In this document: piece by piece, positions 1 through 64,000 of the stretch
How the letters are laid out: every line of letters begins with the position of its first letter
Position numbering within the stretch: position 1 is the stretch's first letter
Assembly: GCA_964510315.1 (NCBI GenBank)
Contig: CAZEAP010000011.1
Location: 22,985 to 86,984 of the forward strand
Reading direction: 5' to 3'
Source of the DNA: an uncultured candidatus Brocadiaceae bacterium
GTDB taxonomy: Bacteria; Planctomycetota; Brocadiia; SM23-32
DNA: 64,000 bases
Program-made: the position numbers and the translations under genes
The notes under the pieces: model-generated
The model's database searches: none
What the model saw: only the letters and a program-made list of their open reading frames with translations
Told to the model about the DNA's origin: nothing

Positions 1-44
1 CGAAGACGCCGTGGTGCTGCCGGCGGGACTTTCGGGGGAACGCC

Positions 45-2147
45 ATGAATAGAACGGCCGTCATCCTCCTGATCGTCATCCTGGCCTTCCTTGGACTATT
101 CCTCTTCTATCCCCTCGCCTACTCCTGCCGGGGAGCTTTCTTCGACGGAACGCTGCTGCTCAAAAGCGGCGACGTGCGGGACTGGCCGGCTTTCGCCCGG
201 AAGCTGATCCGGAAGGACGTCGGACCGGCGCCGAAGATACGGGCTCCCCTCTCCCGGGAGACCCGCGACCTGCTCCGCGAGGTAGCGAAGGGCCGGGACC
301 CGACCGAGGTGGAGAGGGCTCGTCTGATGGAGGCCCTCAACGCCGTCCTCAAGGAGAAGCTCCTCTATGACCCGGCGGCTTTTGCCGGTGTGCGGATTCC
401 GACGGACGTAAAGGCAGAGCTGCAACAGGAGCGGGAAGAACGCACCCCGGGCGAGGTGATCCGGATAAATCGCCGCTTGCTGGAGGCGGCCTTCCCCCGC
501 ACCATCGAGAGACTGCTTTTCGACAGCGGGCACTTCACCCTGCGGTTCTTCAAGTATTTCTACACCGACACCCTCACGCGGCAGTCCATCCTGAACAGCC
601 TGGCCCTCGGCGCCATCGTGACGGTGCTGACCGGAGCGATCGCGCTGCCCCTTTCCCTGCTGATGGTTCGATACAGCTTCCCGGCGAAGGGGCTGCTGAC
701 CGGCCTGCTCCTGCTGCCCATGATCATGCCGCCCTTCGTGGGGGCGATCGGGATGCGCCAGGTGCTGGCCCGTTTCGGCTCGCTGAATCTCCTGCTGATC
801 CGCTGGGGACTCGTTCAAAGCCCCATTGACTGGCTGGGCGGGGCACGTTTCTGGGGAGTGGTCATCATGGAGGTGCTGCACCTCTACCCGATCATGTATC
901 TGAACTTCGCAGCCGCCCTGGCCAACGTCGATCCGGCCCTGGAGGAAGCCGCCGTCAACCTCGGCTCCAGCGGAGGGCGCCTGTTCCGGCGCATCACGCT
1001 TCCGCTGATGATGCCCGGGCTGTTCGCCGGCTCGGTGATTGTTTTCATATGGGCCTTCACCGACCTGGGCACGCCGCTGGTGTTTGGCTACACGCGGGTG
1101 GTGCCGGTGCAGATTTTCAACCAGGTCATCGACCTCTCCAACAACCCCCAGGGTTATGCCCTGGTGGTCGGGGTGCTGGCGCTGACGCTCCTGATCTTCC
1201 TCGGCGCGAAGCGGCTGTTTGGGCTGCGCGCCTACCAGTCGCTCACCCGGGGTCCGACGCAGGGCCAGGAGAAGAAAGCCGGGCGGTTGGGTTCGGTCCT
1301 CATCGTGGGCTTTGTGCTGGGCGTGGTGGCGCTGGCCTGCGTGCCGCACGCCGCCGTAGTGCTGACCGCGCTGAAGGACAAGTGGTTCATGACCGTCCTG
1401 CCGGGAAGCTACACGCTGGGGCACTTCGAGGCCGCCCTCGGGCACCAGCTCACCCTCTCCAGCATCCGCAACAGCATCTTCTACAGCGGTCTGAGCACAC
1501 TGCTGGACCTGGGGCTGGGGGTAATCATCGCCTACCTGCTGGTGCGGCACGCCTTCCGGGGCTCGCAGGTCCTGGACGCCCTGGTGATGCTGCCGTTGGC
1601 CATACCGGGCCTGGTGCTGGCCTTCGGCTACGTGGCCGCCTTCTCCAGCGTGCCCCCGGAGACGGTGGGAAATCCGCTCCTGCGCTGGCTGGTGATCTGC
1701 CGGAATGCGCTGGATCCCCGGGACAACCCCATGGCCCTGCTCGTGGTGGCCTACGCCGTGCGGCGGCTGCCCTACATGGTGCGGGCGGCCTACGCGGGCT
1801 TCCAGCAGGTGAGCGTCCGGCTCGAGGAGGCCGCCGTCAACCTGGGCTCGCCGCCCCTGAAGGCGATGCTCCGGGTGACCGCTCCCCTGCTGAGCGCCAA
1901 CCTGGTGGCCGGCGGGATACTGGTCTTCTCCTTCGCCATGTTGGAGGTGAGCGACAGCCTGATACTGGCCATGCAGGAGCAGTTCTACCCCATCACGAAG
2001 GCCATCTACACGTTGATCCAGCGCATCGAGGACGGCCCCTACATCGCAAGCGCGCTCGGCGTGTGGGCCATGGTGTTCCTGGGCGTGTCCCTGGTGGCGG
2101 CGGGCCTGCTGCTGGGCAGGAACATGGGACGCCTGTTCCGGGCGTAG
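45..2147 (+). CDS. ABC transporter permease with two fused transmembrane domains (iron(III)/thiamine FbpB/ThiP-like); a ~140-aa insertion follows TM1
   Basis: 700-aa ORF. Both halves carry the binding-protein-dependent permease signature loop (AALANVDPALEEAAVNLGSS in the first half; QQVSVRLEEAAVNLGSP in the second) and multiple hydrophobic helices. ATG at 45. No partner solute-binding protein or ATPase lies inside the window. Confidence 0.8.
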   Translation: MNRTAVILLIVILAFLGLFLFYPLAYSCRGAFFDGTLLLKSGDVRDWPAFARKLIRKDVGPAPKIRAPLSRETRDLLREVAKGRDPTEVERARLMEALNAVLKEKLLYDPAAFAGVRIPTDVKAELQQEREERTPGEVIRINRRLLEAAFPRTIERLLFDSGHFTLRFFKYFYTDTLTRQSILNSLALGAIVTVLTGAIALPLSLLMVRYSFPAKGLLTGLLLLPMIMPPFVGAIGMRQVLARFGSLNLLLIRWGLVQSPIDWLGGARFWGVVIMEVLHLYPIMYLNFAAALANVDPALEEAAVNLGSSGGRLFRRITLPLMMPGLFAGSVIVFIWAFTDLGTPLVFGYTRVVPVQIFNQVIDLSNNPQGYALVVGVLALTLLIFLGAKRLFGLRAYQSLTRGPTQGQEKKAGRLGSVLIVGFVLGVVALACVPHAAVVLTALKDKWFMTVLPGSYTLGHFEAALGHQLTLSSIRNSIFYSGLSTLLDLGLGVIIAYLLVRHAFRGSQVLDALVMLPLAIPGLVLAFGYVAAFSSVPPETVGNPLLRWLVICRNALDPRDNPMALLVVAYAVRRLPYMVRAAYAGFQQVSVRLEEAAVNLGSPPLKAMLRVTAPLLSANLVAGGILVFSFAMLEVSDSLILAMQEQFYPITKAIYTLIQRIEDGPYIASALGVWAMVFLGVSLVAAGLLLGRNMGRLFRA

Positions 2148-2545
2148 GCGCCGGAGTTCCCAAACCGCCGGTCTGCTGCAAATGCGCCGCTCGCGGGCAG
2201 GGCTGTCACGCTAAACGCATACGGGGGCGTCAGACCGAGAAGACAAGCACACGACCGTATTGCGTGCCGGGAACCGAAAGCTACTTCTGAGTCATCCCCA
2301 GTTTGTCCCGACCAAACTGGCTGCGTGCCCGGGCCCGGCTGAGAAACAGGGCGTCCCTGGAAGCTTATGCGCCGTCGGGGGGGCGTCGGCGTCCCAGCTC
2401 CATCCAGAGCCCACCGGCGACGGGGTTAAGCAGTTTGAGGTAAATGCGTTCCAGTTGCCAAACGCTACCTCGCGGGGATGCTTCCCCTCATCGGGTAGGT
2501 CCGGCGTCCCCGCCGTTGCGCCGCGGAGCGGCGCGGTCATGAAGG

Positions 2546-2812
2546 CCAGGGCTTCAGCCCTGGTGCTTCACGGCAAAAACCCAATTGCGCCCCGGAGGGG
2601 CGCGGTGAGGCATGCGATGCGCAAAAGCCTGACCAACCTGCTGTATCACATCATGTTCGCAACAGGAGAGCAACGACGCGCTCTCACGCCGCGGCATCGC
2701 ATTCGTTGAGCGCGACCTGCGGCGCTGACCCGACCGCGCCCCTCCGGGGCGCACAATTAGCTTACATGCGCCGGCAACCGGGGCTAAAGCCCCGGCCTCC
2801 ATCACATGGCCC
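2546..2812. repeat. Cluster of GC-rich REP-like hairpins: hairpin ccagggcttcagccctgg at 2546-2563; perfect 20-nt inverted repeat gcgccccggaggggcgcggt (2587-2606) / accgcgcccctccggggcgc (2733-2752); ~37-nt core aaccggggctaaagccccggcctccatcacatggccc at 2776-2812
   Basis: Read directly from the sequence. The 2776-2812 core recurs in inverted orientation at 58569-58605 with one mismatch in the loop. The region has no credible long ORF. Confidence 0.7.
2617..2709 (+). pseudogene. Possible decayed remnant of a Y1 (IS200/RAYT-like) transposase N-terminus lying between the inverted hairpins
   Basis: The translation ...MRKSLTNLLYHIMFATGEQRRAL... loosely resembles the conserved (G)ALYHV(M/T)xRGNxRQxIF start of PF01797-type transposases. 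It is only ~30 aa long and is flanked by the REP-like palindromes. Weak call. Confidence 0.2.
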
Positions 2813-3119
2813 CTGCGGGGCCGGCGCATTCCCGGAACCGTTGCCCGCAAACCGTGCCAGCAGACGGGCCAGGTGCGTTGAACCGAACGAAGAGATTCTT
2901 CGCTCGCTGAAAGGTGCGCTCGCTCAGAAAGATATCCTGGGCGGCAGCCCCGGGACTCAGGGAGCGCAAGAAAGAAACGCCGCCGTGAAGGGGCGGCATG
3001 GACGCTGACGGCATACGGCCATCCCGGTCCGGCTCTGAGGGGGTCTTTTTGCGACCGGCCGGAGAAATGCTCCCCAAAACCGGGGATGACTCAAAAGCTA
3101 CTTGTCTTGACGCGCATAG

Positions 3120-3863
3120 TCACTTGACCGACACCTCCAGCCCCTCCGGGTCGATCACGGCGTTCAGGCTCGCCCGCAATGCCCCCGAATCGCGGACGAA
3201 CGCCAGGTAGTCTTCGAGTTTCTCGGCGGAGTTCACGCTGTTGTGCGCGAGCACGATTCCGTCCGGAGGGATCCGCTCCCAGGCGGCCTCCAGGATATCC
3301 AGGTAGATCGCCTTCCCCCGGCCGCCCGCGCCGTCCGCATCCAGGTAAAGCAGGTCTATCGGCTCCCCGAATTCCGCCACGAAGGAGACGGCGTCGTCGG
3401 CCACGATGCGGGCGACGCCGGTTGGATCGATGCGGCGGACGTTGCGCTCCGCCCGGTCGGCCTCCTCCTCACGGATTTCCACTCCCACCAGGTTCTCAGC
3501 GGTGTAGCATGCTCCGGGCCCGACGGCCGCACCGGCGTTGCAGATGAAGGTGAACCCGCAGAATATCCCGGCAGCGATCATGTTCGCCGGCCGGCTCACC
3601 GCGTTGACGGCGTAGATCAGGCGTTCCATCCTCGGAGTTATGGCCGTCCACGGCACCTCGAAAAGTTCCCGGACGGCCCGGCGGTGGGCCGTCAACTTCT
3701 CCTGGTCGTAATCGGCGTGCGGGAGGATTTCCGCGTCCACCAGCTCGCGCAGCACCTCATCCACGACCTCCGCTTCCCTCGCCGGGGGCTCCAGCTCCCG
3801 GTACGGCTCGCGGTAGTCCATCCGGTAGCTATCCCAGTCTTCGGCACGGTAACTTTCGCTCAT
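3120..3863 (-). CDS. Class I SAM-dependent O-methyltransferase (OMT family 3-like)
   Basis: 247 aa with a motif I-like VGVEIREEE and a DLLYLDADGAGGRGKAIYLDILEAAWERIPPDGIVLAHNS block, matching the DxxFIDADK...Y...L.pGG...DN pattern of small-molecule OMTs. Confidence 0.65.
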   Translation of the reverse strand: MSESYRAEDWDSYRMDYREPYRELEPPAREAEVVDEVLRELVDAEILPHADYDQEKLTAHRRAVRELFEVPWTAITPRMERLIYAVNAVSRPANMIAAGIFCGFTFICNAGAAVGPGACYTAENLVGVEIREEEADRAERNVRRIDPTGVARIVADDAVSFVAEFGEPIDLLYLDADGAGGRGKAIYLDILEAAWERIPPDGIVLAHNSVNSAEKLEDYLAFVRDSGALRASLNAVIDPEGLEVSVK

Positions 3864-4135
3864 GTACTTGCTCCCGTGGTAAACGTTGAGGCCGGCGGAG
3901 GCACAACTCTACAGGTTCTGCCGCGGGCCGCAACCGAAGCGGGAGTATTGGGCCGCTCCGACGGGCGGCAGAGCCGGCGGCCGGCGCGAAAACGGCCGGA
4001 CACTTGCACTTCGAGGGCCGCCTTAACTACAATCCATTGCTTTGTTGCCCGCCGGTTTCGGGCGCCATTCCGGCCGTACGGCGCGCTTCTGCTTCCGGCG
4101 GCTTACCGCTGTGAATCCTTGAGGAAACCGCCACG

Positions 4136-5005
4136 GTGGCCTACCAGATAGTCGTTTGCGTCAAGCAGGTGCCCGACACCGAGAACCTGTCGGGCGAAGC
4201 GATGAAGGAGGACGGGACCGTCAACCGCGCCGCCCTCCCCGCCATCGTGAACCCGGAAGACCTCAACGCCCTGGAGCTGGCGCTGCAGGTAAAGGAGGAG
4301 TACGGGGCGCACGTGACCGCACTCAGCATGGGGCCGCCCCAGGCGTCGGACGCCCTGCGCGAATGCCTCTACCGGGGAGCCGACCGGGCCGTGCTGGTGA
4401 CCGATCGCCGCTTCGCAGCAGCCGACACCCTCGCCACCTCCTACGCACTCAAATGTGCGGTACAGACCATCGGGGAGCCCGACCTGGTGCTCTGCGGGAG
4501 GCAGGCCATCGACGGGGATACCGCCCAGACCGGCCCCCAGCTCGCCGAGAAGCTCGGATTGCTCCAGTTCACTTACGTGGAGGAGCTGCGCGACATCAGC
4601 CTGGAGAGCGTGGAGGTGAAACGGGCCTTCCAGGACGGCCACGAGATAGTCCGCGGGCCGATGCCCGCACTCCTGACGGTCACCGACGAAGCCAACGAGC
4701 CGCGTCCGCCGTCGGCGAAGCGACTGATGAAATACAAGAAGGCCCGCGCGCCCATCGAGTTCGAGGAAGACCCCGAGCCGGCGGAACTGGAGTCCCTGAG
4801 GGAACGCAACCTGCTGATCGAACAGTGGGACGTGGAGGATATCGGGGCGGACGAGGCCGCCTGCGGCACCAGCGGGTCGGCCACACGGGTCAAAAAGATC
4901 GACTCGGTCCGCCTCCAGTCCACCCAACACAAACGGATCGAACCCACGGCCGAAGGCCTCAGCGCCCTCGTCGACGAGTTGCGCGAAGAGCACATACTGG
5001 AATGA
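4136..5005 (+). CDS. etfB: Electron transfer flavoprotein beta subunit
   Basis: The N-terminus (M)AYQIVVCVKQVPD is the canonical EtfB start. GTG start at 4136 is preceded by gagga. It is followed directly by etfA. Confidence 0.9.
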   Translation: MAYQIVVCVKQVPDTENLSGEAMKEDGTVNRAALPAIVNPEDLNALELALQVKEEYGAHVTALSMGPPQASDALRECLYRGADRAVLVTDRRFAAADTLATSYALKCAVQTIGEPDLVLCGRQAIDGDTAQTGPQLAEKLGLLQFTYVEELRDISLESVEVKRAFQDGHEIVRGPMPALLTVTDEANEPRPPSAKRLMKYKKARAPIEFEEDPEPAELESLRERNLLIEQWDVEDIGADEAACGTSGSATRVKKIDSVRLQSTQHKRIEPTAEGLSALVDELREEHILE

Positions 5006-5044
5006 CCACGAACCTGCCAGCGAAGTTCAGGGAGTAGCGGATAG

Positions 5045-6070
5045 ATGAGCGATGAGCCGACCGACGTCTGCGTCTACGCCGAGACGGTCGAGGGAGCCGT
5101 CGCCGAGGTCAGCCTGGAGCTGACCCACAAGGCACGTGAACTGGCCGCCGAGCTGGGCGGCGAGGTCGGCGCGTTTCTTCTCGGCGACTCCGTCTCCCAT
5201 CTGGCGGAAGACCTCTTCGCGCACGGCGCCGACGAGGTGGTGGTCGCGGAACACCCCGAACTCGGCAACTATCGCACGCTCCCTTACGCGGACATGCTCT
5301 CGAAGATGATACGCGCCAACGAGCCGGCCGTGGTGCTTTTCGGGGCCACTACGACCGGCCGCGACCTGGCCCCTCGCGTCGCCTCCATCCTGAAGGTCGG
5401 CCTCACGGCCGACTGCACCGACCTGAAGATCGGACCCCACAAGGACCTGGTGAAGGGCAAGGAGTATCCCCGGCTTCTCTACCAGATACGGCCCGCCTTC
5501 GGGGGCAACATCATCGCCACCATCGTCAACCCGGAGACCAGGCCCCAGATGGCCACCGTCCGGGAGGGCGTGATGAAGATGGGCGCCCCCGATCCGGATC
5601 GGGAAGGCCGCCTGACCCGGTTCGACGGCTCTCCCGATGAAGCCCTGCTCGCCGTCGAGGTGCTGGAGGAATTCCGGGCGGAGCGGACCGTGGACCTGAA
5701 GAAAGCCAACGTCATCGTCAGCGGCGGGGCCGGGGTGGGCAGCGAGGAGAACTTCGAGCTGATCCGACGGCTGGCCGATACGCTGGGCGGTCAGGTAGGC
5801 GCCTCCCGGGCCGCCGTGGACGCCGGCTTCATCGGCAAAGAGCACCAGGTCGGCCAGACCGGCACCACCGTCCGGCCGAAGCTCTACGTGGCCTGCGGAA
5901 TCAGCGGAGCGGTCCAGCACCGGGCCGGCATGCAGGAATCCAGCGAAATCGTGGCCATCAACACCGACCCCGACGCGCCCATATTCGACGTTGCCCACTA
6001 CGGCATCGTGGGGGACCTGAACGAAGTCATCCCAATTCTAATCGACGCCTACAAGGAACACGCCAGGTGA
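5045..6070 (+). CDS. etfA: Electron transfer flavoprotein alpha subunit
   Basis: 341 aa. The C-terminal FAD-binding region reads VIVSGGAGVGSEENFELIRRLADTLGGQVGASRAAVDAGF...QVGQTGTTVRPKLYVACGISGAVQH, typical of EtfA. Confidence 0.9.
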   Translation: MSDEPTDVCVYAETVEGAVAEVSLELTHKARELAAELGGEVGAFLLGDSVSHLAEDLFAHGADEVVVAEHPELGNYRTLPYADMLSKMIRANEPAVVLFGATTTGRDLAPRVASILKVGLTADCTDLKIGPHKDLVKGKEYPRLLYQIRPAFGGNIIATIVNPETRPQMATVREGVMKMGAPDPDREGRLTRFDGSPDEALLAVEVLEEFRAERTVDLKKANVIVSGGAGVGSEENFELIRRLADTLGGQVGASRAAVDAGFIGKEHQVGQTGTTVRPKLYVACGISGAVQHRAGMQESSEIVAINTDPDAPIFDVAHYGIVGDLNEVIPILIDAYKEHAR

Positions 6071-6086
6071 GAAAGCGGAACTGAAC

Positions 6087-7820
6087 ATGCCCAATTTCTT
6101 CACCGACAACGAAGACATCGTTGATTTTCTCGACCACACCGACCTCCGCCGGTTGGTGAGGCTCCAGGAGCGGAACTACGCCGAAGCGGACAGCTTCGGG
6201 TACGCCCCGGCCGATTACGCGGACGCCCTCGACAACTACCGGCGGGTCCTGGAGATGGTCGGGGAGCTGTCCGCCGAGTTCATCGCCCCCCGCGCCGAAG
6301 AGGTGGACGAGGAAGGCCCTCACCTGAGCGACGGGGAGGTCACTTACGCCCGGGGCACGCGTGAAGCGCTGGAGCAGCTCCGCAAAGCCGACCTGATGGG
6401 CTTTACCCTCCCCCGCCGTTACGGGGGCCTCAACATGCCGGTGCTCATCTACACCATCGCCATCGAACTGGTCAGCCGGGCCGACGCCAGCCTCATGAAC
6501 CTGTTCGGCCTCCAGGACATCGCCGAGACCATCAACAACTTCAGCGAGGAGGAGGTGAAGGAGGCCTACCTCCCCCGCTTCAGCAGCGGCGAGGTGACCG
6601 GCGCGATGGCCCTGACCGAGCCGGACGCGGGCAGCGACCTGACCAACGTGCAGGTGCGGGCCACGAAGGACTCCGACGACGGCCCATGGCGCCTCAACGG
6701 AGTCAAGCGGTTCATCACCAACGGCTGCGCCGAGGTGCTGCTGGTGCTGGCCCGCAGCGAACCCGAAACCAAGGGCGCCCGTGGGCTCTCCCTGTTTCTC
6801 TGCGAGTCGGGCACGGAAGTAAGGGTGCGGCGGATCGAGGAGAAGCTGGGCATCCACGGTTCCCCCACCTGCGAGCTGCAGTTCGTGAGCGCCCCCGCCC
6901 TGCTGATCGGCCGTCGCAAGCGCGGCCTCAGCACCTACGTGATGTCGCTGATGAACGGCGCCCGACTGGCCATCGCCGCCCAGGGCGTGGGCATCGCGCA
7001 GGCCGCCCTCAGTGAGGCACTCGACTACGCGGCGGAGCGGGAGCAATTCGGCCGGCCCATCCGGCAGTTCCCGGCGGTGCGCCGCATGCTGGGCGAGATG
7101 CACATGAAGGTGGAAACCTCCCGACTGCTCACCTACCAGACCGCCGTCGCCGTCGACATGGCCGACAACATCGACCACCTCCGCTCCAGCGGGGAACTGG
7201 AAGAACTGCCCGGAGGGGAGGAGCTGGCCGGGCAGCGGCGCTACTGGACTCAACTGGCCCGCTCCCTGACCCCCATCGCGAAGTATTACGCCACCGAAAT
7301 GTGCAATGAAGTCACCTACGACGCCCTCCAGGTGCTCGCCGGCAGCGGGTACATGCGGGACTACGAGGTGGAGCGGCTCTACCGCGACGCTCGCATCACC
7401 ACCATCTACGAGGGAACTACCCAGATCCAGCACAACGCCGCCATCGGCTACGTCATGAGGGGCACCCTGGAGGAAAGGTGTGCCGAGCTGCACGAGCAAC
7501 TGGCCGAGGCCGGTGGCGACCCCGGCATGCTGGAGGCGCTGGCGGACGCACGCCGCCGGCTGGCCGAAGCAATAGAATACACCCGGGAGCAGGAAGACGA
7601 TTTCAGGGACCTCCACGCCGGCGGCCTCGTCGAGGCGGCAACCACCATCTACAACGGATACCTCCTGCTGGAGCCCGCCGGGCGCTCGGAGCACAAAAAG
7701 GCGCTGGCTGAAGGCTACTTCGACGAATACCTCCCCAGGGTCAAGCTAAGATGCGACCAGATACTCAGCGGAAACCGCACCTACCTGGACCGCACGTCCG
7801 AACTGCTGGACTATGAATGA
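6087..7820 (+). CDS. Acyl-CoA dehydrogenase, long form with a C-terminal extension, partner of EtfAB
   Basis: 577 aa with ACAD motifs (GAMALTEPDAGSD; YDALQVLAGSGYMRDYEVERLYRDARITTIYEGTTQIQ). It lies immediately downstream of etfBA. Confidence 0.85.
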   Translation: MPNFFTDNEDIVDFLDHTDLRRLVRLQERNYAEADSFGYAPADYADALDNYRRVLEMVGELSAEFIAPRAEEVDEEGPHLSDGEVTYARGTREALEQLRKADLMGFTLPRRYGGLNMPVLIYTIAIELVSRADASLMNLFGLQDIAETINNFSEEEVKEAYLPRFSSGEVTGAMALTEPDAGSDLTNVQVRATKDSDDGPWRLNGVKRFITNGCAEVLLVLARSEPETKGARGLSLFLCESGTEVRVRRIEEKLGIHGSPTCELQFVSAPALLIGRRKRGLSTYVMSLMNGARLAIAAQGVGIAQAALSEALDYAAEREQFGRPIRQFPAVRRMLGEMHMKVETSRLLTYQTAVAVDMADNIDHLRSSGELEELPGGEELAGQRRYWTQLARSLTPIAKYYATEMCNEVTYDALQVLAGSGYMRDYEVERLYRDARITTIYEGTTQIQHNAAIGYVMRGTLEERCAELHEQLAEAGGDPGMLEALADARRRLAEAIEYTREQEDDFRDLHAGGLVEAATTIYNGYLLLEPAGRSEHKKALAEGYFDEYLPRVKLRCDQILSGNRTYLDRTSELLDYE

Positions 7821-8751
7821 CTCGCCCTCGTCGGAGGACCCCCACGGCCTCCCCTGCCCTCGCACTGCCGGCCATCCACCGCGCGCGGGACTTCACGTCT
7901 CCGTCGCCGGGGGCCTCCCCGCCTCCGTGGAGAGGGCGGTGGAAAGGGGTTGCACGGCCTTCCAGATATTCTGCGGCAACCCCCGTGCCTGGCATTTCCC
8001 GCCTCGGGAGCCGGAAGAGGCGGCCGAGTTCAGAGAGCGGCGCTGCGAAGCCGATCTCCGCCCCCTTTTCGTCCACTCCTGCTACCTGATAAACCCCTGC
8101 TCGCTCGACGAGAAGGTGAGCGAGCGCAGCGTGGACCGCCTGGCCCGGGAGCTGGACCTCTCGAGCGAGCTGGGCGCGGACTATTACGTGCTTCACCCCG
8201 GCAGCCACAAGGGAAAACCCCGGGCGTGGGGGGTGCGGAGGGCTTCCGAAACCATCGCCGAGGCCCTCGGCCGCGCCGCGGACCCGCCGCCGATCCTGCT
8301 GGAGAACACCGCCTCCCGCCACGGCCCGGGCGGCGACATGGGGGCCCTGGGCGACCTCGTCGGCAATCTGGCGGCCTCTTCCACCAACGGCGTCGGCATC
8401 GCCCTGGACTCCTGCCACGCCTTCGGCGCCGGCTACGACCTGCGCCGGGAGGCAGGCGTCAAGGAACTGGTGTGGGACATCGCAGATTGCGTCGGCCTGG
8501 AGCGGGTGTGCCTTCTGCACGTCAACGACTCCCGCGATCCGCCGGGCGGCCGCCGGGACCGCCACGAGCACATCGGCCGGGGCACCATCGGCGAGGAGGG
8601 GTTGGGCCGGCTGCTGAACCATCCCGCCGTGTCGGGACTGCCGCTGATCCTGGAGACGCCCTGGGAATCGGTCGAAGCCGACCGGCGCAATCTCCAAAGG
8701 GCGCTGAGCCTGCTGGAGGGGGACGGTTCGAGCACTACGGGTGCGCGGTGA
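7813..8751 (+). CDS. nfo: Endonuclease IV (AP endonuclease family 2)
   Basis: HVSVAGGL...TAFQIF..NPRAW...LFVHSCYLINP...YYVLHPGSH...LLENTA...LDSCHAFGAGYD...LLHVNDS...HEHIG.G.IG match Nfo metal-binding blocks. The ATG at 7813 overlaps the upstream stop (ATGAATGA). Confidence 0.85.
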   Translation: MNDSPSSEDPHGLPCPRTAGHPPRAGLHVSVAGGLPASVERAVERGCTAFQIFCGNPRAWHFPPREPEEAAEFRERRCEADLRPLFVHSCYLINPCSLDEKVSERSVDRLARELDLSSELGADYYVLHPGSHKGKPRAWGVRRASETIAEALGRAADPPPILLENTASRHGPGGDMGALGDLVGNLAASSTNGVGIALDSCHAFGAGYDLRREAGVKELVWDIADCVGLERVCLLHVNDSRDPPGGRRDRHEHIGRGTIGEEGLGRLLNHPAVSGLPLILETPWESVEADRRNLQRALSLLEGDGSSTTGAR

Positions 8752-9012
8752 CGGCCTTTGCGCAATTGGCAGACTCAGGCTTGCCTCCCGTCCCCGTCTG
8801 CCAATATGGCAGAAAGATTCGGCGCTATGGCGGACCGGCGATGAGAAACGCTCCAGCGCGCGACGACGAGGCTTGCTAACGCCTTGCTCAGGAGGATTTT
8901 ATGTGGAGCACGGCGTCGTTGGTATCGCATTTGCCTGTACGTTAGTGATTTCTGCCTAAACAACGAGTATATACTTTTCAGAAAGAGCGAGACGAAAGGG
9001 AGGCCGAGGAGA

Positions 9013-10920
<1,908 letters not shown>

Positions 10921-10966
10921 CTCATCTTTCTCTGCCGGCCCACCCCTCGGGGAGGCATTGTGCCGA

Positions 10967-13597
10967 ATGCAGCTTGATCGCTTCACAGTAAAGGTCCGCG
11001 AGGCGCTGGAAGCCGCCCAGACCACCGCGCGCGGGCGGAATCACCAGCAGTTGGGAACGCTGCACCTGCTGCAGTCCATGCTCAATCAATCGGGGGGTGT
11101 GGCACGTCCCCTGCTGCAGCGCCTGGGGGCTAATCTGGAAGCCGTGACCCGTTCCGTCCAGGAGGAGCTGGAGAAACTGCCGCAGGTGGAGGGCGGCGCG
11201 GGACAGGTCTACCTCGGAGAGGACCTCAGGGAAGCCCTGGAGGAGGCCGAAAGTCAGGCCGCCGCCCTGAGGGACGACTACGTCAGCACCGAACACCTGC
11301 TGCTGGCGTTCCTGGAGAACCCGCAGTCGCCCGCCGGCAGGATTCTCCAGGAGCAGGGCGTCAGCCGCGAAGGACTGCTGGTCGCCCTCGAACAGGTCCG
11401 CGGCGGGCAGCGGGTCACCGATGAAAGTCCCGAGGACAAATACCAGGCCCTCGAACGCTACGCCCGCGACCTGGTCGAGATGGCCCGCCGCGACAAACTG
11501 GATCCCGTCATCGGGCGCGACCAGGAAATCCGCAAAGTCGTCCAGGTGCTGGGCCGCCGGACCAAGAACAACCCCGTCCTCACAGGAGACGCCGGCGTGG
11601 GCAAAACCGCCATCGTCGAGGGCCTCGCCCAGCGCATCCTCAACGGTGACGTGCCGGAGACGCTGAAAAACCGGCGAGTGCTCGCCCTCGACATGGGCGC
11701 TCTGGTGGCCGGCACCAAGTACCGCGGCGAATTCGAAGACCGCCTCAAAGCGGTGCTCCGGGAGATAGAATCCTCCGGCGACGTGATCCTGTTCATCGAC
11801 GAGCTGCACACCGTGGTCGGCGCCGGGGCGGCCGAGGGTGCGGTGGACGCCTCCAACCTCCTGAAACCCGCCCTGGCCCGCGGCGAACTCCACTGTGTCG
11901 GGGCGACCACGGTGGAGGAATACCGCAAGTACATCGAAAACGACGCGGCTCTGGAGCGACGGTTCCAGCCGGTCAAGGTCGAGGAGCCCAGCGTCGAGGA
12001 AACCGTCGCCATTCTGCGCGGGCTGAAGGAGCGCTACCAGGTGCATCACGGCGTGCGCATCACCGACAGCGCCCTTCTCGCCGCCGCCCGGCTGAGCGAC
12101 CGCTACATTACCGACCGCTTTCTGCCGGACAAAGCCATCGATCTCATGGACGAGGCCGCCTCCCGGCTGCGGATGGAAATCGACAGTGTCCCCACCGAAC
12201 TGGACCGCGTCCAGCGACGTATCACCCAACTGCAAATCGAGCTGGAGGGTCTTAAGAACGAGGAGGGAGACCAGGCACAGCAGCAGACGGAACGGGTGAA
12301 GAGCCTGCTGGCCGAAGCGGAGGAAGAGGAGAAGGCCCTCCGGGCGCAGTGGGAAACGGAGAAGGAACTGATCGGCCGCATCCGCGAGCTGAACGAACAA
12401 CTGGAAAAGGCTCATCTCCGGCAGCAGGCGGCCGAACGCGAGGGTGAACTCCAGAAAGTGAGCGAAATACGCTACGCCGAGATCCCCGAACTGGAGAGCG
12501 AGCTGGAACAGCAGCAGGAGAAACTGGAGGAAGTCCAGAGCGAACAGCAGCTCCTGAAAGAAGAGGTCGACAGCGAGGACATCGCCGAGATCGTCTCCCA
12601 CTGGACCGGCATCCCCGTTCAGAAGATGCTGGAGACCGAGCGGGAGAAGCTCCTCCACATGGAGGAGGAACTGGAGAAGCGCGTGGTCGGCCAGGAGGAG
12701 GCCATCCGGGCCGTGTCGCACACGGTCAGGCGGGCACGCGCAGGCCTGCAGGACCCCACCCGCCCGCTGGGCTCATTTATCTTCCTCGGCCCGACCGGTG
12801 TGGGGAAGACCGAGTTGTGCAAAGCGCTGGCCGAGTTCCTGTTCGACGACGAGGACGCACTGGTCCGGCTGGACATGAGCGAGTTCATGGAGCAGCACTC
12901 GGTGGCCCGACTAATAGGTGCTCCGCCCGGCTACGTAGGCTATGAGGAGGGAGGTCGGCTCACCGAGGCTGTCCGCCGCCGGCCCTACAGCGTCGTTCTG
13001 TTCGACGAGATAGAGAAGGCCCACCGAGATGTCTTCAACGCGCTTCTGCAGGTGCTGGACGACGGCCGCCTGACCGACGGCAAGGGCCGCACGGTGGACT
13101 TTAAGAACACCATCATCGTGATGACCTCCAACGTCGGCAGCGAATGTATCCACGAGCTGATGGGCGAGGCCGAACGCAGCGAGGTCCGCGGCCGTGTCAT
13201 GCAGGCGCTCCGTGAGCAGTTCCGTCCGGAGTTCCTCAACCGCATCGACGAGATCATCATCTTCAACGGCCTCTCCGAGGAACTGATGGAACGGATCACC
13301 GAGATCCAGATCGACCGCCTGCGCGAGCGCCTGGAGGAGAAGGACATCTCACTGGAAGTCACGCCGGCCGCCGTCGGACTGCTGGCCGGCGTTGGCTACG
13401 ATCCCGCGTACGGGGCCCGTCCCCTCCAACGCACCATACAGCGCATGGTGGACAATCCATTGGCCGAGAAGATGCTGGAGGGAGAGTTTCCGGAAGGCTG
13501 CACCGTCGTCGCCGACGCACTGGACGAAGAGATCATCCTGACCCGAAGGGATGAGGCCGAACTCCCGGCGGAACCGGCCGGCGGGGAGCAGCCATGA
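10967..13597 (+). CDS. clpB: ClpB disaggregase (two AAA+ modules plus a coiled-coil middle domain)
   Basis: The Clp N-domain, Walker A motifs ([13 protein letters not shown] and [15 protein letters not shown]) and a long coiled-coil middle domain are present. The ATG at 10967 has ggagg 11 nt upstream. The track's 10958 start is a TTG. Confidence 0.95.
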
Positions 13598-14391
13598 AGC
13601 CGGTGCTCAGGGCGGCCGCCCTCCAGATGTGCACCTCTGATGACATCGCGCGCAACGCCGACCGTATCTGCTCCGCGATCGAGGAGGCCCGAGATGGGGG
13701 CGCCGATCTTCTGGTAACCCCCGAGTGTGCGCTCAGCGGCTACCCGCCGCCGGCCGACCTGGACTTCGACGCGCTGGTCGAGGCCGAAGCCCGCCTGGCG
13801 GAAAGCGCCAGCGCGGCCGGCCTGTGGCTGGCCTTCGGCACCACGCGCCGCCGGAGCGAACGTTGGCTCAACTCCGCGGTCCTCCTCTCCCCCGCCGGAG
13901 AAGGGCTGGCCGAATACGGGAAAACGCACCTCTTCGGCGACGACACCGAGCACTTCCACGCGGGCGAGCGGCTGCCCGTCTTTCCTTGCGGAGAGTGGAC
14001 GGTCGGCCTGCAGATATGCTTCGACATGCGCTTCCCGGAGAACTGGCGTATTCTGCGCCTGAAGGGCGCCGAGCTGGTCCTCCACCTCAGCAACGCCTCG
14101 CGCAGCGCCGCCTGGAAGGTTCCGGTGCTGGAAGGGGCGGTGCGCAGTCGTGCGGCCGAGAACGGTATGTTCGTGGTCAGCGCCAATGACGCCCGGCCGC
14201 CGCAGATGATGGTCAGCTCCATTTGCGGCCCGGACGGGAGGGACCTGGCCCGGGCTGCGGAGAACGAGGAGACGCTCATCTTCGCGGAACTGGACCGCTC
14301 GGCGGTTAAAGACGAGTTCCTGCGCCTCCGGCGCACCGACCTGTGGAACCGCCCGGAGAACCGCTCTCTCCTCTTGGGCGGGGACGAATAG
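13594..14391 (+). CDS. Carbon-nitrogen hydrolase (nitrilase/amidase superfamily)
   Basis: 265 aa. Catalytic-triad context: E in [12 protein letters not shown] in [10 protein letters not shown] in [12 protein letters not shown]. Start overlaps the clpB stop (ATGA). Confidence 0.8.
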
Positions 14392-14392
14392 A

Positions 14393-14431
14393 CTTCCCCG
14401 GACCTGGCCCGCGGCCGGCGGCCCCGGGAAG
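14393..14431. terminator. GC-rich stem-loop between the convergent hydrolase and trxB genes (candidate bidirectional terminator; no U-tract)
   Basis: cttccccgg (14393-14401) pairs with ccgggaag (14424-14431) with one bulge; the 22-nt loop is GC-rich. Only 45 nt separate the convergent stops. Confidence 0.3.
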
Positions 14432-14436
14432 GACGT

Positions 14437-15363
14437 TCAGGCGCGGAGGTCCTTTATGCGCTCCTCGGCGTGCATGGCCGCGGTGATGCCGTCCCCCATG
14501 GCCGTGCCCAACTGCTGGTAGGAGCCCTTTCGGACGTCACCCGCCGCGTAGAGCCCCTTCACCTCTGTCTCCATGTTGTAGTCCACGGGGATCAGGCCAC
14601 CGGCGAATTCCGGCAGGACCGAGCGGAGGAACTCCGTGTTCGGCTCCTGCCCGATGAAAACAAACACGCCGTCGCAGTCGATTCGGCGGCTCTGGCCGGT
14701 CTTCACGTTCCTCGCCTCAATACCTTCCACCTCGGCTTCGCCGAGGATCTCAGTGACAACGGTATCGAGCACGAATTCTATCTTCTCGTGCTCCCGGGCC
14801 TCTTCGACGTGGCTGGCTCGGGCGCGGAAGCCCTGCCGCCGGTGGACCAATTTGATGTCCGAAGCGAAGCGAGTGAGGAACATCGCCTCGGTGGTGGCGG
14901 CGTCGCCGCCCCCCACGACGACCAGTCGCTGGTCCCGGAAGAAGGCCCCGTCACAGGTGGCGCAGTAACTCACCCCCTTGCCGGCCAGGCGGCTCTCTCC
15001 GGGCACGCCAAGCTTGCGGTGGCTGGCTCCGGAGGCGATGATCACGATGGGAGCCAGGTATTCCCCGTCGTCAGTTGTGACCCGCTTGATGGGGCCGTCG
15101 AGCCGGATGTCCTCGGCGCCCGCCTGTTCGAGCCGGACGTCGAACTTCCGGGCGTGATCCAACATCCGCTGGGCCAGTTCACCGCCGCTGATACCCTCGG
15201 GGAAACCAGGGTAGTTGTCCACCTCGTAGGCTTCCAGTATCTGGCCCCCGACCACCGTCTTCTCCAGAAGCACGGTGTCCATCAGGGCCCTTCCGGTGTA
15301 GAGTGCGGCGGCGAGTCCACCCGGTCCGGCGCCGACCACGACTACGTCGCATTCCTCGGGCAT
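14437..15363 (-). CDS. trxB: Thioredoxin-disulfide reductase
   Basis: VVVGAGPGGLAAALY FAD motif, redox-active CATCDG, second GGGDAA dinucleotide motif. SD gaggaag lies upstream of the ATG. Confidence 0.9.
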   Translation of the reverse strand: MPEECDVVVVGAGPGGLAAALYTGRALMDTVLLEKTVVGGQILEAYEVDNYPGFPEGISGGELAQRMLDHARKFDVRLEQAGAEDIRLDGPIKRVTTDDGEYLAPIVIIASGASHRKLGVPGESRLAGKGVSYCATCDGAFFRDQRLVVVGGGDAATTEAMFLTRFASDIKLVHRRQGFRARASHVEEAREHEKIEFVLDTVVTEILGEAEVEGIEARNVKTGQSRRIDCDGVFVFIGQEPNTEFLRSVLPEFAGGLIPVDYNMETEVKGLYAAGDVRKGSYQQLGTAMGDGITAAMHAEERIKDLRA

Positions 15364-15375
15364 GGCAGATCTTCC

Positions 15376-15786
15376 TCACAGCAGTTCTTCGATTCGCGCC
15401 TGGAGCGCTTCCATCTGTCCCTCTTCGTATTCGAGCTGTCGCCAGCCCAGTGAGAACCCGTCGTCGGGCTTTCGCGGTATCACGTGCACGTGAACGTGAC
15501 CGATGAGCTGGCCGGCCGCCTCCCCGGTGTTCTGCAGGATGTTGAAGGCGGGGCTGTCGGTGGCTTCGGTCACGGCGCCCGCCACCCTCTTGGCAATGAA
15601 GATCGTGGTGTGCAACTCGTCCTGCTGGAGGTCCAGAAAGCTCGCCACGTGGCGTTTCGGGACGACCAGGGCGTGCCCGGGATTGACCGGATGAATGTCC
15701 AGAAAGCTGACCACTTTGTCGGTCTCGATCAACTTCGCGGCCGGGACTTCTCCCTCGATTATCTTGCAGAATATGCAATCCGGCAT
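15376..15786 (-). CDS. HIT-family (histidine triad) nucleotide hydrolase
   Basis: MPDCIFCKII...HALVVPKRH...GQLIGHVHVHVIPR histidine triad. The ATG at 15786 was chosen over the longer upstream-extended ORF in the track. Confidence 0.85.
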   Translation of the reverse strand: MPDCIFCKIIEGEVPAAKLIETDKVVSFLDIHPVNPGHALVVPKRHVASFLDLQQDELHTTIFIAKRVAGAVTEATDSPAFNILQNTGEAAGQLIGHVHVHVIPRKPDDGFSLGWRQLEYEEGQMEALQARIEELL

Positions 15787-15856
15787 CTTTCCGCCTCCCA
15801 TGATGAAGACTCGCTCTGCCGGTTCGTACCCGGCGCGTAGCCGCCTCCGGCAACAC

Positions 15857-16750
15857 TCAGTCCCCGGACCCGCCCTGCGGTCTTCGGCCGGCCCGGGGAC
15901 CCTGCGCACCGAACCTGTCCACCTTTCTGTCGTTCGCGTCCGGCTGAAAGACGAACTTCCCCTTCGGTATTTCCTCGTTCAGGACCACGTCCTCTATCCG
16001 GAGGTTGATCCCGGCCTCGACCACCTTGATCTCGCCCGCACGGGCGGGCCGCCTCAGGGTCTTCTCTATCATCTCCCTCATCAGGGCGCGCGTGTCCAAG
16101 CTCACCTCCCGCACCAGCCCGTCGGAGTCACTGACCCAGGCGCTGAACGGCACGGGCCGGGTTACCGGAAGAGGCAGGAAGTCGGGCCGCATGGCGCCCC
16201 GAATAAGCTTGCCGGAGACGCCGTCCCGCTCCTCGGGCTCAACCGAATTCAGCACGGCGTGCGAGAGGACTTCTTCAACCCCGGCCTCCGCCACCACCAT
16301 TGCGGCGGGATGGGCTACCTGGGAGCGTGCCAGAACGGTGTCGGTGCTGTCCATTTCCCATCGGATGTACTGGTTCAATCGCGGGTAGTCCGCCCAGATG
16401 TGCCGGCCGTCACAGCGCAGGTCGATTCCCTCGTCCACGAGAACGGCGTAGCGGTTCGGGTTCGCGGCCAGCAGCCGTCCGGTGTGCTTGTCCCTCTTGT
16501 CGCGGAGGGGCTTCCCGGACTCGTCGGTGGCCAGGAACCTCCTGGTCAGGGTGAAGCGGTCCCGGTAGGTTGTAAGTTCCGTATAGTTCCGCAGGACGCT
16601 CCGGGCGAAGGCCTCCGCCGCCTCAGCGCCGCCGACCCCTCCGGGCTCGTCGGTCTCCTCCGCGCGGCAGATCGAGGCGAGGCAGACCCCCAGAACCGCC
16701 CCAAGTATAATCAACATCAGGCTTTGTGGCAGTCGCCTCTCGTTCCGCAC
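15857..16750 (-). CDS. Secreted hypothetical protein, LolA/RseB-like (tentative)
   Basis: N-terminal signal peptide (MRNERRLPQSLMLIILGAVLGVCLASIC). The length and beta-rich composition are consistent with a LolA-like fold. The fold assignment is tentative. Confidence 0.5.
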   Translation of the reverse strand: MRNERRLPQSLMLIILGAVLGVCLASICRAEETDEPGGVGGAEAAEAFARSVLRNYTELTTYRDRFTLTRRFLATDESGKPLRDKRDKHTGRLLAANPNRYAVLVDEGIDLRCDGRHIWADYPRLNQYIRWEMDSTDTVLARSQVAHPAAMVVAEAGVEEVLSHAVLNSVEPEERDGVSGKLIRGAMRPDFLPLPVTRPVPFSAWVSDSDGLVREVSLDTRALMREMIEKTLRRPARAGEIKVVEAGINLRIEDVVLNEEIPKGKFVFQPDANDRKVDRFGAQGPRAGRRPQGGSGD

Positions 16751-16801
16751 GGCATTGCTCCACTATGAGTACCGCGCTCGCAGGGCCTGTGCGTCAGCCG
16801 A

Positions 16802-18997
16802 TCACTCGGGGGAGGTCCGCCGCGGCTCAGCGAGTCGCTCGGCGGCGGCTTCCTCCGACCGCGGCCCCGCGCCGGAAGCCCGCCATCCGGCAAAAGCTTT
16901 CATCGCGGCGGCGACGCCGAACGCCACCAGCACCAGCAGCAGAACGACCAGAAGCCAGCGGCGTCGAGGGGTGCCCGTGGCCCCCGCCGGATACGGCTGG
17001 CCGCGGGTGAACTGCTTTCGCTGCCGTCGGTTCAGCCGCATGCGGGCGTTGATGGCCCAGCCGCATCCTTCCAAAATAGCGCTCAGATCGCGGCGGCGCA
17101 ACTTTATGCCCGCGATCACCGCGGTGGGCACCAGAACGGCCGCCGCGGCCAGGAGGACCGCCGTCAGTATCTGCCAGGCGGCCAATCCGGCGAGGGTCTT
17201 GGTGATGAATGCAAAGGCGGAGCTGAGCGCGGCAATCGAGAAGCTGGCGCCCACCAGGATGTCCCTCCGCGAGGCCGAACTGGACCGCGCAGGTTCCGGC
17301 GAGGTCTCACGGGGTTCCGCCGTCGTCTCGCCGATCTCCGACGGAATTTCGGCCACCCGGCTGACCAGCGTCTTCTCGGCGCTGGTGGACATGGCCTCTA
17401 TCTTGCCGACGATGAAGCGGCCCAGGCGTACGAAAGGCGACAGAAGGGCCTCCTTGAAGCTGATGGGGTTCTCGATGATCTCCACAACCCGTGCGTCGTA
17501 GTGACGGCCGTCGGTGTCGTAGAACACCCCCCGCTTGCCGGCGCACAGGTTGCCCGCCGTTCCCGAAGTGGCCGGCACGGCAACGAGCAGGGGCTCCGGC
17601 CGGTCGGGTCGGGTCAGCTCCACGTACATCACGTAGATCCGGCTGGTGCGCGCGACACGAGCGTGCTCGCCGCGGTCCTCCACCCTGACGGCAAAGTTGA
17701 ACCAACGCCCGTCGATGACCAGCGAACCCATCTCGAACATCGCCCGCCGCTCCGGGTCGTAGAGGTCCGGAAAGCTGACGAAATTGTTGACCAGCGGCAG
17801 GAGATACCGGTGGTAGAGCAGCAGCTTCCTCAAATCCCTGGCGGCGGACAACCACTCGGCCACCCGCTGGTCTTCCTCCAGCAGAGCGCGCACGCGTTCG
17901 GCGAAGTCGCCTTCCCCGTAGCGTCGCAGCTTCTCCCGCTGAAGCTCCGCCACGCCGCCGCCCCGCCGGGAATCCAGCCACTCCGCGTGGCCGCTGAAGA
18001 ACTCCTTGATCCGCGCCCAATCGGCAGGCGAGAGGGCCTCCTTCTCGCCGAGAACGGGCTCGACAACCTTGTTGCGGAACTGCTCGAGTTCCTCACGGTA
18101 GGCCGGGTTGACCTTTCCCTCCAGCGGGAGCAGCCGCCCGGGCGTAGGCTCCGCAAGCGGCGCCGCCCGCAGCGTCCGGTCCGCCTCCTCTGCCGGATCC
18201 TCCGTTTCCGGCAGGGAGGGCATGAACCGCGCCAGGCCGACGAAATCGGCCAGTCGGCAGCGGGCGAAGAAATCTTCCACTTTGTCCCGGACCGCGTGCA
18301 GCGCCCTGAAGGCCGCGGGCGTATCCTCGCCCAGCGGCATAATGTGCCCCCACTCCTCCGAGCCGGGGTCGGCCCGGCTCAGCCACTCCAGGTAAGCGGA
18401 CGCGCTCGCCAGAAACCGGTCCAGGTCCTCCCGGGTGATTCCCGCGCGGCCCGTTCGGTCCCGAGCGCCCTCGGTGCAGGAGAGCACGTCGGTAATGAAC
18501 TGCCGGAGGTCTTCCTCGGCGGCGGCGGAGGGTGGCACGACGCCGTCGCCGTTGATCGGCTGGGTGTCCAGACTGTGACTGAACTCCTCGACGTCACCGA
18601 ACTCCACGGAATCGGCGTCGCCCCGGTCGAGGAAGCCGAGGATGTACCGGGCGGTGTCCCTGAGTTCGCAAGCTTCGGGAAGCTGCGGGTTGAGCGCCTC
18701 CAGCGGAACCCTGTCCGAACCATCGGCCACGCGACCGGTATCCCCCAGTCGGTCAAGCAGCCAGACGATGGCCTCCCGTATCTCGTTGCAGCGGATACGC
18801 TGGTTGTCGTCGGTATCGACGAAGTCGAGGAACTCCGAATCGCAGTTCAAGGAGCTGATGGGCGCACTGGTGGCGATCCACAGGGCGTCGTCGAGTGCCG
18901 GCACCTGTCGGAGGTCTTCGGCCGTCCGGATGCGAAGCTGGTAGGTGCGCCCGAACTTCTCGAAGTGCAGCGGCGAGGTCTCCAGTTCGATCGTCAC
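16802..18997 (-). CDS. Hypothetical 731-aa protein: large acidic soluble domain plus a C-terminal cluster of 2-3 TM helices; last gene of the sugar ABC operon
   Basis: Long ORF with coding-like codon bias. A GTG at 18997 has ggagg 5 nt upstream and lies 10 nt after the ATPase stop. C-terminal hydrophobic segments LVGASFSIAALSSAFAFITKTLAGLAAWQILTAVLLAAAAVLVPTAVIAGI and WLLVVLLLVLVAFGVAAAM. No recognisable catalytic motifs. Confidence 0.6.
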   Translation of the reverse strand: MTIELETSPLHFEKFGRTYQLRIRTAEDLRQVPALDDALWIATSAPISSLNCDSEFLDFVDTDDNQRIRCNEIREAIVWLLDRLGDTGRVADGSDRVPLEALNPQLPEACELRDTARYILGFLDRGDADSVEFGDVEEFSHSLDTQPINGDGVVPPSAAAEEDLRQFITDVLSCTEGARDRTGRAGITREDLDRFLASASAYLEWLSRADPGSEEWGHIMPLGEDTPAAFRALHAVRDKVEDFFARCRLADFVGLARFMPSLPETEDPAEEADRTLRAAPLAEPTPGRLLPLEGKVNPAYREELEQFRNKVVEPVLGEKEALSPADWARIKEFFSGHAEWLDSRRGGGVAELQREKLRRYGEGDFAERVRALLEEDQRVAEWLSAARDLRKLLLYHRYLLPLVNNFVSFPDLYDPERRAMFEMGSLVIDGRWFNFAVRVEDRGEHARVARTSRIYVMYVELTRPDRPEPLLVAVPATSGTAGNLCAGKRGVFYDTDGRHYDARVVEIIENPISFKEALLSPFVRLGRFIVGKIEAMSTSAEKTLVSRVAEIPSEIGETTAEPRETSPEPARSSSASRRDILVGASFSIAALSSAFAFITKTLAGLAAWQILTAVLLAAAAVLVPTAVIAGIKLRRRDLSAILEGCGWAINARMRLNRRQRKQFTRGQPYPAGATGTPRRRWLLVVLLLVLVAFGVAAAMKAFAGWRASGAGPRSEEAAAERLAEPRRTSPE

Positions 18998-19019
18998 TGC
19001 GGCCTCCAACCGGCGTAGC

Positions 19020-20141
19020 TCAATCCATTGAGTAAGTCAGGCACTCCTGGCTCTCGGCGTCGAAGATCTGGGCTTTCTTCATGTCGAAAGCTACCCTGGC
19101 GTCCTCCCCCACCCGGGGGTTGCTCCGGGAGTCGAACTTGGCCACGATGTTCTCCCGGCCCTCGCCGGCCCCCAGATAAACCAGCGTCTCGGCCCCCAGC
19201 GGCTCAACCACCTCGACGGGGAGAATCTCCTGGTTCTCCTCATCCTGCGCCGTGAAGAACCGGCTGTCGTGAATGTCCTCCGGGCGTATCCCCATCTCCA
19301 CGGAGCGTCCCGCGTGACTCCGGACGACCTCGGCCATGGCTTCGGTCGGCAGAAGCGAAAACTGCGGTCCCTCGAAGCGCAACCGCCCGTCAACGGGCTC
19401 CAGTCGCCCGGATATGAAGTTCATCGGTGGGCTGCCGATGAAGCCCCCGACGAACCGGTTGGCCGGCCGGTTATACAGCTCAACGGGGGAAGCCACCTGC
19501 TGGATGTATCCACCTTTCATCACCGCCACCCTGGTGCCGAGGGTCATCGCCTCGACCTGATCGTGGGTGACGTAGATCATGGTGGCGCCGAGCCGTTCGT
19601 GAAGCCGCGCAATCTCGACCCGCATCTGCACGCGTAGTTTAGCGTCCAGGTTGCTGAGCGGCTCGTCGAAGAGGAAGACCTTCGGCTGGCGGACGATGGC
19701 CCGTCCGACGGCGACCCTCTGGGCCTGACCGCCGGAGAGTTCCCTGGGCCGCCGCTGGAGCAGCTCGGTGATCTCCAGCAGCTCGGCCGCCCGCTGCACC
19801 CGCTGCTCGATCTCCGCCCGTTGGTATTTGCGCAGCTTCAGGCCGAACGCCATGTTGTTATAGACGGTCATGTGGGGGTAGAGGGCGTAGTTCTGGAACA
19901 CCATGGCGATGTCCCGTTCCTTGGGCAGTACGTCGTTGACCAGTTCGCCGCCGATGTATATCCGGCCCTCGGTGATGTCCTCCAGCCCGGCCACCATGCG
20001 GAGGGTGGTGGACTTCCCGCAGCCGGAGGGGCCGACCAGCACCAGCAGGCTGCCGTCCTCCACCCGCAGGTCCACTTCGTTAACGGCCTCCACCCCGCCG
20101 GGGTAGACCTTCGAGACGTTCACGAACTTGACTTCGGCCAT
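19020..20141 (-). CDS. Sugar ABC transporter ATP-binding protein (CUT1 MalK/UgpC/MsmK-like, with C-terminal TOBE-like domain)
   Basis: Walker A GPSGCGKST, Q-loop, signature LSGGQAQRVAVGRA, Walker B LFDEPLSNLD, H-loop, plus a ~130-aa C-terminal regulatory domain. Confidence 0.9.
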   Translation of the reverse strand: MAEVKFVNVSKVYPGGVEAVNEVDLRVEDGSLLVLVGPSGCGKSTTLRMVAGLEDITEGRIYIGGELVNDVLPKERDIAMVFQNYALYPHMTVYNNMAFGLKLRKYQRAEIEQRVQRAAELLEITELLQRRPRELSGGQAQRVAVGRAIVRQPKVFLFDEPLSNLDAKLRVQMRVEIARLHERLGATMIYVTHDQVEAMTLGTRVAVMKGGYIQQVASPVELYNRPANRFVGGFIGSPPMNFISGRLEPVDGRLRFEGPQFSLLPTEAMAEVVRSHAGRSVEMGIRPEDIHDSRFFTAQDEENQEILPVEVVEPLGAETLVYLGAGEGRENIVAKFDSRSNPRVGEDARVAFDMKKAQIFDAESQECLTYSMD

Positions 20142-20178
20142 GTTGTTGTCGTCCTCCGGGCTCGCAGCGAACGGTTGA

Positions 20179-21009
20179 TCAGCCTTTGATCGCGCCCTCC
20201 GATATCCCGCGGATGAAAAAGCGCATGGTGAAGGCGAACAGGATGACCAGCGGAACGGCGGCGATGAAGTAGGCCGCCATCAGGGGGCCCCACTGCTTCA
20301 CGTAGGCGCCCTGCAGCCTGTAGAGTCCCACCGCGAGGGGCAGCATCTCCGGGTCGCGGATCGTGACCAGGGGAAGGATGAAGTTGTTCCACGCCGCCAC
20401 GAACCGCAGGATGGCCAGCGTGGAGATGATGCCCCCGGCCTGGGGTATGACCACGTGGATGATCTGCTGAAGGTGAGAGGCCCCGTCGATGCGGGCGCAC
20501 TCGAAGAATTCCTTCGGCATGTCCTCGATGAAGTTGCGCAGCACGTAAAGGCAGATAATCTGGCCCCCCGCCGCCCCCACTACCGCCAGCCCGACAAGCG
20601 AGTTCAGCAGGTTGAGCCGCTTCATCAGGGTGAAAAGGGGGATCAGGTTGGCCACGCCGGGCATCAGCATCAGCACCAGCACGAGCGACCAGATGACGTC
20701 GCCGAACGGCACTTTGAACCGGCCGAACACGTAAGCCGCCAGGATGGCAACCGCCAGGCTGATCAGCGTTGCCGTGACGGCCAGGAACACGGAGTTGGCA
20801 ATAAAGAGCCCAACGTTCTCCCAGCCGACGCGCCAATTCTCCCAGTGCAGTGGAAACGTAGGGACCCAGGGCTTGGTGTAGAACTGCTTGTTGGTCTTGA
20901 AGCTGATGACCAGCATCACGTAGAAGGGCAGGAAAGTCAGTGCGAGCATGGCCCACAGGTATCCGTGCTTCAGCCAGCGCGCGAGGGGGTTTTCGGAGAC
21001 CTTGCTCAT
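20179..21009 (-). CDS. Carbohydrate ABC transporter permease (MalG/UgpE-like)
   Basis: 276 aa, six hydrophobic helices, EAA-like loop (FFECARIDGASHLQQIIHVVIP). Confidence 0.85.
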   Translation of the reverse strand: MSKVSENPLARWLKHGYLWAMLALTFLPFYVMLVISFKTNKQFYTKPWVPTFPLHWENWRVGWENVGLFIANSVFLAVTATLISLAVAILAAYVFGRFKVPFGDVIWSLVLVLMLMPGVANLIPLFTLMKRLNLLNSLVGLAVVGAAGGQIICLYVLRNFIEDMPKEFFECARIDGASHLQQIIHVVIPQAGGIISTLAILRFVAAWNNFILPLVTIRDPEMLPLAVGLYRLQGAYVKQWGPLMAAYFIAAVPLVILFAFTMRFFIRGISEGAIKG

Positions 21010-21968
21010 CTCTCCACCCGAACGTAGCGGTTGTTGATGACGGTGAGCGCCAGAATGACCAGGAACAGCAGGATGCCGATCGCGCAGGCGTATCCCGCCT
21101 TCCGCTGGATGAAGGCGTTGTGGTACATGTAGAGCCCCGGCACGAGGGCCGCTCCCCCGGGCCCTCCGGCGTTGCCCAGAAGCACGAGGATCAGCCCGTA
21201 GCCTTTAAGAACGCCTATGATCATCAGCACCAGGTTGATCCGCACCTGTGTGGCGATCAGCGGCAGCTCGATGTAGAGGAACTTCCCGAACCAGCCGACC
21301 CCGTCCAGCTCCGCGCATTCGTAGACCGAACGGGGTATCCTCTCCAGTCCCGAAAGGTAGATCAGCACGCCGATGATGCCGATCCAGGGGAACCCCCAGA
21401 ATATCAGTGCCGGAAGCACCAGCCGCTGGTCCCCCAGCCAGGCCGGGTTCTGACCCACCTTGAAGATGGTGACCTCCCCGGCGTCGAGGAACCACGCGTT
21501 GATCTGCGCCAGCAGGTTCAGCAGATGCGTGGCCTCGAGGAAGCTGTTCAGAAGACCCACCACCGGGTTGTAGAAGAACTTCCAGATCAGAAGCCCCACC
21601 ATCCAGGGGATGACCATGGGAATGACGAACAGCAGCCGGTACAGGTAGCGGATGCGGTCGCTGCTGATGCGGTGGATCACCACGGCCGTCACGATGGAAG
21701 GAATCATTTTGAACAGGCTGGCCGCGAACAGGATACCCACGATGATGAACGCTCTGCCCAGCGTGGGATCGGTGAATGCCTTCGAGTAGTTCCTCAGTCC
21801 CGTGAAGGTGGACAGCTCGTCCCCGTTCCAGCGGAAGAAGCTGTGGTAGATTCCGCTGAAGGCCGGGTAGTACATGAACATGCCGATCAGCAGGAGGGAC
21901 GGCAACAGCAGCACGTAGAGCGGCCAGTAGCTGCTGAGCTGACGGAATCCGATGCGTTTGCGGGCCAT
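21006..21968 (-). CDS. Carbohydrate ABC transporter permease (MalF/UgpA-like)
   Basis: EAA loop YECAELDGVGWFGKFLYIELP. The ATG at 21968 (MARKRIGFRQ...) has aggag upstream and clears the SBP stop at 21986. Its 3' end overlaps the downstream permease start (ATGA). Confidence 0.85.
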   Translation of the reverse strand: MARKRIGFRQLSSYWPLYVLLLPSLLLIGMFMYYPAFSGIYHSFFRWNGDELSTFTGLRNYSKAFTDPTLGRAFIIVGILFAASLFKMIPSIVTAVVIHRISSDRIRYLYRLLFVIPMVIPWMVGLLIWKFFYNPVVGLLNSFLEATHLLNLLAQINAWFLDAGEVTIFKVGQNPAWLGDQRLVLPALIFWGFPWIGIIGVLIYLSGLERIPRSVYECAELDGVGWFGKFLYIELPLIATQVRINLVLMIIGVLKGYGLILVLLGNAGGPGGAALVPGLYMYHNAFIQRKAGYACAIGILLFLVILALTVINNRYVRVER

Positions 21969-21985
21969 CTGCCCTGCTCCTGCTT

Positions 21986-23635
21986 TCAGCGTCGGCGATA
22001 CAGCCGTTTGCTCTCCACCCATGTGCGCACTTCGTGGGCGCGGGTGTTGACCTGCCCGCCGTAGCCCTCCAGGATGCGCCTGTACTGTCCTACCGGATCT
22101 CCGGTCACGGCCTCAGGCGCCCCCGCGGCGTCGTTGAAGGCCGCCCGGCGAAGGGCGGCAAACCTCATCTGCTGATCCAGCGTCTGGTCTATTCCCCGGA
22201 TGTGGTCGTCCACCCCCTCGGGCACGTTCCTCCGGAACGCCTCCATGTACTGTTGGGCGAAATCTTCGTAGCTCTTCTGTCGGGACAAAAACAGGGGGAG
22301 AAGCTGATCGTAGGCGAGGTCCATGTTGGGCGCCTGGAACTCAAGGGTCGCAGAGTAGCCCTTCACCTGGGGATCAAAGGGCTTCAGCTCCTTGCGCGGC
22401 TCGGCCCCCACCAGCGCCGGCAGCCAGAACATGCGCCGGTTCAGCTCCTCGTTGATGCGTACCGAAGAGGCGAATTGGAGGAAGTCCAGGGCCACCTCCG
22501 GATGCCGAGAGGCCTTCGTGATGCCGAACGGGAACGCCCCTCGCGTGTCGGCCTCGGTCTGCGGGCCGGCCACGTAGGGGCCGTAACGGGGGTGGTCCTT
22601 GGCCGGAAGTGGCATCCGGTAGGGGGTCACCCCGACCTCGAACTCCGCCTGCGTGGCCAGGTACAGGTAGTCCCAGCTTCCGGTGGGTATCATGGCCGCG
22701 TGGCCCTGCATGAACAGGAAGGCCACCTCGTCGCGGTCCAGGGACGTGGCACCCGGCGGGGAGTAATCCGATATTTCCCGCAGCAACTCGAAGTTGGCCC
22801 GAATGGCCGGCTCCTCCATCTTTATCCGGCCGGAGTAGAGGGCCCCTGCCGACTCCAACCGACTGACCTCCCCGTCGAAGTTGGTGTCCAGCTCGCCCAG
22901 GTAGCCCGCCGTCATGGCGGTCCGGTAGCTGTCCACCAACCGATCGAAGCTGTACTGGGAGCCGCCGATGGGCACAAAGTCCTCCCTCCCCAGCTTCTCC
23001 AGTCCCTCGCACAGGTCGATGAACCCCTCGTAGGTGTTGGGGAACTCCGAGCCCTTCTCCTCGGGCGGCCAGACCTCGGCGATGATCTCCTTGTTGTAGT
23101 ACAGCCTCTGAGTAAACGCGGACAGAGGGACGCGGAAGTAGCTCTTAAGTGTTTCCTGGTAGCCCCCCTCCATTTCGTCGAAGTAGGTCAGCCGCCAGGG
23201 CAACTCCTCCCACCGGGTGCCCTTGTTATACGGGTTGGTTTGGTCGACGTACTCGTTGAGCGGCATGAAGTAGCGGGCGTAGAACTTCTCCCACAACTGG
23301 GTGGGGCCCATCCCACATTCAACCATGTCAGGGGCGGTCCCGCCGATGAGCTGGGTGTTGACCCACCGGAAGTAGCCTTCCTCGGGGATCGGTATCTGGC
23401 GGACCTCCACGTTGGGGTGTTCCTTGCGGTACTCCTCTATCAGCCAGTTCACGGCGTCCCGAATGCCCGGCTCCAACTGCCAGTGAGCGATGCGGAGGAC
23501 GACTTTCTTCGTCTCCTCACCGCCGCCGCGGGCCCGCAAGACATTGTAACCCACAACCATACAGGCGAGCAGGTACACGACGATCAACAGCAGGAGCGCC
23601 GGATACTTCTTCAGTTTGGCATAGTCCGGGCTCAT
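21986..23635 (-). CDS. Extracellular solute-binding protein (family 1 sugar SBP), unusually large, with an N-terminal signal anchor
   Basis: Start MSPDYAKLKKYPALLLLIVVYLLACMVVG at 23635 overlaps the stop of the upstream TPR gene (ATGA). The remainder resembles sugar-binding SBPs. Confidence 0.8.
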   Translation of the reverse strand: MSPDYAKLKKYPALLLLIVVYLLACMVVGYNVLRARGGGEETKKVVLRIAHWQLEPGIRDAVNWLIEEYRKEHPNVEVRQIPIPEEGYFRWVNTQLIGGTAPDMVECGMGPTQLWEKFYARYFMPLNEYVDQTNPYNKGTRWEELPWRLTYFDEMEGGYQETLKSYFRVPLSAFTQRLYYNKEIIAEVWPPEEKGSEFPNTYEGFIDLCEGLEKLGREDFVPIGGSQYSFDRLVDSYRTAMTAGYLGELDTNFDGEVSRLESAGALYSGRIKMEEPAIRANFELLREISDYSPPGATSLDRDEVAFLFMQGHAAMIPTGSWDYLYLATQAEFEVGVTPYRMPLPAKDHPRYGPYVAGPQTEADTRGAFPFGITKASRHPEVALDFLQFASSVRINEELNRRMFWLPALVGAEPRKELKPFDPQVKGYSATLEFQAPNMDLAYDQLLPLFLSRQKSYEDFAQQYMEAFRRNVPEGVDDHIRGIDQTLDQQMRFAALRRAAFNDAAGAPEAVTGDPVGQYRRILEGYGGQVNTRAHEVRTWVESKRLYRRR

Positions 23636-24480
23636 GCCGCCCCTCCCCCATCGGCTCTCAGCCGGCGCAAGCGTTCCAGGCTCTCGGTGGCCCTGTGGTA
23701 GAGGACGTGGCGCTTCGATTCCTCCACGAACCGCCCATAGTACTCTTCTGCCAGCTCGTAGTCCTTCAGCTCTTTCTCGGCGAGGCGGGCGACCTGCCAT
23801 CGGAGCGTGCTCCGGGTCCGGGCGGATTCTATGCCGCTCTCCAGCGCCGCCCGGAACTGCTCGACCGCCTCCTCGTGCTCTCCCTTTCCCACGTGCCTCG
23901 CCCCGAGCATCATGTGCATCACCGCCGCCAGCGGGTTCTCCGGCCGGCGTTCCAGCCAGTCACGCAGAACCTCCATCCCCTTCCGGGTGCGCTCCGGCGG
24001 GGGGACGGCGAAGCCTCCCACGCTTTTGGGGTCGGGCTCGGCGCTGAAGTAGATCTGGGCCGTGTGGATCACCGACTCGTCCGCCTCCGGGGACTCCGGA
24101 TACTCCGTCCGCAACCGCAAGAGCGTCTCCAGGGCTTCCTCCCGTCGTCCCGTCCGCCGACGTATCTGGGCTTCCCCCAGGAGGCCGAGAGGCCCGGCTC
24201 CCTCCACCGGCAGCTCCTGAAGCCTCTCGTAGTAGCCGGCAGCCGCCGGCAAGTCCGGGTCCGGCCGCCATTGAAGGGTCGTGGCCAGCCCCAGCATGGC
24301 GGAGAAACGCTGCCTGTCGGTGGCGACGTCCGCCTGCGCCACACGACGGAAGTTCTCCACGGCTATGTCCCAGTCGCCGGTAGAGTAGGAACGCCACGCC
24401 CCTGCGAGCAAACCGTCCAGCTCGGATTCGGTCAACTCCACTCCGCAGGCCGGCAGCAACACCAGGCAGGCGGCCACCAT
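23632..24480 (-). CDS. TPR-repeat protein with a probable lipoprotein signal
   Basis: MVAACLVLLPAC...; several TPR-like helical pairs (YYERLQEL, ALETLLRLRTEYPESPEADESVIHTAQIYF, EEAVEQFRAALE). Confidence 0.7.
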   Translation of the reverse strand: MVAACLVLLPACGVELTESELDGLLAGAWRSYSTGDWDIAVENFRRVAQADVATDRQRFSAMLGLATTLQWRPDPDLPAAAGYYERLQELPVEGAGPLGLLGEAQIRRRTGRREEALETLLRLRTEYPESPEADESVIHTAQIYFSAEPDPKSVGGFAVPPPERTRKGMEVLRDWLERRPENPLAAVMHMMLGARHVGKGEHEEAVEQFRAALESGIESARTRSTLRWQVARLAEKELKDYELAEEYYGRFVEESKRHVLYHRATESLERLRRLRADGGGAA

Positions 24481-24691
24481 GATGATGATTGTTTCGCGAA
24501 TGGACGTTTTCTCCGAAACATGACCGACAAACTAAAGAGGCACCGTCACTAATTTACCGGGAACGCTAAAGGTGTCAAGTTAAGGCGTCTCAGCGGACAC
24601 CTTGACGGCGGAGGCCTTTTCGATTAGAAAACTCGCGTCGCCGGACGCGGGTCCCCCGGCGGCAGTGCGGCGTCCTGTAACCGGAGGCACC

Positions 24692-25618
24692 ATGTATCGC
24701 TCTGGGAAGGCGGCGTTCATATGTGGGCTCTTTGCGGCCCTGTTCTGGAGCCCCCACTTCCGGATGGTTCAGCGCATCCGGGCCGCCGAGGTTTCCCCGC
24801 CCCTTCTGGTGCTCAGTTTCTACGTTCTACTCGGCGCTGCGGCTTTCCTGATCCTGCTTCTGTTCCTTGCGGGGAAACTTTCGGAGCTGGACGTTTTCCG
24901 CCGCCGGGAAACGCGCTTCCTCATCCTGGCGGCCACAGGAGGCTACGGTTTCTGGGTGTTCCGCGCGCTCGCCCTGGAGCGGGCGGATGCTTCCATGGCT
25001 TTTGTGCTCTTTGCGGCGACCCCGGTGGCCATCGGCGTCTTCAGCGCCTTCGGTCGGGAGAAGGCGAGCGGAGGGGGATTCGTGGGTCTGCTTCTCGGCT
25101 TCGTTGGGTGCATCATGCTCTCCTCCCCCGCCGACCGGCTCACCGGCGGCCTCCCCGCGGTCCTGCTGGGTGCCGGCGCCGCGACCTGCTGGGCAGTGTT
25201 CTCACTCGCTGCACGCCCGCTGGCACGGCAGGAGAAGGCGTTGCCGACCGCAGCCGTGGTTACGGGCATCGGCGCCGCCTGCCTGCTGGTGACCTGCCTG
25301 AGCACCGGCGAGAGCATCGGGAACATCCAGCCGGCCCAGGCCGGCCTCGCCCTCGCCCTGGGGGCCGTAACGGTTGGGCTGATGACCACGTTCTGGCTGA
25401 AGTGCCTGGCCGGGGTTCCAGCCGTGGTGGCCGCGCCGCTGTGGTACGTCGGCGTATTGCTGGGCACCATCTGGGGCGTGCTGGGCATGGGCGAGCCCCG
25501 ACCGAAGCTGTGGTGGCTCTTCGGGGCCGCCGTGCTGATAGGGCTGGGCCTGCACAGCGCCTGGTCAGGACGTGGCCGCCGCAGGGGAACCCTCAGCGAC
25601 ATCATTCGAAGCTCATAA
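24692..25618 (+). CDS. DMT-superfamily (EamA-like) transporter
   Basis: ~10 TM helices in two halves (FILLLFLAG, ILAATGGYGFWVFRALALE, then a repeated half). ATG at 24692. Confidence 0.75.
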   Translation: MYRSGKAAFICGLFAALFWSPHFRMVQRIRAAEVSPPLLVLSFYVLLGAAAFLILLLFLAGKLSELDVFRRRETRFLILAATGGYGFWVFRALALERADASMAFVLFAATPVAIGVFSAFGREKASGGGFVGLLLGFVGCIMLSSPADRLTGGLPAVLLGAGAATCWAVFSLAARPLARQEKALPTAAVVTGIGAACLLVTCLSTGESIGNIQPAQAGLALALGAVTVGLMTTFWLKCLAGVPAVVAAPLWYVGVLLGTIWGVLGMGEPRPKLWWLFGAAVLIGLGLHSAWSGRGRRRGTLSDIIRSS

Positions 25619-26762
25619 CCCACCTCGCCGCCGCCCGGCCCACCCCCCGTCCGATCGACCGGTAGTCCTCCCGACCGATCGGCCCATCCTCGTAAAGGGC
25701 GTGGTAGGAGGTCTCCAGGGAGACCCCCGGAACGCCGTCCAGCGCGTCCCAGACCCAGCTTCCCAGGGTCTGCGCGGTGGACCAACGGGACGGATAATTC
25801 GGCACGCGAGAGAGGCGTTCCGCCGGCAACTCGGGGAACTCAGCGGCAAGGCGCGGCAGGAAGCCCTCAACAATCCGTCGCTGGCGGGAGGGCCGCTCCT
25901 CCCCGGGCAGGAAGTAGTAGAGCCCCCGTTCGCCGCCTCCGGGCGCATGCAGGTCCAGCACCAGGAGCCGCTGCACCCGGTCTGCGAAACGGCGTATGTC
26001 CCGCTGAATCGCCAGAATCTCGGGGCGCAGGGTGAGGCTGCTCCAGGTCCGGTTGAAGTCACGCGGCAGGGCATCCTTGCCGTAATCGCCCTCCGTCACG
26101 CCGTCCAGGTCCACAAAGGGCGCGGCGCGCCAGCGCAGCTCTTGCAGGGGGAGGTCCCCTTCGGGCTCCGCCACGGCGCGCAGAACACCATCCAGCACCC
26201 ACGAACCGGGGGTCTCGCCGGCGTGCTGACGCGCGCACAGGTAAACGCCCCTCTCTCCGTTCTCTGCCCCTGTGCGGGCTTCCACCGCCGGTAGCACCCG
26301 GCCCCCGCCGGTCAGCCCGAGGTGTTCTTCGGTCCAGATTCCCTCCAGTTCCGCCACCGTGCGGCGGAACTCTTCCGGGCCGTAAGGGTAGCAGAAGGCC
26401 GCCGCCGCACGGTCACAGGGCGCCGGGGTCTCGACTGCGAGCATCCATCCACCGGCAGGCGACTCCTCCAACTCCGTCGTGCTGGCGCGCCGCCACTCGC
26501 CCTTATCGAGCCGGACGACCGGTCGGACGTTCCCGAGGCTCTCCTCCGAGCCGAGGCCGAGGCAGGAACCGGCATTCTGCCAGAGGAAACGCACCGTCCG
26601 TCCTCCCGAGCCCTCCGCCTCCAAATGAAACCACAGGGGCTGGGGGCTGGTGCGGGGCTCGGACATGAACCGCACCGTCCAGCGGTCCCCCTCCAGGCTC
26701 ACCTCGGTCACCACGCCGTTGCCGCAGGTCTCCGCGGCGCCCGCCTTCAGTTCCTCTGCCAT
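25602..26762 (-). CDS. M14-family zinc carboxypeptidase-like protein (cytosolic; no signal peptide) with an extra N-terminal domain
   Basis: HAGE zinc-ligand motif in LCARQHAGETPGSW, with later His/Glu residues. ggagg lies upstream of the ATG at 26762. Confidence 0.6.
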   Translation of the reverse strand: MAEELKAGAAETCGNGVVTEVSLEGDRWTVRFMSEPRTSPQPLWFHLEAEGSGGRTVRFLWQNAGSCLGLGSEESLGNVRPVVRLDKGEWRRASTTELEESPAGGWMLAVETPAPCDRAAAAFCYPYGPEEFRRTVAELEGIWTEEHLGLTGGGRVLPAVEARTGAENGERGVYLCARQHAGETPGSWVLDGVLRAVAEPEGDLPLQELRWRAAPFVDLDGVTEGDYGKDALPRDFNRTWSSLTLRPEILAIQRDIRRFADRVQRLLVLDLHAPGGGERGLYYFLPGEERPSRQRRIVEGFLPRLAAEFPELPAERLSRVPNYPSRWSTAQTLGSWVWDALDGVPGVSLETSYHALYEDGPIGREDYRSIGRGVGRAAARWVMSFE

Positions 26763-27230
26763 CTCCGTTCCTCCGCCATCTCAGCTCAGCGTGTGGTGTT
26801 GCGCGGCCCGCCGTGCACTATAGCGTCTCCGCCGCAGCGCCGTCCAGCCGAGCCGGGATCTGCCCGGCGCCGACTGCGATCGCCGCCGCGGGGGCGCGAA
26901 GGACAGACGCAGAGGGACGCAGAGTAACGACAAAGGATAAGAAGAACTACGGAACAGGAAGGCATGTTCGGCTCAAACGCACTGCCCGAGCGGGGCGGGG
27001 TCGCGCTGCAGAGCCGGCTTGTGGCGCGGACATCCTTGCCCGCCGTGCGGCTTATCTCGGGACAACCTGGGGATGAGTCACCGGCAAGAGGTGTTGAAGC
27101 CGGGGCCGCCATGGGACTATAATCGGTGCGTTGGCCATCGGAGCCTGTTTTTCGCACCGCCGCCTGCGCGGAGCGAAGCAGTGGCGCCGTATCGGCGAAA
27201 CACGGCACTCACCGGGGGAGGCGACAGGAC

Positions 27231-28604
27231 ATGGGCTCCCTGAACGAGTATTTTGAGATCCGTGAACGCGGAAGCACGGTCGGACGGGAGGTCCTGGGCG
27301 GGGCCACCACTTTCATGGCCCTCTCCTACATCATCTTCGTGCAGCCGGCCATGATGGAGGCCGCCGGTATACCCCCCGCAGGCGCCTTCGTAGCCACCTG
27401 CGTGGCCAGCGCCGTGGCGTGCATCCTGATGGGCCTGCTGGCGAACTACCCCATCGCGCTGGCCCCGGCCATGGGTCACAACGCTTACTTCACCTACGCC
27501 GTCGTGCTGGGAATGGGTTTTTCCTGGCAGCAGGGCCTGACGGCTGTGTTCATCGGCGGCTGCGTGTTCCTGGTGCTCTCGTTCTTCGGCTTTCGGGCCC
27601 GGATCATGGAGTTCATACCGGACAGCCTGAAAAGGGCCATCGCGGGAGGCATCGGGCTTCTGATAACCCTGATCGGGCTGGAGTACGCCGGGATCATCGT
27701 CGGCGCACCCGCCACCGCCGTCAAATTCGGTGACATCGCCAGCCCGGTGGCGGTGCTGGCGGTCTTCGGCCTGGCGGTTACGCTGATCCTGATGGCCCTG
27801 CGAGTCAGGGGCGCCGTGCTGTTCGGGATAGGGGCCACGGCACTGGCCGGTCTGATTGCCACCCTCGCCGGTGTCACGGTGGAGGGCCAGGGCCTGCTGA
27901 ATCTGAAGCTGAACACCTACGAGGCTCTGGGCAGCTCCAAGTCCCTTTTGGCGCTCGACTTCGACGGCCTTTTCACGGCACAGGGCGCGTTCACCGTCAT
28001 CCTGACGTTCCTGTTCCTTGACGTATTCGACACCGTGGGAACACTCCTGGGAGTGAGTGAACGGGCAGGGCTGCTGGACGAGCAGGGCCGGCTGCCCGGC
28101 GCGCGATGGGCGCTCTTCAGCGACGCCGGCGGGACGGTGGTCGGTTCGCTGATGGGCACCAGCACCATAACCAGCTACGTGGAGAGCGCGGCGGGCGTGC
28201 AGGCCGGCGCCCGAACGGGCCTGGCTAACCTGGTCACCGCCGGGCTCTTCCTGGTCTCCATCCTGGCCTATCCTCTCCTGGCCGTGGTGGCGACTTCCCA
28301 CTCCTATACGGCCGAAGGCTTCCGGATTAGTCAGTACCCCGTGATCGCGCCCGCCCTCATCGTGGTGGGCTCGATGATGCTCAAGGCGCTGGCGAAGCTG
28401 AAGTGGGACGACCCCACCGAGTACCTCCCCGCCTTCCTGACCGTCGTGATGATGCCCCTGGCGGTGAGCATCACCGAGGGTATCGCTTTCGGATTTATCT
28501 CCTACTGCGTGCTGAAGCTGGTAACCGGCCGGGCGCGGGAGGCACACTGGGGACTTTACGTGATTGCGGCTGTTCTGGTGCTGCGCTACATCTTCCTGAT
28601 GTGA
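27231..28604 (+). CDS. NCS2-family nucleobase permease (AzgA-like adenine/guanine/hypoxanthine permease)
   Basis: MGSLNEYFEIRERGSTVGREVLGGATTFMALSYIIFVQP is the typical AzgA N-terminus; 12-14 TM helices. ATG at 27231 is preceded by gggggagg. Confidence 0.85.
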   Translation: MGSLNEYFEIRERGSTVGREVLGGATTFMALSYIIFVQPAMMEAAGIPPAGAFVATCVASAVACILMGLLANYPIALAPAMGHNAYFTYAVVLGMGFSWQQGLTAVFIGGCVFLVLSFFGFRARIMEFIPDSLKRAIAGGIGLLITLIGLEYAGIIVGAPATAVKFGDIASPVAVLAVFGLAVTLILMALRVRGAVLFGIGATALAGLIATLAGVTVEGQGLLNLKLNTYEALGSSKSLLALDFDGLFTAQGAFTVILTFLFLDVFDTVGTLLGVSERAGLLDEQGRLPGARWALFSDAGGTVVGSLMGTSTITSYVESAAGVQAGARTGLANLVTAGLFLVSILAYPLLAVVATSHSYTAEGFRISQYPVIAPALIVVGSMMLKALAKLKWDDPTEYLPAFLTVVMMPLAVSITEGIAFGFISYCVLKLVTGRAREAHWGLYVIAAVLVLRYIFLM

Positions 28605-28622
28605 GGAAAGGCCGAGACCAAA

Positions 28623-28985
28623 ATGCCGGACGGCAGAGCATTCCTCCGGGTCAGCCGGGGGACGGACAAAGGCAAGGGCTGGCACCTGGAACCGGACGAG
28701 GCATATACCATCGGCCGAAGCCGGCGTTGCAGCCTGCGGCTCAGCGACCCCACCGTCTCCGCCACCCACGGCGCCATCAAGTGCCGGGACGGCGTCTGGT
28801 TTATCTCCGATCGGGAGAGCAGTCATGGCATCCACGTCAACCGGCAGCGCATCATGGCCGACAAACCGTTGTTCGACAGGGACCGGATCAGGATGGGGAA
28901 GACCTACCTGGAATTTCGGGAATACGAAGAACTGGATCCCGACGTGCTGGCGGAGATCGAACGAGGCGTGAAGCTGCCCGAGTGA
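28623..28985 (+). CDS. FHA-domain protein
   Basis: 120 aa with YTIGRSRRCSLRLSDPTVSATHGAI...GVWFISDRESSHGIHVNRQRI, matching the FHA fingerprint (G-R...S..HA, SxxGT/S..N). Located 19 nt after the permease. Confidence 0.8.
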   Translation: MPDGRAFLRVSRGTDKGKGWHLEPDEAYTIGRSRRCSLRLSDPTVSATHGAIKCRDGVWFISDRESSHGIHVNRQRIMADKPLFDRDRIRMGKTYLEFREYEELDPDVLAEIERGVKLPE

Positions 28986-29047
28986 GCGCAGGCGGCCGGG
29001 GCGCACCCTGAAGAACCGACATAGGCAAGACCAAGCGGAGCCACCCG

Positions 29048-29764
29048 ATGAACCAGCATCTCATTGAGGAACTGCTGGCCTCCTGGCCGTGTGCGGCCGT
29101 GTTCCGGATTTTCGCCGCGGCTCTGCTCGGGGGGGCTATCGGCTGGGAAAGGGAGCGGCATGGGCGCGCCGCCGGCCTGCGCACTCACACCCTGCTGGCA
29201 CTGGGCTGTGCGCTGATCATGCTGGTCTCCCTGCACATACCGGCCATCTTCGCCCGGCATTCTGCGGGAAGCGTTATCCGGGTCGACCCCGGCCGGATAG
29301 CGGGCCACGCGCTCAGCGGGTTGGGCTTCCTGGGGGCCGGCGCTATCATCGTGCTGGGCAAGAAAATCCGCGGCCTCACCACGGCCGCCTCCATCTGGGT
29401 TTCGGCGGCCATCGGACTGGCCATTGGGGCCGGCTATCTCATCCCCGCCTTCGTCACCTGGCTGCTCGCCATGTTCGCCCTCCTGGTGGTGCACGACCTG
29501 GAGGCTCGCATGGAAAAGAAGGACCGCTACGTGTCCCTGTCTTTGGGCTTCTCAAGCCCCGGCCGGCGACAGGGGGAGATCGTCGAGCTGCTGGAGGGTT
29601 TCGGCTTCAACGTGCTGAACTGCCGGCCGAACCGCCGCGCGGACGAGATGGTCTACGAGCTGGTCCTGCGTTACCAGCGGGAGATCGATTTCGAGGACGT
29701 TACGGCCGCCCTCAGTGCGGCCTTACGGCACGAGGCAATCGAGCGGGTGGAGTGGTCTTCCTGA
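29048..29764 (+). CDS. MgtC/SapB-family membrane protein
   Basis: FRIFAAALLGGAIGWEREXXGRAAGLRTHTLLALGCALIM is the conserved MgtC N-terminal block; a C-terminal ACT-like soluble domain is present. Confidence 0.85.
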   Translation: MNQHLIEELLASWPCAAVFRIFAAALLGGAIGWERERHGRAAGLRTHTLLALGCALIMLVSLHIPAIFARHSAGSVIRVDPGRIAGHALSGLGFLGAGAIIVLGKKIRGLTTAASIWVSAAIGLAIGAGYLIPAFVTWLLAMFALLVVHDLEARMEKKDRYVSLSLGFSSPGRRQGEIVELLEGFGFNVLNCRPNRRADEMVYELVLRYQREIDFEDVTAALSAALRHEAIERVEWSS

Positions 29765-29779
29765 GGCCCCCGGATCGGC

Positions 29780-30562
29780 TCACTTCCTCTTGTGGTAGTT
29801 CTTGTTTATTCCGCAGGCCTTCCGGGCTGCCGTCCAGGTACCGAAGTACTTACAGGCCGCGCTGTAGAGCGAGGAGTGATTCTGTCTCATGTTGGGAGCG
29901 GCCAGGTCCACGCCCTGCTGGTGGAGCCCGCTGATCTCCTCCATGATGAGTTCCGAACTCCAGCGACGGCGCTTGTAGACACTCTCCGGATCGATGTCCG
30001 CCGCCTCCAACGCTTTGTCCCACCCCCCAAAATAGTTGAGCGCGGCGTTGAACAGCTTGGACTGGTTGTCCTGCATTGCCTTGGAATTCAGGGGCTTACC
30101 CGCCTCTTGCCGCTCGCGTATTTGGCGAACGATCTTTTCCTCGTTCCACGACTCGTAGCGTCTGACTTCGGAGGGATCGATCCCGGCGGCCCTCAGCGCG
30201 TCATCCCAACTGCCGAACTGGTTGTCCCGGATGGCCGCGTAGGCCAACGCGGAGAAACGCCGGTCCGTGGTCACGCTGGTCCAGGAAAGGTCCTCCCCCG
30301 CCGCCCAGGCCTCTTGAATCTGACGGATGATCCTCTCCTCGGTCCACTTCGGGATCTTGCGCACGTCCCGCGCGTAGTCCAGACCGGCCGCGTCCACCGC
30401 CTCTCCCCAGCCTCCGAAATGGTAGTTCGCGGCCGCCAGCAATCCCTGCTGCTCGCGGGCCATGCAATTATAGGAGAGGTCCTGACCTTCGGCGGCCAGT
30501 TCCTTAATGCGGCTGACTATCTTGCCTCTGTTCCAACCTTTTTCTTTGCGTTCCTCGCCCAT
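29780..30562 (-). CDS. Hypothetical protein built from four tandem ~60-aa repeats (W-x-E-x-I...G..L...FG.W..A...AG.D)
   Basis: Four repeats begin at GWNRGKIVSRIKEL / WTEERIIRQIQEAW / WNEEKIVRQIRERQ / WSSELIMEEISGLH. Each ends with (Y/N)(H/Y)FG(G/S/T)W..A..AAG(L/I)D. The ATG at 30562 is preceded by gaggaagg. Confidence 0.7.
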   Translation of the reverse strand: MGEERKEKGWNRGKIVSRIKELAAEGQDLSYNCMAREQQGLLAAANYHFGGWGEAVDAAGLDYARDVRKIPKWTEERIIRQIQEAWAAGEDLSWTSVTTDRRFSALAYAAIRDNQFGSWDDALRAAGIDPSEVRRYESWNEEKIVRQIRERQEAGKPLNSKAMQDNQSKLFNAALNYFGGWDKALEAADIDPESVYKRRRWSSELIMEEISGLHQQGVDLAAPNMRQNHSSLYSAACKYFGTWTAARKACGINKNYHKRK

Positions 30563-30807
30563 TGCGCCTTCCTCAAGCCCAGCAGAATACCCGGGTTACC
30601 CCCGGCTGGGAAAATACTTCCCTTCCTTGCATCTCCATCGTAGCGGGCTTTTAGCTGGGCCGTCAAGAAAATCGAAATAGACGCACCTTCTAACCGGTAT
30701 TTCGCTCCGACCGCTTCCCCACCCCGGGCATGGCACCCCCGGCGGCGCCCCGATAGAATGGTACCGTCCTCCCGGCGACACGATTCGAGATCAAGGAAGT
30801 CCGATCC

Positions 30808-32875
30808 CGTGAAACACGCGACCACCGGCAAGCCGCCGCGGCGGGGCGCCCTGCTGCTGGTCCTTCTGCTGTTGGCAGGCGGACTTGCCGCCGGCCGACC
30901 GCAGAGGCCGGGAGGGCCCATTGAACTCCCCCTCTCCTCCGAGGCGGAGGGCCGGCTCCAGGCCGCCGCTCGCCTGACGGCCAGGCAGCAGTGGGAACTG
31001 GCCGTGCCCTTGCTGCAGGAGGTTGTCGAGCAGGAAGACAACCGCCTTGTCGCGGTGGGAGCTACCTACCAACCCGCCCGCCGCCGGGCCACGGCCATGA
31101 TTGCCGGACTTCCGCCGGAGGCCCAACGGGTCTACCGCCTCCTCTATGAACCGCACGCGCGCACCCTCTGTCGGGAAGCGGTGAAGCGACGTTCGCCCCG
31201 GCTGCTGCGCCAGGTGGTCCGGCGTTACCTGAACACCGGCCCCGGTGTCCGTGCCGCCGGTGCACTGGGCGCCCTGCTGATGGATGCCGGCGAATATGCC
31301 GCCGCGCTGCGGGTGCTCCGTGCCACGGAACTCCTGTCCCTGGGGCCCAAACAGCGTGCCCCCCTCCTGGCCCGGAAGCTGGTATGCCTGGGCCACCTCG
31401 GGCGCACCGAACAGGCCGAAGCCGCCGTGCGAGCGGCGCGCGCCGGGGGTGTGGAAGAACTCAAAGTGGGAGACCGAACATGGGCGCCCGGCCGGTTCGC
31501 TGCCGCCGTCTTCCGGGCCGCCCGGCGGAAGCACCGCCGCCCTGCCCTCCGCCCGACTCCTCACTTCGGCGACCAGCTTCCCGACGGGACCACTTTGCCC
31601 CTCACCATGGAGAGCCCCGGAGCCGACGGCGGCTTTCCTCCCGGCATGCCGGTCGCGGTGAAAGATACCCTCTTCCTGAAGCGGGGGGACGGCGTGGTGG
31701 CGGTGGACCTGGCTCGGCCGGCAGTCCGATGGCGGGCCTGGGGGCCGGGCGCGCTTCGCGCCGCGGCATACGCGCTGGTGGGACGGCCGGCCGGCGTCGA
31801 ACCCCGGCCCCTGTTCTTGCCTTTGGAGAGCCTGCAGGCATGGCGCCAGGCCAACCAGGGGCTGTCCACGGTTTCGGCGGGCGAAGGGCGCGCATACGCC
31901 GTGCACGTCGATTGGGGGGATGTCCGCATCCCCGACACTCCCTGGGAAGCCACACCCGAGGAGGTGGACTTCCGCAATGTCCTGCGGTGCTACGCGGGCG
32001 AGACGGGCCGGCTTCGGTGGTCGGCCGGGGGCGACGATGGTGATCTGGCGGGGTACTGGTTTTTCACGGCGCCGGCCCTGGATCGCGGACGCGCGTACGT
32101 ACTGGGGGAACGGGAGGGGCGGTTGTGGGCCGTCTGCCTCGATGCGGACACCGGTCGGCCTCTCTGGACCACGCGGATCGGGGCGTTCCGGTCCCGCCGG
32201 GACATTTCGCGTTATGTCAAGGAGTTCTATTACGCCGACGCCTCTCCCCCGGCCGTAGCCCGGGGAGTGGCTCTGTTCCCGACCGGCCAGGGAGTACTGT
32301 GCGGCCTGGATGCCTACAGCGGCGAGATGCTGTGGGTTGCTCCCTACGAACGCGCGGAGAGGCGGATGAACCACCTCGGCACCCCCCTGGTTGTCCCTGC
32401 GGGGCCCTGGCGGGTGCGGAGGCCCTGCACGGTGGACGGTGTCTTCGTCATCGCCCCCTGCGACAGCCGGAGCGTCATGGCGGTCCGTCCCCTCGATGGT
32501 TCATTCCCCTGGCACCGTCGCCACCCCCGCGGGGAAGCCGTACTGGGCGGACCGGACGGCCGCATATGCCTGCAGCACGCCGGCCTGACCTGCGTGCACG
32601 CCCGAACAGGGCGGGTTGTGTGGGAGGAAGACGAGGTGCGTCCGGCCACGGGCGCCGGCGCCCTGGGAACCGACCGGCTTTACGTCCCCACCCCCGCGGG
32701 ACTGTCAGTTCGGGGTGCGGCCACCGGCGAGGCGACCGGGCTGCTGGAGTGGCCGTGCGGCCGGCCTCCCCGAGGCGACCTGATGCTCCTGGAGGAAGCC
32801 CTTCTGGCCGTCGAGCCGGGCCGGCTGGTATTCTATCAAGCCCCCAACGCCCAAACGGCACGGCGGACGCGTTGA
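30808..32875 (+). CDS. Secreted PQQ-like beta-propeller repeat protein (BamB/PQQ enzyme-repeat family)
   Basis: The GTG at 30808 (aaggaag SD) yields signal peptide MKHATTGKPPRRGALLLVLLLLAGGLAAG. Multiple blade motifs are present (VCLDADTGRPLWTTRIG, LDAYSGEMLWVAP, CVHARTGRVVWEE). Confidence 0.75.
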
Positions 32876-32988
32876 GCGGCGACCGCCCCTGTCTGCTTGC
32901 CGATGCAGGGAGGGACCGTTATCGTGAATACTGCAGCCCGGAGGGGCTTTCGGGCGGATAAGGACCAGATAGAGGAGGAGCACAAGCG

Positions 32989-34041
32989 TTGCGCCTTCCG
33001 CTGAAAGCCTGGGTGTGTCTGAGCGTTCTGGCGGCGGGGCTCATGGGTGCCGCCCCACCGGCGGAAGGGCCTTCGCCCGGACGCGAGCTGACCCCCGCGG
33101 CGCGCCGCGCGGTGGAAAAAGGACTGAGATACCTCGTGAGAACTCAGAACCCCGAGGGAAGCTGGTTCAGCCGGGGGCACGTGGGCCGGTTTCCGGTGGC
33201 GATCACCTCGCTCTGCGGGCTGGCGCTCCTGGAGAGCGGTAGCACGGCCTACAGCGGCCCCCACGCCGGGAACGTCCGGCGGGCGGCCGATTACGTGCTG
33301 AGCCGGGCGGACCCCGAGACGGGCCTCATCGGGGCGAACGAGTCGGCCCGTCCAATGTTCGGGCACGGTTTTGCCATGCTGTTCCTGGCGGAAGTCTACG
33401 GCTCGGAGGCGCAAACCGCGCTCCGGGCGCGCATCCGGGACGCTCTCGGCCGGGCCGTGCAGTTGACCACCCGTTCCCAGAGCGACAGGGGTGGATGGTT
33501 CTACACCCCTGAGAGCGAAGAGGACGAGGGCGCCGTGACCATAACCCAGGTGCAGGGCCTGCGGGCCTGCGCGGACGCCGGAATACCGGTGCCGGAGCAA
33601 ACTGTCCGGCGCGCGATGGACTATATCCGGGGGTCGGCGCGCCCCGATGGGGGAATCGCCTACAAGGTGGACCACCCCGGCGGCAGCCGACCCGCCATAA
33701 CCTGCGCCGCCGTTGCAACCATGTACGCAGCGGGCACCTATGAGGGTGAGCTGGTGGAGAACGCACTGGACTACGCGTTGCGGAACGTCCCGACGTCCGC
33801 TCCGCGGCCCACGGGCGGGTCACACTTCTACTACGCCCATCTTTACCTCTCCCAGGTGCTGTACTTCCGGGACGGCACGGCGTGGCGGGACTACTTCGCG
33901 GACATCACACGGTGGCTGGTGGAGGTGCAGAAGGACGACGGGAGTTGGGTTGGGGAGTACATCGGGAAGGGCTACGGCACCGCGGTTGCCCTGTTGATCA
34001 TGCAGCTGCCCCGGCATGCCTTGCCGGTGCTGCAACGGTAG
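32989..34041 (+). CDS. Secreted prenyltransferase/squalene-oxidase-repeat (alpha/alpha-toroid) protein
   Basis: TTG start with ggagg upstream; signal peptide; repeats QNPEGSWFS, QSDRGGWFY, RPDGGIAY, KDDGSWVGEY typical of terpene-cyclase-like repeats. Confidence 0.7.
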   Translation: MRLPLKAWVCLSVLAAGLMGAAPPAEGPSPGRELTPAARRAVEKGLRYLVRTQNPEGSWFSRGHVGRFPVAITSLCGLALLESGSTAYSGPHAGNVRRAADYVLSRADPETGLIGANESARPMFGHGFAMLFLAEVYGSEAQTALRARIRDALGRAVQLTTRSQSDRGGWFYTPESEEDEGAVTITQVQGLRACADAGIPVPEQTVRRAMDYIRGSARPDGGIAYKVDHPGGSRPAITCAAVATMYAAGTYEGELVENALDYALRNVPTSAPRPTGGSHFYYAHLYLSQVLYFRDGTAWRDYFADITRWLVEVQKDDGSWVGEYIGKGYGTAVALLIMQLPRHALPVLQR

Positions 34042-34071
34042 AGGGCCATTTGGGCTGAGGAGGATTTCGGA

Positions 34072-35151
34072 ATGTCCGATGAGCAGCGGGAAGCGATGCC
34101 GGAGACCGACCGGGAAGCCGTGGACCACTTGCACGAGGCTTACGGGAGGATCCGCGAACAGCTCTCCAAAGCCATCGTCGGCCAGCAGGACGTGCTGGAA
34201 CAGATGCTGATCTGTCTGCTGGCCGGAGGCCACGCCATCCTGGAGGGCGTGCCCGGACTGGCCAAAACCCTCATGGTCAGGACGCTGGCCCGCTGCCTGT
34301 CTCTGAGCTTCAGCCGAATCCAGTTCACTCCCGACCTGATGCCAGGGGACATTACCGGCACCGAGGTGATCGAGGAAGACCGGACGACCGGAACGCGGGA
34401 GACGCGTTTCATCAAGGGGCCCGTCTTTGCAAACGTCGTCCTGGCCGACGAGATAAACCGGACGCCGCCGAAGACCCAGGCCGCCCTGCTGGAGGCCATG
34501 CAGGAGAAGCAGGTCACCTTCGGCGGGGTGCGCCGCGAACTGCCCCGCCCCTTCTTCGTGCTGGCCACCCAGAACCCCATCGAACAGGAAGGCACCTACC
34601 CACTGCCCGAAGCCCAGCAGGACCGCTTTATGTTCAAGATCGTGGTCTCCTACCCCTCCTGGGAGGAGGAGTTTCGCATCATGCACCTCAGCCCGGCCGA
34701 GTCGTGGCTGTCGGTGGAGCCGGTCCTGGGTGCCGAGGAGATACTGACGCTTCAGCAGACGGTCGGGAACGTGCCCGTGGCCGACTACGTGGTACATTAC
34801 GCGATGAAGCTGGCCCGCCGCACCCGGCCCGGGGAAGCGGGTGAAGTGCCCGACTACATAGAGGACTGGGTGCGCTGGGGCATCGGGCCGAGGGGCTGCC
34901 AGTTTATGATTCAGGCCGCCAGGGCGCGGGCGCTGCTGCGGCGACGCTCCCACGTTTCCATCGAGGACATCCGGGCGGTGGCCCGGCCCATCATGCGGCA
35001 TCGCCTGGTGACCACCTTCGCCGCCGCCAGTGACGAGGTGACCCCGGACGACATCGTGGGGCGGCTCATCGAGGACACGCCGGCCAGGAAAGGCGCTCTG
35101 AGCGACGATGAGAGAGTCCAGGAAGTACTTAGATCCGGAGACGCTGAGTAA
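34072..35151 (+). CDS. MoxR-family AAA+ ATPase
   Basis: IVGQQDVLEQMLICLLAGGHAILEGVPGLAKTL (Walker A), ADEINR (Walker B), and the typical MoxR C-terminus. gaggagg SD. Confidence 0.9.
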   Translation: MSDEQREAMPETDREAVDHLHEAYGRIREQLSKAIVGQQDVLEQMLICLLAGGHAILEGVPGLAKTLMVRTLARCLSLSFSRIQFTPDLMPGDITGTEVIEEDRTTGTRETRFIKGPVFANVVLADEINRTPPKTQAALLEAMQEKQVTFGGVRRELPRPFFVLATQNPIEQEGTYPLPEAQQDRFMFKIVVSYPSWEEEFRIMHLSPAESWLSVEPVLGAEEILTLQQTVGNVPVADYVVHYAMKLARRTRPGEAGEVPDYIEDWVRWGIGPRGCQFMIQAARARALLRRRSHVSIEDIRAVARPIMRHRLVTTFAAASDEVTPDDIVGRLIEDTPARKGALSDDERVQEVLRSGDAE

Positions 35152-36001
35152 GATCAGCGGCCTGTCGCTGCGGGCACGCCACGTGGTGGAAGGCTCCATG
35201 GCCGGCATCCACCCCAGCCCCTACCACGGGCTGAACGTCGAGTTCGCCGAACACCGGCCCTACACCCCGGGACATGAATTGAAGCACATCGATTGGAAGC
35301 TGTGGGCGCGCTCTGACCGCCTCTACGTGAAGCTCTTCGAGGCGGAGACCAACGTGCGGGCGCACTTCGTGGTGGACGGCAGCCGCTCGATGGCCTACCG
35401 GTCCGGTGCAATGAGCAAGTACGATTACGCCGCCACGCTGGCTGCCAGCCTCGCACACGTCCTGCTGACCCAGCAGGACGCGGTCAGCCTCCGGCTGCTC
35501 CACTCCCACGTCTCGGCGGAACTTCCGCCCGCTGCCGGCCCGGCGCAACTGGAGCCCTTTTGCCGACTGCTGGAGGACCACACGCCGGCCGGCTCCACCG
35601 ACATGGGCGTGCCGCTCCAGCAGGTCGCCGACCGCATAGAGCCGCGGGGGGTGATCATCCTGATCAGCGACCTGATCGCGCCCCTGGAGGAGGTGGCCGC
35701 CGCTCTGCGGCGCTTCCGCTACGAGAAGCACGCCGTGATCCTCGTCCACGTAGCGGACCCCGCCGAGGAGAAGTTTCCCTTCCGGGGACGGCTCCGCTTC
35801 GAAGACATGGAATCCCCCCGTCGGGTCGCCGCCGACGCGGAGGAGATCCGAGCGGCCTACCTGGAGTCCTACCGACGGTTCCGCCGGCAGGTGGAGCAGG
35901 AATGCCTGCAACAGGAGGCAGATTACCTGGAGGTGCGCACCGACCAGCGACTGGACCTCACCCTGGCCCGATTCCTGCGGGCCACCGCAACGCGGCGCTG
36001 A
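35108..36001 (+). CDS. DUF58 (VWA-like) protein, the usual partner of MoxR
   Basis: G.H.S...G.EF...R.Y..GD....IDWK..AR...L.VK.FE.E block (HPSPYHGLNVEFAEHRPYTPGHELKHIDWKLWARSDRLYVKLFEAE). Overlaps the moxR end by 44 nt. Confidence 0.8.
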   Translation: MRESRKYLDPETLSKISGLSLRARHVVEGSMAGIHPSPYHGLNVEFAEHRPYTPGHELKHIDWKLWARSDRLYVKLFEAETNVRAHFVVDGSRSMAYRSGAMSKYDYAATLAASLAHVLLTQQDAVSLRLLHSHVSAELPPAAGPAQLEPFCRLLEDHTPAGSTDMGVPLQQVADRIEPRGVIILISDLIAPLEEVAAALRRFRYEKHAVILVHVADPAEEKFPFRGRLRFEDMESPRRVAADAEEIRAAYLESYRRFRRQVEQECLQQEADYLEVRTDQRLDLTLARFLRATATRR

Positions 36002-36007
36002 GAAACC

Positions 36008-36039
36008 GGCGGCCCTTTGCACGGATGCAAAGGGCCGCC
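36008..36039. terminator. Perfect 13-bp GC-rich hairpin between the convergent DUF58 and rpsU genes (candidate bidirectional terminator)
   Basis: ggcggccctttgc-acggat-gcaaagggccgcc read directly. No flanking U-run. Confidence 0.5.
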
Positions 36040-36055
36040 AGGTGTCCAGGCGTCT

Positions 36056-36250
36056 TCAGCTTTGCGCTTTCTGGGCTTTCCGGATGGTCTTCATGCGCTC
36101 TCTGCGCTCGCGGCGCCGCCGTTCGGACGGCTTCTCATAGCGCGTAATACGCCTTGATCTGTTGACGATTCCTTCTCGCTGACACAGCTTCTTAAAGCGA
36201 CGAAGGGCGTCCTTGACAGATTCACCCTTTCGAACCGTAATCTTCGCCAT
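36056..36250 (-). CDS. rpsU: 30S ribosomal protein S21
   Basis: MAKITVRKGESVKDALRRFKKLCQREGIV...RRRERRERMK. tgaggaggtgag lies upstream of the ATG at 36250. Confidence 0.9.
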   Translation of the reverse strand: MAKITVRKGESVKDALRRFKKLCQREGIVNRSRRITRYEKPSERRRRERRERMKTIRKAQKAQS

Positions 36251-36464
36251 CGGCGAGCAACTCACCTCCTCACAATCCCGTCGAAGGCCGTGGAAAGCAG
36301 GCACAACCCTATCCCAATTCTGTTGAGCACTATACCTGTTTTGGAACGCGCGTTCAAGCTCCCGCGCCTTTGAGTCATCCGCTGTGAGCGGGAGAGGAAC
36401 GTGGCCGGCCGGTAGGGCGGATGGGCCGGCGGCCCCGGCGCATCCGGAGATCGCCCTGCTGGTC

Positions 36465-37952
36465 TCAAGCGCTTTTGGAGCGCCGCTGCCCCTCCATATG
36501 CCCCCTGACCAGCCTCTGGAACTCCTCCCCCCGCTGGCGGTAGTTGTTGAACATGTCGTAGCTGGCGCAGCCGGGGGAGAAAAGCACCGTCGTCCCCGGC
36601 ATGGACAGTTCGAGGGCCTGCCGCACGGCCTCCTGCAGGGACTGCGCCTCCCGGATGATCACCGAGCGACCGGAGCAGAGGCTCTCGCGCCGGGTTCGGC
36701 GGGCCAGCAGGGGTCCGGTCTGCCCGAGGGTGATCAGCACTTCAACCGACTCGGCCGCGGCTCGGGCAACCGGGGTCAGATCGAGCTTCTTGTCGTAACC
36801 GCCAGCCACCAGAACCAGCGGAGCCGGGAAGCTCTTCAGCGCGGCCACCGCCGACTCAGGGGTCGTGCTGTAGGAGTCGTCGTAGAAGCGGACTCCCTCT
36901 ACATGCCCCACCGGCTCGAGCCGGTGGGCCAGCCCCTGGAAGGTGCGCAGAACCCTGCGGACGGCCTCGGCCGGTGTCCCCAGGCAGCGCGCGGCGGCAG
37001 CCGCCGCCATGGCGTTCTCCACGTTATGGAATCCAGGCAGCTCTATGTCTGTCCGGGCGCAGAGCACCTCTTCGGTCCGTTCGCCCTTCCAGACGAGGCG
37101 ACCTTCCACCAGGCTGATGCCGGGGCGCAGCCGGGCGGAGTCCGGCGACGAGTCGAAAAACCTTACCTGCCCCGGCAGGCCCTGCTCCGCCCAATCGCCG
37201 AGCACTTCGCTCCGCGCGTTCAGAACCGCGTAGTCCGCTTTCGACTGGAACTGGACGATGTGCCGTTTGGCCGCCGCATAATTGTCAAAGCCACCGTGCC
37301 AGGACAGGTGGTTGGGGGTGAGGCTGGTGACCACGCCGACGTGGGGGGACCACCGGAGGTCGCCGGCGTCACTGAGCTGGAAACTGGACAGCTCCAGCAC
37401 CACCAGGTCCTGCTCCTCCACTCGCGGCAGTGCGCCCAGAAGTGAGACGCCGATGTTGCCCCCGGTCCAGACCCGCCGGCCGGACCGCTCCAGCATCGCG
37501 GCCAGCAGCGCGGTGGTGGTCGACTTCCCGTTGCTGCCGGTCACGCCGGCCACGGGCGCAGTGCAGAGATCCAGAAACAAGTTCATGGGGCTGGTCAGGG
37601 GCACGCCCGCCTCTTCGGCAGCTTTCAGGAACGAGTTGTTTCTGGGGACGGCGGGATTGGCAACGACCAGGTCGGCGCCGGTGAAATCGCTCTTCCGGTG
37701 TTGCTCCAGGCGGTAGCGCACCGGCAGGGTGCTGAGGCGTCTGATTGGATCGGCCAGGCGCTCGGCCGACCGCAGGTCGGTGACGGTAACTTCAGCACCC
37801 CGGCGGCTGAGGAAGCGTGCCGCCCCCTCGCCTCCCCCGAACAGACCGAGGCCCATCAGCGTAACGCGCTTTCCCGGAAGATCAGAAAGAAGGGATCGGA
37901 GCCGCTCTCCGGAGCAGAGGGCGGCCGGGACGCGGCCGGGATTATCGGTCAT
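36465..37952 (-). CDS. murD: UDP-N-acetylmuramoyl-L-alanine--D-glutamate ligase
   Basis: GLGLFGGG N-terminal Rossmann fold, GVTGSNGKSTTT ATP-binding motif, Mur-ligase C-terminal domain. The ATG at 37952 overlaps the stop of the upstream lipoprotein gene (ATGA). Confidence 0.9.
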   Translation of the reverse strand: MTDNPGRVPAALCSGERLRSLLSDLPGKRVTLMGLGLFGGGEGAARFLSRRGAEVTVTDLRSAERLADPIRRLSTLPVRYRLEQHRKSDFTGADLVVANPAVPRNNSFLKAAEEAGVPLTSPMNLFLDLCTAPVAGVTGSNGKSTTTALLAAMLERSGRRVWTGGNIGVSLLGALPRVEEQDLVVLELSSFQLSDAGDLRWSPHVGVVTSLTPNHLSWHGGFDNYAAAKRHIVQFQSKADYAVLNARSEVLGDWAEQGLPGQVRFFDSSPDSARLRPGISLVEGRLVWKGERTEEVLCARTDIELPGFHNVENAMAAAAAARCLGTPAEAVRRVLRTFQGLAHRLEPVGHVEGVRFYDDSYSTTPESAVAALKSFPAPLVLVAGGYDKKLDLTPVARAAAESVEVLITLGQTGPLLARRTRRESLCSGRSVIIREAQSLQEAVRQALELSMPGTTVLFSPGCASYDMFNNYRQRGEEFQRLVRGHMEGQRRSKSA

Positions 37953-38701
37953 CACGACTCCTCGGGGAGCGGTTTGCCAGTTTGTTCGGCCTCTGCGGTC
38001 TTCTGCGCCGGCTGCTCCTCGCACGCCTCTCCAAGGAATGCCGCCAGGCTGCCCGCGGTATCCCGGATTGTATGCTTCATCGCGAACCCGTCCCGCAGGT
38101 TGCGGGGGTTCGGCCCGAAGGGCGTGTTGTACATGCCCCGACGTCGGTCCACAAACTCCAGGACCAGGTCGCCGGTGCTTTCTTCGGTCAGGCGCCCCTC
38201 AACCTGGAAGTCCGTAGCTCCCAATTCCATGAACGGAACCAGGCAGCTCAGGTAGCGCAGCAGGCCGGAGCCCTGGTTGAACCGCGTGACCTTCCCCTCC
38301 AGCCGGAGCACTTTATGCGCATCGCGGGACTGCGGGCCGGTTTCTTCATCCAGAGTGACGAACTGGAACACCCCCAGGGCGCTCAACTCCCGGTGGAGCA
38401 GGACTCTCAAGAAAGTGGTGTAGCCCAGGGCCTCCCTTGAAGGCTCCACCCACCCCTCGCCCACGCTGAAGTCCCCCACCACAACGCCCCGGCAGCGGCG
38501 CACGCTCAACTCCCCCGGCGCGTATACGAGCGAAACGAGGGGCTCGTGTTCGGCCGTCATACGCTCGTAATCCAGGACGTACTCATAGGAGGGGACAGGT
38601 TGTGGAGCGCGGCAGCCAACGTTTGGCACGACGGCCACCGCCACCAGAACGAAAAGGGGGGGGAGGAGGAGTCTGCTACGTCTCCTACGGCGCTGCTGCA
38701 T
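37952..38701 (-). CDS. Hypothetical lipoprotein
   Basis: MQQRRRRRSRLLLPPLFVLVAVAVVPNVGC lipobox; 249 aa; no recognisable enzymatic motif. Confidence 0.6.
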   Translation of the reverse strand: MQQRRRRRSRLLLPPLFVLVAVAVVPNVGCRAPQPVPSYEYVLDYERMTAEHEPLVSLVYAPGELSVRRCRGVVVGDFSVGEGWVEPSREALGYTTFLRVLLHRELSALGVFQFVTLDEETGPQSRDAHKVLRLEGKVTRFNQGSGLLRYLSCLVPFMELGATDFQVEGRLTEESTGDLVLEFVDRRRGMYNTPFGPNPRNLRDGFAMKHTIRDTAGSLAAFLGEACEEQPAQKTAEAEQTGKPLPEES

Positions 38702-38737
38702 CGGCGGACCCGTTCCAATCAGGGGCTAACGGCAAGC

Positions 38738-39601
38738 TCAGTCCGAGACTCGGACCTCGGCAACTTTCACGTCCGCCGGACGCACAACCAGTTCGGCACG
38801 CCGGTTCTTACGGCGCCCTCCCGCGGTGCCGTTGGAAGCCACCGGTCGGGTGGAGCCGCAGCCGGTCGCCGAGAGGCGCTTCGGCTCGAATCCGCCCGAT
38901 TCAATCAGGTAGTTCACCACTGAAAGGGCGCGCGCGCAGGACAAGTGCCAGTTGGACTCGTAGGAGGAATAGCGGATGGGGACGCTGTCGGTGTGACCCC
39001 GAACCTCGATGGCAGCGTCCGGATAGTCCCTGCGAATGGCCCGTGCGGCCTCGCGCAGGGTACTCTTGCCCTGGTCGGTCAGTTCGGCCTGGCCGGAACC
39101 GAACAGCACTCCGGAAAGGATCGTGTAGGTAATGGTGTGCTCCCCTCGGGTAACCTGGACGCCGTCCGGAGCGGTCGGGGTGCCGGCGGAGGTGTCGGCC
39201 TGGAGGGTGGCGCGTTGCTTGCGTACTTTCTCATAGGCTTCCAGCAGCGCCTTCTGCTGTGCCCGTTCTTTCTCCAGAGCCGCCCGCGTCTGGCGAAGTT
39301 CGCCTTCGCGCTCCTTCAGCTCTGCGGAAAGCTCATTGACCGTAGCCGACATTTCCTCCACTTCGTCGCTGCCTTCGCCATCGTAGTAGTGATCGGCGGC
39401 GATGGCCCCGGCCGTTGCCCCCAGGCCAAGACCCACTACGCCCCCGGTCAGGCCACCGGCACCGCCGATATAGTGGCCGATGGCGGCGCCTGTCGTTCCT
39501 CCGACGGCGCCGCCAGCGGCCGATCCTTTCTGCACCGAAGTGCAGCCCGTCATCAACGCCAGCCCGGCGGCTACACATACGATCAATATCCTGTCAGCCA
39601 T
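38738..39601 (-). CDS. OmpA/MotB-like peptidoglycan-binding lipoprotein with an N-terminal glycine-zipper segment and a coiled coil
   Basis: Lipobox LALMTGC; glycine zipper GAAIGHYIGGAGGLTGGVVGLGLGATAGAIA; heptad-like ELKEREGELRQTRAALEKERAQQKALLEAYEK; OmpA_C block SGVLFGSGQAELTDQGKSTLREAARAI...IEVRGHTDS...N..LS.ARA..V..YL...G....RL...G.G...P.A...T..GRR.NRR.ELVV. ggaggg SD. Confidence 0.8.
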   Translation of the reverse strand: MADRILIVCVAAGLALMTGCTSVQKGSAAGGAVGGTTGAAIGHYIGGAGGLTGGVVGLGLGATAGAIAADHYYDGEGSDEVEEMSATVNELSAELKEREGELRQTRAALEKERAQQKALLEAYEKVRKQRATLQADTSAGTPTAPDGVQVTRGEHTITYTILSGVLFGSGQAELTDQGKSTLREAARAIRRDYPDAAIEVRGHTDSVPIRYSSYESNWHLSCARALSVVNYLIESGGFEPKRLSATGCGSTRPVASNGTAGGRRKNRRAELVVRPADVKVAEVRVSD

Positions 39602-39956
39602 CGTCCTCTCCCTCCGTTCCCAGTATCGACCTTTCTGACTATGACTCTACGCAAACGCCGAAGAGCTTTTCAAGAAGTCGCCGGTGCGACGCTGCCTCCC
39701 GCCTCACCAGGCCTCCTCTCCCCTCCGGCAGGGCCGGGACACGGAGAGACCCATATTGTCGTAGGCCGTTCCCGAAAAGTCGCTTAGGACAACTCCACTG
39801 CCCCTGTAAGCAGAACAACGAGAAGCTGTCCGCGCCACGAAGGAGGCCAAAAAAGCTTCGGCCAAAAAACGGGGGGCTATGCGACCGAACCACTGGTCGC
39901 GTAGAGGGGGTGAGACGCGCCGGCGCCGCCGGCTGTCCACGCGCGTGCCGAGGTGG

Positions 39957-40937
39957 TCAGAAGACCTGGCCCATCTGCTCCATGAAGCGGGGAACGGCCG
40001 GACCGAGAATGACCACGAAGATGGCGGGGAATATGAAGAAGATCAGCGGAAACAGGAGCTTCACACTGATCTTCGCGGCGCGCTCCTCCGCGTTCTGACG
40101 CCGCTTGCGTCGAAGGGTTTCGGAGTGGATGCGGAGGGAATCTCCCAGGTTGGTACCGAAGCGGGCCGACTGGTTGATCCTCGCCGTCAGGCTTTCGACC
40201 TCCTCGCAGCCGGTCCGCAACGCCAGGTGGCGGAGACACTCGTCCCTGGGTTTGCCCGCACCTACTTCCAGGTTCAGCAGGGCAAGCTCCTCGCACAGTT
40301 CGGGGGCGACGTCCCCGAGTTCCTTGCTTACACGGACCATGGCCGCATCGAGGCCGAGACCCGCCTCGACGCAGACGATCAGCAGGTCGAGGGCGTCGGG
40401 CAGGCTGAGCCGAATATTCCGTATGCGCGCTTCAGCCTTTCGGCGCAGCCAGATGTTGGGCACCATCAGGCCGAACACTATTGCCAGGGCGGCGTAGATA
40501 ACGATGTTCTGCAGGCTGGGCCCGGCGGCCCCGGTCGCCTTCGCCCGCCACAGCAGAAAGGCCACCACCGAGGAGGGAAACGCCAGCGCGAGGGCAACCT
40601 TCGCGCCGAGGAACACTTCCACCGCGCCCTTACGACGTATGCCTGCGTGGACCAGCGTCTCCTGGAGCTGGCTGTGCACGGTGTCCCCCAGGCGCCAGGC
40701 GTGGGAGAGGTGCCGGACCAACCGCAGGGGCAGGGGCAGTTTTGAACGCTTGGAGCGGCCTTGCTGTTTGTTCTTTGTCTTCGCGGCGGCCGATTGTTCG
40801 CTTTTCCCGGCCCCTGTTCCCAGCCGGTCGGAGGCCTTGGAGCCGCCCTTCTTCTCCATCACGATCGCAAGCACCACAAAGACGCCCAACACGGCGCAGA
40901 ATATGCCGCCCAGAAGTATGATGTTGGCAATGTTCAT
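39957..40937 (-). CDS. tadC: Tad pilus assembly inner-membrane protein TadC (T2SS F-domain)
   Basis: T2SSF-like helical domain with flanking TM helices. The ATG at 40937 lies 2 nt after the tadB stop. Confidence 0.8.
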   Translation of the reverse strand: MNIANIILLGGIFCAVLGVFVVLAIVMEKKGGSKASDRLGTGAGKSEQSAAAKTKNKQQGRSKRSKLPLPLRLVRHLSHAWRLGDTVHSQLQETLVHAGIRRKGAVEVFLGAKVALALAFPSSVVAFLLWRAKATGAAGPSLQNIVIYAALAIVFGLMVPNIWLRRKAEARIRNIRLSLPDALDLLIVCVEAGLGLDAAMVRVSKELGDVAPELCEELALLNLEVGAGKPRDECLRHLALRTGCEEVESLTARINQSARFGTNLGDSLRIHSETLRRKRRQNAEERAAKISVKLLFPLIFFIFPAIFVVILGPAVPRFMEQMGQVF

Positions 40938-40939
40938 GA

Positions 40940-41965
40940 TCAGACCTTGATGTTCACGATTTTGTAGATAAGGAAAACGCCCACGAGCTGCCATCCGACG
41001 GCGAACATGATCATCTTCTGCCCGATCGAGGTGGTAAAGAGCGGGCGCATGTGGTCGGGGCTGACCAGATAGATCAGCCCGCAGAGCACGAACGGCAGCA
41101 GCCCGACGATCAGGCCGCTCAGCTTGCCCTGAGCCGTCAGCGTCTTGACCTGTCCCATGATGCGGAAGCGTTCCCGGACGGTGTTCTGCAGGCTGTCCAG
41201 CACTTCGGAGAGGTTACCTCCGGTCTCCTTCTGGATCACCAGGGCACTGGCGAAGAAACGCACATCGGGGGTGTTGACGCGCGTGATCAGGTTCCGCAGT
41301 GCGACCTCGAAGTCCACCCCGAAGGACAGCTCGTCGGAGAGCAATTGAAACTCATCACCTATGGGGTCCGGCATCTCGTCGGCTACGTTCCGCACTGCGG
41401 CGTTCAGGGACTGGCCGCTCTTGACGCTGCTGGACATCAGGTCCAGTGCATCGGGAAGCTGTTCGGAGAACTTCTTGAGCCGGCCCCGGACCCGCAGCCA
41501 GACGTAAAGCGACGGCGCTCCACCCAGCACGCCGGCGAACAGGACGGCCAGCAGGGGATCGAGGCCGCGACGCCACAGAATGCTCACCGCCAGGCCCATG
41601 GCGGCCAACAGGGCCGAGACGATCACAAAGTTGCTCACCGATATGGGCAGTTGCGCCTGCACCAGCATGCCGCCGAGCTTGTCGGCCCAGGTGGTCTTCT
41701 TCAGCGCCTTGTCCAGGGCGGGAATGTCGCTGAGGGCCTTACGGCGGAGGGCTTTTTTGCGCCTTTCCCTCTTCTGGACCTCCTTTTCCCTGGTTTCGGC
41801 CAGCGCGTCCCCCAGTTCGTAATGCTTGACCTGGCGGACGCCTTTCATCCTGTCGAGGACTCGGTCTTGAGACTTCGTTCGCTGGCTGGCCAGCAACCAC
41901 ACCCCGAAGAAGGCAAACATGACCGAGAAGAATATCAGCGCCACCACTACGATGTCGGTTCCCAT
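40940..41965 (-). CDS. tadB: Tad pilus assembly inner-membrane protein TadB (T2SS F-domain)
   Basis: MGTDIVVVALIFFSVMFAFFGVWLL...; T2SSF domain; paralogous to the downstream tadC. Confidence 0.8.
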   Translation of the reverse strand: MGTDIVVVALIFFSVMFAFFGVWLLASQRTKSQDRVLDRMKGVRQVKHYELGDALAETREKEVQKRERRKKALRRKALSDIPALDKALKKTTWADKLGGMLVQAQLPISVSNFVIVSALLAAMGLAVSILWRRGLDPLLAVLFAGVLGGAPSLYVWLRVRGRLKKFSEQLPDALDLMSSSVKSGQSLNAAVRNVADEMPDPIGDEFQLLSDELSFGVDFEVALRNLITRVNTPDVRFFASALVIQKETGGNLSEVLDSLQNTVRERFRIMGQVKTLTAQGKLSGLIVGLLPFVLCGLIYLVSPDHMRPLFTTSIGQKMIMFAVGWQLVGVFLIYKIVNIKV

Positions 41966-41984
41966 GGCCGCCTCCTGCCGTCGG

Positions 41985-43409
41985 TCACGGCATAAATATG
42001 TCGGGGGACAGGTTGACTCCGGCGCCGCGGAGCTTCTCTAAGAAGCGGGGCTGCACGCCGGTGGGCACCAGCTCTCCCAGCAGGTTCCCTTCGGAGTCCA
42101 CCCCCTTCCTCTCGTAGCGGAAGATGTCCTGCATGGTGACGACCTCCCCTTCCATGCCGGTCACTTCGCTGAAATAGATCAGCTTCCGGCTGCCATCGCT
42201 GAGTCTCTGCAACTGCACAACCACGTCGAGGGCGCTGGCGATCTGGTGGCGCACCGCCGACTGGGGCAATTCCACCCCGCCCATAGCCACCATGGTCTCC
42301 AGGCGGCTCAGGGCGTCCCGAGGTGTGTTGGCGTGGACCGTGCACATGGAGCCGTCGTGGCCGGTATTCATCGCCTGGAGCATGTCCAGCGCCTCCCGTC
42401 CACGCACCTCACCCAGGATGATACGGTCGGGCCGCATACGCAAACTGTTGATCAGAAGATCGTACTGAGTGACCTCCCCGCGCCCCTCGATGTTCGGCGG
42501 CCGGGTCTCCAGCCGTACCACGTGGGGCTGCTGGAGCTGCAGCTCGGCGCTGTCCTCGATGGTGACGATCCGTTCCTCGGGGGTGATGTAGCCGCTGAAG
42601 ATGTTCAGGGCGGTGGTCTTGCCGGCGCCCGTTCCGCCGCTGATCAACATGTTCAGCCGGCAATTCACGCAGGCCTGGCAGATCTCCGCTATCTGCGGGG
42701 TCAGGGTCTCGTACTCCAGAAGGTCGTCCATCGACAGGGCGTCCACCCGGAACTTACGTATCGAGAGGACCGGGTAGTCGACCGCCAACGGAGGGATGAT
42801 GGCGTTCACACGGGAGCCGTCCGGCAGACGGGCGTCGCACATGGGGGAACTCTCGTCGATGTGGCGGCCCACCGTGGAGACGATCCGGTCCATCACGTGC
42901 CGGAGGTGGTCGTCGTCTTTGAACTCAACGTCGGTCAGATACAGCTTGCCGTAGCGCTCCACGTAGACCTGCTTGGCCCCGTTGACCAGTATGTCACTTA
43001 TGCTGCTGTCTTTAAGGAGGGGCTCCAGGGGGCCGAAGCCGGTGACTTCGTCGACGATCTCCTGGACGAACTGCTTCCGCTCCCGTCGGTTGAAGCTCAC
43101 CCCGGCCTGGTCCAGCAGTTTCCTGACGACCTGCCGGATCTGCTGCTTTATCTCGCTCTCTTCCAGCTCGCCCAGGATGCTCAGGTCCAGGGCGTCCAGC
43201 AGCTTGCGATGAACCTTGCGTTTCAGTTCCTGGTACTGCTCCCGTCCGAGGGAGGTCTTCTGCTTCTGGACGGTATACTTCCGTCCGCCCGCCGCCCGCT
43301 TTGCCGACGGTTTCTTTTGTTCCTCAGTGGGCTGAGCGGCTTCGGATGCTTTCTCGGTCTTCTTCTCGGTCTTGCGGAGCTTTTTTATCCGGTCTTTCAG
43401 CGTGCTCAT
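41985..43409 (-). CDS. cpaF: CpaF/TadA secretion ATPase (VirB11-like)
   Basis: Walker [15 protein letters not shown], the typical T2SS-E Asp/His boxes, and a Lys/Glu-rich N-terminus. Confidence 0.9.
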
Positions 43410-43448
43410 TGACTCAATCCCTTCCCCGAGGGTGGTATAGTCGCCCGG

Positions 43449-44627
43449 TTATCTGGCCCAACTGAAGAGCCCGCGCTTTTTCTTGGGCTTCGCGCGCGGC
43501 TGGAGCCCCGCCGTGTGCTGGGCCAGGGCCATTAAGCTGTGGGCGACCGCGCTGTGAGGGTCTGCCTCCTCCAGCACCTGTCCCGAATTCAACGAAGTGA
43601 TCACCGGCTCAGAGTTGTAGGGCACCAGCCAATGAACCGGCAGGTCGACGTGCTCCACGATCTCGTCCAGCGACACCTGGTCGCTGTCGTAGAAACGGTT
43701 GACGATGAATTTGATCTGTTCCCGCTTGTAGTCCAGTTCATGGAAGGTCTCCAGCGCACGAATGGTGTTCCTTATGGAAGGAAGAACCATGTCGCAAACC
43801 AGGAATATCTCGTCGGCCTCGTCCAACCCAACGATCGAGCAGTCGTCGATCATGTGGGGCATGTCCAGCACGACATAACTGTAGGTCTGTCGGCAGACCT
43901 GCAGGACTCCCCGAAGCTTCCAGGGATCGATGGCCTCCACGTCGGCCACCGACAGCGGGGCGGGCAGCACCTCGGCGCCGCTGGGATGTGTGGTCATGAA
44001 ATTGATCAACAGATTCTCGTCAAGCCGCTCCTGCTCCTGAATGGCGTCCAGCAAGGTGTGCGCGAACTCCCGTATGTCCAGCGCGAGGGCCACCGAGCCG
44101 AACTGCAGGTTCAGGTCGATAATGCAGGCGGAGTGGTTGCCGTTCAGCTCCGCGGCAATCTGGGTTGCCAGGTTGCAGGCAATGGTCGTCACTCCGGTGC
44201 CGCCGGTGGCGCTGAAGACGGCCACGACTTTACCCCCTTCCCCCTGGGTGATGCCCTTGCGCCGGAGGAGGCCGCCCATCGCCTTGGCCAGCTCGTCCCG
44301 GTTGACCGGGAACTCCAGGAACTCGTCGCTGCCGGCGCGCATGCAGGAAAGCAGCAGCTCCTGGGAGGGTTCTTTGCTGACGACGATTATCCCCACGTCC
44401 CGTGGTCCGTTGCTGACGGACTGGATGGTCTTGAGAGCCGGGTCATTCGGAGTATCCACACCGACTACGACGATGGCGGGTTCTTCCTCCTGGACGCGCG
44501 TGGGCGCCTCGCGCAGGTCCGCAATGGCCTGTATGTGAAGCTCCGGGTCGTACTCGTGGAAGGTCTCCCTGATCTCTTCACAGTACTGCTCATTGGGATG
44601 GACGACGAATATGGTCACTTCCGGCAT
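43449..44627 (-). CDS. cpaE: CpaE/TadZ: receiver-like N-domain plus MinD/ParA-type ATPase
   Basis: A deviant receiver domain (no obvious phospho-acceptor context), then VVAVFSATGGTGVTTIACNLA, a deviant Walker A of ParA/MinD type. Confidence 0.85.
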   Translation of the reverse strand: MPEVTIFVVHPNEQYCEEIRETFHEYDPELHIQAIADLREAPTRVQEEEPAIVVVGVDTPNDPALKTIQSVSNGPRDVGIIVVSKEPSQELLLSCMRAGSDEFLEFPVNRDELAKAMGGLLRRKGITQGEGGKVVAVFSATGGTGVTTIACNLATQIAAELNGNHSACIIDLNLQFGSVALALDIREFAHTLLDAIQEQERLDENLLINFMTTHPSGAEVLPAPLSVADVEAIDPWKLRGVLQVCRQTYSYVVLDMPHMIDDCSIVGLDEADEIFLVCDMVLPSIRNTIRALETFHELDYKREQIKFIVNRFYDSDQVSLDEIVEHVDLPVHWLVPYNSEPVITSLNSGQVLEEADPHSAVAHSLMALAQHTAGLQPRAKPKKKRGLFSWAR

Positions 44628-44635
44628 TTCGGTTC

Positions 44636-46033
44636 CTAACCCCGCTCAGAATCGATTGATTTCTCTTTTTCACTTTCGCGCACCAACCGCTCCAGCTCGG
44701 TGTTCTCCGGGTGCCGGGGGAACTCCTCCTCGATCTGTTGCAGTTTTTCACGTGCGCGCTCTATGTTTCCTTGCTTCAAAAACGATTCCAATACCTGGCG
44801 GTCGACACGATATTTGTCGCGCGCGCTCTTCAGTTCGCCGCTCAACCCCCGGTAGGCGGCCGCCGGCTCGGGCATACCTTCAGGGGCTTCGAAGTCCTCT
44901 GAGTAACCGGCCAGCTCTTCCAGCTTGCTTTCGGCTTCCGGCAGATTGCCGGTCTCCAACGCCTTCTCAATCTGATCCAGCAGGGCCTGGTAGCTGGCCC
45001 TCCGCCGGAACCGCTCCAGGGCCGCCTGGGCGCGCTCCCGCAGCTCGGGGGCACGTTCGGCCGCACTGGTGCCCGCGCATTCCTGCACCAACCGGTCCAG
45101 CAGACTCAGCGTCCTGGCAAAGTCCTGTTCCTCCTCCAGGGCTCTTTCGGCGCGTTCATAGAGCTGCTCGCCCAGCTTCCTCCGGTAACGGCGCATTTCC
45201 TCGCGGGCTTGCCGTGTGGCTTCCGTCAGATCGGGATACTGCTCCAGGACATTCTCCAGTGCGTCGACGGCGTCTTCATAGCGCCCGCCGTCGGCCTGGT
45301 CGCGGGCCCGCTCCAGCGCCGCTTCGGCTTTCTGCAGCCGTTCCTCTTCTCCATGCTGTTCCACCAGCACGGGGCCCTGTTCGCAGGCACCCTCCGCTTC
45401 CCGCAGCAGGAGCGGATGGGCGGCTTTGGCCGCCAGGAACTCCTGGCGGTGCTCCATTCTGATCAGCAGCAGGACGTTGGCGTTCGAACTGTTTTTCTTC
45501 TTCCGGGACGGACGGCCCAGATGGTCCAGGCTGCCCACCGCGTAGAGCTTGACGCAGCGCATGAAATCGATCGGCTGGCGGTTGACGATCTTGTAGACGT
45601 CCACCGTCATTCCGGCCCGCAACAGGCCGCTTTTGATATCGGCCGGCTCCACTCTGACGCGTTCCAGGTACATGCCCTCCGGCACGAAGTTGTCCTCTTT
45701 CACCAGCCGCGGGCGCAGGATTGGTTCGTGCTTAAACAGGTGCATTCGCGCCCGCCATTCGCCCTGGTCGATGTCCTCCGGCCTGGTGAAGGCGCCCTGC
45801 GGGATTGTATCCTCGGGCCAGGGCACGAACACCGCGTTCGGTTCGGCTCCCTCCTCCTGTTCCGCCCTGATGAGTTCTCCGTAGCTGATATCGCGCCTCG
45901 CCAACAGGATCTTCGTGCGAGGCACTGCCGGCCCGCCTTCCGCAGTGGACAGATGCTTGTAGGCGCCAAAGGCGGCCAGCGCAGCACAGACCAGGCCGGC
46001 AGCCAGATACAACACAGCGCGTTTGCTTCCCAC
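44636..46033 (-). CDS. cpaB: CpaB/RcpC-like Flp pilus assembly protein fused to a ~250-aa C-terminal helical (TPR/coiled-coil-like, TadD-like?) extension
   Basis: N-terminal TM anchor; the SAF/RcpC region (ILLARRDISYGELI...MTVDVY...VLLL) is followed by a long Glu/Arg/Ala-rich helical region (ALERARDQADGGRYEDAVDALENVLEQYPDLTEA...). GTG start. Confidence 0.7.
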   Translation of the reverse strand: MGSKRAVLYLAAGLVCAALAAFGAYKHLSTAEGGPAVPRTKILLARRDISYGELIRAEQEEGAEPNAVFVPWPEDTIPQGAFTRPEDIDQGEWRARMHLFKHEPILRPRLVKEDNFVPEGMYLERVRVEPADIKSGLLRAGMTVDVYKIVNRQPIDFMRCVKLYAVGSLDHLGRPSRKKKNSSNANVLLLIRMEHRQEFLAAKAAHPLLLREAEGACEQGPVLVEQHGEEERLQKAEAALERARDQADGGRYEDAVDALENVLEQYPDLTEATRQAREEMRRYRRKLGEQLYERAERALEEEQDFARTLSLLDRLVQECAGTSAAERAPELRERAQAALERFRRRASYQALLDQIEKALETGNLPEAESKLEELAGYSEDFEAPEGMPEPAAAYRGLSGELKSARDKYRVDRQVLESFLKQGNIERAREKLQQIEEEFPRHPENTELERLVRESEKEKSIDSERG

Positions 46034-46160
46034 CGGAACCCCCCCCGTCGCTTCCTAAAACCGATTGGCTACACAATTCTCCGTGATTCCGTTCCGACTG
46101 CGGACGGCCGGACGCGGAGTTCCTCGAGACGGACCCTGAGTGCCGGGATGGCGTTTCAGG

Positions 46161-46619
46161 TCACTCGTGCCGGAAGACACAGCGCCCGTGCAAAGGAACG
46201 GTGCCTGAGAAGTTCGGCAGCAAGGAGCCCACGATGACCTGGAAGTCGTATGTGACGGTCACAACGACCAGGTCGCCCTCGACCGCCGCCGACAGGCCCC
46301 CTGCGCGCTGATTGCCGGACTCATCCAGGACGGTCACCTCTGTGCTCCACTCTCCGGGCAGACCCACGCGCTGCAGGAAGTCATCGACGGCCTGCTCCAC
46401 GTCGGTCTCGGTCCGGTTCGGCAGGGAGCCCTCACGGGCTCCTTCACGAGCGGCGTTTGTCAGCAGATGAGCGTCGAAATACGCCCGGCCGAACTCCAGG
46501 GCCCCGAACACCAGCAGAACGAAAACCGGCAGGATCAACGCAAACTCGACCGCTGCCTGTCCCCTGCGGGATCGGTCCTTTTTCGCTGTGAATTGGACTC
46601 TCATCGGCTTTACCTGCAT
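46161..46619 (-). CDS. tadE: TadE-like pseudopilin
   Basis: RRGQAAVEFALILPVFVLLVFGALEFGRAY is the TadE/TadG N-terminal signature. Confidence 0.8.
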   Translation of the reverse strand: MQVKPMRVQFTAKKDRSRRGQAAVEFALILPVFVLLVFGALEFGRAYFDAHLLTNAAREGAREGSLPNRTETDVEQAVDDFLQRVGLPGEWSTEVTVLDESGNQRAGGLSAAVEGDLVVVTVTYDFQVIVGSLLPNFSGTVPLHGRCVFRHE

Positions 46620-47065
46620 TTATCCTGACCTGCCCTGAAAACCTGAGTGCCTCCCAGGACGCGGCGTCCACTCGGTCCCACAAACATCACGTCTGCTCAA
46701 TAAGCGACACACTGTATCAATAGAACAAGCTGCAAAAAGAATGCCGGCCTCGCGGAAGTGTGTCGCATCCACGAACCTCCGGCAAAACCGGCCTTTACCA
46801 CGCCGCGTCGCCGTCGGCAGGAGACGACGGCGTCTCATCTCTGCAGAGGCTCTCTCCCGCCGGCCTCCACTTTTCAGCGTCCATAGTAGCAGAACACTGC
46901 GGGCGTTTGCAACGCCTCTGTCAGCCGGGGCGACCGGACGCATTCTGGCCCCCGGAAACCGGTCGCAGGCGCTCCGCGCCGCCCCGCGTGGAGCGGGTGC
47001 GATGGAAAGCTCACCGCTTTTCTGCTGTAATGTTCTGTCGGCTCGGAGAAAGGACGGAGGCAGAC

Positions 47066-47845
47066 GTGACAGGGGATTTCATCCGGTTTCTCGGCACCGC
47101 GGGCGCCCGGTTCGCGATGGCCCGACAGCTCCGTTCCTCGGCCGGAACGCACCTTTCCCTCCGGGGTCGCAACATTCTGCTCGACCCGGGGCCGGGCACA
47201 CTTCTGCGCTGTGCTCGGACCGACCCGCCGCTGGACCCCCGGCGGCTGGACGCCGTCATCCTGAGCCACGGTCACATTGATCATTCCGGGGACGTCAACG
47301 CCGTGCTGGACGCCGTGACGGCCGGGGGGCGCCAGCCCGGAGGCCGGCTTTTCGCACCTGCGGAGTGCCTGGAAGGCTCCCGGTCGGTGGTCTTCAGCTA
47401 CCTGCTGGAAGGACTGGAGGAAGTCGTCCGGCTCGAAGCGCGGACCGAGTACCGCCTCGACCCCCTCCGCATCCTCACTTCACCGGCACATAGTCACGCC
47501 GCGGAGACCTATGGCCTGCTGTTCAAGGCGGAGGGCATGCCCACCGTGGGTTTCGTGGCGGACACCGGATACTTCGAGGGTCTGGGGGAGGCCTACGCGC
47601 CCGCGGACATCCTGGTGGTCAACGTCGTACTGGCTGAGCCCTTTCCCGACAGGGAAATCATGCATCTCTCCCTCCCGGAGGCGGCCGGGGTCATCTCGCG
47701 GGCCCGCCCCCGAAAGGCCGTCCTCACCCATTTTGGCGTCAGCATGCTGCGCGCCGGCCCCGAGGAAAAGGCTGCGGCTATGGCCGAAGAGCTGGGCGTG
47801 GAGGTGGTGGCCGCACGTGACGACATGGTGGTGCCGCTGGAATAA
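47066..47845 (+). CDS. MBL-fold metallo-hydrolase
   Basis: FLGTAGARF...ILLDPGPG...ILSHGHIDHSGD (HxHxDH). The GTG at 47066 has ggagg 5 nt upstream. An in-frame ATG also exists at 47029. Confidence 0.75.
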   Translation: MTGDFIRFLGTAGARFAMARQLRSSAGTHLSLRGRNILLDPGPGTLLRCARTDPPLDPRRLDAVILSHGHIDHSGDVNAVLDAVTAGGRQPGGRLFAPAECLEGSRSVVFSYLLEGLEEVVRLEARTEYRLDPLRILTSPAHSHAAETYGLLFKAEGMPTVGFVADTGYFEGLGEAYAPADILVVNVVLAEPFPDREIMHLSLPEAAGVISRARPRKAVLTHFGVSMLRAGPEEKAAAMAEELGVEVVAARDDMVVPLE

Positions 47846-47893
47846 ATTCCCCCGCGCAGCGCTTCGGCCCCCCTATTCAGCGGGGAGGGCGCC

Positions 47894-48535
47894 TCAGTAG
47901 GGTGCGGGCATTTTCTCGCAGACGTCCTCGACCACTTTCTGCACCTGCCTGGCCATCTGCGGCGCAAGAGCGTTGCCGGCAACTCCGCCCAGCACACCTC
48001 CGGCGACCCCTCCGACGACCTTTCCGGTACCGTCCCCTCCCACGGCCGCCCCGGCGGCCGCACCGACAACGGCGCCCCCCACGGTGCTCAAAGTCCTGCC
48101 GGTGCTGCCGTAGCCCGTGCCCATCCAGGCGATACCGGCCGTCTCGGTGTCGACCATCTTGGCGGTCATGCTGATGCGGTTGCCCTCGACGCTCACGTTG
48201 CCCATGATGACGGCGGGCACGTTCAGTATCTCGCCCGCCCGTGCAGCAGCGGTGTTCGTGGTGAGGTCCGAGGCCTGGAACTCCTGCTCCTCCAGAACGG
48301 CCTGCACCTGCTCTCGCTCGACCACGACGTATCCCTTCTTCATCGCCTCCATGGCGAAGAAATCAGCCACCTGGTTCTTGGCCACCTCCCCCGCGACGTC
48401 ACCGGTGATTTCCACCACCGCAACCTTGTCGACAGTGGAGAAATCGTATCCCGTCTGCGTGTAGCTCTCGCCGCTGGCGCAGCCGGCCACAAAAAGCACC
48501 CCAAACGCCAGCAAACCGGTCAACCCTCTTCTCAT
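47894..48535 (-). CDS. Lipoprotein with a CsgG/LpoB-like N-domain and a C-terminal glycine-zipper segment
   Basis: MRRGLTGLLAFGVLFVAGC lipobox; KVAVVEITGD...YVVVEREQVQAVLEEQEFQASDL...AGEILNVPAVIMGNV...MVDTETAGIAW matches the CsgG/LpoB/TolB-N-type fold pattern; then GGAVVGAAAGAAVGGDGTGKVVGGVAGGVLGGVAG. Confidence 0.65.
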   Translation of the reverse strand: MRRGLTGLLAFGVLFVAGCASGESYTQTGYDFSTVDKVAVVEITGDVAGEVAKNQVADFFAMEAMKKGYVVVEREQVQAVLEEQEFQASDLTTNTAAARAGEILNVPAVIMGNVSVEGNRISMTAKMVDTETAGIAWMGTGYGSTGRTLSTVGGAVVGAAAGAAVGGDGTGKVVGGVAGGVLGGVAGNALAPQMARQVQKVVEDVCEKMPAPY

Positions 48536-48865
48536 TTCGTTCGCCCTTCCCGATAGAACCCGCCAACCATCTACTCCTCGATTGTACGTCCGCGCCGGGT
48601 CGGCTGTCAACCCGGGGGCGGCCGAATCATCCCCGGTCCTGACGACCCCTCTGGAGCACCTGCAAAGGTGCCCGTCGACGCCCGGGAAGACGGCCCGCAC
48701 TGCGACCCGGAAGGCCTGTGCGCCTGCGGCGCATCCGGCCGCCTGTGGCGGGCTCGCGCCCCAACCGCCGCTTGGCTCTCGCCCACATAGGGCATAGAAT
48801 CAACGGAAAGCGTACGGAGAGCGTCTCCCAGTGCGGCCCTCATCGCAGCAGGAGGAGCCCGAGAA

Positions 48866-49393
48866 ATGATCAGAAACGTATTCATCACCGGCCGGCCCGG
48901 CGTCGGCAAGACCACGGCCATAGAGAGGACGCTCCAACGGCTGGACGTGGAGGCCAACGGGTTCACCACCCGCGAGATCCGCGAAGACGGCAAGAGGGTT
49001 GGTTTCCGCATCGAGAACCTGGCCGGAGAGAGCGCCGTCATGGCGCACGTGGAGCTGGAGGGGCCGAAGGTCAGCAAGTATGGCGTCGACGTGGATGCCG
49101 TCCGGCGGATAGGAGTGAGCGCCGTGGCCAGGGCCGTCGAGCAGGGAACGCTCTCGATCATCGACGAGGTGGGCAAGATGGAACTGGCCTGCGAGGAGTT
49201 TGCCGACGTCCTCCTCGAAGCGGTAGAGGCCGACATACCCGTCCTGGGAACCGTCCACAGGCACGACGATCCAATCAGCCGCAGCGTAAAAAGGCGTGAG
49301 GACACCCGGGTGATCCAGATAACCCCGGGTAACCGCGAGGAGCTGCCCGAGAGGCTGGAGGAGATGATCCGTGCCGCCTGCGAGCAGACCTGA
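48866..49393 (+). CDS. THEP1-type nucleoside triphosphatase (NTPase_1 family)
   Basis: ITGRPGVGKTT Walker A, IIDEVGKMEL Walker B, 175 aa. Confidence 0.8.
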   Translation: MIRNVFITGRPGVGKTTAIERTLQRLDVEANGFTTREIREDGKRVGFRIENLAGESAVMAHVELEGPKVSKYGVDVDAVRRIGVSAVARAVEQGTLSIIDEVGKMELACEEFADVLLEAVEADIPVLGTVHRHDDPISRSVKRREDTRVIQITPGNREELPERLEEMIRAACEQT

Positions 49394-49396
49394 ACT

Positions 49397-52300
49397 TCAG
49401 TCCGGGGGGTGGACGAGCCCGGCGACCTGCTCCACCAGTTCATGCGTCAGTTCCCGACGCCGAAGCTCGGAGCCGCGCACGAAAAACAGCGCCAGTTCCA
49501 CCTGTCCTTCGGCAAGGCCGCAGGCCTGCGCGGCCAGCCCGTACAGGGTCAACTGGGGCCAATAGCGTTCCGGCTCGACGGTCCGGTCGGTCTTGTAATC
49601 CAGAACGAGCGTCCGCCCGGCCGTCTCCGCCAGCAGGTCGATGCTGCCCTCGACGAGGCCGTCCTCCCGCTCCACCTCCAGCGGAAGGGCCGAGAGGGGG
49701 ACGGAGAAACCCACCTCCCGCCGCACACTGCCCGCATCCCGCAGCAAGGCCACGAACTCCGGGGCTTTCAGCGCCGAGAGGGCCAGCCGGACGGCCTCCT
49801 CCTCGACCTCCTCGCTCTGCCCCGGCCCTGAGGCCCCGAGGCCCGCCAGGCCGCGCACCACCTCCTCCAGCTCTGCCTGTTCCCCGAGTGGCACGGCGCT
49901 CATCACGCGATGGAACAGCGACCCGACGTCCTTCCCCGCCGGACGACCCGGTCCCTGTTCGGCCGAAACGATGGGACGAAACTCCCTGTCCATACGACTG
50001 GGGTTGACGACGCGCCTGCCGGTCGAGAGCCGTTCCACCAGCTCTTCGTGGTGGGCCATCCAACTGCGCCGCTCGGCCAGTTGCCGCTCCACCTCCCCGG
50101 CGTCCTGCCGGGGCACCGCTCGGGGTTGGGCCCCGACCGAAAGGGTCTCGTGCCAGTCCCGGGTGTCGACGTAGTAGACGCCGTCCTTCCGCCGGCCGAA
50201 GGGCACTTCGTCGGGCGCCGCAAGGATGCCGCTTTCCTCCAGCATACCCAGGAAGCTGTTGCTGGAACGCCCCCACCAATGGAGGGGCATCACGAGGAGC
50301 CTTCGGGCGCGGGTGCAGGCCACGTAGAACAGCCGGCGCAGCTCCGCCGCCTGGTTGCCGTGTTCCTCCAGGCGCAGCCCCTCGTAGTCGGCCGTTTCAA
50401 TGCCTTTTTTCGCTCTGAGCCCGACGCGTCCGTCCTGCCGATTGAACAACAGGCGGTCCACCCGACCCTTGCCGGGAAACCGGCGCCCGAGGTCCGGGAG
50501 CACGACCACGGGGAACTCCAGCCCCTTCGCCTTGTGCATGGTGAGGAGTTGGACGAAATCCTGCCCCGGCTCAACCGCGCTGGATTCCCCCTCCGGGAGG
50601 TCGGCCTCTTCGATCGAACTGAGGTGCCGAATCATGGCCCCGAAGGTGCGCGCCGAACGGGCGAGGCTGCGGAGGCGGGCCCTCAACTGATCCAGGGCGG
50701 CGGCCCGCTGAGGGCCGGCCGGCTTCAGCATGTAGCTCTGCGGTGCCTTGGTCCCGTCGAATATCTCCCCCAGGAGCACCTGCGGGGCCACCAGGTTCCG
50801 CCGCCGATGCCAGCGGCCCAGCAGGCCCATCGCCTCCCCCACCGGTCCGGTTCTGACCTCCGTCCGCAGGTAATTCCACGAACCACCCTCCGCCCGGTAG
50901 CGGAGCAGGTCCTCATCACTGATCCCGAAGTAGGAACTCCGCAAAGCGGCCACGGTCGCCACCTGGTCCAGCGGGTCGTTTACCGCCCGCAACACCGCGA
51001 AGGTCTCCTCGGTTTGGAGCCGCCGGTAGAAGTGTTTGCCGCCGATCACCCGGTAGGGCACGCCGAGGGCATCCAGCGCATCCTCGTAGATGTCCACCGG
51101 AGAGAAGGAACGGAGGAGAAAGGCGAAATCGGCATAGGCGGGAGCGGCTCCGAAGTCGGGCACCGAGAGCCGCCCCTCCACGAGGTCCCGTACGAAACGG
51201 GCCAGGTGCCGCGCCTCCCAGGCACGGCCGGTTGCGGCGTTCCACCCGGAACTGTTCACGCCGGGAGCCGGACAGAGGCAGGCCACCGCGGGTCCTTCGG
51301 CTCTGACGTCGCTCAGCCCCGGCTCCAGCGGCACGTGCTCGGCCTGATAGACGCCCTCCGCGTCCGGGGGCTGGAACACGAACTCGAACAGGCGGTTGAA
51401 CCAATCCAGCAGCGGCCGGCAGGACCGGAAGTTGCAGAACACCTGCTCGACCCCATCCTGCCCGAAAAGCGCTTTGAACTGCTCGTAGACCTCGACGTCC
51501 GCCCGTCGGAACCGGTAGATGGACTGTTTGGGGTCGCCCACGGCCGTCAGCCGTCCCTCCGCCAACTCAACTTCCGAGAGCCGCCGCGCGGGGCCGGTGC
51601 CGGGCTTCTCGCACAGGTAGGCGATCAGTTCGGCCTGGAGGGGGTCGGTGTCCTGAAACTCGTCGACGAATATCTTCCGGAACCGGTGCTGGAAGTGGCG
51701 CCTGACCTCCGGCTTCTGCCGCAGCAGGCGAGCCGACAGCAGAAGGAGGTCCTGGAAATTCAGCACCGACCGCGACCGTCTCGCCGCGCGGTAGTGCTCA
51801 AGATACCCTCGGAGCCACTGGAAGACGCCGGCCGCCAGGTGAGCCGCGAGTCTGCGGGCCGCCTCCTGGAAACGGACAACCGGGGGGCCGGCCTCTTCAG
51901 CGTCTTCTCCGAAGCTCCTGAGGGCCTTCTCTGTGTCCACCGCCGCGGCCGCGTAGGCGAGCCGACGGAGGTCCGCAGCCCCGGCCCCCCGGGCGATCTG
52001 CCCGGCCAGATCGTGCAAAGCCCGGTGTTGCTTGTTCGTGCGCTTCGGCTCGAACCGCCGGAACGCCTCGGCCGCCTCTTCCGCGCTCCGGCCCACTTGC
52101 CGCAGTATCTCCCCGGGGTCTCCCTCGGGCCGCGGCAACTCGAAGGTGGGCAGCTCCAGTATTTCGGGCGCCGCCGCCAGTGCCGCCGCCAGCTCCTTCA
52201 GCCGCGCTTCAGCGATCCCGGCCCGGAGGGCCTCCACGAGCACGTCCGGCGCCTCGGCGACCTGAGCGTCGATCCAGTCCCGCCAGCACTCCTCCCGCAG

Positions 52301-52702
52301 CAGAGCGGCGCCGGTTTGCTCCAGAACCGTGAACTCGGGGTCCACGCCCGCTTCGGCGGGCTTCTCGCGGAGTATTCCCGCGCAGAAGGCGTGTATGGTG
52401 GAGACGTGAGCCCGGTCAATCTCGCCCGCGGCCGTGCGAAGACGGCGCCGCTCATCCTCCGGTATGCCGGGCTCGTGAAGCGCCTTCCTCAGGCGGTCCC
52501 GCAGGCGCTCTTCCAGCTCGCCGGCCGCCTTCTCGGTGAAGGTGATGGCGACGGTTTCCGGCAGGCGGAGGCTGCCGTCGCGGATTCCGTGCAGGATTCT
52601 CTCCACGATGAGGGTCGTCTTGCCGGTGCCCGCGGCGGCCTCGACCAGAACCGAACTCTCCGTTGAGCGCTCGATCCGGCGGCGTGTATCGCTGTCACGC
52701 AT
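49397..52702 (-). CDS. UvrD/PcrA-type SF1 helicase fused to a C-terminal PD-(D/E)XK nuclease (AddA/RecB-like helicase-nuclease)
   Basis: AAAGTGKTT Walker A, TFTEKAA, DEFQDT Walker B, TVHKAKGLEFP, C-terminal GSIDLL...LVLDYKTD nuclease motif. The ATG at 52702 (MRDSD...) was preferred over the 104-codon upstream extension in the track. No addB/recC-like partner is in the window. Confidence 0.85.
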   Translation of the reverse strand: MRDSDTRRRIERSTESSVLVEAAAGTGKTTLIVERILHGIRDGSLRLPETVAITFTEKAAGELEERLRDRLRKALHEPGIPEDERRRLRTAAGEIDRAHVSTIHAFCAGILREKPAEAGVDPEFTVLEQTGAALLREECWRDWIDAQVAEAPDVLVEALRAGIAEARLKELAAALAAAPEILELPTFELPRPEGDPGEILRQVGRSAEEAAEAFRRFEPKRTNKQHRALHDLAGQIARGAGAADLRRLAYAAAAVDTEKALRSFGEDAEEAGPPVVRFQEAARRLAAHLAAGVFQWLRGYLEHYRAARRSRSVLNFQDLLLLSARLLRQKPEVRRHFQHRFRKIFVDEFQDTDPLQAELIAYLCEKPGTGPARRLSEVELAEGRLTAVGDPKQSIYRFRRADVEVYEQFKALFGQDGVEQVFCNFRSCRPLLDWFNRLFEFVFQPPDAEGVYQAEHVPLEPGLSDVRAEGPAVACLCPAPGVNSSGWNAATGRAWEARHLARFVRDLVEGRLSVPDFGAAPAYADFAFLLRSFSPVDIYEDALDALGVPYRVIGGKHFYRRLQTEETFAVLRAVNDPLDQVATVAALRSSYFGISDEDLLRYRAEGGSWNYLRTEVRTGPVGEAMGLLGRWHRRRNLVAPQVLLGEIFDGTKAPQSYMLKPAGPQRAAALDQLRARLRSLARSARTFGAMIRHLSSIEEADLPEGESSAVEPGQDFVQLLTMHKAKGLEFPVVVLPDLGRRFPGKGRVDRLLFNRQDGRVGLRAKKGIETADYEGLRLEEHGNQAAELRRLFYVACTRARRLLVMPLHWWGRSSNSFLGMLEESGILAAPDEVPFGRRKDGVYYVDTRDWHETLSVGAQPRAVPRQDAGEVERQLAERRSWMAHHEELVERLSTGRRVVNPSRMDREFRPIVSAEQGPGRPAGKDVGSLFHRVMSAVPLGEQAELEEVVRGLAGLGASGPGQSEEVEEEAVRLALSALKAPEFVALLRDAGSVRREVGFSVPLSALPLEVEREDGLVEGSIDLLAETAGRTLVLDYKTDRTVEPERYWPQLTLYGLAAQACGLAEGQVELALFFVRGSELRRRELTHELVEQVAGLVHPPD

Positions 52703-52713
52703 GGCTTCACCGC

Positions 52714-53190
52714 CTATCCCGAGTCCTGCGGGCCGCCGGGCTTCAGTCCCAGGACGAGGGCGACTTCGTCGCAGTCGGGGAATTTGGGGCAGTTCAGGCA
52801 GTCGGTCCAGATCTTGTGAGGCAGGTTCTCCTTCGGATAGAGGGAGAAGCCGAACTTCAGGAAGAACTCCGGAAGGTAGGTCAGCACGAAGACCCGGTCC
52901 ATCCCGAGTTCTCGGGCTTCCTCCAGGCACCTTTCCACCAGCGCCGTCCCGATGCCCCCGCCCTGCCGGTCCTCCCGCACCGCGAGGCTGCGGATCTCCC
53001 CGAGGCCCTTCCAACTCACGTGCAGGGCTGCACAGCCCACCAGCCGGTCCTCCTCCCGGCAGACGAAGAAGTCGCGCAGGTTCTCGTAGATGTCGTTCAG
53101 GGAGCGGGGCAGCAACTGTTGCTGCTCCGCGTAGCGGTTCACCAAAGCGAGTATATCCGGTGGGTCGCCTATGCGCGCCTTCTCAATCAT
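52714..53190 (-). CDS. GNAT-family N-acetyltransferase (N-acetylglutamate synthase-like short form)
   Basis: Acetyl-CoA-binding motif REDRQGGGIGTALVERCLEEA. Start overlaps the upstream gene's stop (ATGATTGA). Confidence 0.8.
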   Translation of the reverse strand: MIEKARIGDPPDILALVNRYAEQQQLLPRSLNDIYENLRDFFVCREEDRLVGCAALHVSWKGLGEIRSLAVREDRQGGGIGTALVERCLEEARELGMDRVFVLTYLPEFFLKFGFSLYPKENLPHKIWTDCLNCPKFPDCDEVALVLGLKPGGPQDSG

Positions 53191-55126
53191 GGGAGTTCCG
53201 TCCGAACTTGAGGTCGGTGAGTAGAACCAGGCCCCGAAGCGCCGAATCCATCGTGGGCAGCCGTATCAGGTTCCGCCCCGGCCCCTGCCTGAACCCTCCG
53301 AGGGCCCGCTCGGGACGCTGCAGGTGGTAGCTGTTCTCCGGCAGAAACTGCAGCCGCATCAGATAGGCCGCGGCTCGCTCGGCCGCCCGCAGGTCCGCTT
53401 CCTTTCCCGCCAGCGCCGCGGCACCCGCAAAGACGACCAGGTCGTCGGCCGTATCGGCGGCCTCGGGAGGCCATTCCGAGAGGGTTCCACCGACCAGGTC
53501 TCGGGACGGAGCCTCCTCCGCGCCGAGCTGTTTTCCCCGTCGCTGCTCCGCAATGCGCGCCGCAAGCTCCGCGTAGCGCGGCTCCGGCAGGAAAGCGCTC
53601 AGTTCCAGCAGTGCGCTGACAACCCATCGTGCCTGCCGCGGGGAATACGACGGGAACTCTACATCCGGCGCGGCGCCGCCCTGCGGCGGCAGCGCCGCCT
53701 CGAAAGCATCCTTCGCGGCCGGCAGAAAGCGGGCCGTCCCCAGCTCCCGGTAGGCAAGGGCCAGCGCCACCGACCCCTTCGCCTGGACCACCGTCCGGTC
53801 GAAGCCTTCCGGCGGGGTGGTGCGCCCGCCGGTCTTCGGGTCGTATTTCAGCTCGAACTCGCCGCCTTCGCCCTGCATGAACAGCAGGAAATCGGCCAAC
53901 GACGCTATCCACGGATCGGTCTCCGCGTGGCCCGTCCCCCTGCGGAAGCGGCAGATGCCGGCCAGAAGCTGGGCGGACTCCTCGGTCTCCCAGGCCGCGT
54001 GACAGGTCTCCTCGCTGCTGACGAAGGACCTCCCCGGCGCGGCGGGGTCGGGCTGCGTGAAGCCGATCGCGTGCGCCAGGGCGCGATGGCAGCCCTGCAC
54101 GTAGGCCGGCTCCGGGGCCAGTTCGCACAGCCGCGCCAGCGCCGCCGCCGCCTCGGCCTGCAGCACCAGGCTCTCGCACCCGCCCTGGAGGCCGGTTTCC
54201 GGCGCGAAGTACATCGTGAACGAGCCGTCTCTGCTCTGGGTCGCGAGCAGGTATTCGGCCGCAAGTCGGCAGGAGCGGAGCAGCCCGGCGACATCCGCCC
54301 CGCCCCCGGGCGTCAGGCCGCGGGTGGCGGGCAATACGCGCCGGCTGCCCGAAGAGTCGTTGACGAAGCTCTCCGCCTTCAAAAGCCACATCCGCGCGGC
54401 CGGGTGACGCCAGGCCTCGGCCCGAAGCCCGGCACGGCGGCAGACCGCCCGCAGCATGTCCCGGTGATTCGACGCCTCCCAGCCCACCACGTCGGCCGGC
54501 AGGAAATAGCCCTCCTTCGCGCCTTTCCAAAGGGCCAGCCCCACCGGGGCACCGAACTTCCTTTCGGCAAAGTCCCGCCGCTTGCCGACGGGGAACCGAC
54601 GCCCCTCCGTGAGGATATCCATCCGCACCCGCAGGTCGCCGGCCGAGGTCCCCGGCCCCATGCGGCCGCTGAGACGCCGCGCTGCGGTCCGGACGCTCCG
54701 CGCAAGGTTCTGCTCCCGGCACTGCTCCCGCAGCGGCGGGCCCCCGCGCGGATAGATGGTCACGAAGACGGGGGCATCGGGCGTATCCTCACAGCAACTC
54801 GGTTCGGGGGGCTCCGCCTCGCTTCGGTGCGCGGCCAGTGAATCGAGGAACAAGGCCATAAGGCCGGCTTGCTCCTCCCGCGTCAGCTCGAAGTTCAGCC
54901 ACGCGCCTTCGGGCGGCAGGAGCTGCGGCCCGGGCGTCTTGCCGGCCGCATCGGTCGGCTCCGGGCCGGCCGGAGCAACCGCGTAGATGCGTCCCCATCC
55001 GACCAGCGCGACCATCGCACAGGTGGCCAGCAGCAGAAGGAAGGCGACGGCCAGCTCGGTTCTGAGTCTATGCCGGTCCTCCGGTTCCATCGGCAGCCGC
55101 TGCCCTTCAATAGAGAGTCTACGCAT
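53183..55126 (-). CDS. Membrane-anchored protein with a divergent AMMECR1-like N-domain and a C-terminal alpha/alpha-toroid-like repeat domain
   Basis: TM anchor LAVAFLLLLATCAMVALVGW. The region APVFVTIYPRGGPPLREQC...SVRTAARRL...DLRVRMDILTEG...FGAPVGLALWKGAKEGYFLPADV...MLRAVCRRAGLRAEAWRHP follows the AMMECR1 block order; the LRGCIG Cys is replaced by REQC. Start ambiguous between 55126 and 55090. Confidence 0.55.
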   Translation of the reverse strand: MRRLSIEGQRLPMEPEDRHRLRTELAVAFLLLLATCAMVALVGWGRIYAVAPAGPEPTDAAGKTPGPQLLPPEGAWLNFELTREEQAGLMALFLDSLAAHRSEAEPPEPSCCEDTPDAPVFVTIYPRGGPPLREQCREQNLARSVRTAARRLSGRMGPGTSAGDLRVRMDILTEGRRFPVGKRRDFAERKFGAPVGLALWKGAKEGYFLPADVVGWEASNHRDMLRAVCRRAGLRAEAWRHPAARMWLLKAESFVNDSSGSRRVLPATRGLTPGGGADVAGLLRSCRLAAEYLLATQSRDGSFTMYFAPETGLQGGCESLVLQAEAAAALARLCELAPEPAYVQGCHRALAHAIGFTQPDPAAPGRSFVSSEETCHAAWETEESAQLLAGICRFRRGTGHAETDPWIASLADFLLFMQGEGGEFELKYDPKTGGRTTPPEGFDRTVVQAKGSVALALAYRELGTARFLPAAKDAFEAALPPQGGAAPDVEFPSYSPRQARWVVSALLELSAFLPEPRYAELAARIAEQRRGKQLGAEEAPSRDLVGGTLSEWPPEAADTADDLVVFAGAAALAGKEADLRAAERAAAYLMRLQFLPENSYHLQRPERALGGFRQGPGRNLIRLPTMDSALRGLVLLTDLKFGRNSHD

Positions 55127-55160
55127 TCGGTCGGCGTCCGCGACCGTCGGCGGCGGGCGC

Positions 55161-56096
55161 TCAGAGACGCTCTTTATACCACCGAACGGTGCGCCGCAGG
55201 CCTTCCTCAAAGCCGACTGCGGGGTCGTAACCGATCCGGCGCCGGGCCTTCTGTATGTCGGCGAGGGAGTGCCGCACGTCGCCCGAGCGTTCCGGGCCGT
55301 ACTCCGGCTCCACGGAGGTCTCCAGGATGCCGCCGAGAAACTCCAGCAGTTCGTTGAGGGTATGCCGCTCGCCGCAGCCGATGTTCACCACGGCCCCCGC
55401 AGCGCCCTCGGCCCGGGCCGCCTGCAGATTCGCGTCCACCACGTTGTCCACGAAGGTGAAGTCGCGCGACTGCTCCCCGTCGCCGAACACGGTTGGTCTT
55501 TTCCCTTCCAGCAGGCAGCGGACGAAGATGGGGACGACGGCGGCGTACTGGCCGGCGGGGTCCTGCCGGGGGCCGAAGACGTTGAAGTAGCGGAGGGCGA
55601 CCGTTTCCAGGCCGTACACCTCCGTGAAGGCCCCGCAGTAATGCTCGGCGGCCAGCTTGCTGACGGCGTAGGGACTTTTCGGCGCCGGCTTCATCCCCTC
55701 GTGTTTGGGAAGTTCGGGGGCGTCACCGTAGACGGAGCTGCTGGACGCGTAGACCACGCGCCCGACCCCGCAGTCCCGGGCGGCGTTGAGCAGCCGCAGC
55801 GTGCCTTCCACGTTGGCGCGGTTGGTGGCCACCGGGTTGTCCACCGACCTCTGCACGCTGGCCAGGGCGGCCTGGTGGAACACATAGCGGGCTCCCTCCA
55901 GCACCTCACGCAGCAGCGGGGCATCACAGATGCTTCCCTTCACGAACTCCACGTCCCCTTCCACCTCCGCCAGGTTTTCCTGCCTGCCGGTGGAAAGATC
56001 GTCCAGCACGCGGACCTCTTCGCCCTGCGAGGCCAGCCGGACGGCAATGTTGGACCCTATGAAGCCTGCGCCTCCGGTCACCACGTAAAGTGCCAA
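55161..56096 (-). CDS. NAD-dependent epimerase/dehydratase (GalE/WbpP-like extended SDR)
   Basis: VTGGAGFIGSN Rossmann motif, catalytic YAVSK, nucleotide-sugar epimerase layout. TTG start with ggagg upstream. Confidence 0.85.
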   Translation of the reverse strand: MALYVVTGGAGFIGSNIAVRLASQGEEVRVLDDLSTGRQENLAEVEGDVEFVKGSICDAPLLREVLEGARYVFHQAALASVQRSVDNPVATNRANVEGTLRLLNAARDCGVGRVVYASSSSVYGDAPELPKHEGMKPAPKSPYAVSKLAAEHYCGAFTEVYGLETVALRYFNVFGPRQDPAGQYAAVVPIFVRCLLEGKRPTVFGDGEQSRDFTFVDNVVDANLQAARAEGAAGAVVNIGCGERHTLNELLEFLGGILETSVEPEYGPERSGDVRHSLADIQKARRRIGYDPAVGFEEGLRRTVRWYKERL

Positions 56097-56272
56097 CTGT
56101 GCACCTCCTCTCCGGGCTCTCGCCCTCTGGCAGTCTTCGGCAAGACAGGAAGTCTATCGCACCCGGCGGCGGGCGACAAGCATATAGCGGCCGACAGGCA
56201 CCCGAAAAGGGACTCAAGACCCGATGAAGCCGCAAAGGCGGCAAGATTGAGAAAATGAGACCTCTGCACTTG

Positions 56273-56301
56273 ACAGATTACATTCGGAACCCTATATTTG
56301 G
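56273..56301 (+). promoter_or_regulatory. Near-consensus sigma70 promoter (TTGACA - 17 nt - TATATT) facing the zinc-ribbon ORF
   Basis: ttgacagattacattcggaaccctatatt read directly. It is AT-rich and stands out against the GC-rich background. It lies ~220 nt upstream of the ATG at 56521. Confidence 0.55.
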
Positions 56302-56411
56302 GTTTAGAGGGCGTCGGCCGGATGACGGCCCGTGAGGGCGGCCGGGAAAGCCCGCGTAGCCCCTCGCGGAGGCGCGGCAAGACAGGGCTCTTGGCCCGGC
56401 AACGTAGAGAC

Positions 56412-56447
56412 AAAAAAACGGGCCGCTCCCGACGGCTCGAGCCGTCG
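56412..56447 (-). terminator. Candidate minus-strand intrinsic terminator: perfect 18-nt palindrome cgacggctcgagccgtcg plus a short cggg/cccg hairpin followed by U7 (A7 on the plus strand)
   Basis: Plus strand reads caaaaaaacgggccgctcccgacggctcgagccgtcg. Spacing between the main stem and the U-tract is non-canonical. Confidence 0.3.
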
Positions 56448-56520
56448 TGTCTCCCCGGCGGCGCCAGGACGGACTCCTCCGGCCCCCCGAGTCGTTCCGC
56501 CGGGCGAGAAAGGCGGTATT

Positions 56521-56763
56521 ATGCGAGCACCTTCCCTTAAGCTGCTGGACACTTTGCCCGACGTTCACTGTCCCCGTTGCGAGCTTCTTATGGACCAGGA
56601 AGAGTTGAGTTACCAGTGTCCGAAGTGCGGCTACGCCTTCGCCGTTGACACCGAGAAGAAGCTCCCTGTTTTCCCGGAGATGGAGTTGGCCGGCGAAGAA
56701 GTTCAGCGTCGCTATCAAATTATGAAACAGTTCCACAGCATGCGCTGGTCAGCGCGTAGTTGA
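56521..56763 (+). CDS. Small zinc-ribbon protein (80 aa)
   Basis: CPRCELLMDQEELSYQCPKCGYAF gives two CxxC pairs. It is preceded by a long GC-rich structured leader downstream of the consensus promoter. Confidence 0.5.
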   Translation: MRAPSLKLLDTLPDVHCPRCELLMDQEELSYQCPKCGYAFAVDTEKKLPVFPEMELAGEEVQRRYQIMKQFHSMRWSARS

Positions 56764-56839
56764 CGGAACGCTCCCTGAAATCTCCGGCCCTCCGTGCGCC
56801 GGCGGAGATGTCCTGCACGGGGGCCGCCACTGCGGCCGC

Positions 56840-58156
56840 TTATTCGGTCCGCCCGCCGCCCTTCTGAGACTCCGGTTCCTCGAAACCGGGCAATAGCTCC
56901 GCCATCTTCCCCGTGAGCACCTCCTTGATGTCCGGATGGGAGCCGACGTAGCGACCCAACACCTTCCCCTGAGTGTCGATGACCACGAGCGTCGGGATGC
57001 CGCCGACCCTGTAGTCTTTGCCGATGGAATGGTTCTTGTCGAACACGATCGGGAAGGTCAGGCCTTTGTCTTTAACCACCTGGCGGGCGACCTCCGGGGA
57101 CCCGTCCTGATTGACGCCGATGACCAGGACGCCCTCCCCTTCGACCTCCTCCCAGAACTCCTGTATGTGCGGCAACTCCTGCATGCAGGGCTGGCACCAC
57201 CGGGCCCAAAAGTCCAGGATGACGACTTGCCCCTTCAGCTCGGAGAGCTGCAGGTCCTCCCCCTCCAGGGTTTGCCGGTCGAAATCGGGGGCCGGTTTCC
57301 CGGCGAGTGCACCCTTCTTCATCTGGGGCCGGGGCGCGCCTGCCGCCCCGCCCTTCATCTCCTCCGCGCCGGGGGGCGGTTCGAAATCGAATGTGCCCTC
57401 CTCGACCGGTGCGTTAAGCGTGATGTCGCTGATCGACAGGTTGTACTGCATCTCGTCGGGGGCCTGGCCGCCCATGGCCCCGAACTGCTCCTTCATCTTC
57501 TTCATCATCTCGCTCATGTCCGCCTCGAGGCGGAGGATGAGACCGTCGGTCCGACGGTGCAGCACCCGGACGGGGACGGCGGCCTTTTCTCCGGCGGGCG
57601 TCGGCCCGCTGAATTCCCCTTCAATCACCCAAACATCCACGCCGCCGGCCTTGTCGGCGCCCGTCACCTCGATCTTCTGGAAGGCGTCCTTGTAGGCGTC
57701 GGCCATCTGCTGGGCCGTCAGTGATGCCCCCTCCAGGTTCCCCGAAAGGTCGAGGTCCGGCCCGACCCGCGAAGCAAACTGACTGAAGACCTCCTTGTAC
57801 TCCATCACGCGGTACTGCTGTATCTGGGGAATGTAGACGGTGGCCTTCTCCCCGTCGCCGTACACCGTGTACATCGGCATCTTCACGCGGAACTTCATCG
57901 GGTCCGCGTAAGTCGCCGAGATCGGCAGGGTCGTGCTTATCGGCTGCTGTCCCATCATCATCTTCATCTGCACCTGCGCCGACACGCGCACGGTCTCGGC
58001 ATCTTTCAGCGTATTGGCCATCTGTAGCGCGATCTCCCCAGCCGACGGCCTCGCCTCCGACTCCGTCGTCGCCTCCTGGGCATGCGTCGGTGCCGCTGAA
58101 GCGAGCACGCAGATTATGACCATCAACGCCCCAATCCCTTTCCTCCGCCTGCCCAT
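56840..58156 (-). CDS. Secreted fusion: LolA-like (DUF2092-type) N-domain plus TlpA/ResA-family thioredoxin-fold oxidoreductase
   Basis: Signal peptide MGRRRKGIGALMVIICVLASAAPTHA. C-terminal LDFWARWCQPCMQELP (WCxxC), followed by the GIPTLVVID thioredoxin-fold block. ggaggg SD. Confidence 0.75.
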   Translation of the reverse strand: MGRRRKGIGALMVIICVLASAAPTHAQEATTESEARPSAGEIALQMANTLKDAETVRVSAQVQMKMMMGQQPISTTLPISATYADPMKFRVKMPMYTVYGDGEKATVYIPQIQQYRVMEYKEVFSQFASRVGPDLDLSGNLEGASLTAQQMADAYKDAFQKIEVTGADKAGGVDVWVIEGEFSGPTPAGEKAAVPVRVLHRRTDGLILRLEADMSEMMKKMKEQFGAMGGQAPDEMQYNLSISDITLNAPVEEGTFDFEPPPGAEEMKGGAAGAPRPQMKKGALAGKPAPDFDRQTLEGEDLQLSELKGQVVILDFWARWCQPCMQELPHIQEFWEEVEGEGVLVIGVNQDGSPEVARQVVKDKGLTFPIVFDKNHSIGKDYRVGGIPTLVVIDTQGKVLGRYVGSHPDIKEVLTGKMAELLPGFEEPESQKGGGRTE

Positions 58157-58383
58157 ACCGGTCCCTCCTCTGGCTGAATCCGTCAAACATCGCAAAGACC
58201 CCCTCCATCGGGAGGCAGGGCCTTGCCTGCCGTACCGTACGGCCTGGAGGGCCTGCCTGTCAACAGAGCGCACGGGGGCACTTGCACTATAAGGGAGCGT
58301 CATCGCTCACCGGAGGCAGCCCTATGCTGGCGACGGAAGGCCCTCGCAGGCTCTTTCACAACGGCGGTCATGACCGTTGCACC

Positions 58384-58760
58384 GCCTTTCTGATGATCGC
58401 CGTCAGGATGCCGATCAACTGATCCGCTTCGTCGAGTATCCGTTTGGCGTCCTGCCGGAGCGCTGCCGATCTATTGCGTCCGGCTGTCTCTGCCGGCCAT
58501 AATCTCGGCAGCCACGGGGTTCCCAAATGCCCGCAAGCCCGCCGCCCGGAACCTGGGCGGCCCCCCGGGGGCCATGTGATGGAGGCCGGGGCTTCAGCCC
58601 CGGTTTGCGGCTAAACATGTAATTCGTTGATCGGCCCGTCTGCGGCAGCGCCTTCCGCTTCGCCGGAGGCTTCGAGAAGCCTGAGCCAATACAGCGTCTC
58701 CCCGGCCTCCCTGCGGGGGATGGCATACTTAGCGATGAAGTCCGCGCGGCTCTGGGCGCT
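58384..58760 (-). pseudogene. Four-helix-bundle (23S rRNA IVS-type) protein gene remnant, split by the REP-like element
   Basis: Fragment 1 (58611-58745) translates ...ADFIAKYAIPRREAGETLYWLRLLEASG...; fragment 2 (58384-58480) translates ...RQDAKRILDEADQLIGILTAIIRKAVQRS*. Both resemble the C-terminal helices of four-helix-bundle proteins. The intervening 58480-58610 holds the ccggggcttcagccccgg core repeat. No intact N-terminus. Confidence 0.4.
58569..58605. repeat. Inverted copy of the ~37-nt REP-like core found at 2776-2812
   Basis: gggccatgtgatggaggccggggcttcagccccggtt is the reverse complement of aaccggggct(a>g)aagccccggcctccatcacatggccc, with one mismatch. Confidence 0.8.
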
Positions 58761-59117
58761 TACTGGGCGGGTTCCGGCGCACTGAAGACGCGGAGTGTTG
58801 CTAAAGCCAGAACCGTTACGACAGAAGCACCAGCGGCGAAAGTGCCTTCGCCGTGGCAAGAGAGCGTGTAGCCTCCGGCCCCGTAAGCGAGGAGGGCGAA
58901 GAGACCGGGCAGCAAAACCCACCGACCCCGGAATTCGAGCTTCCATCCTGCGAAACGGGACATCCTTTGTGTCCTCCCTTGCTAATGTGAACGACTCCGC
59001 CGGGTGCGCCGAGCGCCTTCAAAACCTGAGAAGCCCACCTGCTTGTCCACGACGCATCCACCAAACACCTCGCGGATTCTGCGCCTCCCGCGCACCTGCC
59101 GGGTAGAGGCACCGCAT

Positions 59118-59612
59118 TCAGGCATTGTGAGGGTCCTGTGCCCTCTCAAAGACAACCCGCGCGAGTGCGTAGTACAGGGTATAAACAGCCAGGATGGCCA
59201 GAGGCAACCACCATTGCTTCAGTATGCCGAGAGCGAAAAGCGCCAGCGATTCTGACGCAATGATCAGGACATCGCTGAGGACTACTCCTGCACACTCGTC
59301 CGCCGGGATGAGCCGAAACCCCAGACGAAGTGAGTTGAGGAGAGCGTAAAGGAAGGCAGCAAAAAGCGGGACTTGAATCACGAGCCCCGATGCAGGATGC
59401 CAAGCGCTAAGTGCCAGAAGCGCGACGGCCACCAGCGCCCATCCTGCCGCCTCAGGACACCACCGAATTACCATGCGACTCACTTGACCACAGTGGGGGC
59501 AACGCACGTCAGCGGGCAGTAGGAAGCGTGTATTAGCACGGGAGGCAAGACCGGGCGCCCCGGGGAAATCATGGTGACAGTTAGGACACTTCCAGGTCGG
59601 TAGAAATCTCAT
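59118..59612 (-). CDS. Zinc-ribbon membrane protein (N-terminal CxxC...CxxC plus 3-4 TM helices); candidate Rhs-CT immunity protein
   Basis: MRFLPTWKCPNCHHDF...VRCPHCGQV, then hydrophobic helices. Lower local GC. 130 nt downstream of the Rhs fragment. Confidence 0.55.
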   Translation of the reverse strand: MRFLPTWKCPNCHHDFPGAPGLASRANTRFLLPADVRCPHCGQVSRMVIRWCPEAAGWALVAVALLALSAWHPASGLVIQVPLFAAFLYALLNSLRLGFRLIPADECAGVVLSDVLIIASESLALFALGILKQWWLPLAILAVYTLYYALARVVFERAQDPHNA

Positions 59613-59741
59613 CGCTGTCTCACCCAGCCGGAGTCCAATTCCTCCACATGTACGGTCACTCGACAGGCTCGTCGTGCAAGACCGTATGACACGCCACAAT
59701 ACAGGCGACTTCGCAGCAAATCCCGGGCTCGGGCGCGCAGA

Positions 59742-60509
59742 TTATGAGACAAGCTGCGTGGCAACCAATAATCTTCGCAATGTCCGCCAGCTTGCTGTCA
59801 GAAAAGTGGACAGCCGAGATCCCACCAGAACGCCTGAAGGGCACGCAGGAACCACCCGTGCACCCAGGGGCACTTCCCGCCCCGTACGCTCCACACTGGC
59901 ACTGCTGGGCCGCATCCAAAGCCAGGCAGCAGCCGCTGTAACACTCCTTCGCCGGAGCACCCGCTCGCAGGCAGTGGGTGAAGCACAGATCCCAGAGTTC
60001 GTCGATAGAAAGGATAACCCTACCACGTGACCCTGATCGTCCCGATCGAGTGTCCTCAATCCCGTCGGGTCGGTAGAGCTACTCGGCGAGTTGAGGACGT
60101 AAGCGTAGGGGTTGTGCCAGCTATGGTAGCCGCTCGGGTCGCGTTGCAGGAAGCGGCCGAGGTCGGGGGCGTATTCGCGGTGGCGGAATTGCATCACTCC
60201 CGCCGCCACTTCCAGCCGGCGGGACTGGAAGAGGTACGGGTTCTCTACATCCGAGAGGCCGTCCGTATCCTCCGTGCCATCGGCGTCCAGGACGGTGGTC
60301 TCGCCATAGGCGGTGTGGCGATACCGCTCCACGACCGACTCATCTGTATTTGAAAGAGCGAAGATGCTGTAGATGGTGCTCGAGTGATAATACACCACCT
60401 CGCCGGCGTCGGCAAAGTCACCGTCCGTGTTGAGGTCTCTCTCCTGACGGGCCGGACTGTCTGCTGCTATCCTTTCTGCCAGCTGGTAGCTACAAAATGA
60501 TTGCCACAT
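59742..60509 (-). pseudogene. Orphan Rhs C-terminal cassette #2 (RHS core tip ending DPTGL plus variable C-terminal region); probably frameshifted
   Basis: ...YRHTAYGETTVLDADG...QFRHREYAPDLGRFLQRDPSGYHSWHNPYAYVLNSPSSSTDPTGL is the Rhs core terminus. No upstream YD-repeat shell. The cysteine-rich tail continues in another frame (ORF 59656..59919). Confidence 0.6.
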
Positions 60510-60679
60510 ACTTCACAATGCCATCTGAGGGGAATGACATCCGCGGCAAACACCAGCGCCACGCAGACCGCTACGGTCAGCCGAACGAGGTTCGCCGGAT
60601 CCTTATCGAGTCTGGTCCCAGACGACGCGCCACAAAACTTGCACAATGGCCGCTTTAAACGCACCATATTGATTACCAT
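60467..60679 (-). CDS. Small zinc-ribbon membrane protein (CKFCG...TM...CEVCG), candidate immunity protein for Rhs cassette #1
   Basis: 70 aa with two CxxC pairs flanking a hydrophobic helix LVRLTVAVCVALVFAADVIPL. Starts 7 nt before the Rhs#1 stop. Low-GC segment. Confidence 0.45.
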   Translation of the reverse strand: MVINMVRLKRPLCKFCGASSGTRLDKDPANLVRLTVAVCVALVFAADVIPLRWHCEVCGNHFVATSWQKG

Positions 60680-61809
60680 CCTAAGTCATCGCACCCGATA
60701 TAATCGCGCGCCCATTGTACGGGATCACCTAAACCGAAGGTGCAGATTTTGCATATGGCATTAGTTCCCCAGGATTCCCTCAGTTGCATACACACACACC
60801 GTGTGTAATCCTCACCGTCGTTGTAGATTGCACAGGTAGCGACCTGGATATTCAAGGCTGCGATACAGGCGCCACAGCGACACACAGCCAGGAACCCCCC
60901 CGTCTTGAGGAACTTGCCCCAAGGGATCTTTGTGCCTGCCGACAGCAACTTAAGGGCGGCAGGGGCCCCCGGGAACAACTTAAGCAACGGACCGCCAAAG
61001 GACAGCCCGCAGAAGCCACCTCGGCACGGGCCAGGACCTCCGCCACCCCTACCTGAACCACCACCGCCGCCATCCCGTCCGCAGTTACATTGTGGAGCCG
61101 TCGGCATAGCGGTGCAGCAGGCTTCGTAGCAGTACTCGGAACCGCCTTCTCCCTCTTTGGAGCAATGAGTGTAACAAAGATTCCAGAGTTCCCCAATACT
61201 TAAAATCAAGTAGTGGCCTTCCCAGCGTGCCAATCCCATCGGATCTGTCGCCGATGTGGGGCGCTGGGTGACATAGCCGTAGAGGTTGGACCCATCCTGG
61301 TAGCCGCTCGGGTCGCGGGAGACGAAACGACCGTGGGCCGCGTCGTAGTAGCGGTTCCTGTACTGCATGAGGCCGGAGGCCGAGTCCAGCCTGCGGGCGG
61401 TGAAGGTGTGCGGGTTGTGCACGTCGCTCAGGCCGTCCGTATCCTCCGTGCCATCGGCATCGAGGACGGTCGCGGCTCCATAGGCGTCGTAGCGGTAACG
61501 TTCCACGACGGACTCCGAGGAATCCGAGAGTGCACAGACGGAATAGATTATATTGCTATGATACCATACCACCTCGTCGGAATCGCCGAAATCCCCGTCC
61601 GCGTTCAGGTCGCGTTGCTGTCTGGCCACGGCGTCTACGTAGCCCGGGGCGTAGGTGTAGCGAGCGATGAGATTCCCTGAGCCGTCCTGCTCCTCGAGGG
61701 CCTGCCATTCGGAGGTCCCGCCCCACAGGAACCGCGTGGTGCCGTTGACGCGCCCTACCCAACTCCGAGCGTTCCGGCATTCTCGGTTCCGCCCTTCAGT
61801 CGGTAACAA
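60673..61809 (-). CDS. Orphan Rhs C-terminal cassette #1: RHS repeats plus core tip (DPMGL) plus a ~175-aa cysteine-rich C-terminal (putative toxin) domain
   Basis: ...RYRYDAYGAATVLDADG...QYRNRYYDAAHGRFVSRDPSGYQDGSNLYGYVTQRPTSATDPMGL, then a divergent Cys-rich tail. About 110 aa are near-identical to cassette #2. The 5' end overlaps the HEAT-repeat gene, so there is no N-terminal Rhs shell. Confidence 0.7.
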   Translation of the reverse strand: MLPTEGRNRECRNARSWVGRVNGTTRFLWGGTSEWQALEEQDGSGNLIARYTYAPGYVDAVARQQRDLNADGDFGDSDEVVWYHSNIIYSVCALSDSSESVVERYRYDAYGAATVLDADGTEDTDGLSDVHNPHTFTARRLDSASGLMQYRNRYYDAAHGRFVSRDPSGYQDGSNLYGYVTQRPTSATDPMGLARWEGHYLILSIGELWNLCYTHCSKEGEGGSEYCYEACCTAMPTAPQCNCGRDGGGGGSGRGGGGPGPCRGGFCGLSFGGPLLKLFPGAPAALKLLSAGTKIPWGKFLKTGGFLAVCRCGACIAALNIQVATCAIYNDGEDYTRCVCMQLRESWGTNAICKICTFGLGDPVQWARDYIGCDDLGW

Positions 61810-63343
61810 TCGCGTCCAGCGCCCGCTCGGCCGCTTCCACCACCAGCAACCGGACCGAGGTCAGCTCGAAGTCAGATGGCGGGGTCTCCTGGCCGTACAG
61901 TCCGCGCAGCCGCTCCAGGTCCCAGAAACTGGCGGAGGCAGCCGGCCCGATTTTCTCGAGCGCATTGGCCGCGTTCACAACCAGCTCATACTTCTCCGAA
62001 CGGAGCAGCGGCACGAGGGCGGGCACGGCCTCGGCCGCAGGTGGCCCGATCTTTCGCAAAGCGAACATCGCTGCGGATTTCACGACGTCTTTCTTGTCCT
62101 TCAGCTTGGACACCAGAATGGGTAGGACCCGTTCAGGGGGCAGCCCGGGCATAGCCAGGGAGCCTACAGCGGCCGCGCGTACCGTCGGATCGGGATCTTC
62201 CGAGAATCTGAGAAGCACCTCCAGGGCTTCCATCTGCTGTGTCTCGGCCTTCAGTAAAGCGTGAAGGCCGGCAATACGCAGGTCCCTGTCGGCGGCCGAG
62301 GCGGCTTTCCTGAATACTTCAACAACTTCGGGTCTCTCTCCGCCGAGCCGTGCGAGGGAGTAAACGACCGGCTCGCGCAGCTCCGCCCCCGACACTTCAT
62401 AAAGAGAGAGCAGGATGGGCACGACAGCGTCCATCTCCCGGCGCAGCCAGCCAAGCGCTACGATTGCCTCTCGGCGGCACATCTTGTCCAGCCCCTCGTC
62501 CTCGGCCAGCTCCCTTAATCTCGCTACTCCTTCCTTGCCTGTCGCCCCGCTCGCCTTTACGGCCTTGGCGGCCTGCGAAAGCCACTCGGGCTCAGCTTCC
62601 CGCAACGCTTCCTCTACTGGGTTCTCGGCTGCCGGTCCGACCCACGCAAATAGTTCCCAAATCTCAACCACGGCTATCAGGTCCCAGTCGTGCCGCGCCA
62701 CCTCCAGCCGGCGCACCAAAGGCTTCAGGTGCCCGTCGGTCCTGCCGGCCAGCTTTGCAATCGCCGCGCATGCGGTCAATCGAACCTGCAAGTCTTCGGC
62801 TTTGGAGAACTTGCGGATAAGCGGCACCGCACTCTGGGCATCCAGGTCGCCCAGAGCCAGGATCAATTCCTTCTGCAGTTGGGGCTCTTCGGCTTGCTCC
62901 AGCGCGCGCGACAGAGCACGGGCAATGTCGCCAGCATCGGAACCGCCCCGGCCGATCAGTCTGAGCGCATGCACCATTTCCGTTGCGACCAACCAGTCTT
63001 GTTCATTCGCAATTGCACAAGCCAGCCCCCCCCGCATGGCCTCATGAGTGACGCTCCAATGAGCCAACTGGTCCAGCCGGCGGGCCGCTTCCTTGCGCAC
63101 CTCCGTAGCGGGGTCCCTGAGCAACTCGAGCAGTTTGGGTATTGCGCGCTCGCCTCTTCGGGCCAAAAACATGCGGATGGCGTCTCTCCTCAAGCCCGGA
63201 TCATCTGAGCCCAACCACTGCCGGCAAAGCCAGGCGTCCGAGCCCTCAGGTCGCGGATGCTCAGTATCTGCTTCCAGCGGATCCACAGGGACCAGAACAA
63301 ACAAGACCACAATGGCCAACGACAGCACCCATCTGCTTGTCAT
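61796..63343 (-). CDS. Secreted HEAT-repeat protein (PBS-lyase HEAT-like repeats)
   Basis: The ATG at 63343 (MTSRWVLSLAIVVLFVLVPVDPLEA signal peptide) has gggag upstream. Repeated LLRDPATEVRKEAARRL / DLQVRLTACAAIAKL / DPTVRAAAVGSL units. Confidence 0.7.
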   Translation of the reverse strand: MTSRWVLSLAIVVLFVLVPVDPLEADTEHPRPEGSDAWLCRQWLGSDDPGLRRDAIRMFLARRGERAIPKLLELLRDPATEVRKEAARRLDQLAHWSVTHEAMRGGLACAIANEQDWLVATEMVHALRLIGRGGSDAGDIARALSRALEQAEEPQLQKELILALGDLDAQSAVPLIRKFSKAEDLQVRLTACAAIAKLAGRTDGHLKPLVRRLEVARHDWDLIAVVEIWELFAWVGPAAENPVEEALREAEPEWLSQAAKAVKASGATGKEGVARLRELAEDEGLDKMCRREAIVALGWLRREMDAVVPILLSLYEVSGAELREPVVYSLARLGGERPEVVEVFRKAASAADRDLRIAGLHALLKAETQQMEALEVLLRFSEDPDPTVRAAAVGSLAMPGLPPERVLPILVSKLKDKKDVVKSAAMFALRKIGPPAAEAVPALVPLLRSEKYELVVNAANALEKIGPAASASFWDLERLRGLYGQETPPSDFELTSVRLLVVEAAERALDAIVTD

Positions 63344-63576
63344 CTCGCTTTCTCCCAGCGTTGGAGCTGAATTATCCCGTCTTTGCGCGACTGCTGCGAG
63401 CGCGAGAAAGACCTGCCGGAAATCCTGGAGTCCATCTGGCCTGCTCGTTCCGCAACGCTCTCCTCCAGCACTGCTACGCAGCATCCAACGGAACACGCCT
63501 TTGTTGGGGAGTAGTAAGCAGACCAGCTCTGCGCCCACAACCAGTGGCCTTCGGCCTCCTTCTTAATAACTCATGC

Positions 63577-64000
63577 CTATTTCCCCCTGGCGTTCAGGCC
63601 GCGACATTTCTCCGTACAGCCTCTTCTGACCGACCACGGCAAAGCCTTCTGGGTGTTAGTAGGAGAGATTCTGGTGAACATGTGCGGGTTATGCTTGCGC
63701 AGTTTAGCACCCCAGCCCTTACCCCAGGGGTACACGCCCTTTTCGGAGTCGAAACCAGACACTTTTTGCGTCCACCACCAGGGACTTGTGACCAACCAAT
63801 CATTTACCCAGTACTTTTCCCCCGTGTCGCTCCTCCAATGTTGGGCGGTTACAAACCGGTGGGCGGCCATGACGTCTTTCATGGGCCCAGGGATGGCAAG
63901 CCAGTCAGCACCCGACACTACTCGCGCCACCCACTCCCCATGCTTTATCAGCTGGAAGGAAGTAGCCCAAACTTCTGGCCCCCCGAAACCCTCCCACTTT
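63577..64000 (-). CDS. Hypothetical Trp-rich protein, 5'-truncated by the window edge
   Basis: The minus-strand frame stays open from 63577 to the window end (...KWEGFGGPEVWATSFQLIKHGEW-ARVVSGADWLAIPG...PWWWTQKVSGFDSEKGVYPWGKGWG...). No family recognised. Confidence 0.4.
   Translation of the reverse strand, partial: KWEGFGGPEVWATSFQLIKHGEWVARVVSGADWLAIPGPMKDVMAAHRFVTAQHWRSDTGEKYWVNDWLVTSPWWWTQKVSGFDSEKGVYPWGKGWGAKLRKHNPHMFTRISPTNTQKALPWSVRRGCTEKCRGLNARGK

Follow-up and report, generated by a model that had tools for sequence, protein, structure and literature searches.

The window, by which we mean the whole 64-kb stretch of DNA that was analysed, carries three copies of a 50-nt module: A at 2516-2565 on the minus strand, B at 2776-2825 on the plus strand and C at 58556-58605 on the minus strand. 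The module is built of two hairpins, HP1 with an 8-bp stem and HP2 with a 6-7-bp stem, joined by a 12-nt linker. The preliminary description of this DNA had noticed neither the two-hairpin module nor a C-terminal transposase frame at 2690-2728. It had reported a 37-nt core at two distant sites with one mismatch, and this core is indeed present, as a portion of the module, at 2776-2812 on the plus strand and 58569-58605 on the minus strand. The two occurrences differ solely at the loop base (A or G), the exact core is found at just these two sites within the 64 kb, and it gives 0 matches by chance in 100 dinucleotide-preserving shuffles. The related hairpin CCAGGGCTTCAGCCCTGG also lies where it had been placed, at 2546-2563. 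It is HP1 of a complete third module (2516-2565, minus strand) that had been overlooked, so that the left locus is an inverted module pair. A scan of the whole window, filters off, with covariance model R1, whose training set included copies A, B and C, returns these three full modules only, with 68.7, 63.5 and 61.3 bits, respectively, together with two inner half-modules; the rest is not above noise.

Modules A and B face outward around a perfect inverted repeat. In module A, HP1 (CCAGGGCTGAAGCCCTGG) occupies 2546-2563, the linker 2535-2545 and HP2 (GCGCCGC TCC GCGGCGC) 2518-2534, all on the minus strand. Its foot, the tetranucleotide GAAG, is on the plus strand, 5' of HP1 and on the gene-distal side. 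The right arm (2762-2841, plus strand) consists of a TTACATG lead-in, module B and a short conserved tail (..TTCCCGGAACCGT). Module B has HP1 at 2778-2795, the linker at 2796-2807 and HP2 (GGCCCC TGC GGGGCC) at 2808-2822, and its foot is GGAG on the minus strand, also gene-distal. The inverted repeat between the modules is perfect, as had been described, and its length is 21 nt rather than 20 (2586-2606 / 2733-2753), with the arms 126 nt apart. Each arm is formed by one of the inner half-modules. The left one (2586-2608, minus strand; hairpin GCGCCCC GGA GGGGCGC followed by GGTGA; 21.6 bits with R1 over model positions 27-48) abuts the start codon of a transposase gene remnant on its upstream side, and the right one (2733-2753, plus strand; ACC followed by hairpin GCGCCCC TCC GGGGCGC; 19.3 bits) lies directly 3' of the remnant stop codon. 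A search for inverted homology beyond the unit (2150-2517 against 2842-3119) gives nothing except the 21-mer pair, and scans of viral contigs give no match to the HP1 pattern or the outer 21-mer. A terminator or attenuator role of the modules was considered and set aside, since in the window copies neither HP1 nor HP2 is followed by a run of Ts.

The 21-nt inverted repeat encloses the first 28 and the last 12 codons of a Y1 (HUH) transposase gene. The first part is a residual 30-codon ORF at 2617-2709 on the plus strand, which translates as MRKSLTNLLYHIMFATGEQRRALTPRHRIR. Its codons 1-28 correspond to the N-terminus of an IS200-like Y1 transposase (MRKSLTNLLYHIMFATGEQRRALTPR...), and past a deletion junction it runs out of frame to a stop at 2707-2709. 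The resemblance of this frame to a Y1 N-terminus had been proposed in the preliminary description, which named a profile search of the fragment as the check that could speak against it. Searched generically against Pfam and NCBIfam, fragments of 30-56 aa give no Y1 family and only a sub-threshold CHAD match. At 30 aa the fragment is too short for such a search, and hence targeted comparisons were used. These are positive. The N-terminal peptide is 61% identical to residues 1-28 of the protein encoded at L057, a locus of a Brocadiia metagenome-assembled genome (MAG), with E=5.9e-6 in tblastn and E=1.9e-7 in blastp-short, and it is the sole match of a family HMM in six frames of the window (E=1.1e-3). 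The second part of the gene (2690-2728, plus strand) is in another frame and reads RGIAFVERDLRR up to a stop at 2726-2728, corresponding to ...HGIDYDERYLWT at the end of the intact protein. This peptide matches residues 134-145 of 146 with 58% identity, which alone is not significant (E=0.38) and is positionally exact; at the DNA level, window 2692-2753 aligns to L057 7542-7603.

The remnant DNA matches both ends of the L057 unit. Window 2518-2699 corresponds to L057 7041-7220 (blastn E=1e-25) and window 2692-2841 to L057 7542-7694 (E=7e-16). Within these, module A aligns to 7041-7088 and the right arm to 7604-7694; the right arm also aligns to L083, a second locus of the same MAG (82% identity, E=1e-19). 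The left and right alignments share 8 nt, CGGCATCG, at the deletion junction (2692-2699, plus strand). The window copy is without about 322 bp (L057 7221-7541), and the motifs HUH (DHVH), WQ and catalytic Tyr (YIDRQEHHH) are lost with them. The deletion was placed by two local pairwise alignments; a global MAFFT alignment of the window unit with L057 misplaced it.

Intact homologous units are present in Candidatus Brocadiia MAGs and metagenome contigs. The unit at L057 (7041-7694) is intact and has an architecture identical to that of the window locus. Its 146-aa ORF matches Pfam Y1_Tnp with E=3.7e-26 and NCBIfam transpos_IS200 (NF033573) with 81.8 bits (cutoff 55), and it scores 19.7 bits with REP_Tyr_transpos (NF047646), far under the cutoff of 80. 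L083 is a fully gene-less unit. Over the inner 20-mer hairpin, the window, L057 and L083 agree at every position (100% identity), whereas the whole units are just ~75-80% identical, and the conservation of this hairpin exceeds that of the gene by far. The unit architecture is retained at lower protein identity in L117 (77%), L118 (63%) and L120 (59%), and in the window, L057, L083 and L117 HP2 consistently differs between the left arm (CGCCGC..GCGGCG) and the right arm (GGCCCC..GGGGCC). Modules flank the transposase gene in all 10 homologous loci examined, three of which (L125, L127 and L129) were not used in building the covariance model. Of the modules closest to the gene, the upstream one lies on the minus strand in 9/10 loci and the downstream one on the plus strand in 7/10. 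Solo or doublet copies away from any transposase gene are window copy C, L118 839-970 (9 kb from the gene) and L125 3165-3408, and gene-less module doublets are also found in other genomes.

Copy C lies about 56 kb from the left locus and is of the right-arm type. Its TTACATG lead-in extends to 58622, so that the copy spans 58556-58622 on the minus strand, with HP1 at 58586-58603, the linker at 58574-58585 and HP2 at 58559-58573. It has no partner arm and no transposase remnant. The preliminary description had this copy interrupting a four-helix-bundle pseudogene and bordering an Rhs island, and both statements hold. The pseudogene (58371-58769, minus strand) is of the 23S rRNA IVS type (TIGR02436) and retains the C-terminal half only. 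Its two halves, 58769-58644 and 58463-58371, are separated by a 180-nt gap in which copy C lies. Spliced together, the halves align to TIGR02436 without interruption from profile position 47 to 107 (of 109) and score 32.7 bits, while the first half alone gives 24.4. PDB entry 2rld_A (E=7.6e-5) and Pfam PF05635 (E=0.003) are matched as well. An Rhs-associated core gene follows at 59742-60509. The homology between B and C covers 2762-2823 and 58622-58558, just 62-65 of the 180 nt in the gap, and so does not mark out the insertion boundaries or the target site of copy C.

The modules form a family with a conserved secondary structure. In alignment A2 of the modules, 95.4% of the cells are paired and 9 of the 14 pairs show compensatory changes; the observed covariation score is reached by 0 of 500 shuffles. 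HP1 and HP2 are thus both under structural selection. The reverse complement of HP1 and the GGCCTACAT after it is a hairpin that carries the canonical 5' GTAG foot of repetitive extragenic palindromes (REPs). The foot is GGAG in copies B and C and GAAG in copy A, and GTAG in L121, L122, L123 and the Acidobacteriota and Desulfobacterota copies. At least 104 genome stretches from Acidobacteriota, Thermodesulfobacteriota and Brocadiia contain a pattern of HP1 plus foot, and HP1 with its foot can be regarded on this pattern as a putative widespread REP. Among the 104 pattern-selected loci listed, one (L057) has a homologue of the Y1 transposase by tblastn, so that the repeats greatly outnumber the genes; in the listed loci from other genomes there are 110 matches against one gene, although it was by this very pattern that the loci had been chosen. 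With the two-hairpin model, the single-hairpin REPs of Acidobacteriota and Desulfobacterota reach just 24-39 bits, and tblastn over the loci listed links no specific transposase to them. A metagenome scan with a stricter pattern gives 12 stretches only, none with the Brocadiia-type HP2, and the exact variant of the window is thus rare in public data.

Taken as a whole, the left locus is quite probably a REPtron-like unit that is now dead, and the copy at 58.5 kb a solo REP. The left locus (2518-2841) would be what is left of a ~650-bp unit carrying a gene for a 146-150-aa IS200-like Y1 (HUH) transposase of the RayT / COG1943 type. The gene would once have lain within two hairpin pairs, one nested in the other and each inverted. 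The inner pair would be the identical GC hairpins set against its start and stop codons, and the outer pair the 50-nt REP modules (HP1, 12-nt linker, HP2) with the tetranucleotide foot directed away from the gene. An internal deletion of ~322 bp between short similar sequences took the HUH and tyrosine motifs and left all four hairpin elements. Copy C would be a solo right-arm REP module within the four-helix-bundle pseudogene. In single-stranded DNA, HP1 and its 5' foot would fold, the foot of this lineage being G-N-A-G (relatives have GTAG, the window GGAG or GAAG). The Y1 transposase would bind the folded HP1 and foot, cut nearby via a 5'-phosphotyrosine intermediate and rejoin the ends, and modules or inverted doublets would be excised and reinserted. 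For protein binding and cleavage, for what would move and in which direction, and for activity in trans, the model is the biochemistry of E. coli TnpA-REP and IS608 TnpA. With the enzyme gene of the window destroyed, any mobility today would depend on an intact paralogue at another place in the genome. Genome-wide abundance is a defining property of REPs, and the count of three modules per 64 kb, two of them part of the remnant, speaks against the REPtron reading. So does the foot, since GGAG or GAAG is not the canonical GT[AG]G by which REPs are defined (Di Nocera 2013; Quentin et al. 2018, PMC6006769). Further points against it are the REP_Tyr_transpos score of the related transposase and its IS200-type Y---Q motif, the consistent difference between left-arm and right-arm HP2, and the short extent of homology within the gap around copy C.

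The same unit could be taken for an ordinary autonomous insertion sequence of the IS200 group, ~650 bp long and with distinct ends. The window and L083 copies would then be MITE-like internal-deletion derivatives and copy C a broken-off right end rather than a dispersed REP. The size and the single 146-aa ORF fit IS200, the relative goes under the name IS200/IS605 family transposase in NCBIfam at the score given above, and the outer left and right HP2, different in each of four loci, resemble the defined ends of one unit more than interchangeable REPs. The gene neighbourhoods of the unit are unrelated between genomes, and there are few modules per locus. We nevertheless consider this explanation unlikely, because the arms are inverted here, while the end hairpins of IS200/IS605 are co-oriented without inverted terminal symmetry. 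Away from the gene, modules occur singly, as tandem pairs or as doublets with differing HP1. A search for nearly identical proteins in several copies gave none; identity is 77% for the closest relative and at most 63% for those after it. Nearly every protein cluster is on one contig, which is weak evidence as MAG assemblies collapse repeats. The transposase subclass to which the gene may belong (subclass 1.2, discussed below) is low-copy and not IS-like according to Quentin et al. 2018 (PMC6006769).

An RNA-level explanation would make the modules genes for a small structured RNA, the Acido-Lenti-1 sRNA of Rfam (RF01687), with an incidental or regulatory adjacency to the transposase gene. RF01687 is annotated in Rfam as an sRNA gene of unknown function, without a link to a transposase, and the motif comes from Weinberg et al. 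2010, where it was rated a probable RNA and given no function or gene association. Modules at 7 of the 10 homologous transposase loci (L118, L120, L122, L123, L125, L127 and L129) pass its gathering score (38.5-60 bits; threshold 37). Copy A is matched with 26.6 bits (E=5e-4), under that score. Covariation is strong, and the few G-U pairs are tolerated on the HP1-to-HP2 strand only. Hairpins of single-stranded DNA would show covariation equally, however, and mirror-oriented copies on both sides of a DNA transposase gene, tandem arrays, gene-less inverted doublets and a copy inside a disrupted ORF speak against an RNA gene. The conserved linker starts with CTAC, the complement of the REP foot GTAG. 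Modules B and C have no match to RF01687 even at E up to 10, and an Rfam scan of the whole window finds no family at the gathering threshold. An sRNA gene is a very improbable reading. In a Lentisphaera seed row of RF01687, a RAYT-like ORF starts about 100 nt downstream of the motif copies. As to a chance match or a simple local duplication without any family, the exact 37-nt core at two window sites and the absence of the same HP2 from the 12 metagenome stretches would agree with it. The shuffles, the compensatory substitutions in modules of other genomes and the synteny of the locus with intact transposase units refute it already, and it is left with next to no probability. The REP-like family that the preliminary description had preferred over local duplication is borne out by homologous modules at 10/10 related transposase genes and by gene-less doublets in other genomes.

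In the light of a dead REPtron-like unit and its solo copy, a 970-bp "empty" region between genes and a disrupted pseudogene are understood as ordinary remains of selfish DNA, and neither region of the window warrants annotation as a gene or a regulatory RNA. The element is of an ordinary kind of bacterial selfish DNA, yet it connects a transposase with an Rfam "small RNA" family that had been an orphan. This gives curators a concrete reason to re-check RF01687, which is probably a transposase-recognised DNA repeat and not an sRNA, and it offers a candidate DNA substrate for the TnpA-Y1 subclass 1.2, which is without a known one. The intact, partly deleted and empty forms make a natural series that bears on the proposed descent of REPIN-type doublets from IS200-like elements.

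Among known systems, IS200/IS605 elements and their MITE-like derivatives (PATEs) share with the present unit a Y1 transposase of the IS200 equivalog, a size of about 650 bp, hairpins as presumptive single-stranded DNA recognition sites and internal-deletion derivatives that retain the ends. They differ in that the outer modules, like the inner hairpins, face in opposite directions here, while IS200/IS605 ends have no terminal inverted symmetry and carry their hairpins on the same strand (Quentin et al. 2018, PMC6006769). The unit is also without tnpB, and identical multi-copy elements were not found. The REP/RAYT systems, E. coli TnpA-REP and Pseudomonas REPIN-RAYT with their REPtrons, BIMEs and REPINs, resemble the unit in organization. 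In both, a Y1 HUH gene lies between inverted hairpin repeats with the foot outward (head-head), and solo copies and gene-less inverted doublets of the same hairpins occur elsewhere, some of them inside ORFs. The Y1 gene is intact between the repeats in L057, L117, L118 and L120, and the window keeps its two ends only. The foot of the relatives is the canonical GTAG, and their HP1 ends in ..GGCCTAC. E. coli REPs end in ..GGCCTAC as well. Unlike REP/RAYT systems, the repeat here is a composite of two hairpins, the second of which differs between the left and right arms, the ORF is adjoined by an extra inner hairpin pair, the window copies have GGAG or GAAG as their foot, and the copy number appears low, with one solo copy seen in 64 kb. 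The enzyme of the relatives is not a class-2 RAYT, having Y---Q--HH (YI..QE.HH) in place of the RAYT motif Y---NP.

These motifs point to subclass 1.2 of TnpA-Y1, whose published signature comprises DH[IV]H, WQ and Y---Q--HH in a protein of about 148 aa with a conserved C-terminal tail of ~30 aa and a low copy number (Quentin, Siguier, Chandler, Fichant 2018, PMC6006769). The intact relatives share the signature, including the tail ..LL.RHGIEYDERYLWD, in an alignment of 18 homologues, and by motifs the transposase gene would be a member of this subclass. Subclass 1.2 was listed mainly from Cyanobacteria and Bacteroidetes, without REPs and without IS200-type end structures (PMC6006769), whereas the members considered here are from Planctomycetota, Acidobacteriota and metagenomes and have REP-like modules at 10/10 loci. 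The modules share with RF01687 an 8-bp hairpin, a 12-nt linker from GCUA(C) and a 5-7-bp hairpin. We lean towards the proposal that Acido-Lenti-1 is not an RNA gene but the cognate two-hairpin REP of TnpA-Y1 subclass 1.2, that the two together make up a widespread, unrecognised REPtron system in Planctomycetota, Acidobacteriota and Lentisphaerota, and that the series from L057 through the window to L083 captures its decay into a REPIN-like inverted doublet.

The left locus lies in the 970 bp that separate an ABC-transporter permease gene (45-2147, plus strand) from a methyltransferase-domain gene (3120-3863, minus strand). The preliminary description placed a 37-nt core at 2776-2812 (plus strand) and 58569-58605 (minus strand). 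Both copies are present with a single loop-base difference, and the core has no match in 100 dinucleotide-preserving shuffles. It is part of a 50-nt module in which HP1, a GC hairpin of 8 bp capped by a GAA-type loop, is joined through the 12-nt linker CCTCCATCACAT to HP2, a hairpin of 6-7 bp. The covariance model R1 was built from 20 modules, with the three window copies in the training set. It gives 68.7 bits for copy A (2516-2565, minus strand), 63.5 bits for copy B (2776-2825, plus strand) and 61.3 bits for copy C (58556-58605, minus strand). In a scan of the entire window with filters off, these are the only full modules, accompanied by two half-modules, each containing the linker tail and HP2. 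The half-modules are the arms of the perfect inverted repeat reported earlier, which measures 21 nt (2586-2606 and 2733-2753) with the arms 126 nt apart; the related hairpin at 2546-2563 is also borne out. From this layout of modules and half-modules, the left locus is symmetric: outer A (minus), inner hairpin, 126 nt, inner hairpin and outer B (plus). Region 2510-2835 folds as single-stranded DNA well beyond shuffles (z = -7.6), and the two inner hairpins can alternatively pair with each other in a 21-bp stem. Downstream of B, weak GC hairpins at 2936-2953 and 2981-2995 are 78-80% similar to real HP1 and HP2, with a noise-level R1 score of 5.7 bits; they may be older, eroded copies.

An identical symmetric layout surrounds an intact 146-aa ORF at L057, a locus of a Candidatus Brocadiia MAG found by scanning one genome per species for HP1 and its 3' flank. 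This ORF matches Pfam Y1_Tnp (E=3.7e-26) and the NCBIfam IS200/IS605 transposase model (81.8 bits, cutoff 55). Window positions 2518-2699 align with L057 7041-7220 (blastn E=1e-25) and 2692-2841 with 7542-7694 (E=7e-16), leaving ~322 bp of L057 (7221-7541) unmatched in the window. Eight nt, CGGCATCG, are common to both alignments, and this overlap suggests that the middle of the gene was lost by deletion between short similar sequences. By these alignments, the 126 nt between the repeat arms are identified as both ends of a Y1 transposase gene. Positions 2617-2700 correspond to the first 28 codons (tblastn 61% identity, E=6e-6; blastp-short E=2e-7), and 2690-2728 to the last 12 codons and the stop in another frame. 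Three motifs fall in the deleted segment: HUH (DHVH), WQ and tyrosine (YIDRQEHHH). The Y1 similarity proposed for the fragment is recovered with a 120-sequence family HMM, for which the N-terminal remnant is the sole match in the six frames of the window (E=1e-3); no intact Y1 gene is found by this search in the 64 kb. Scanning the fragment by itself against generic Pfam and NCBIfam profiles does not recover this similarity, a result we attribute to the short length of the fragment.

Copy C shares homology with B between 2762-2823 and 58622-58558, which covers the right arm only and includes an HP2 of right-arm type. As proposed, it lies inside a four-helix-bundle pseudogene: the C-terminal half is split into two in-frame pieces by 180 nt (58643-58464), and copy C falls in this gap. 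Module sequence makes up only ~1/3 of this gap. The spliced pieces match TIGR02436 in one stretch (profile positions 47-107 of 109; 32.7 bits, cutoff 24), and the first piece by itself scores 24.4 bits. The N-terminal half of the gene is missing, and therefore it is a pseudogene regardless of copy C. An Rhs-associated core domain ORF at 59742-60509 (minus strand; TIGR03696, 63.2 bits), whose end carries a ..DPTGL motif, confirms the Rhs neighbourhood, with Rhs-type toxin sequence starting ~1.1 kb from copy C.

The nested hairpin layout is also observed around homologous genes at L117, L118 and L120 (77%, 63% and 59% protein identity). R1 modules lie no more than about 150 nt from the gene in all 10 homologous loci examined; L125, L127 and L129 are among these and, having been fetched only once R1 existed, test it independently. 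Upstream of the gene, the closest module is on the minus strand in 9/10 loci; downstream, the closest is on the plus strand in 7/10. Both HP1 and HP2 covary over 20 modules: 95.4% of cells are paired, with compensatory changes in 9 of 14 pairs. None of 500 shuffles reaches the observed score, and slid controls are 34-52% paired. The window, L057 and L083 share the inner 20-mer hairpin without a single difference, while the rest of the units is only ~75-80% identical, which points to a sequence-specific role for this hairpin. The L083 unit (3365-3590, minus strand; Candidatus Brocadiia MAG JAWODG01) retains all four hairpin elements, with 32 nt between the inner hairpins and the transposase gene wholly absent; the same MAG holds the intact L057. 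L057 (intact), the window (middle deleted) and L083 (no gene) would form a natural decay series of three steps. Inverted doublets without a gene occur at L118 839-970 (9 kb from the gene), at L125 (1.8 kb from the gene) and probably at L013. HP1 of the L118 doublet is CCAGCGCTGAAGCGCTGG, compared with CCTGGGGCTGAAGCCCCAGG in HP1 flanking the L118 transposase gene, and this difference suggests more than one module sub-family within one genome.

On the opposite strand, HP1 and its flank read as a tetranucleotide foot followed by a hairpin. The foot is GTAG in copies from Isosphaeraceae, Acidobacteriota and Thermodesulfobacteriota (ATGTAG-GCCGGGGC...), GGAG in B and C, and GAAG in A; GTAG is the defining foot of REPs (Di Nocera et al. 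2013; Quentin et al. 2018, PMC6006769). A loose HP1 pattern is found in at least 104 genome stretches, mostly from a few MAGs with many copies each, and among these listed matches one locus has a homologue of the transposase. Single-hairpin copies score 24-39 bits with the two-hairpin R1. These low scores and the rarity of the transposase at single-hairpin loci indicate that the two-hairpin form is a sub-family tied to the L057-type transposase lineage. In an Acidobacteriota MAG (L086, ~5519-5683), tandem arrays with a 67-nt period form a BIME-like cluster, each unit having two different hairpins, GGCGGCTCTTTAGAGCCGCC and CCGGGGCTGAAGCCCCGG, followed by CCTACAT. Thermodesulfobacteriota/Desulfobacterales loci (L001, L016, L017, L043, L053, L067 and ~25 others) carry a highly uniform ~75-nt composite repeat on dozens of contigs from two MAGs. 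It consists of HP1 CAGGGCTGAAGCCCTG, a second stem from GCCTACATG ... CATGTAG, and hairpin GCAGGGATTTATCCCTGC; no homologue of the L057-type transposase is present within the 8-kb loci carrying it.

The whole intergenic island is bracketed by another 21-nt inverted repeat (2284-2304 and 3077-3097, CTTCTGAGTCATCCCCAGTTT and AAACCGGGGATGACTCAAAAG, 19/21 complementary), whose arms lie ~212 and ~236 nt beyond the ends of the transposase-remnant unit. Its alignment score is 32, compared with 19 +/- 2.5 in shuffles (maximum 27), and neither the rest of the window nor any of the fetched loci contains its exact 12-mer core again. The two arms could be a larger element's terminal repeats or paired sites for a regulator. 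EtfA of the window matches an NCBI protein at 100% identity; its relatives in Candidatus Brocadiia and Planctomycetota MAGs are ~80% identical. The G+C content of the window is 65%.

The L057 alignments, the family HMM and the flanking modules uphold the main interpretation of the preliminary description, REP-like repeats with a Y1 transposase remnant. The left-locus unit belongs to the REP/Y1-transposase systems and is a fossil, and we consider it likely that the left locus is a decayed REPtron-like unit (a Y1 transposase gene bracketed by inverted REP hairpins) with copy C as a solo REP. The consistent difference between left and right HP2 would also suit an IS200-type insertion sequence, with the window copy as its MITE-like derivative. 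This main rival is improbable given the inverted ends, the divergent and single copies, and the modules dispersed alone. A reading of the modules as sRNA is less probable still, as it leaves unexplained why modules mirror each other around a DNA transposase gene, why they form tandem arrays and why one copy is intragenic.

For the decayed REPtron-like unit, the established biochemistry of E. coli TnpA-REP and IS608 TnpA provides a model. By analogy, the enzyme would bind folded single-stranded HP1 with its 5' foot, make a cut close by via a phosphotyrosine intermediate and rejoin the ends, so that modules or doublets are moved. Modules of the window could move only by trans-mobilisation, because its enzyme gene is dead.

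The modules also resemble the Acido-Lenti-1 RNA of Rfam (RF01687). Copy A is sub-threshold (26.6 bits, gathering score 37), and transposase-flanking modules of L118, L120, L122, L123, L125, L127 and L129 pass the threshold with 38.5-60 bits. The 89 Acido-Lenti-1 representatives described come from Acidobacteria and Lentisphaerae and lie "sometimes near group II introns"; the discoverers give neither a function nor a transposase link (Weinberg et al. 2010). In Additional file 4 of that work, which gives the seed alignment together with flanking sequence, the Lentisphaera araneosa row (NZ_ABCK01000001.1/417623-417178) has two tandem motif copies and, ~100 nt downstream, an ORF start (MSQSLCQNYVHIIFH... 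/ MSQSLCQNYVHIIFHINF...) resembling N-termini of the Y1 family (E ~5e-5 in the 120-sequence family database). We found no published link between the motif and Y1 transposases in the literature searched. Acido-Lenti-1 is probably a REP. At L118, a reverse-transcriptase (RVT_1) gene at 10814-11686 lies directly downstream of the transposase unit, which recalls the remark on group II introns. L122 has a c-di-AMP riboswitch (RF00379, 56.7 bits) at 16900-17069 (plus strand), upstream of an amino-acid permease gene and unrelated to the modules.

The homologues are labelled "REP element-mobilizing transposase RayT" by JGI and IS200/IS605 family transposases by NCBI. The NCBIfam model for classical RAYTs gives 19.7 bits, below its cutoff of 80. 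At the level of motifs and length (DH[IV]H, WQ, Y---Q--HH, 146-150 aa, conserved C-terminal tail), they fit TnpA-Y1 subclass 1.2, which would then have cognate repeats. This proposal, the decay series and Acido-Lenti-1 as a REP draw on 10 loci and the motif-level classification, are of moderate interest and can be tested directly. Subclass 1.2 was described as a low-copy group that is not IS-like and has no REPs (Quentin et al. 2018, PMC6006769), whereas here REP-like modules flank the homologues.

Follow-up and report, generated by a model that had tools for sequence, protein, structure and literature searches.

The window analysed here, a 64,000-nt stretch of DNA from an uncultured Planctomycetota lineage, carries a block of tad-type genes which, with the adjoining OmpA gene, occupies the part shown (38738-46619). 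On the minus strand, tadE is followed by a CpaB/RcpC-like gene, cpaE/tadZ, cpaF, tadB and tadC, and, after 355 nt (39602-39956), by the genes for an OmpA lipoprotein, a DUF4410-like lipoprotein and MurD, in that order. The features are as follows:

46161-46619, minus strand: TadE-like minor (pseudo)pilin (PF07811, 4.8e-19), with a class-III signal RRG/QAAVEF and then a hydrophobic helix
44636-46033, minus strand: CpaB/RcpC-family alignment protein with a helical TPR-like domain, 465 aa (AlphaFold model, TIGR03177, shared layout)
45398-45919, minus strand: periplasmic beta region of the CpaB-like protein (aa 39-212), corresponding to RcpC D1 (SAF) and D2
44642-45349, minus strand: C-terminal helical-repeat (TPR-like) domain of the CpaB-like protein (aa 229-464)
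43449-44627, minus strand: CpaE/TadZ, a receiver-like N-domain and a MinD/ParA-type ATPase domain (AAA_31, 2.5e-9; Response_reg, 2.7e-7)
41985-43409, minus strand: CpaF/TadA secretion ATPase (T2SSE, 5.2e-66; TIGR03819, 1.2e-104)
40940-41965, minus strand: TadB platform protein (T2SSF, 6e-20)
39957-40994, minus strand: TadC platform protein (T2SSF, 4.6e-18)
39849-39900, minus strand: probable operon end, where two T-runs (39869-39864 and 39854-39849) come after a GC-rich hairpin
39644-39673, minus strand: predicted sigma-70-like promoter of the OmpA gene (TTGAAA, 18 nt, TAGAGT)
38738-39601, minus strand: OmpA-like lipoprotein with a glycine zipper, a coiled coil and a peptidoglycan-binding domain (PF00691, 7.7e-21)
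37952-38701, minus strand: DUF4410-like lipoprotein

Pfam and NCBIfam matches place all six tad-type genes where the first-pass annotation had listed them, and these family assignments bear out its reading of a Tad-type locus. TadE is the sole ORF of the window with a class-III signal in a six-frame scan for G/xxxxE[YF] followed by a hydrophobic stretch. CpaE/TadZ also matches MinD-family NCBIfam models and has a P-loop, SATGGTGVTT, without the lysine. CpaF retains an intact Walker A motif and shares 60-64% identity with proteins named CpaF from other phyla. TadB and TadC form an adjacent pair of T2SSF proteins; the true start of TadC is probably the ATG at 40937, 2 nt past the TadB stop, and the TadC homologues in related loci comprise 313-337 aa. 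For comparison, we used a series of related loci (L001-L019), with gene tables carrying precomputed Pfam matches and surroundings out to 10 kb; NCBI labels these relatives as Candidatus Brocadiia, Brocadiaceae or Planctomycetota MAGs, and 11 distinct related loci show an identical tad gene order.

The CpaB-like protein departs most strikingly from its known counterparts. By sequence its assignment is weak: TIGR03177 matches only aa 8-154 (model positions 2-148 of 262; 4e-14, 52.5 bits against a cutoff of 71), and neither Pfam RcpC nor SAF gives a match at E<=0.01. The predicted structure secures it. The AlphaFold model, built from 41 sequences with a pLDDT of 93.9, consists of a TM helix (aa 3-33), an RcpC-like beta region and a TPR-like domain, and the best Foldseek match of the protein is Pseudomonas aeruginosa RcpC (PDB 9gzr, E 3.7e-7), with 14-15% identity in the structural alignment. 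RcpC follows a plan of an N-terminal TM helix, periplasmic D1 (SAF) and D2 beta domains and, at the C-terminus, a beta-hairpin in contact with the secretin or CpaI (PMC12307814, PMC13170226). The helix and both beta domains are present here; the hairpin is missing from the model, in which an approximately 240-aa TPR-like helical arm sits in its place. P. aeruginosa RcpC and Caulobacter CpaB thus differ from the protein described here in ending in a hairpin that contacts RcpA or CpaI rather than in a 240-aa TPR-like domain.

The tail (aa 229-464) is wholly helical in the model, rich in Glu and Arg, and composed of nine helices, three of which, at 31-39 residues, are far longer than canonical TPR helices. 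Its fold is generically TPR-like: BamD gives the best matches, PilW ranks 19th in Foldseek (E 1.2e-2), and no match specific to TadD emerged. The first-pass idea that the tail may substitute for TadD is not supported. BamD/YfiO and YbgF/CpoB are periplasmic TPR lipoproteins, and the pilotins TadD, PilW and PilF are free TPR lipoproteins of the outer membrane that bind a secretin and direct its location, whereas the CpaB-like protein has no lipobox, and its tail is the C-terminal part of a protein that the N-terminal TM helix anchors, so that the CpaB part would tether it to the inner membrane. Ordinary CpaBs align with only aa ~5-155/210 of the protein, while about 40 full-length protein clusters share the CpaB-TPR layout, all from Planctomycetota MAGs where named, and in one sister lineage a WD40 propeller is inserted as well. 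The proposed fusion of CpaB to a helical, TPR-like region is therefore upheld by the AlphaFold model and is conserved in the lineage.

The core set of TadE, RcpC/CpaB, TadZ/CpaE, TadA/CpaF, TadB and TadC is shared with the Tad/Flp systems of Aggregatibacter actinomycetemcomitans (tad), P. aeruginosa (rcp-tad) and Caulobacter (cpa), and the cpaB-to-tadC order is the usual one. Unlike those loci, the present one lacks flp, tadV/cpaA, rcpA/cpaC, rcpB, tadD and tadF/G and is led by tadE. Pfam models for Secretin, Peptidase_A24 and Flp have no match in ~45 further window ORFs; Peptidase_A24, whose gene may stand alone in Tad systems, is unmatched among ~55 window ORFs and in the Pfam tables compiled for related loci, as is secretin (PF00263) in the window and in those tables, and the 10 kb around the tad core is free of both secretin and peptidase genes in every related locus fetched. 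Likewise, neither the 64-kb window nor the loci of its clade (L001-L010 and L015-L018) contain an Flp-like ORF. In a sister lineage (L013/L014), however, the tadE operon is headed by a 55-aa Flp-like ORF (MDKNRRNKG/QSLVEYVLILAVVV...) with matches to Class_IIIsignal (6.5e-5) and Flp_Fap (5e-4), both under the Pfam gathering scores, and a TadG gene lies between this ORF and tadE; in L019, tadE is preceded by two tadG genes. Among close relatives of the window, tadG lies at a distant site, ~120 kb from the tad locus and between argF and ilvD on the L017 contig, and as three tandem copies at the argF-ilvD site in L018; the neighbourhoods of the relocated tadG genes yielded neither Flp nor an A24 peptidase or a secretin.

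The claim that the locus has no pilin, peptidase or secretin accordingly stands for the window and the loci of its clade, by Pfam and six-frame scans, but its pilin part falls as a property of the machine, given the Flp-like gene and tadG that start the sister operon. The missing pilin is a question of gene location in one sub-lineage. Since tadG lies far away in close relatives and upstream of tadE in the sister lineage, the system is dispersed, like Kil of Myxococcus. As to whether this is simply a split standard system, a possibility that the first-pass annotation had raised against its own reading, the distant tadG largely bears it out, although the flp-tadV-cpaC cluster itself was not found. 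Such dispersal is unusual because Tad systems are almost always encoded at a single locus, according to Denise et al. (PMC6668835). The genes of the Tad-like Kil system of Myxococcus xanthus are spread over several clusters, and a genome-wide search was needed to find KilP, its major pilin (PMC12075869). Both this pilin and additional sets of minor pilins are encoded away from the Kil core; the Kil clusters encode the secretin KilC and the peptidase KilA, unlike the loci examined here, in which there is also no sign of a predatory role or of a T3SS* partner.

Taken together, these observations make it probable that the locus encodes, as one operon, the inner-membrane and periplasmic core of a Tad (type IVc) pilus machine, with Flp, the prepilin peptidase and any secretin encoded elsewhere. 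By homology, CpaF would power the machine, TadB and TadC would form its platform, CpaE/TadZ would position it, TadE would act as a minor pilin that primes the fibre, and the CpaB/RcpC homologue would form a periplasmic ring around the passing fibre. The TPR-like arm may serve as an adaptor from this ring to an outer partner; candidates for that partner are peptidoglycan, an outer-membrane lipoprotein and a secretin whose gene lies elsewhere. The ancestral operon head would be flp-tadG-tadE, the order seen in sister lineages, from which tadG has relocated to the argF-ilvD site in the window's clade; Flp, the peptidase and any secretin are presumably encoded at other places in the genome.

The missing secretin contact of RcpC also fits a machine without a secretin. 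In such a variant, the arm of the RcpC ring would dock on peptidoglycan or outer-membrane lipoproteins, and the fibre, or a short TadE/TadG pseudopilus, would stay in the enlarged planctomycete periplasm or exit by another conduit. Consistent with it are the replaced secretin-binding hairpin, the lack of a secretin in the 10-kb surroundings of the tad core of related loci down to 61% CpaF identity, the resemblance of the C-terminal domain to BamD, YbgF and CpoB, which bind envelope partners, and the peptidoglycan-binding OmpA and lipoprotein genes that remain adjacent where other flanks differ. However, absence from the locus is not absence from the genome, tadG is encoded elsewhere and dispersal is a fact in this clade, and a TPR arm is equally able to bind a secretin. 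We consider this variant unlikely, and the fuller proposition, a diderm planctomycete Tad system that has no dedicated secretin and docks through its arm, with the WD40 propeller added in the sister lineage, on peptidoglycan or outer-membrane lipoproteins, quite improbable.

Another unlikely proposal is that the OmpA lipoprotein, alone or together with the DUF4410-like one, is a working part of the machine that anchors the TPR arm to peptidoglycan or the outer membrane. Its lipobox, glycine zipper, coiled coil and OmpA-like peptidoglycan-binding domain would suit such a role; its gene adjoins the tad block in all relatives, and the TadC-OmpA-lipoprotein-MurD adjacency is kept in L012, L013 and L019 despite changed outer flanks. 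Yet the same adjacency takes in murD and rpsU, neither of which has a role in pili, and lipoproteins of the YiaD type, to which the protein has NCBIfam matches together with the MotB type, are common by themselves. The transcriptional signals also argue against it. The T-run 3' of tadC is invariant in all six aligned loci, with hairpins of -9 to -23 kcal/mol before it; a simple terminator scan did not flag the site. The only promoter-like site in 38600-47200 is the one before the OmpA gene, both hexamers of which are kept in five of the six loci, and because of this sigma-70-like promoter of its own the OmpA gene is a predicted separate transcription unit. In L017, moreover, the tad block is inverted, which places the OmpA gene upstream on the opposite strand. 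The first-pass suggestion of such an anchor is thus not sustained: the OmpA lipoprotein gene appears to be a neighbour and not an operon member, and it, the DUF4410-like lipoprotein gene and murD are probably transcribed separately from the tad operon. At the junction between the latter two, the reported ATGA coupling is in fact TGATG, a 1-nt overlap, with the MurD start at 37952.

That the locus is a decaying remnant, left without function after flp and tadG were lost from an operon head that sister lineages retain, is very improbable, since all six genes are intact in 8/8 distinct relatives in which they lie whole on a contig, CpaE, CpaF, TadB and TadC are 61-78% identical to those of relatives and TadE 54-70%, the Walker A motif of CpaF is preserved, and TadG genes are kept, even amplified, elsewhere.

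Collectively, our findings describe the core operon of a Tad adhesion pilus that is ordinary save for a lineage-specific helical-repeat tail on its periplasmic ring protein and for the lack of pilin, peptidase and outer-membrane pore genes at the locus. It represents the second documented dispersed Tad system, after Myxococcus Kil, and is a caution for locus-based detection tools. At present it is a modest lineage-specific variant; it would be of far greater importance should these genomes prove to have no secretin at all. The envelope of Planctomycetota is atypical, with an unusually wide periplasm, and a Tad machine with no dedicated secretin would, if real, offer a new way to bridge it, either crossing the outer membrane or stopping short of it. 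The role of RcpC/CpaB as the ring in the periplasm that connects the Tad motor with the secretin via its C-terminal hairpin was established only in 2025-2026. The replacement of that hairpin by a TPR-like arm across a conserved clade, one branch of which also has a WD40 propeller, shows that the ring can evolve at its outer interface, making this clade a natural test of Tad-envelope coupling in Planctomycetota.

At 38738-46619 on the minus strand, the window encodes the core of a Tad pilus machine in which RcpC is fused to a TPR-like domain, a fusion specific to the lineage. Genes were called by GC3 and about 55 ORFs were scanned against Pfam; every gene that the first-pass annotation had listed is present, as judged by Pfam or profile matches:

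46161-46619, minus: TadE (PF07811, 4.8e-19; motif RRG/QAAVEFALILP)
44636-46033, minus: CpaB-like protein, 465 aa
43449-44627, minus: CpaE/TadZ, receiver-like domain plus AAA_31
41985-43409, minus: CpaF (T2SSE, 5.2e-66; Walker A motif intact)
40940-41965, minus: TadB (T2SSF, 6e-20)
39957-40994, minus: TadC (T2SSF, 4.6e-18), start most likely at 40937
39602-39956: gap of 355 nt
38738-39601, minus: OmpA-domain lipoprotein with glycine zipper and coiled coil (PF00691, 7.7e-21)
37952-38701, minus: DUF4410-like lipoprotein, followed by the MurD gene

The proposed coupling of this last lipoprotein to murD stands as a stop/start overlap, yet the junction is TGATG (37950-37954), in which stop and start share one nucleotide, and not ATGA; murD thus starts at 37952 and has the same length as its homologues. 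It stands apart from other cell-wall (dcw) genes, a placement seen in all relatives. The CpaE/TadZ P-loop, SATGGTGVTT (44190-44219, aa ~137-146), lacks both Walker-A lysines, as in all relatives within the window clade, and that of the more distant lineage L013 retains one (GAKGGTGVTT); judging from these motifs, CpaE/TadZ may bind ATP but not hydrolyse it.

By sequence alone, the CpaB assignment is marginal: TIGR03177 matches aa 8-154 at 4e-14, under the model's cutoff, and neither Pfam RcpC nor SAF matches the protein. A first AlphaFold model from 5 sequences was poor in its N-terminal half; one built on 41 family members has a pLDDT of 93.9 and the following predicted parts:

aa 3-33: TM helix
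aa 39-212: beta region
aa 229-464: nine helices, three of them of 31-39 residues

The best Foldseek match of this model in the PDB is Pseudomonas aeruginosa RcpC (9gzr, E 3.7e-7), followed by BamD structures, and the family profile likewise matches BamD/YfiO at 2e-7, plus other TPR proteins. RcpC assembles into a dodecameric ring, to which the secretin RcpA is bound (PMC12307814), and in Caulobacter the CpaB hairpin touches CpaI below the secretin (PMC13170226). Compared with these proteins, the window protein keeps the two periplasmic beta domains D1 and D2, whereas the hairpin is replaced by a Glu/Arg-rich, TPR-like arm of ~240 aa.

While a word-indexed search returned only 5 relatives of the CpaB-TPR protein, an exhaustive search of 1.84 billion representatives gave 192 matches. 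About 40 of the 192 are full-length proteins of 430-480 aa that align end to end, with identity down to ~23%, and a further ten or so are fragments; CpaBs of the ordinary kind (330-400 aa) align only to aa ~5-155/210. The fusion, as first read from the sequence, is thus borne out by both fold and relatives, and is a conserved family architecture that is rare across the database. Where named, its carriers are Planctomycetes bacterium SM23_32 and MAGs with the labels Candidatus Brocadiia, Candidatus Brocadiaceae or Planctomycetota bacterium. In the sister lineage L012 (GCA_046538485.1, JBKHIT010000007.1), the CpaB homologue (4954-7212) is 752 aa long and carries a WD40 beta-propeller between the RcpC-like part and the same helical domain, with its aa 501-735 matching aa 218-442 of the window protein (E 4e-11); with this insertion, the periplasmic ring protein has been elaborated in a second way. 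We found no description of a Planctomycetota Tad system or of CpaB-TPR in the literature.

Seven MAG loci from a genome scan with a 12-sequence alignment, and further loci from exact look-ups, share the gene order tadE, cpaB-TPR, cpaE, cpaF, tadB, tadC, gap, OmpA lipoprotein, lipoprotein, murD. Identity to the window proteins is 62-78% for CpaE, CpaF, TadB and TadC, 54-70% for TadE and only 37-47% for CpaB-TPR. The tad genes are intact wherever a contig covers them, which speaks against a remnant. In L012, a stretch of 1.6 kb without a called gene (8406-10001) opens with a CpaF-like N-terminus (MSSLKDRIAELR...), so that the CpaF of this MAG is either longer than called or interrupted.

The first-pass annotation saw no pilin, prepilin peptidase or secretin, and within the window this holds: the Secretin, Peptidase_A24 and Flp families have no match among the ~55 ORFs, and TadE is the sole match in 64 kb to a class-III signal pattern (a small residue and, after any four others, Glu and a hydrophobic stretch) in a six-frame scan. 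Listing both strands of 39602-39956, 46034-46160 and 46620-47030 gave no Flp-like small ORF, and neither a secretin nor an A24 peptidase lies within 10 kb of the tad core in any lineage examined. A 41-aa gene upstream of tadE in L003, considered as a pilin, was rejected, being Arg/Gly-rich and conserved only in L004. L012 encodes a 188-aa type IVa/T2SS-style prepilin (20434-21000; N_methyl, GFTLIELLVVIAIIAIL) 7 kb from its tad core, which implies that its genome also encodes a prepilin peptidase of the PilD type.

A CpaF search reached more distant lineages, in which the head of the operon is different. In the sister lineage L013/L014 (CpaF 65% identical), a 328-aa TadG-like gene (PF13400) directly precedes tadE, and upstream of it lies a 55-aa ORF, MDKNRRNKG/QSLVEYVLILAVVVTVVMIAAL..., which is Flp-like in size, motif and position, with sub-threshold Pfam scores (Class_IIIsignal 6.5e-5, Flp_Fap 5.3e-4). 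In L019 (CpaF 70%), a tandem pair of tadG genes precedes tadE, and the contig ends beyond the pair. The window clade lacks flp-tadG at the head of the operon; when the window and all loci were searched by tblastn, the L013 Flp and TadG queries revealed no remnant of either gene, Flp matching only the TadE N-terminus, and a metagenome scan with this Flp returned only itself and one 59%-identical fragment. In close relatives, however, tadG has been relocated to a site between argF (OTCase) and ilvD; on JBMCUS010000001.1 (GCA_048622555.1) it lies at 195-216 kb and the tad core at 68-89 kb:

L015, 10001-11002: one TadG-like gene, ~120 kb from the tad core (GCA_048622555.1)
L018, 8944-12159: three tandem TadG-like genes, same site (GCA_964434535.1)

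No Flp-like ORF accompanies these relocated genes. Retention of tadG at a distant site indicates that the Tad system is dispersed.

The OmpA lipoprotein had been put forward as a partner of the locus, and here the evidence is divided. The sole promoter-like site in 38600-47200 (TTGAAA, 18 nt, TAGAGT; 39673-39644) lies just upstream of the OmpA gene, with both hexamers kept in five of six aligned loci, and all six loci share an invariant T-run downstream of tadC, preceded in most by a GC-rich hairpin (-9 to -23 kcal/mol); the window's own hairpin lies 11 nt ahead of the T-run, and a simple terminator scan made no call. The 355-nt gap holds no other conserved structure. Moreover, in L017 a block from a 241-aa glycine-zipper lipoprotein gene through tadC (5776-13422) is inverted in place, compared with the UvrD-like and OmpA genes on either side, so that the OmpA gene lies upstream on the other strand. 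Promoter, T-run and inversion mark the OmpA gene as a separate unit, but OmpA-lipoprotein-murD still adjoins tadC in L012, L013 and L019 despite different outer flanks, and this kept adjacency might reflect a functional link, though that is the less likely reading.

The tad operon is flanked by three glycine-zipper or lipobox proteins. Upstream of tadE, the window encodes a CsgG/LpoB-like lipoprotein whose C-terminus carries a glycine zipper (47894-48700, minus; true start probably M56, about 48535), and L001, L003 and L017 have an unrelated 241-253-aa glycine-zipper lipoprotein instead; with two unrelated proteins in this position among relatives, a conserved component was rejected. Further out, a 158-aa ORF (52714-53190, minus) is probably a GNAT acetyltransferase, which in relatives lies between a 625-aa hypothetical gene and a UvrD/PDDEXK helicase gene; the called 1205-aa helicase ORF therefore runs past its true start. 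ORFs of 735, 386, 675, 193, 255 and 378 aa (16802-19009, 25602-26762, 53183-55210, 59118-61809) match no Pfam family at 1e-4, searching the whole window for Rfam families and tRNAs gave no hits, and GC in the final ~6 kb is 0.60-0.62 against ~0.66.

We infer that flp, the peptidase and a secretin are encoded elsewhere in the genome; a Tad machine without secretin in this lineage appears improbable. Tad systems almost always occupy one locus, although tadV may be a loner (Denise et al., PMC6668835), and Myxococcus Kil provides a documented precedent for dispersal: its Tad genes are spread over multiple clusters, and KilP, the major pilin, came to light only when the whole genome was searched (PMC12075869). 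A dispersed organisation is therefore unusual yet known. In the window's machine, the TPR-like arm would serve as an adaptor joining the periplasmic ring to an outer partner.

Follow-up and report, generated by a model that had tools for sequence, protein, structure and literature searches.

A tandem array of orphan Rhs C-terminal cassettes with a candidate new toxin/immunity pair in a Planctomycetota genome

Several described systems bear on the locus reported here. Orphan rhs-CT/rhsI modules sit downstream of the rhs genes of Enterobacteria (Poole et al. 2011, PMC3150448; Koskiniemi et al. 2014, PMC3967940). Tse5-CT is a pore-forming Rhs toxin of Pseudomonas aeruginosa and is neutralised by the membrane protein Tsi5 (PMC9637101, PMC10684867). 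Imm-HEAT is a listed immunity class that has been reported in planctomycetes and verrucomicrobia, and Imm-CdiI and Imm17 are small hydrophobic immunity proteins with two TM helices and without Cys knuckles (Zhang et al. 2012, PMC3482391). In LITAF, a split zinc knuckle forms a zinc-bound monotopic membrane anchor (PMC5095921, PMC5142333).

The stretch of DNA analysed here is 64 kb long (hereafter the window) and comes from a Planctomycetota MAG. Taken as one joint claim, we consider it likely that its island of minus-strand genes is the downstream part of a Rhs polymorphic-toxin array, and that this orphan array includes a new toxin/immunity pair in the unit that we call cassette 1. The array comprises at least three successive orphan rhs-CT cassettes (i.e. 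P0118, cassette 1 and cassette 2). Each retains 110–190 aa from the conserved C-terminal core of Rhs proteins, with the DPxGL motif that marks the boundary, then a variable tip, and each is followed by a gene in the immunity position: a HEAT-repeat protein after P0118, a 70-aa protein after cassette 1 and a 164-aa protein after cassette 2. The locus shares with the enterobacterial modules the DPxGL-ended core fragment, the variable tip, the downstream gene in the immunity position, the tandem repetition, the absence of a YD shell or N-terminal region and the foreign base composition. By contrast, its host is a planctomycete, no full-length rhs is visible upstream, its tips carry Cys-rich modules, and its toxin and immunity families are unnamed.

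A sequence-only reading of this DNA had listed five minus-strand ORFs (60673..61809, 59742..60509, 60467..60679, 59118..59612 and 59656..59919), all of which are present at these positions. It had also assigned an RHS core to the two large ones, ORF A (60673..61809, 378 aa, identical to P0001) and ORF B (59742..60509, 255 aa, identical to P0084). Profile searches bear this out: the TIGR03696 (Rhs_assc_core) model scores 65.6 bits in ORF A (aa 107–193) and 63.2 bits in ORF B (aa 66–151), well above its curated cutoff of 32.5 bits. Both ORFs contain the pattern RYR[YH]xAYG...GRF..RDPSGY...DP[MT]GL, in which the boundary motif reads DPMGL (ORF A) or DPTGL (ORF B). The N-terminal YD shell is missing, as had been noted; the RHS_repeat (PF05593) and TEN_YD-shell models found zero matches in either ORF, and NF041261 (RHS_core) aligned only via its last ~65 positions. 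Neither ORF has the features of a full-length Rhs/YD-repeat toxin (i.e. an N-terminal trafficking region, many PF05593 repeats and a length of at least ~1000 aa), while both consist of a 3' core fragment homologous to other core copies and a distinct tip. Because they pass the TIGR03696 cutoff and lack the YD-repeat shell, we classify ORFs A and B as orphan rhs-CT cassettes.

The base composition of the island is also distinctive. The five 300-nt intervals with the lowest GC of the whole 64 kb all lie at 60.45–60.95 kb, in cassette 1 (0.523–0.533), compared with a window mean of 0.653 (SD 0.039) and 0.596 for the whole island, in agreement with the local GC drop described earlier. GC3 is 0.59–0.72 in the island genes, versus 0.84–0.86 in neighbouring housekeeping genes. 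A flanking repeat and gene fragment had been placed at 58.4–58.8 kb; blastn and TIGR02436 delimit them at 58558..58946 (minus strand). The 54-nt repeat (58558..58611) recurs inverted at 2770..2823 with 91% identity (blastn), and 58611..58946 gives a partial, sub-threshold match to four-helix-bundle/23S-IVS proteins (TIGR02436, 21.9 bits against a cutoff of 24). The reading as tandem orphan Rhs C-terminal cassettes within a compositionally foreign island is supported.

If they behave like the orphan modules studied so far, the core fragments could recombine, as homology arms, with a full-length rhs, and the immunity genes may protect against kin that deploy matching tips. The window contains no full-length rhs, the upstream P0118 is itself short (338 aa), and the cassettes at the related locus L001 likewise lack an upstream full-length rhs. 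The displacement model therefore cannot be completed inside the window, and the role of the array as a recombination reservoir is drawn from analogy alone.

The gene of P0118, the third Rhs-core and C-terminal toxin protein, has its 3' part at 63577..64000 (minus strand) and runs past the window end. As annotated by NCBI on the same 104,424-bp contig, the protein starts MYYHSSTIYSIFALSN..VVERYRHTAYG, has a core nearly that of cassette 2 and ends in the translation of ORF 63577..63930. Its tip gave no Pfam match, including to Tox-REase-7 and Ntox34, but shows partial homology, at the start of the tip, with P0002. The HEAT-repeat gene (61796..63538, minus strand; probable start ATG at 63343) lies directly 3' of P0118 (stop at 63577), i.e. 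in its immunity slot, and encodes seven HEAT_2 stretches (PF13646, E=1.9e-33) behind a hydrophobic N-terminal anchor (KD 2.36). Cassette 1 had been described as starting inside the end of an unrelated HEAT-repeat gene. The overlap is real, but the HEAT-repeat gene is probably not unrelated to the Rhs array, because it is directly downstream of P0118 and Imm-HEAT is a described class; we treat it as a candidate Imm-HEAT gene at one locus. It resembles that class in being encoded directly after a Rhs tip, and differs in its N-terminal anchor, in the lack of a Tox-REase-7 or Ntox34 match in the preceding tip and in a pairing that comes from this locus alone.

Cassette 1 (ORF A) has TTG (61809) as its only start, begins within the last nucleotides of the HEAT ORF (stop 61796–61798) and has a non-homologous leader of 22 aa; longer Rhs proteins align with it from NGTTRF (~61745) onward. 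All of the following parts are on the minus strand: (i) the Rhs C-terminal core, with the last degenerate YD repeats and the RHS-associated core up to DPMGL (61231..61743); (ii) a Cys-rich module common to cassettes 1 and 2, LILSIGELWNLCYTHC...CYEACC...QCNCG (61078..61209); (iii) a Gly-rich linker (60937..61077); and (iv) a terminal toxin domain of ~85 aa (60676..60936; ORF A residues ~294–378). Among 217 ORF A homologues, coverage is limited to the N-terminal 59% or less of ORF A. An exhaustive HMMER search of 1.84 billion representatives found no relatives of the shared Cys-rich module besides cassette 2.

The same exhaustive search recovered 15 clusters of the terminal domain (E from 1e-21 to 3e-4), which occupies the extreme C-terminus of the protein in every cluster, and within the window its HMM matches cassette 1 at E=2.6e-39. 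The alignment shows six invariant Cys, an invariant Lys and Ser, a near-invariant Arg and another three Cys that are common. The domain matched nothing in Pfam (including the Ntox and Tox-* models), NCBIfam or PDB, and no enzymatic family or fold was recognised. An AF2 model (pLDDT 76) has four helices, the first of 33 residues. The domain has a hydrophobic window of KD 1.71, and its hydrophobic helix is borderline as a transmembrane segment. The carriers are full-length Rhs proteins, orphan Rhs proteins and one secreted scaffold outside the Rhs group. In the Rhs carriers, of which P0135 (1070 aa) is one, the domain comes after DPxGL, while the non-Rhs P0132 has FG-GAP/dockerin matches and a signal-like N-terminus (a Sec-type scaffold). 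As judged from these sequence features, the C-terminal ~85 aa of cassette 1 belong to a rare and unnamed family of Cys-rich helical domains that are putative toxins.

The candidate for the cognate immunity protein of this toxin is the 70-aa protein encoded at 60467..60679 (minus strand), which consists of a basic N-terminus, CKFC, a ~20-residue hydrophobic segment and HCEVC. The two genes overlap where this ATG meets the stop codon of the toxin (ATGGTAA); at locus L003 the corresponding overlap is ATGA. The proposed CxxC neighbour was found in every case compared: a homologue lies directly 3' of the toxin domain, on the same strand and at a distance of 0–150 nt, in all ten independent loci. 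These come from Planctomycetota, Verrucomicrobiota and metagenomes; the toxin family is small, and its few loci are spread across phyla. Three of the ten homologues were found with an HMM built without them (E=1e-18, 4e-17 and 1e-9), and the immunity-family HMM had no other matches in ~130 kb of searched sequence. The first CxxC is present in all ten members and the full second CxxC in eight, the second knuckle of the other two missing one Cys. The hydrophobic segment has a KD of 2.36 in the window protein and 1.4–2.5 across all ten members, contains a conserved Asn and Asp/Glu, and has net positive flanks on both sides in most members. The AF2 single-sequence model of the 70-aa protein is uninformative (pLDDT 50.6). 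In at least four of the ten loci, gene callers overlooked the small immunity ORF (60–70 aa). The downstream occurrence in 10/10 loci gives strong support to a toxin/immunity pair, and on this comparative evidence the cassette 1 tip and the 70-aa protein very probably form one.

In cassette 2, the Rhs core fragment (60057..60470, minus strand, part of ORF B) begins immediately after the stop of the 70-aa gene. The shared core had been called near-identical to that of cassette 1, which overstates it: the two cores have 60% identity over 151 aa, and 69% (blastn, 358 nt) to ~74% (MAFFT) at the DNA level. Nor do the tips diverge directly, as had been thought; they do so distally, but straight after DPxGL both have a homologous Cys module of ~45 aa (ILSIxELWxLCxTHC...CY..CC.A...QCxCG). 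Three-frame translation shows that in cassette 2 this module is reachable only via a −1 frame change. The tip in that frame (59656..60054, minus strand) consists of the shared module and a Cys-rich hydrophobic tail; the frame break lies at ~60030–60060, with a 17-nt indel relative to cassette 1. The suspected frameshift is real, with the tail in another frame, and the independent Logan assembly L008 is 100% identical over 59050..60177 and has the same frame break. The tail has no toxin-domain HMM match and no relatives among the 1.84 billion representatives. Because it is frameshifted and its terminal segment falls outside the toxin-domain HMM, we read cassette 2 as most probably a copy in decay.

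The 164-aa ORF in the immunity position of cassette 2 (59118..59612, minus strand; long form 193 aa, 59118..59699) encodes an N-terminal CxxC-x24-CxxC ribbon, with sub-threshold Zn-ribbon matches only, and ~4 hydrophobic segments, at residues 52–95 and 101–155. Its sole relative is P0136, which is 99% identical and from the same population. Both small proteins have two CxxC pairs and hydrophobic segments, as first described, but their architectures differ: CxxC-hydrophobic-CxxC in the 70-aa protein versus a ribbon and ~4 TM segments here. A single zinc-ribbon immunity family for the two is ruled out (family HMM E=1, from the knuckles only). The proposal of a new CxxC immunity family stands for the 70-aa protein and its ten loci, and lacks support for the 164-aa protein. 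For cassette 1, none of the refuting conditions set out with the earlier reading has come up.

The condition of cassette 2 raises the question of whether the whole island might be non-functional debris, made up of pseudogenised Rhs fragments and chance small ORFs. The frameshift, a 164-aa neighbour with relatives only in the same population, the absence of a full-length rhs from view, and the low, weakly periodic GC3 of the tips would all fit. However, both genes of the cassette 1 pair are intact, their families have invariant residues and extend over several phyla, and a chance ORF would not recur beside the same domain in 10/10 loci. We regard debris as an extremely improbable account of the island, and for cassette 1 these sequence data already contradict it.

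Another reading holds that the short genes of Rhs core and tip are self-standing units rather than silent spares, and either act like type II toxin-antitoxin systems inside the producer or are expressed and exported alone. Most of the 217 ORF A homologues, which are from Planctomycetota MAGs, are just 210–615 aa long; the first cassette of L001 has no upstream full-length rhs; ORF A and the 70-aa gene are both intact, with an overlap of the kind expected under translational coupling; and in Salmonella, orphan RHS elements reportedly act as type II TA modules (PMC7043789). On the other hand, truncation may account for many of the database proteins, which are from short contigs, TTG is the sole start of ORF A, its 22-aa leader is non-homologous, and the shared 5' breakpoint and tandem core repetition are the product expected of successive displacement. 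On balance, we consider self-standing units unlikely, and retain the reading as displaced orphan cassettes.

How the pair might act is more tentative. We think it possible, although somewhat short of an even chance, that the toxin is non-enzymatic and targets the cytoplasmic membrane. Its long hydrophobic first helix, with the invariant Lys and near-invariant Arg, would insert into this membrane and depolarise or permeabilise it. The immunity protein would be a membrane-anchored split zinc knuckle, whose hydrophobic segment, which carries the conserved Asn and Asp/Glu, may bind and block the toxin helix within the membrane. We infer this from the lack of an enzyme or fold match, the four-helix AF2 model, the hydrophobic windows and the Tse5-CT/Tsi5 precedent. 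With Tse5-CT, the cassette 1 toxin would share a small, helical, non-enzymatic Rhs tip, predicted membrane-inserting helices and a small integral membrane partner. It differs in being Cys-rich with a single borderline hydrophobic helix, and Tsi5 differs from the 70-aa protein in having two predicted TM helices and no zinc knuckles, so the likeness is one of functional analogy to an activity that is only predicted here. Against the membrane mechanism, a monotopic immunity protein on the cytoplasmic face would have to meet a toxin that arrives from outside. The six invariant Cys, too, could equally well lock a soluble extracellular domain through disulfides or make up a metal site.

Such a toxin would act outside the cytoplasm, either as a soluble effector rich in disulfides or as an enzyme or inhibitor that binds metal, and the single-pass small protein would block its uptake or reduce its disulfides via CxxC, with no binding in the bilayer. 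This agrees with the six invariant and three further common Cys in only ~85 aa, the presence of the domain on a secreted scaffold that has FG-GAP/dockerin matches and a signal-like N-terminus, the proposal that membrane immunity proteins prevent uptake (Zhang et al. 2012, PMC3482391), and the CxxC motifs on either side of the hydrophobic segment. It agrees less well with the absence of thioredoxin-like or enzyme matches, the two immunity proteins of ten that are short of one second-knuckle Cys, and the net positive charge of both segment flanks in most members, which fits a cytoplasmic location for both. A soluble effector is an improbable alternative to the proposed membrane mechanism.

The 70-aa protein resembles Imm-CdiI and Imm17 in being small, hydrophobic and encoded directly after a toxin tip. 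It differs from both in having one hydrophobic segment flanked by CxxC pairs, and no Pfam Imm model matched. A closer architectural parallel is the eukaryotic LITAF/SIMPLE domain, a protein of ~70 residues with the same order of elements (CxxC, ~20–22 hydrophobic residues and (H)xCxxC). The basic flanks found in most members of the 70-aa family agree with a monotopic placement of this kind. True homology, by which the 70-aa protein would be a bacterial LITAF (i.e. a monotopic zinc-binding membrane protein), could explain why zf-LITAF-like (PF10601) is the top Pfam match of the window protein (E=0.013, 16.1 bits), with weak matches in three of seven members (best E=0.0017). However, every score is 16.1 bits or less, under the gathering score of 23.8 bits; PF10601 matched none of three further members and scored the consensus sequence at 13.9 bits, and these three members and the consensus rank generic zinc ribbons above LITAF. 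Because the scores are below threshold, we take the likeness to be architectural only and regard homology as doubtful. The 70-aa family is moreover bacterial, occurs in a toxin-immunity context, includes two degenerate second knuckles, and is predicted to bind zinc. The eukaryotic LITAF/CDIP1 domain is a receptor of Hbl, a bacterial pore-forming toxin. A far-reaching and quite improbable extension would be that the 70-aa proteins are bacterial LITAF/SIMPLE-fold, zinc-bound monotopic membrane hairpins that originally captured small membrane-inserting toxins within the bilayer, that the eukaryotic domain descends from or converges on such a module, and that the Cys-rich ~85-aa domain is a new membrane-depolarising class of toxin delivered by Rhs and Sec.

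Orphan Rhs arrays are already textbook, so the array itself adds little. What is gained is a cleanly defined, previously unnamed toxin/immunity pair, small enough for direct testing. The toxin domain is rare; it occurs on more than one kind of delivery scaffold, and its carriers belong to Planctomycetota, Verrucomicrobiota and uncultured bacteria. The ten loci also illustrate the under-annotation of small immunity genes in metagenomes. Membrane-embedded immunity proteins are few and poorly understood, and none of the catalogued immunity classes has a split zinc knuckle on the two sides of a hydrophobic segment. If the resemblance to LITAF does reflect homology, it would place that eukaryotic domain in the context of a bacterial conflict system.

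Our ORF listing reproduced, on the minus strand, all of the ORFs named in the sequence-only reading: ORF A (60673..61809, 378 aa, TTG-initiated), ORF B (59742..60509, 255 aa), a 70-aa ORF (60467..60679), a 164-aa ORF (ATG at 59612, in an open frame that reaches 59699) and an 87-aa ORF in a third frame (59656..59919). The proposed Rhs core was confirmed by the NCBIfam model TIGR03696 (RHS repeat-associated core), which both larger ORFs match far above its cutoff of 32.5 bits (ORF A, 65.6 bits, aa 107–193; ORF B, 63.2 bits, aa 66–151). Neither has a match to the Pfam RHS_repeat or YD-shell models, so ORFs A and B are Rhs C-terminal ends without the shell. Their cores had been called near-identical; they actually share 60% identity over 151 aa, and 69–74% at the DNA level (69% over 358 nt by blastn, about 74% by MAFFT).

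A search with ORF A returned 217 relatives, all from MAGs or metagenomes of Planctomycetota or 'Ca. Brocadiia' type and all aligned to no more than the first 59% of ORF A, i.e. to the core only. Three matches come from one NCBI contig (104,424 bp): P0001, identical to ORF A (cassette 1); P0084, identical to ORF B (cassette 2); and P0118, a third Rhs-core gene with a variable C-terminal tip (338 aa, minus strand) whose 3′ end lies at 63577..64000 and which continues past the window end. Since the C-terminus of P0118 is the translation of ORF 63577..63930, the minus-strand order reads P0118 tip, HEAT-repeat protein, cassette 1 tip, 70-aa gene, cassette 2 tip and 164-aa gene. An independent Logan contig (L008) has its position 1 at window ~60177 and stops inside the repeated Rhs core; core repeats thus break short-read assembly, and the exact cassette order in the MAG should be read with caution.

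Compared with longer relatives such as P0002 (...KAVTNKGDLNGTTRFLWGG...), the homology of ORF A starts at NGTTRF, after a 22-aa unrelated leader, which points to a displaced-orphan structure; no full-length rhs is visible within the window (up to 64000). Homology to longer Rhs proteins breaks off at one and the same position (…LNGTTRFLWGG) in ORF A (window ~61745, aa 22–23) and at the N-terminus of P0010, an unrelated protein from a metagenome, a possible sign of a cassette boundary or recombination breakpoint that recurs. The last YD repeats also carry an acidic insert, RDLN(A/T)DGDF(G/A)D(S/A)(D/G)E (~61570..61610, ORF A aa ~66–80; 60400..60440 in ORF B), that is kept throughout this planctomycete Rhs clade and looks like a calcium-binding loop.

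The orphan Rhs array itself is an ordinary kind of object. In described orphan rhs-CT/rhsI modules, core fragments serve as homology arms for tip swapping by a full-length rhs, and the immunity genes guard against kin (PMC3150448, PMC3967940). Alternatively, the short planctomycete Rhs genes may be self-standing modules rather than silent spares: most relatives of ORF A are short, the cassettes on a 641-kb ENA contig (L001) have no full-length rhs upstream, and Salmonella orphan Rhs have been reported to act as TA modules (PMC7043789). The L001 cassettes (8001..10488) are tandem orphans, with a second core fragment and another Cys-rich tip. In a Planctomycetales MAG (L002, 5838..6494), a new Rhs fragment begins directly after the immunity gene, and IS66 transposase genes lie beside the toxin/immunity pair at the locus L010 (4087..6019).

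We then focused on the tip of cassette 1. A word-indexed search with the whole 185-aa tip found no relatives. Only exhaustive HMMER with a profile of both tips, run against 1.84 billion representatives, revealed a family for its terminal domain: 17 proteins at E ≤ 0.001, ORF A among them. Fifteen of the 17 align with the last ~80–85 aa of cassette 1 only, always by their own extreme C-terminus (E 1.3e-21 to 3e-4), and the remaining match, a repetitive 1538-aa protein, is probably spurious. The carriers include (i) short Rhs-core proteins; (ii) P0135, a 1070-aa YD-repeat Rhs protein; and (iii) P0132, which is not an Rhs protein and has a signal-like N-terminus along with sub-threshold FG-GAP and dockerin matches. 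P0017, from the core search, carries the domain too. Its occurrence on several delivery scaffolds at a constant C-terminal place is the signature expected of a polymorphic-toxin tip, and we refer to it as the toxin domain; in ORF A it takes up residues ~294–378, the whole tip being residues 194–378. The family is rare (15 clusters at 50% identity) and spans at least two phyla.

In the 16-sequence alignment of the toxin domain, six Cys, one Lys and one Ser are invariant, an Arg is nearly so, and a terminal YIGC motif is present. None of the members is recognized by a Pfam or NCBIfam model, and a search of PDB sequences gave no match at E ≤ 10. An AlphaFold2 model from this alignment (pLDDT 76, pTM 0.59) predicts four helices, at residues 9–41, 45–57, 59–68 and 75–83.

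Because that alignment was too diverse to scan for loci with, five of its sequences were used instead; the genome scan gave only two loci and the metagenome scan one, and exact-protein look-ups supplied most loci. At every locus with readable DNA, a homologous small ORF lies downstream of the toxin domain on the same strand, at a distance of 0–150 nt: at 60467..60679 in this genome, ~9083..9268 in L001, 5838..6170 in L002, 698..892 in a Verrucomicrobiota MAG (L003, the same as L004), 1309..1524 in a metagenome (L005), 5651..5842 after the full-length Rhs P0135 (L006) and 1629..1847 after the non-Rhs P0132 (L007). An immunity HMM built from these seven loci found the partner in three loci outside its training (L009, E=1.3e-18; L010, 4.3e-17; L011/L012, 9.7e-10) and had no other match across the 64 kb of the window and roughly 70 kb of loci. 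The proposal that a small CxxC ORF sits at the immunity position beside homologous tips is thereby upheld for cassette 1, the toxin domain and its partner being paired in 10 of 10 independent loci. JGI/ENA annotations hold no gene call for the partner at L005 (1309..1524), L009 (~2015..2188), L010 (~3534..3716) or L011 (~3531..3704), so public annotation under-represents the family.

Toxin and partner genes overlap at their stop and start codons, as ATGGTAA in the window and as ATGA in L003. All ten aligned partners share an invariant Pro-x-Cys-x-x-Cys and an invariant Asn that opens a 19-residue hydrophobic window (KD 1.4–2.5); an Asp/Glu lies near the end of this window in nine of the ten, the second knuckle is complete in eight, and both flanks are net positive in most members. 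Taken together, the invariable linkage, the stop/start overlap and the conserved partner features make it very probable that the cassette 1 tip and the 70-aa protein form a toxin/immunity pair. For cassette 1 the sequence-only reading is largely right; four points call for amendment, namely how alike the cores are, whether the tips are related, what the HEAT gene does and whether the two small proteins make up one family.

Among Pfam models, zf-LITAF-like matches the window's 70-aa protein best, but its 16.1 bits fall short of the gathering score (23.8). Three of seven partner-family members match this model weakly, while three further members and the consensus sequence favour generic zinc ribbons over LITAF, and a PDB sequence search with the partner returned generic zinc-finger knuckles only. 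LITAF membership was rejected because every score is sub-threshold. Eukaryotic LITAF, which binds zinc and anchors monotopically in the membrane (PMC5095921, PMC5142333), has the same arrangement as the 70-aa family, with CxxC first, then some 20 hydrophobic residues and then (H)xCxxC; we therefore regard it as an architectural analogue, with no family assignment. A single-sequence structure model of the 70-aa protein was uninformative (pLDDT 50.6). Imm-CdiI and Imm17 are the sole membrane immunity classes in the 2012 catalogue of polymorphic toxin systems (PMC3482391); each has two TM helices and lacks Cys knuckles, whereas the 70-aa family has one hydrophobic window and CxxC knuckles. Judged by their absence from Pfam, NCBIfam and PDB, the toxin domain and its putative immunity partner are new.

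The upstream gene P0118 begins MYYHSSTIYSIFALSN..VVERYRHTAYG, and its core is almost the same as the cassette 2 core. No Pfam model matches its tip, which shows partial homology to the P0002 tip. A phage origin was rejected, as viral contigs contain neither the toxin domain nor the P0118 tip. Between P0118 and cassette 1 lies, on the minus strand, the HEAT-repeat gene (61796..63538, probable start 63343; PF13646, E=1.9e-33), which encodes an N-terminal hydrophobic anchor. It had been described as an unrelated gene whose end is overlapped by the start of cassette 1. The overlap stands, the HEAT stop codon lying 11 nt inside the TTG-initiated frame of ORF A; 'unrelated' probably does not, since the gene occupies the immunity position of the P0118 cassette and Imm-HEAT is a described immunity class of polymorphic toxin systems, planctomycetes included (PMC3482391). 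It is more likely a candidate immunity gene of that cassette than an unrelated, invaded gene.

The C-terminal domains of cassettes 1 and 2 had been considered different, yet a common Cys-rich module opens both tips, and divergence sets in only beyond it: in a three-frame translation of cassette 2, VILSIDELWDLCFTHCLRAGAPAKECYSGCCLALDAAQQCQCG comes directly after DPTGL, in the -1 frame, and aligns with LILSIGELWNLCYTHCSKEGEGGSEYCYEACCTAMPTAPQCNCG of cassette 1. This shared module has no relatives outside this genome among the 1.84 billion representatives searched exhaustively with HMMER. The frame change at ~60030–60060 corresponds to a 17-nt indel relative to cassette 1, and the tail continues in a different frame, as had been proposed. 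L008 (run SRR7048227) is 100% identical over 59050..60177, frame-break site included, which indicates that the frameshift is no artefact of one assembler, although the underlying reads may be the same. Programmed frameshifting was considered and set aside: no slippery run is seen at the 60030–60060 junction, and with the 17-nt indel located there mutation is more likely.

An apparent match between ICCEVACIVACH and VCRCGACIAALN would make the cassette 2 tail a truncated cassette 1 toxin domain, but the toxin-domain HMM does not support it and finds no match at the end of the cassette 2 tip. The 164-aa protein falls outside the 70-aa family (immunity HMM E=1, on the CxxC knuckles only; E=0.036 to L001), and its architecture differs: about four hydrophobic segments come after a CxxC-x24-CxxC ribbon. 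Among 5.8 billion proteins it has a single relative, a fragment with 99% identity that stems from the same population, and nothing related to it or to the cassette 2 tip tail occurs at the other loci. Given the frameshift, the lack of a toxin-HMM match and a neighbour almost without relatives, cassette 2 is most plausibly an orphan in decay, and the adjoining 164-aa ORF may or may not be an immunity gene.

The low GC content reported for the island holds quantitatively: the window averages 0.653±0.039 in 300-nt windows, and the five lowest values (0.523–0.533) all lie at 60.45–60.95 kb. GC3 is 0.59–0.72 in the island genes (an intermediate 0.72 in the HEAT gene) against 0.84–0.86 in the adjacent thioredoxin-like and epimerase genes. 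The flanking repeat and pseudogene are supported in part. A 54-nt element at 58558..58611 recurs by blastn at 2770..2823 (inverted, 91% identity) and at 2536..2564, and is possibly a REP-like intergenic repeat of this genome. The ORF at 58611..58946 (minus strand), on the edge of the island, is probably only part of a gene; its partial four-helix-bundle/23S rRNA-intervening-sequence match is sub-threshold (TIGR02436, 21.9 bits, cutoff 24).

How the cassette 1 toxin might work can be proposed only tentatively. It may act on the cytoplasmic membrane: the toxin is small and helical with no enzyme match, its first helix would be long and hydrophobic with conserved Lys and Arg, and the immunity protein would be membrane-embedded. 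A precedent is Tse5-CT, an Rhs toxin that forms depolarizing pores and that Tsi5, a membrane protein, neutralizes (PMC9637101). A proposed pairing within the membrane would involve Asn30 and Asp47 of the immunity protein and the Lys and Arg of toxin helix 1. As the main alternative, the toxin may be an extracellular effector locked by disulfides, and the immunity protein would then block uptake or work via thiols; the six invariant Cys of the toxin domain and the secreted carrier P0132 speak for it.

Other tips on this Rhs core clade (P0004, P0005 and L001 10099..10488) are likewise unusually Cys-rich and have no family match. This suggests that Cys-rich, possibly extracytoplasmic toxin tips are a habit across this planctomycete lineage. 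Rather than a new principle, the cassette 1 locus offers a well-supported and experimentally tractable new candidate toxin/immunity pair with an unusual immunity architecture.
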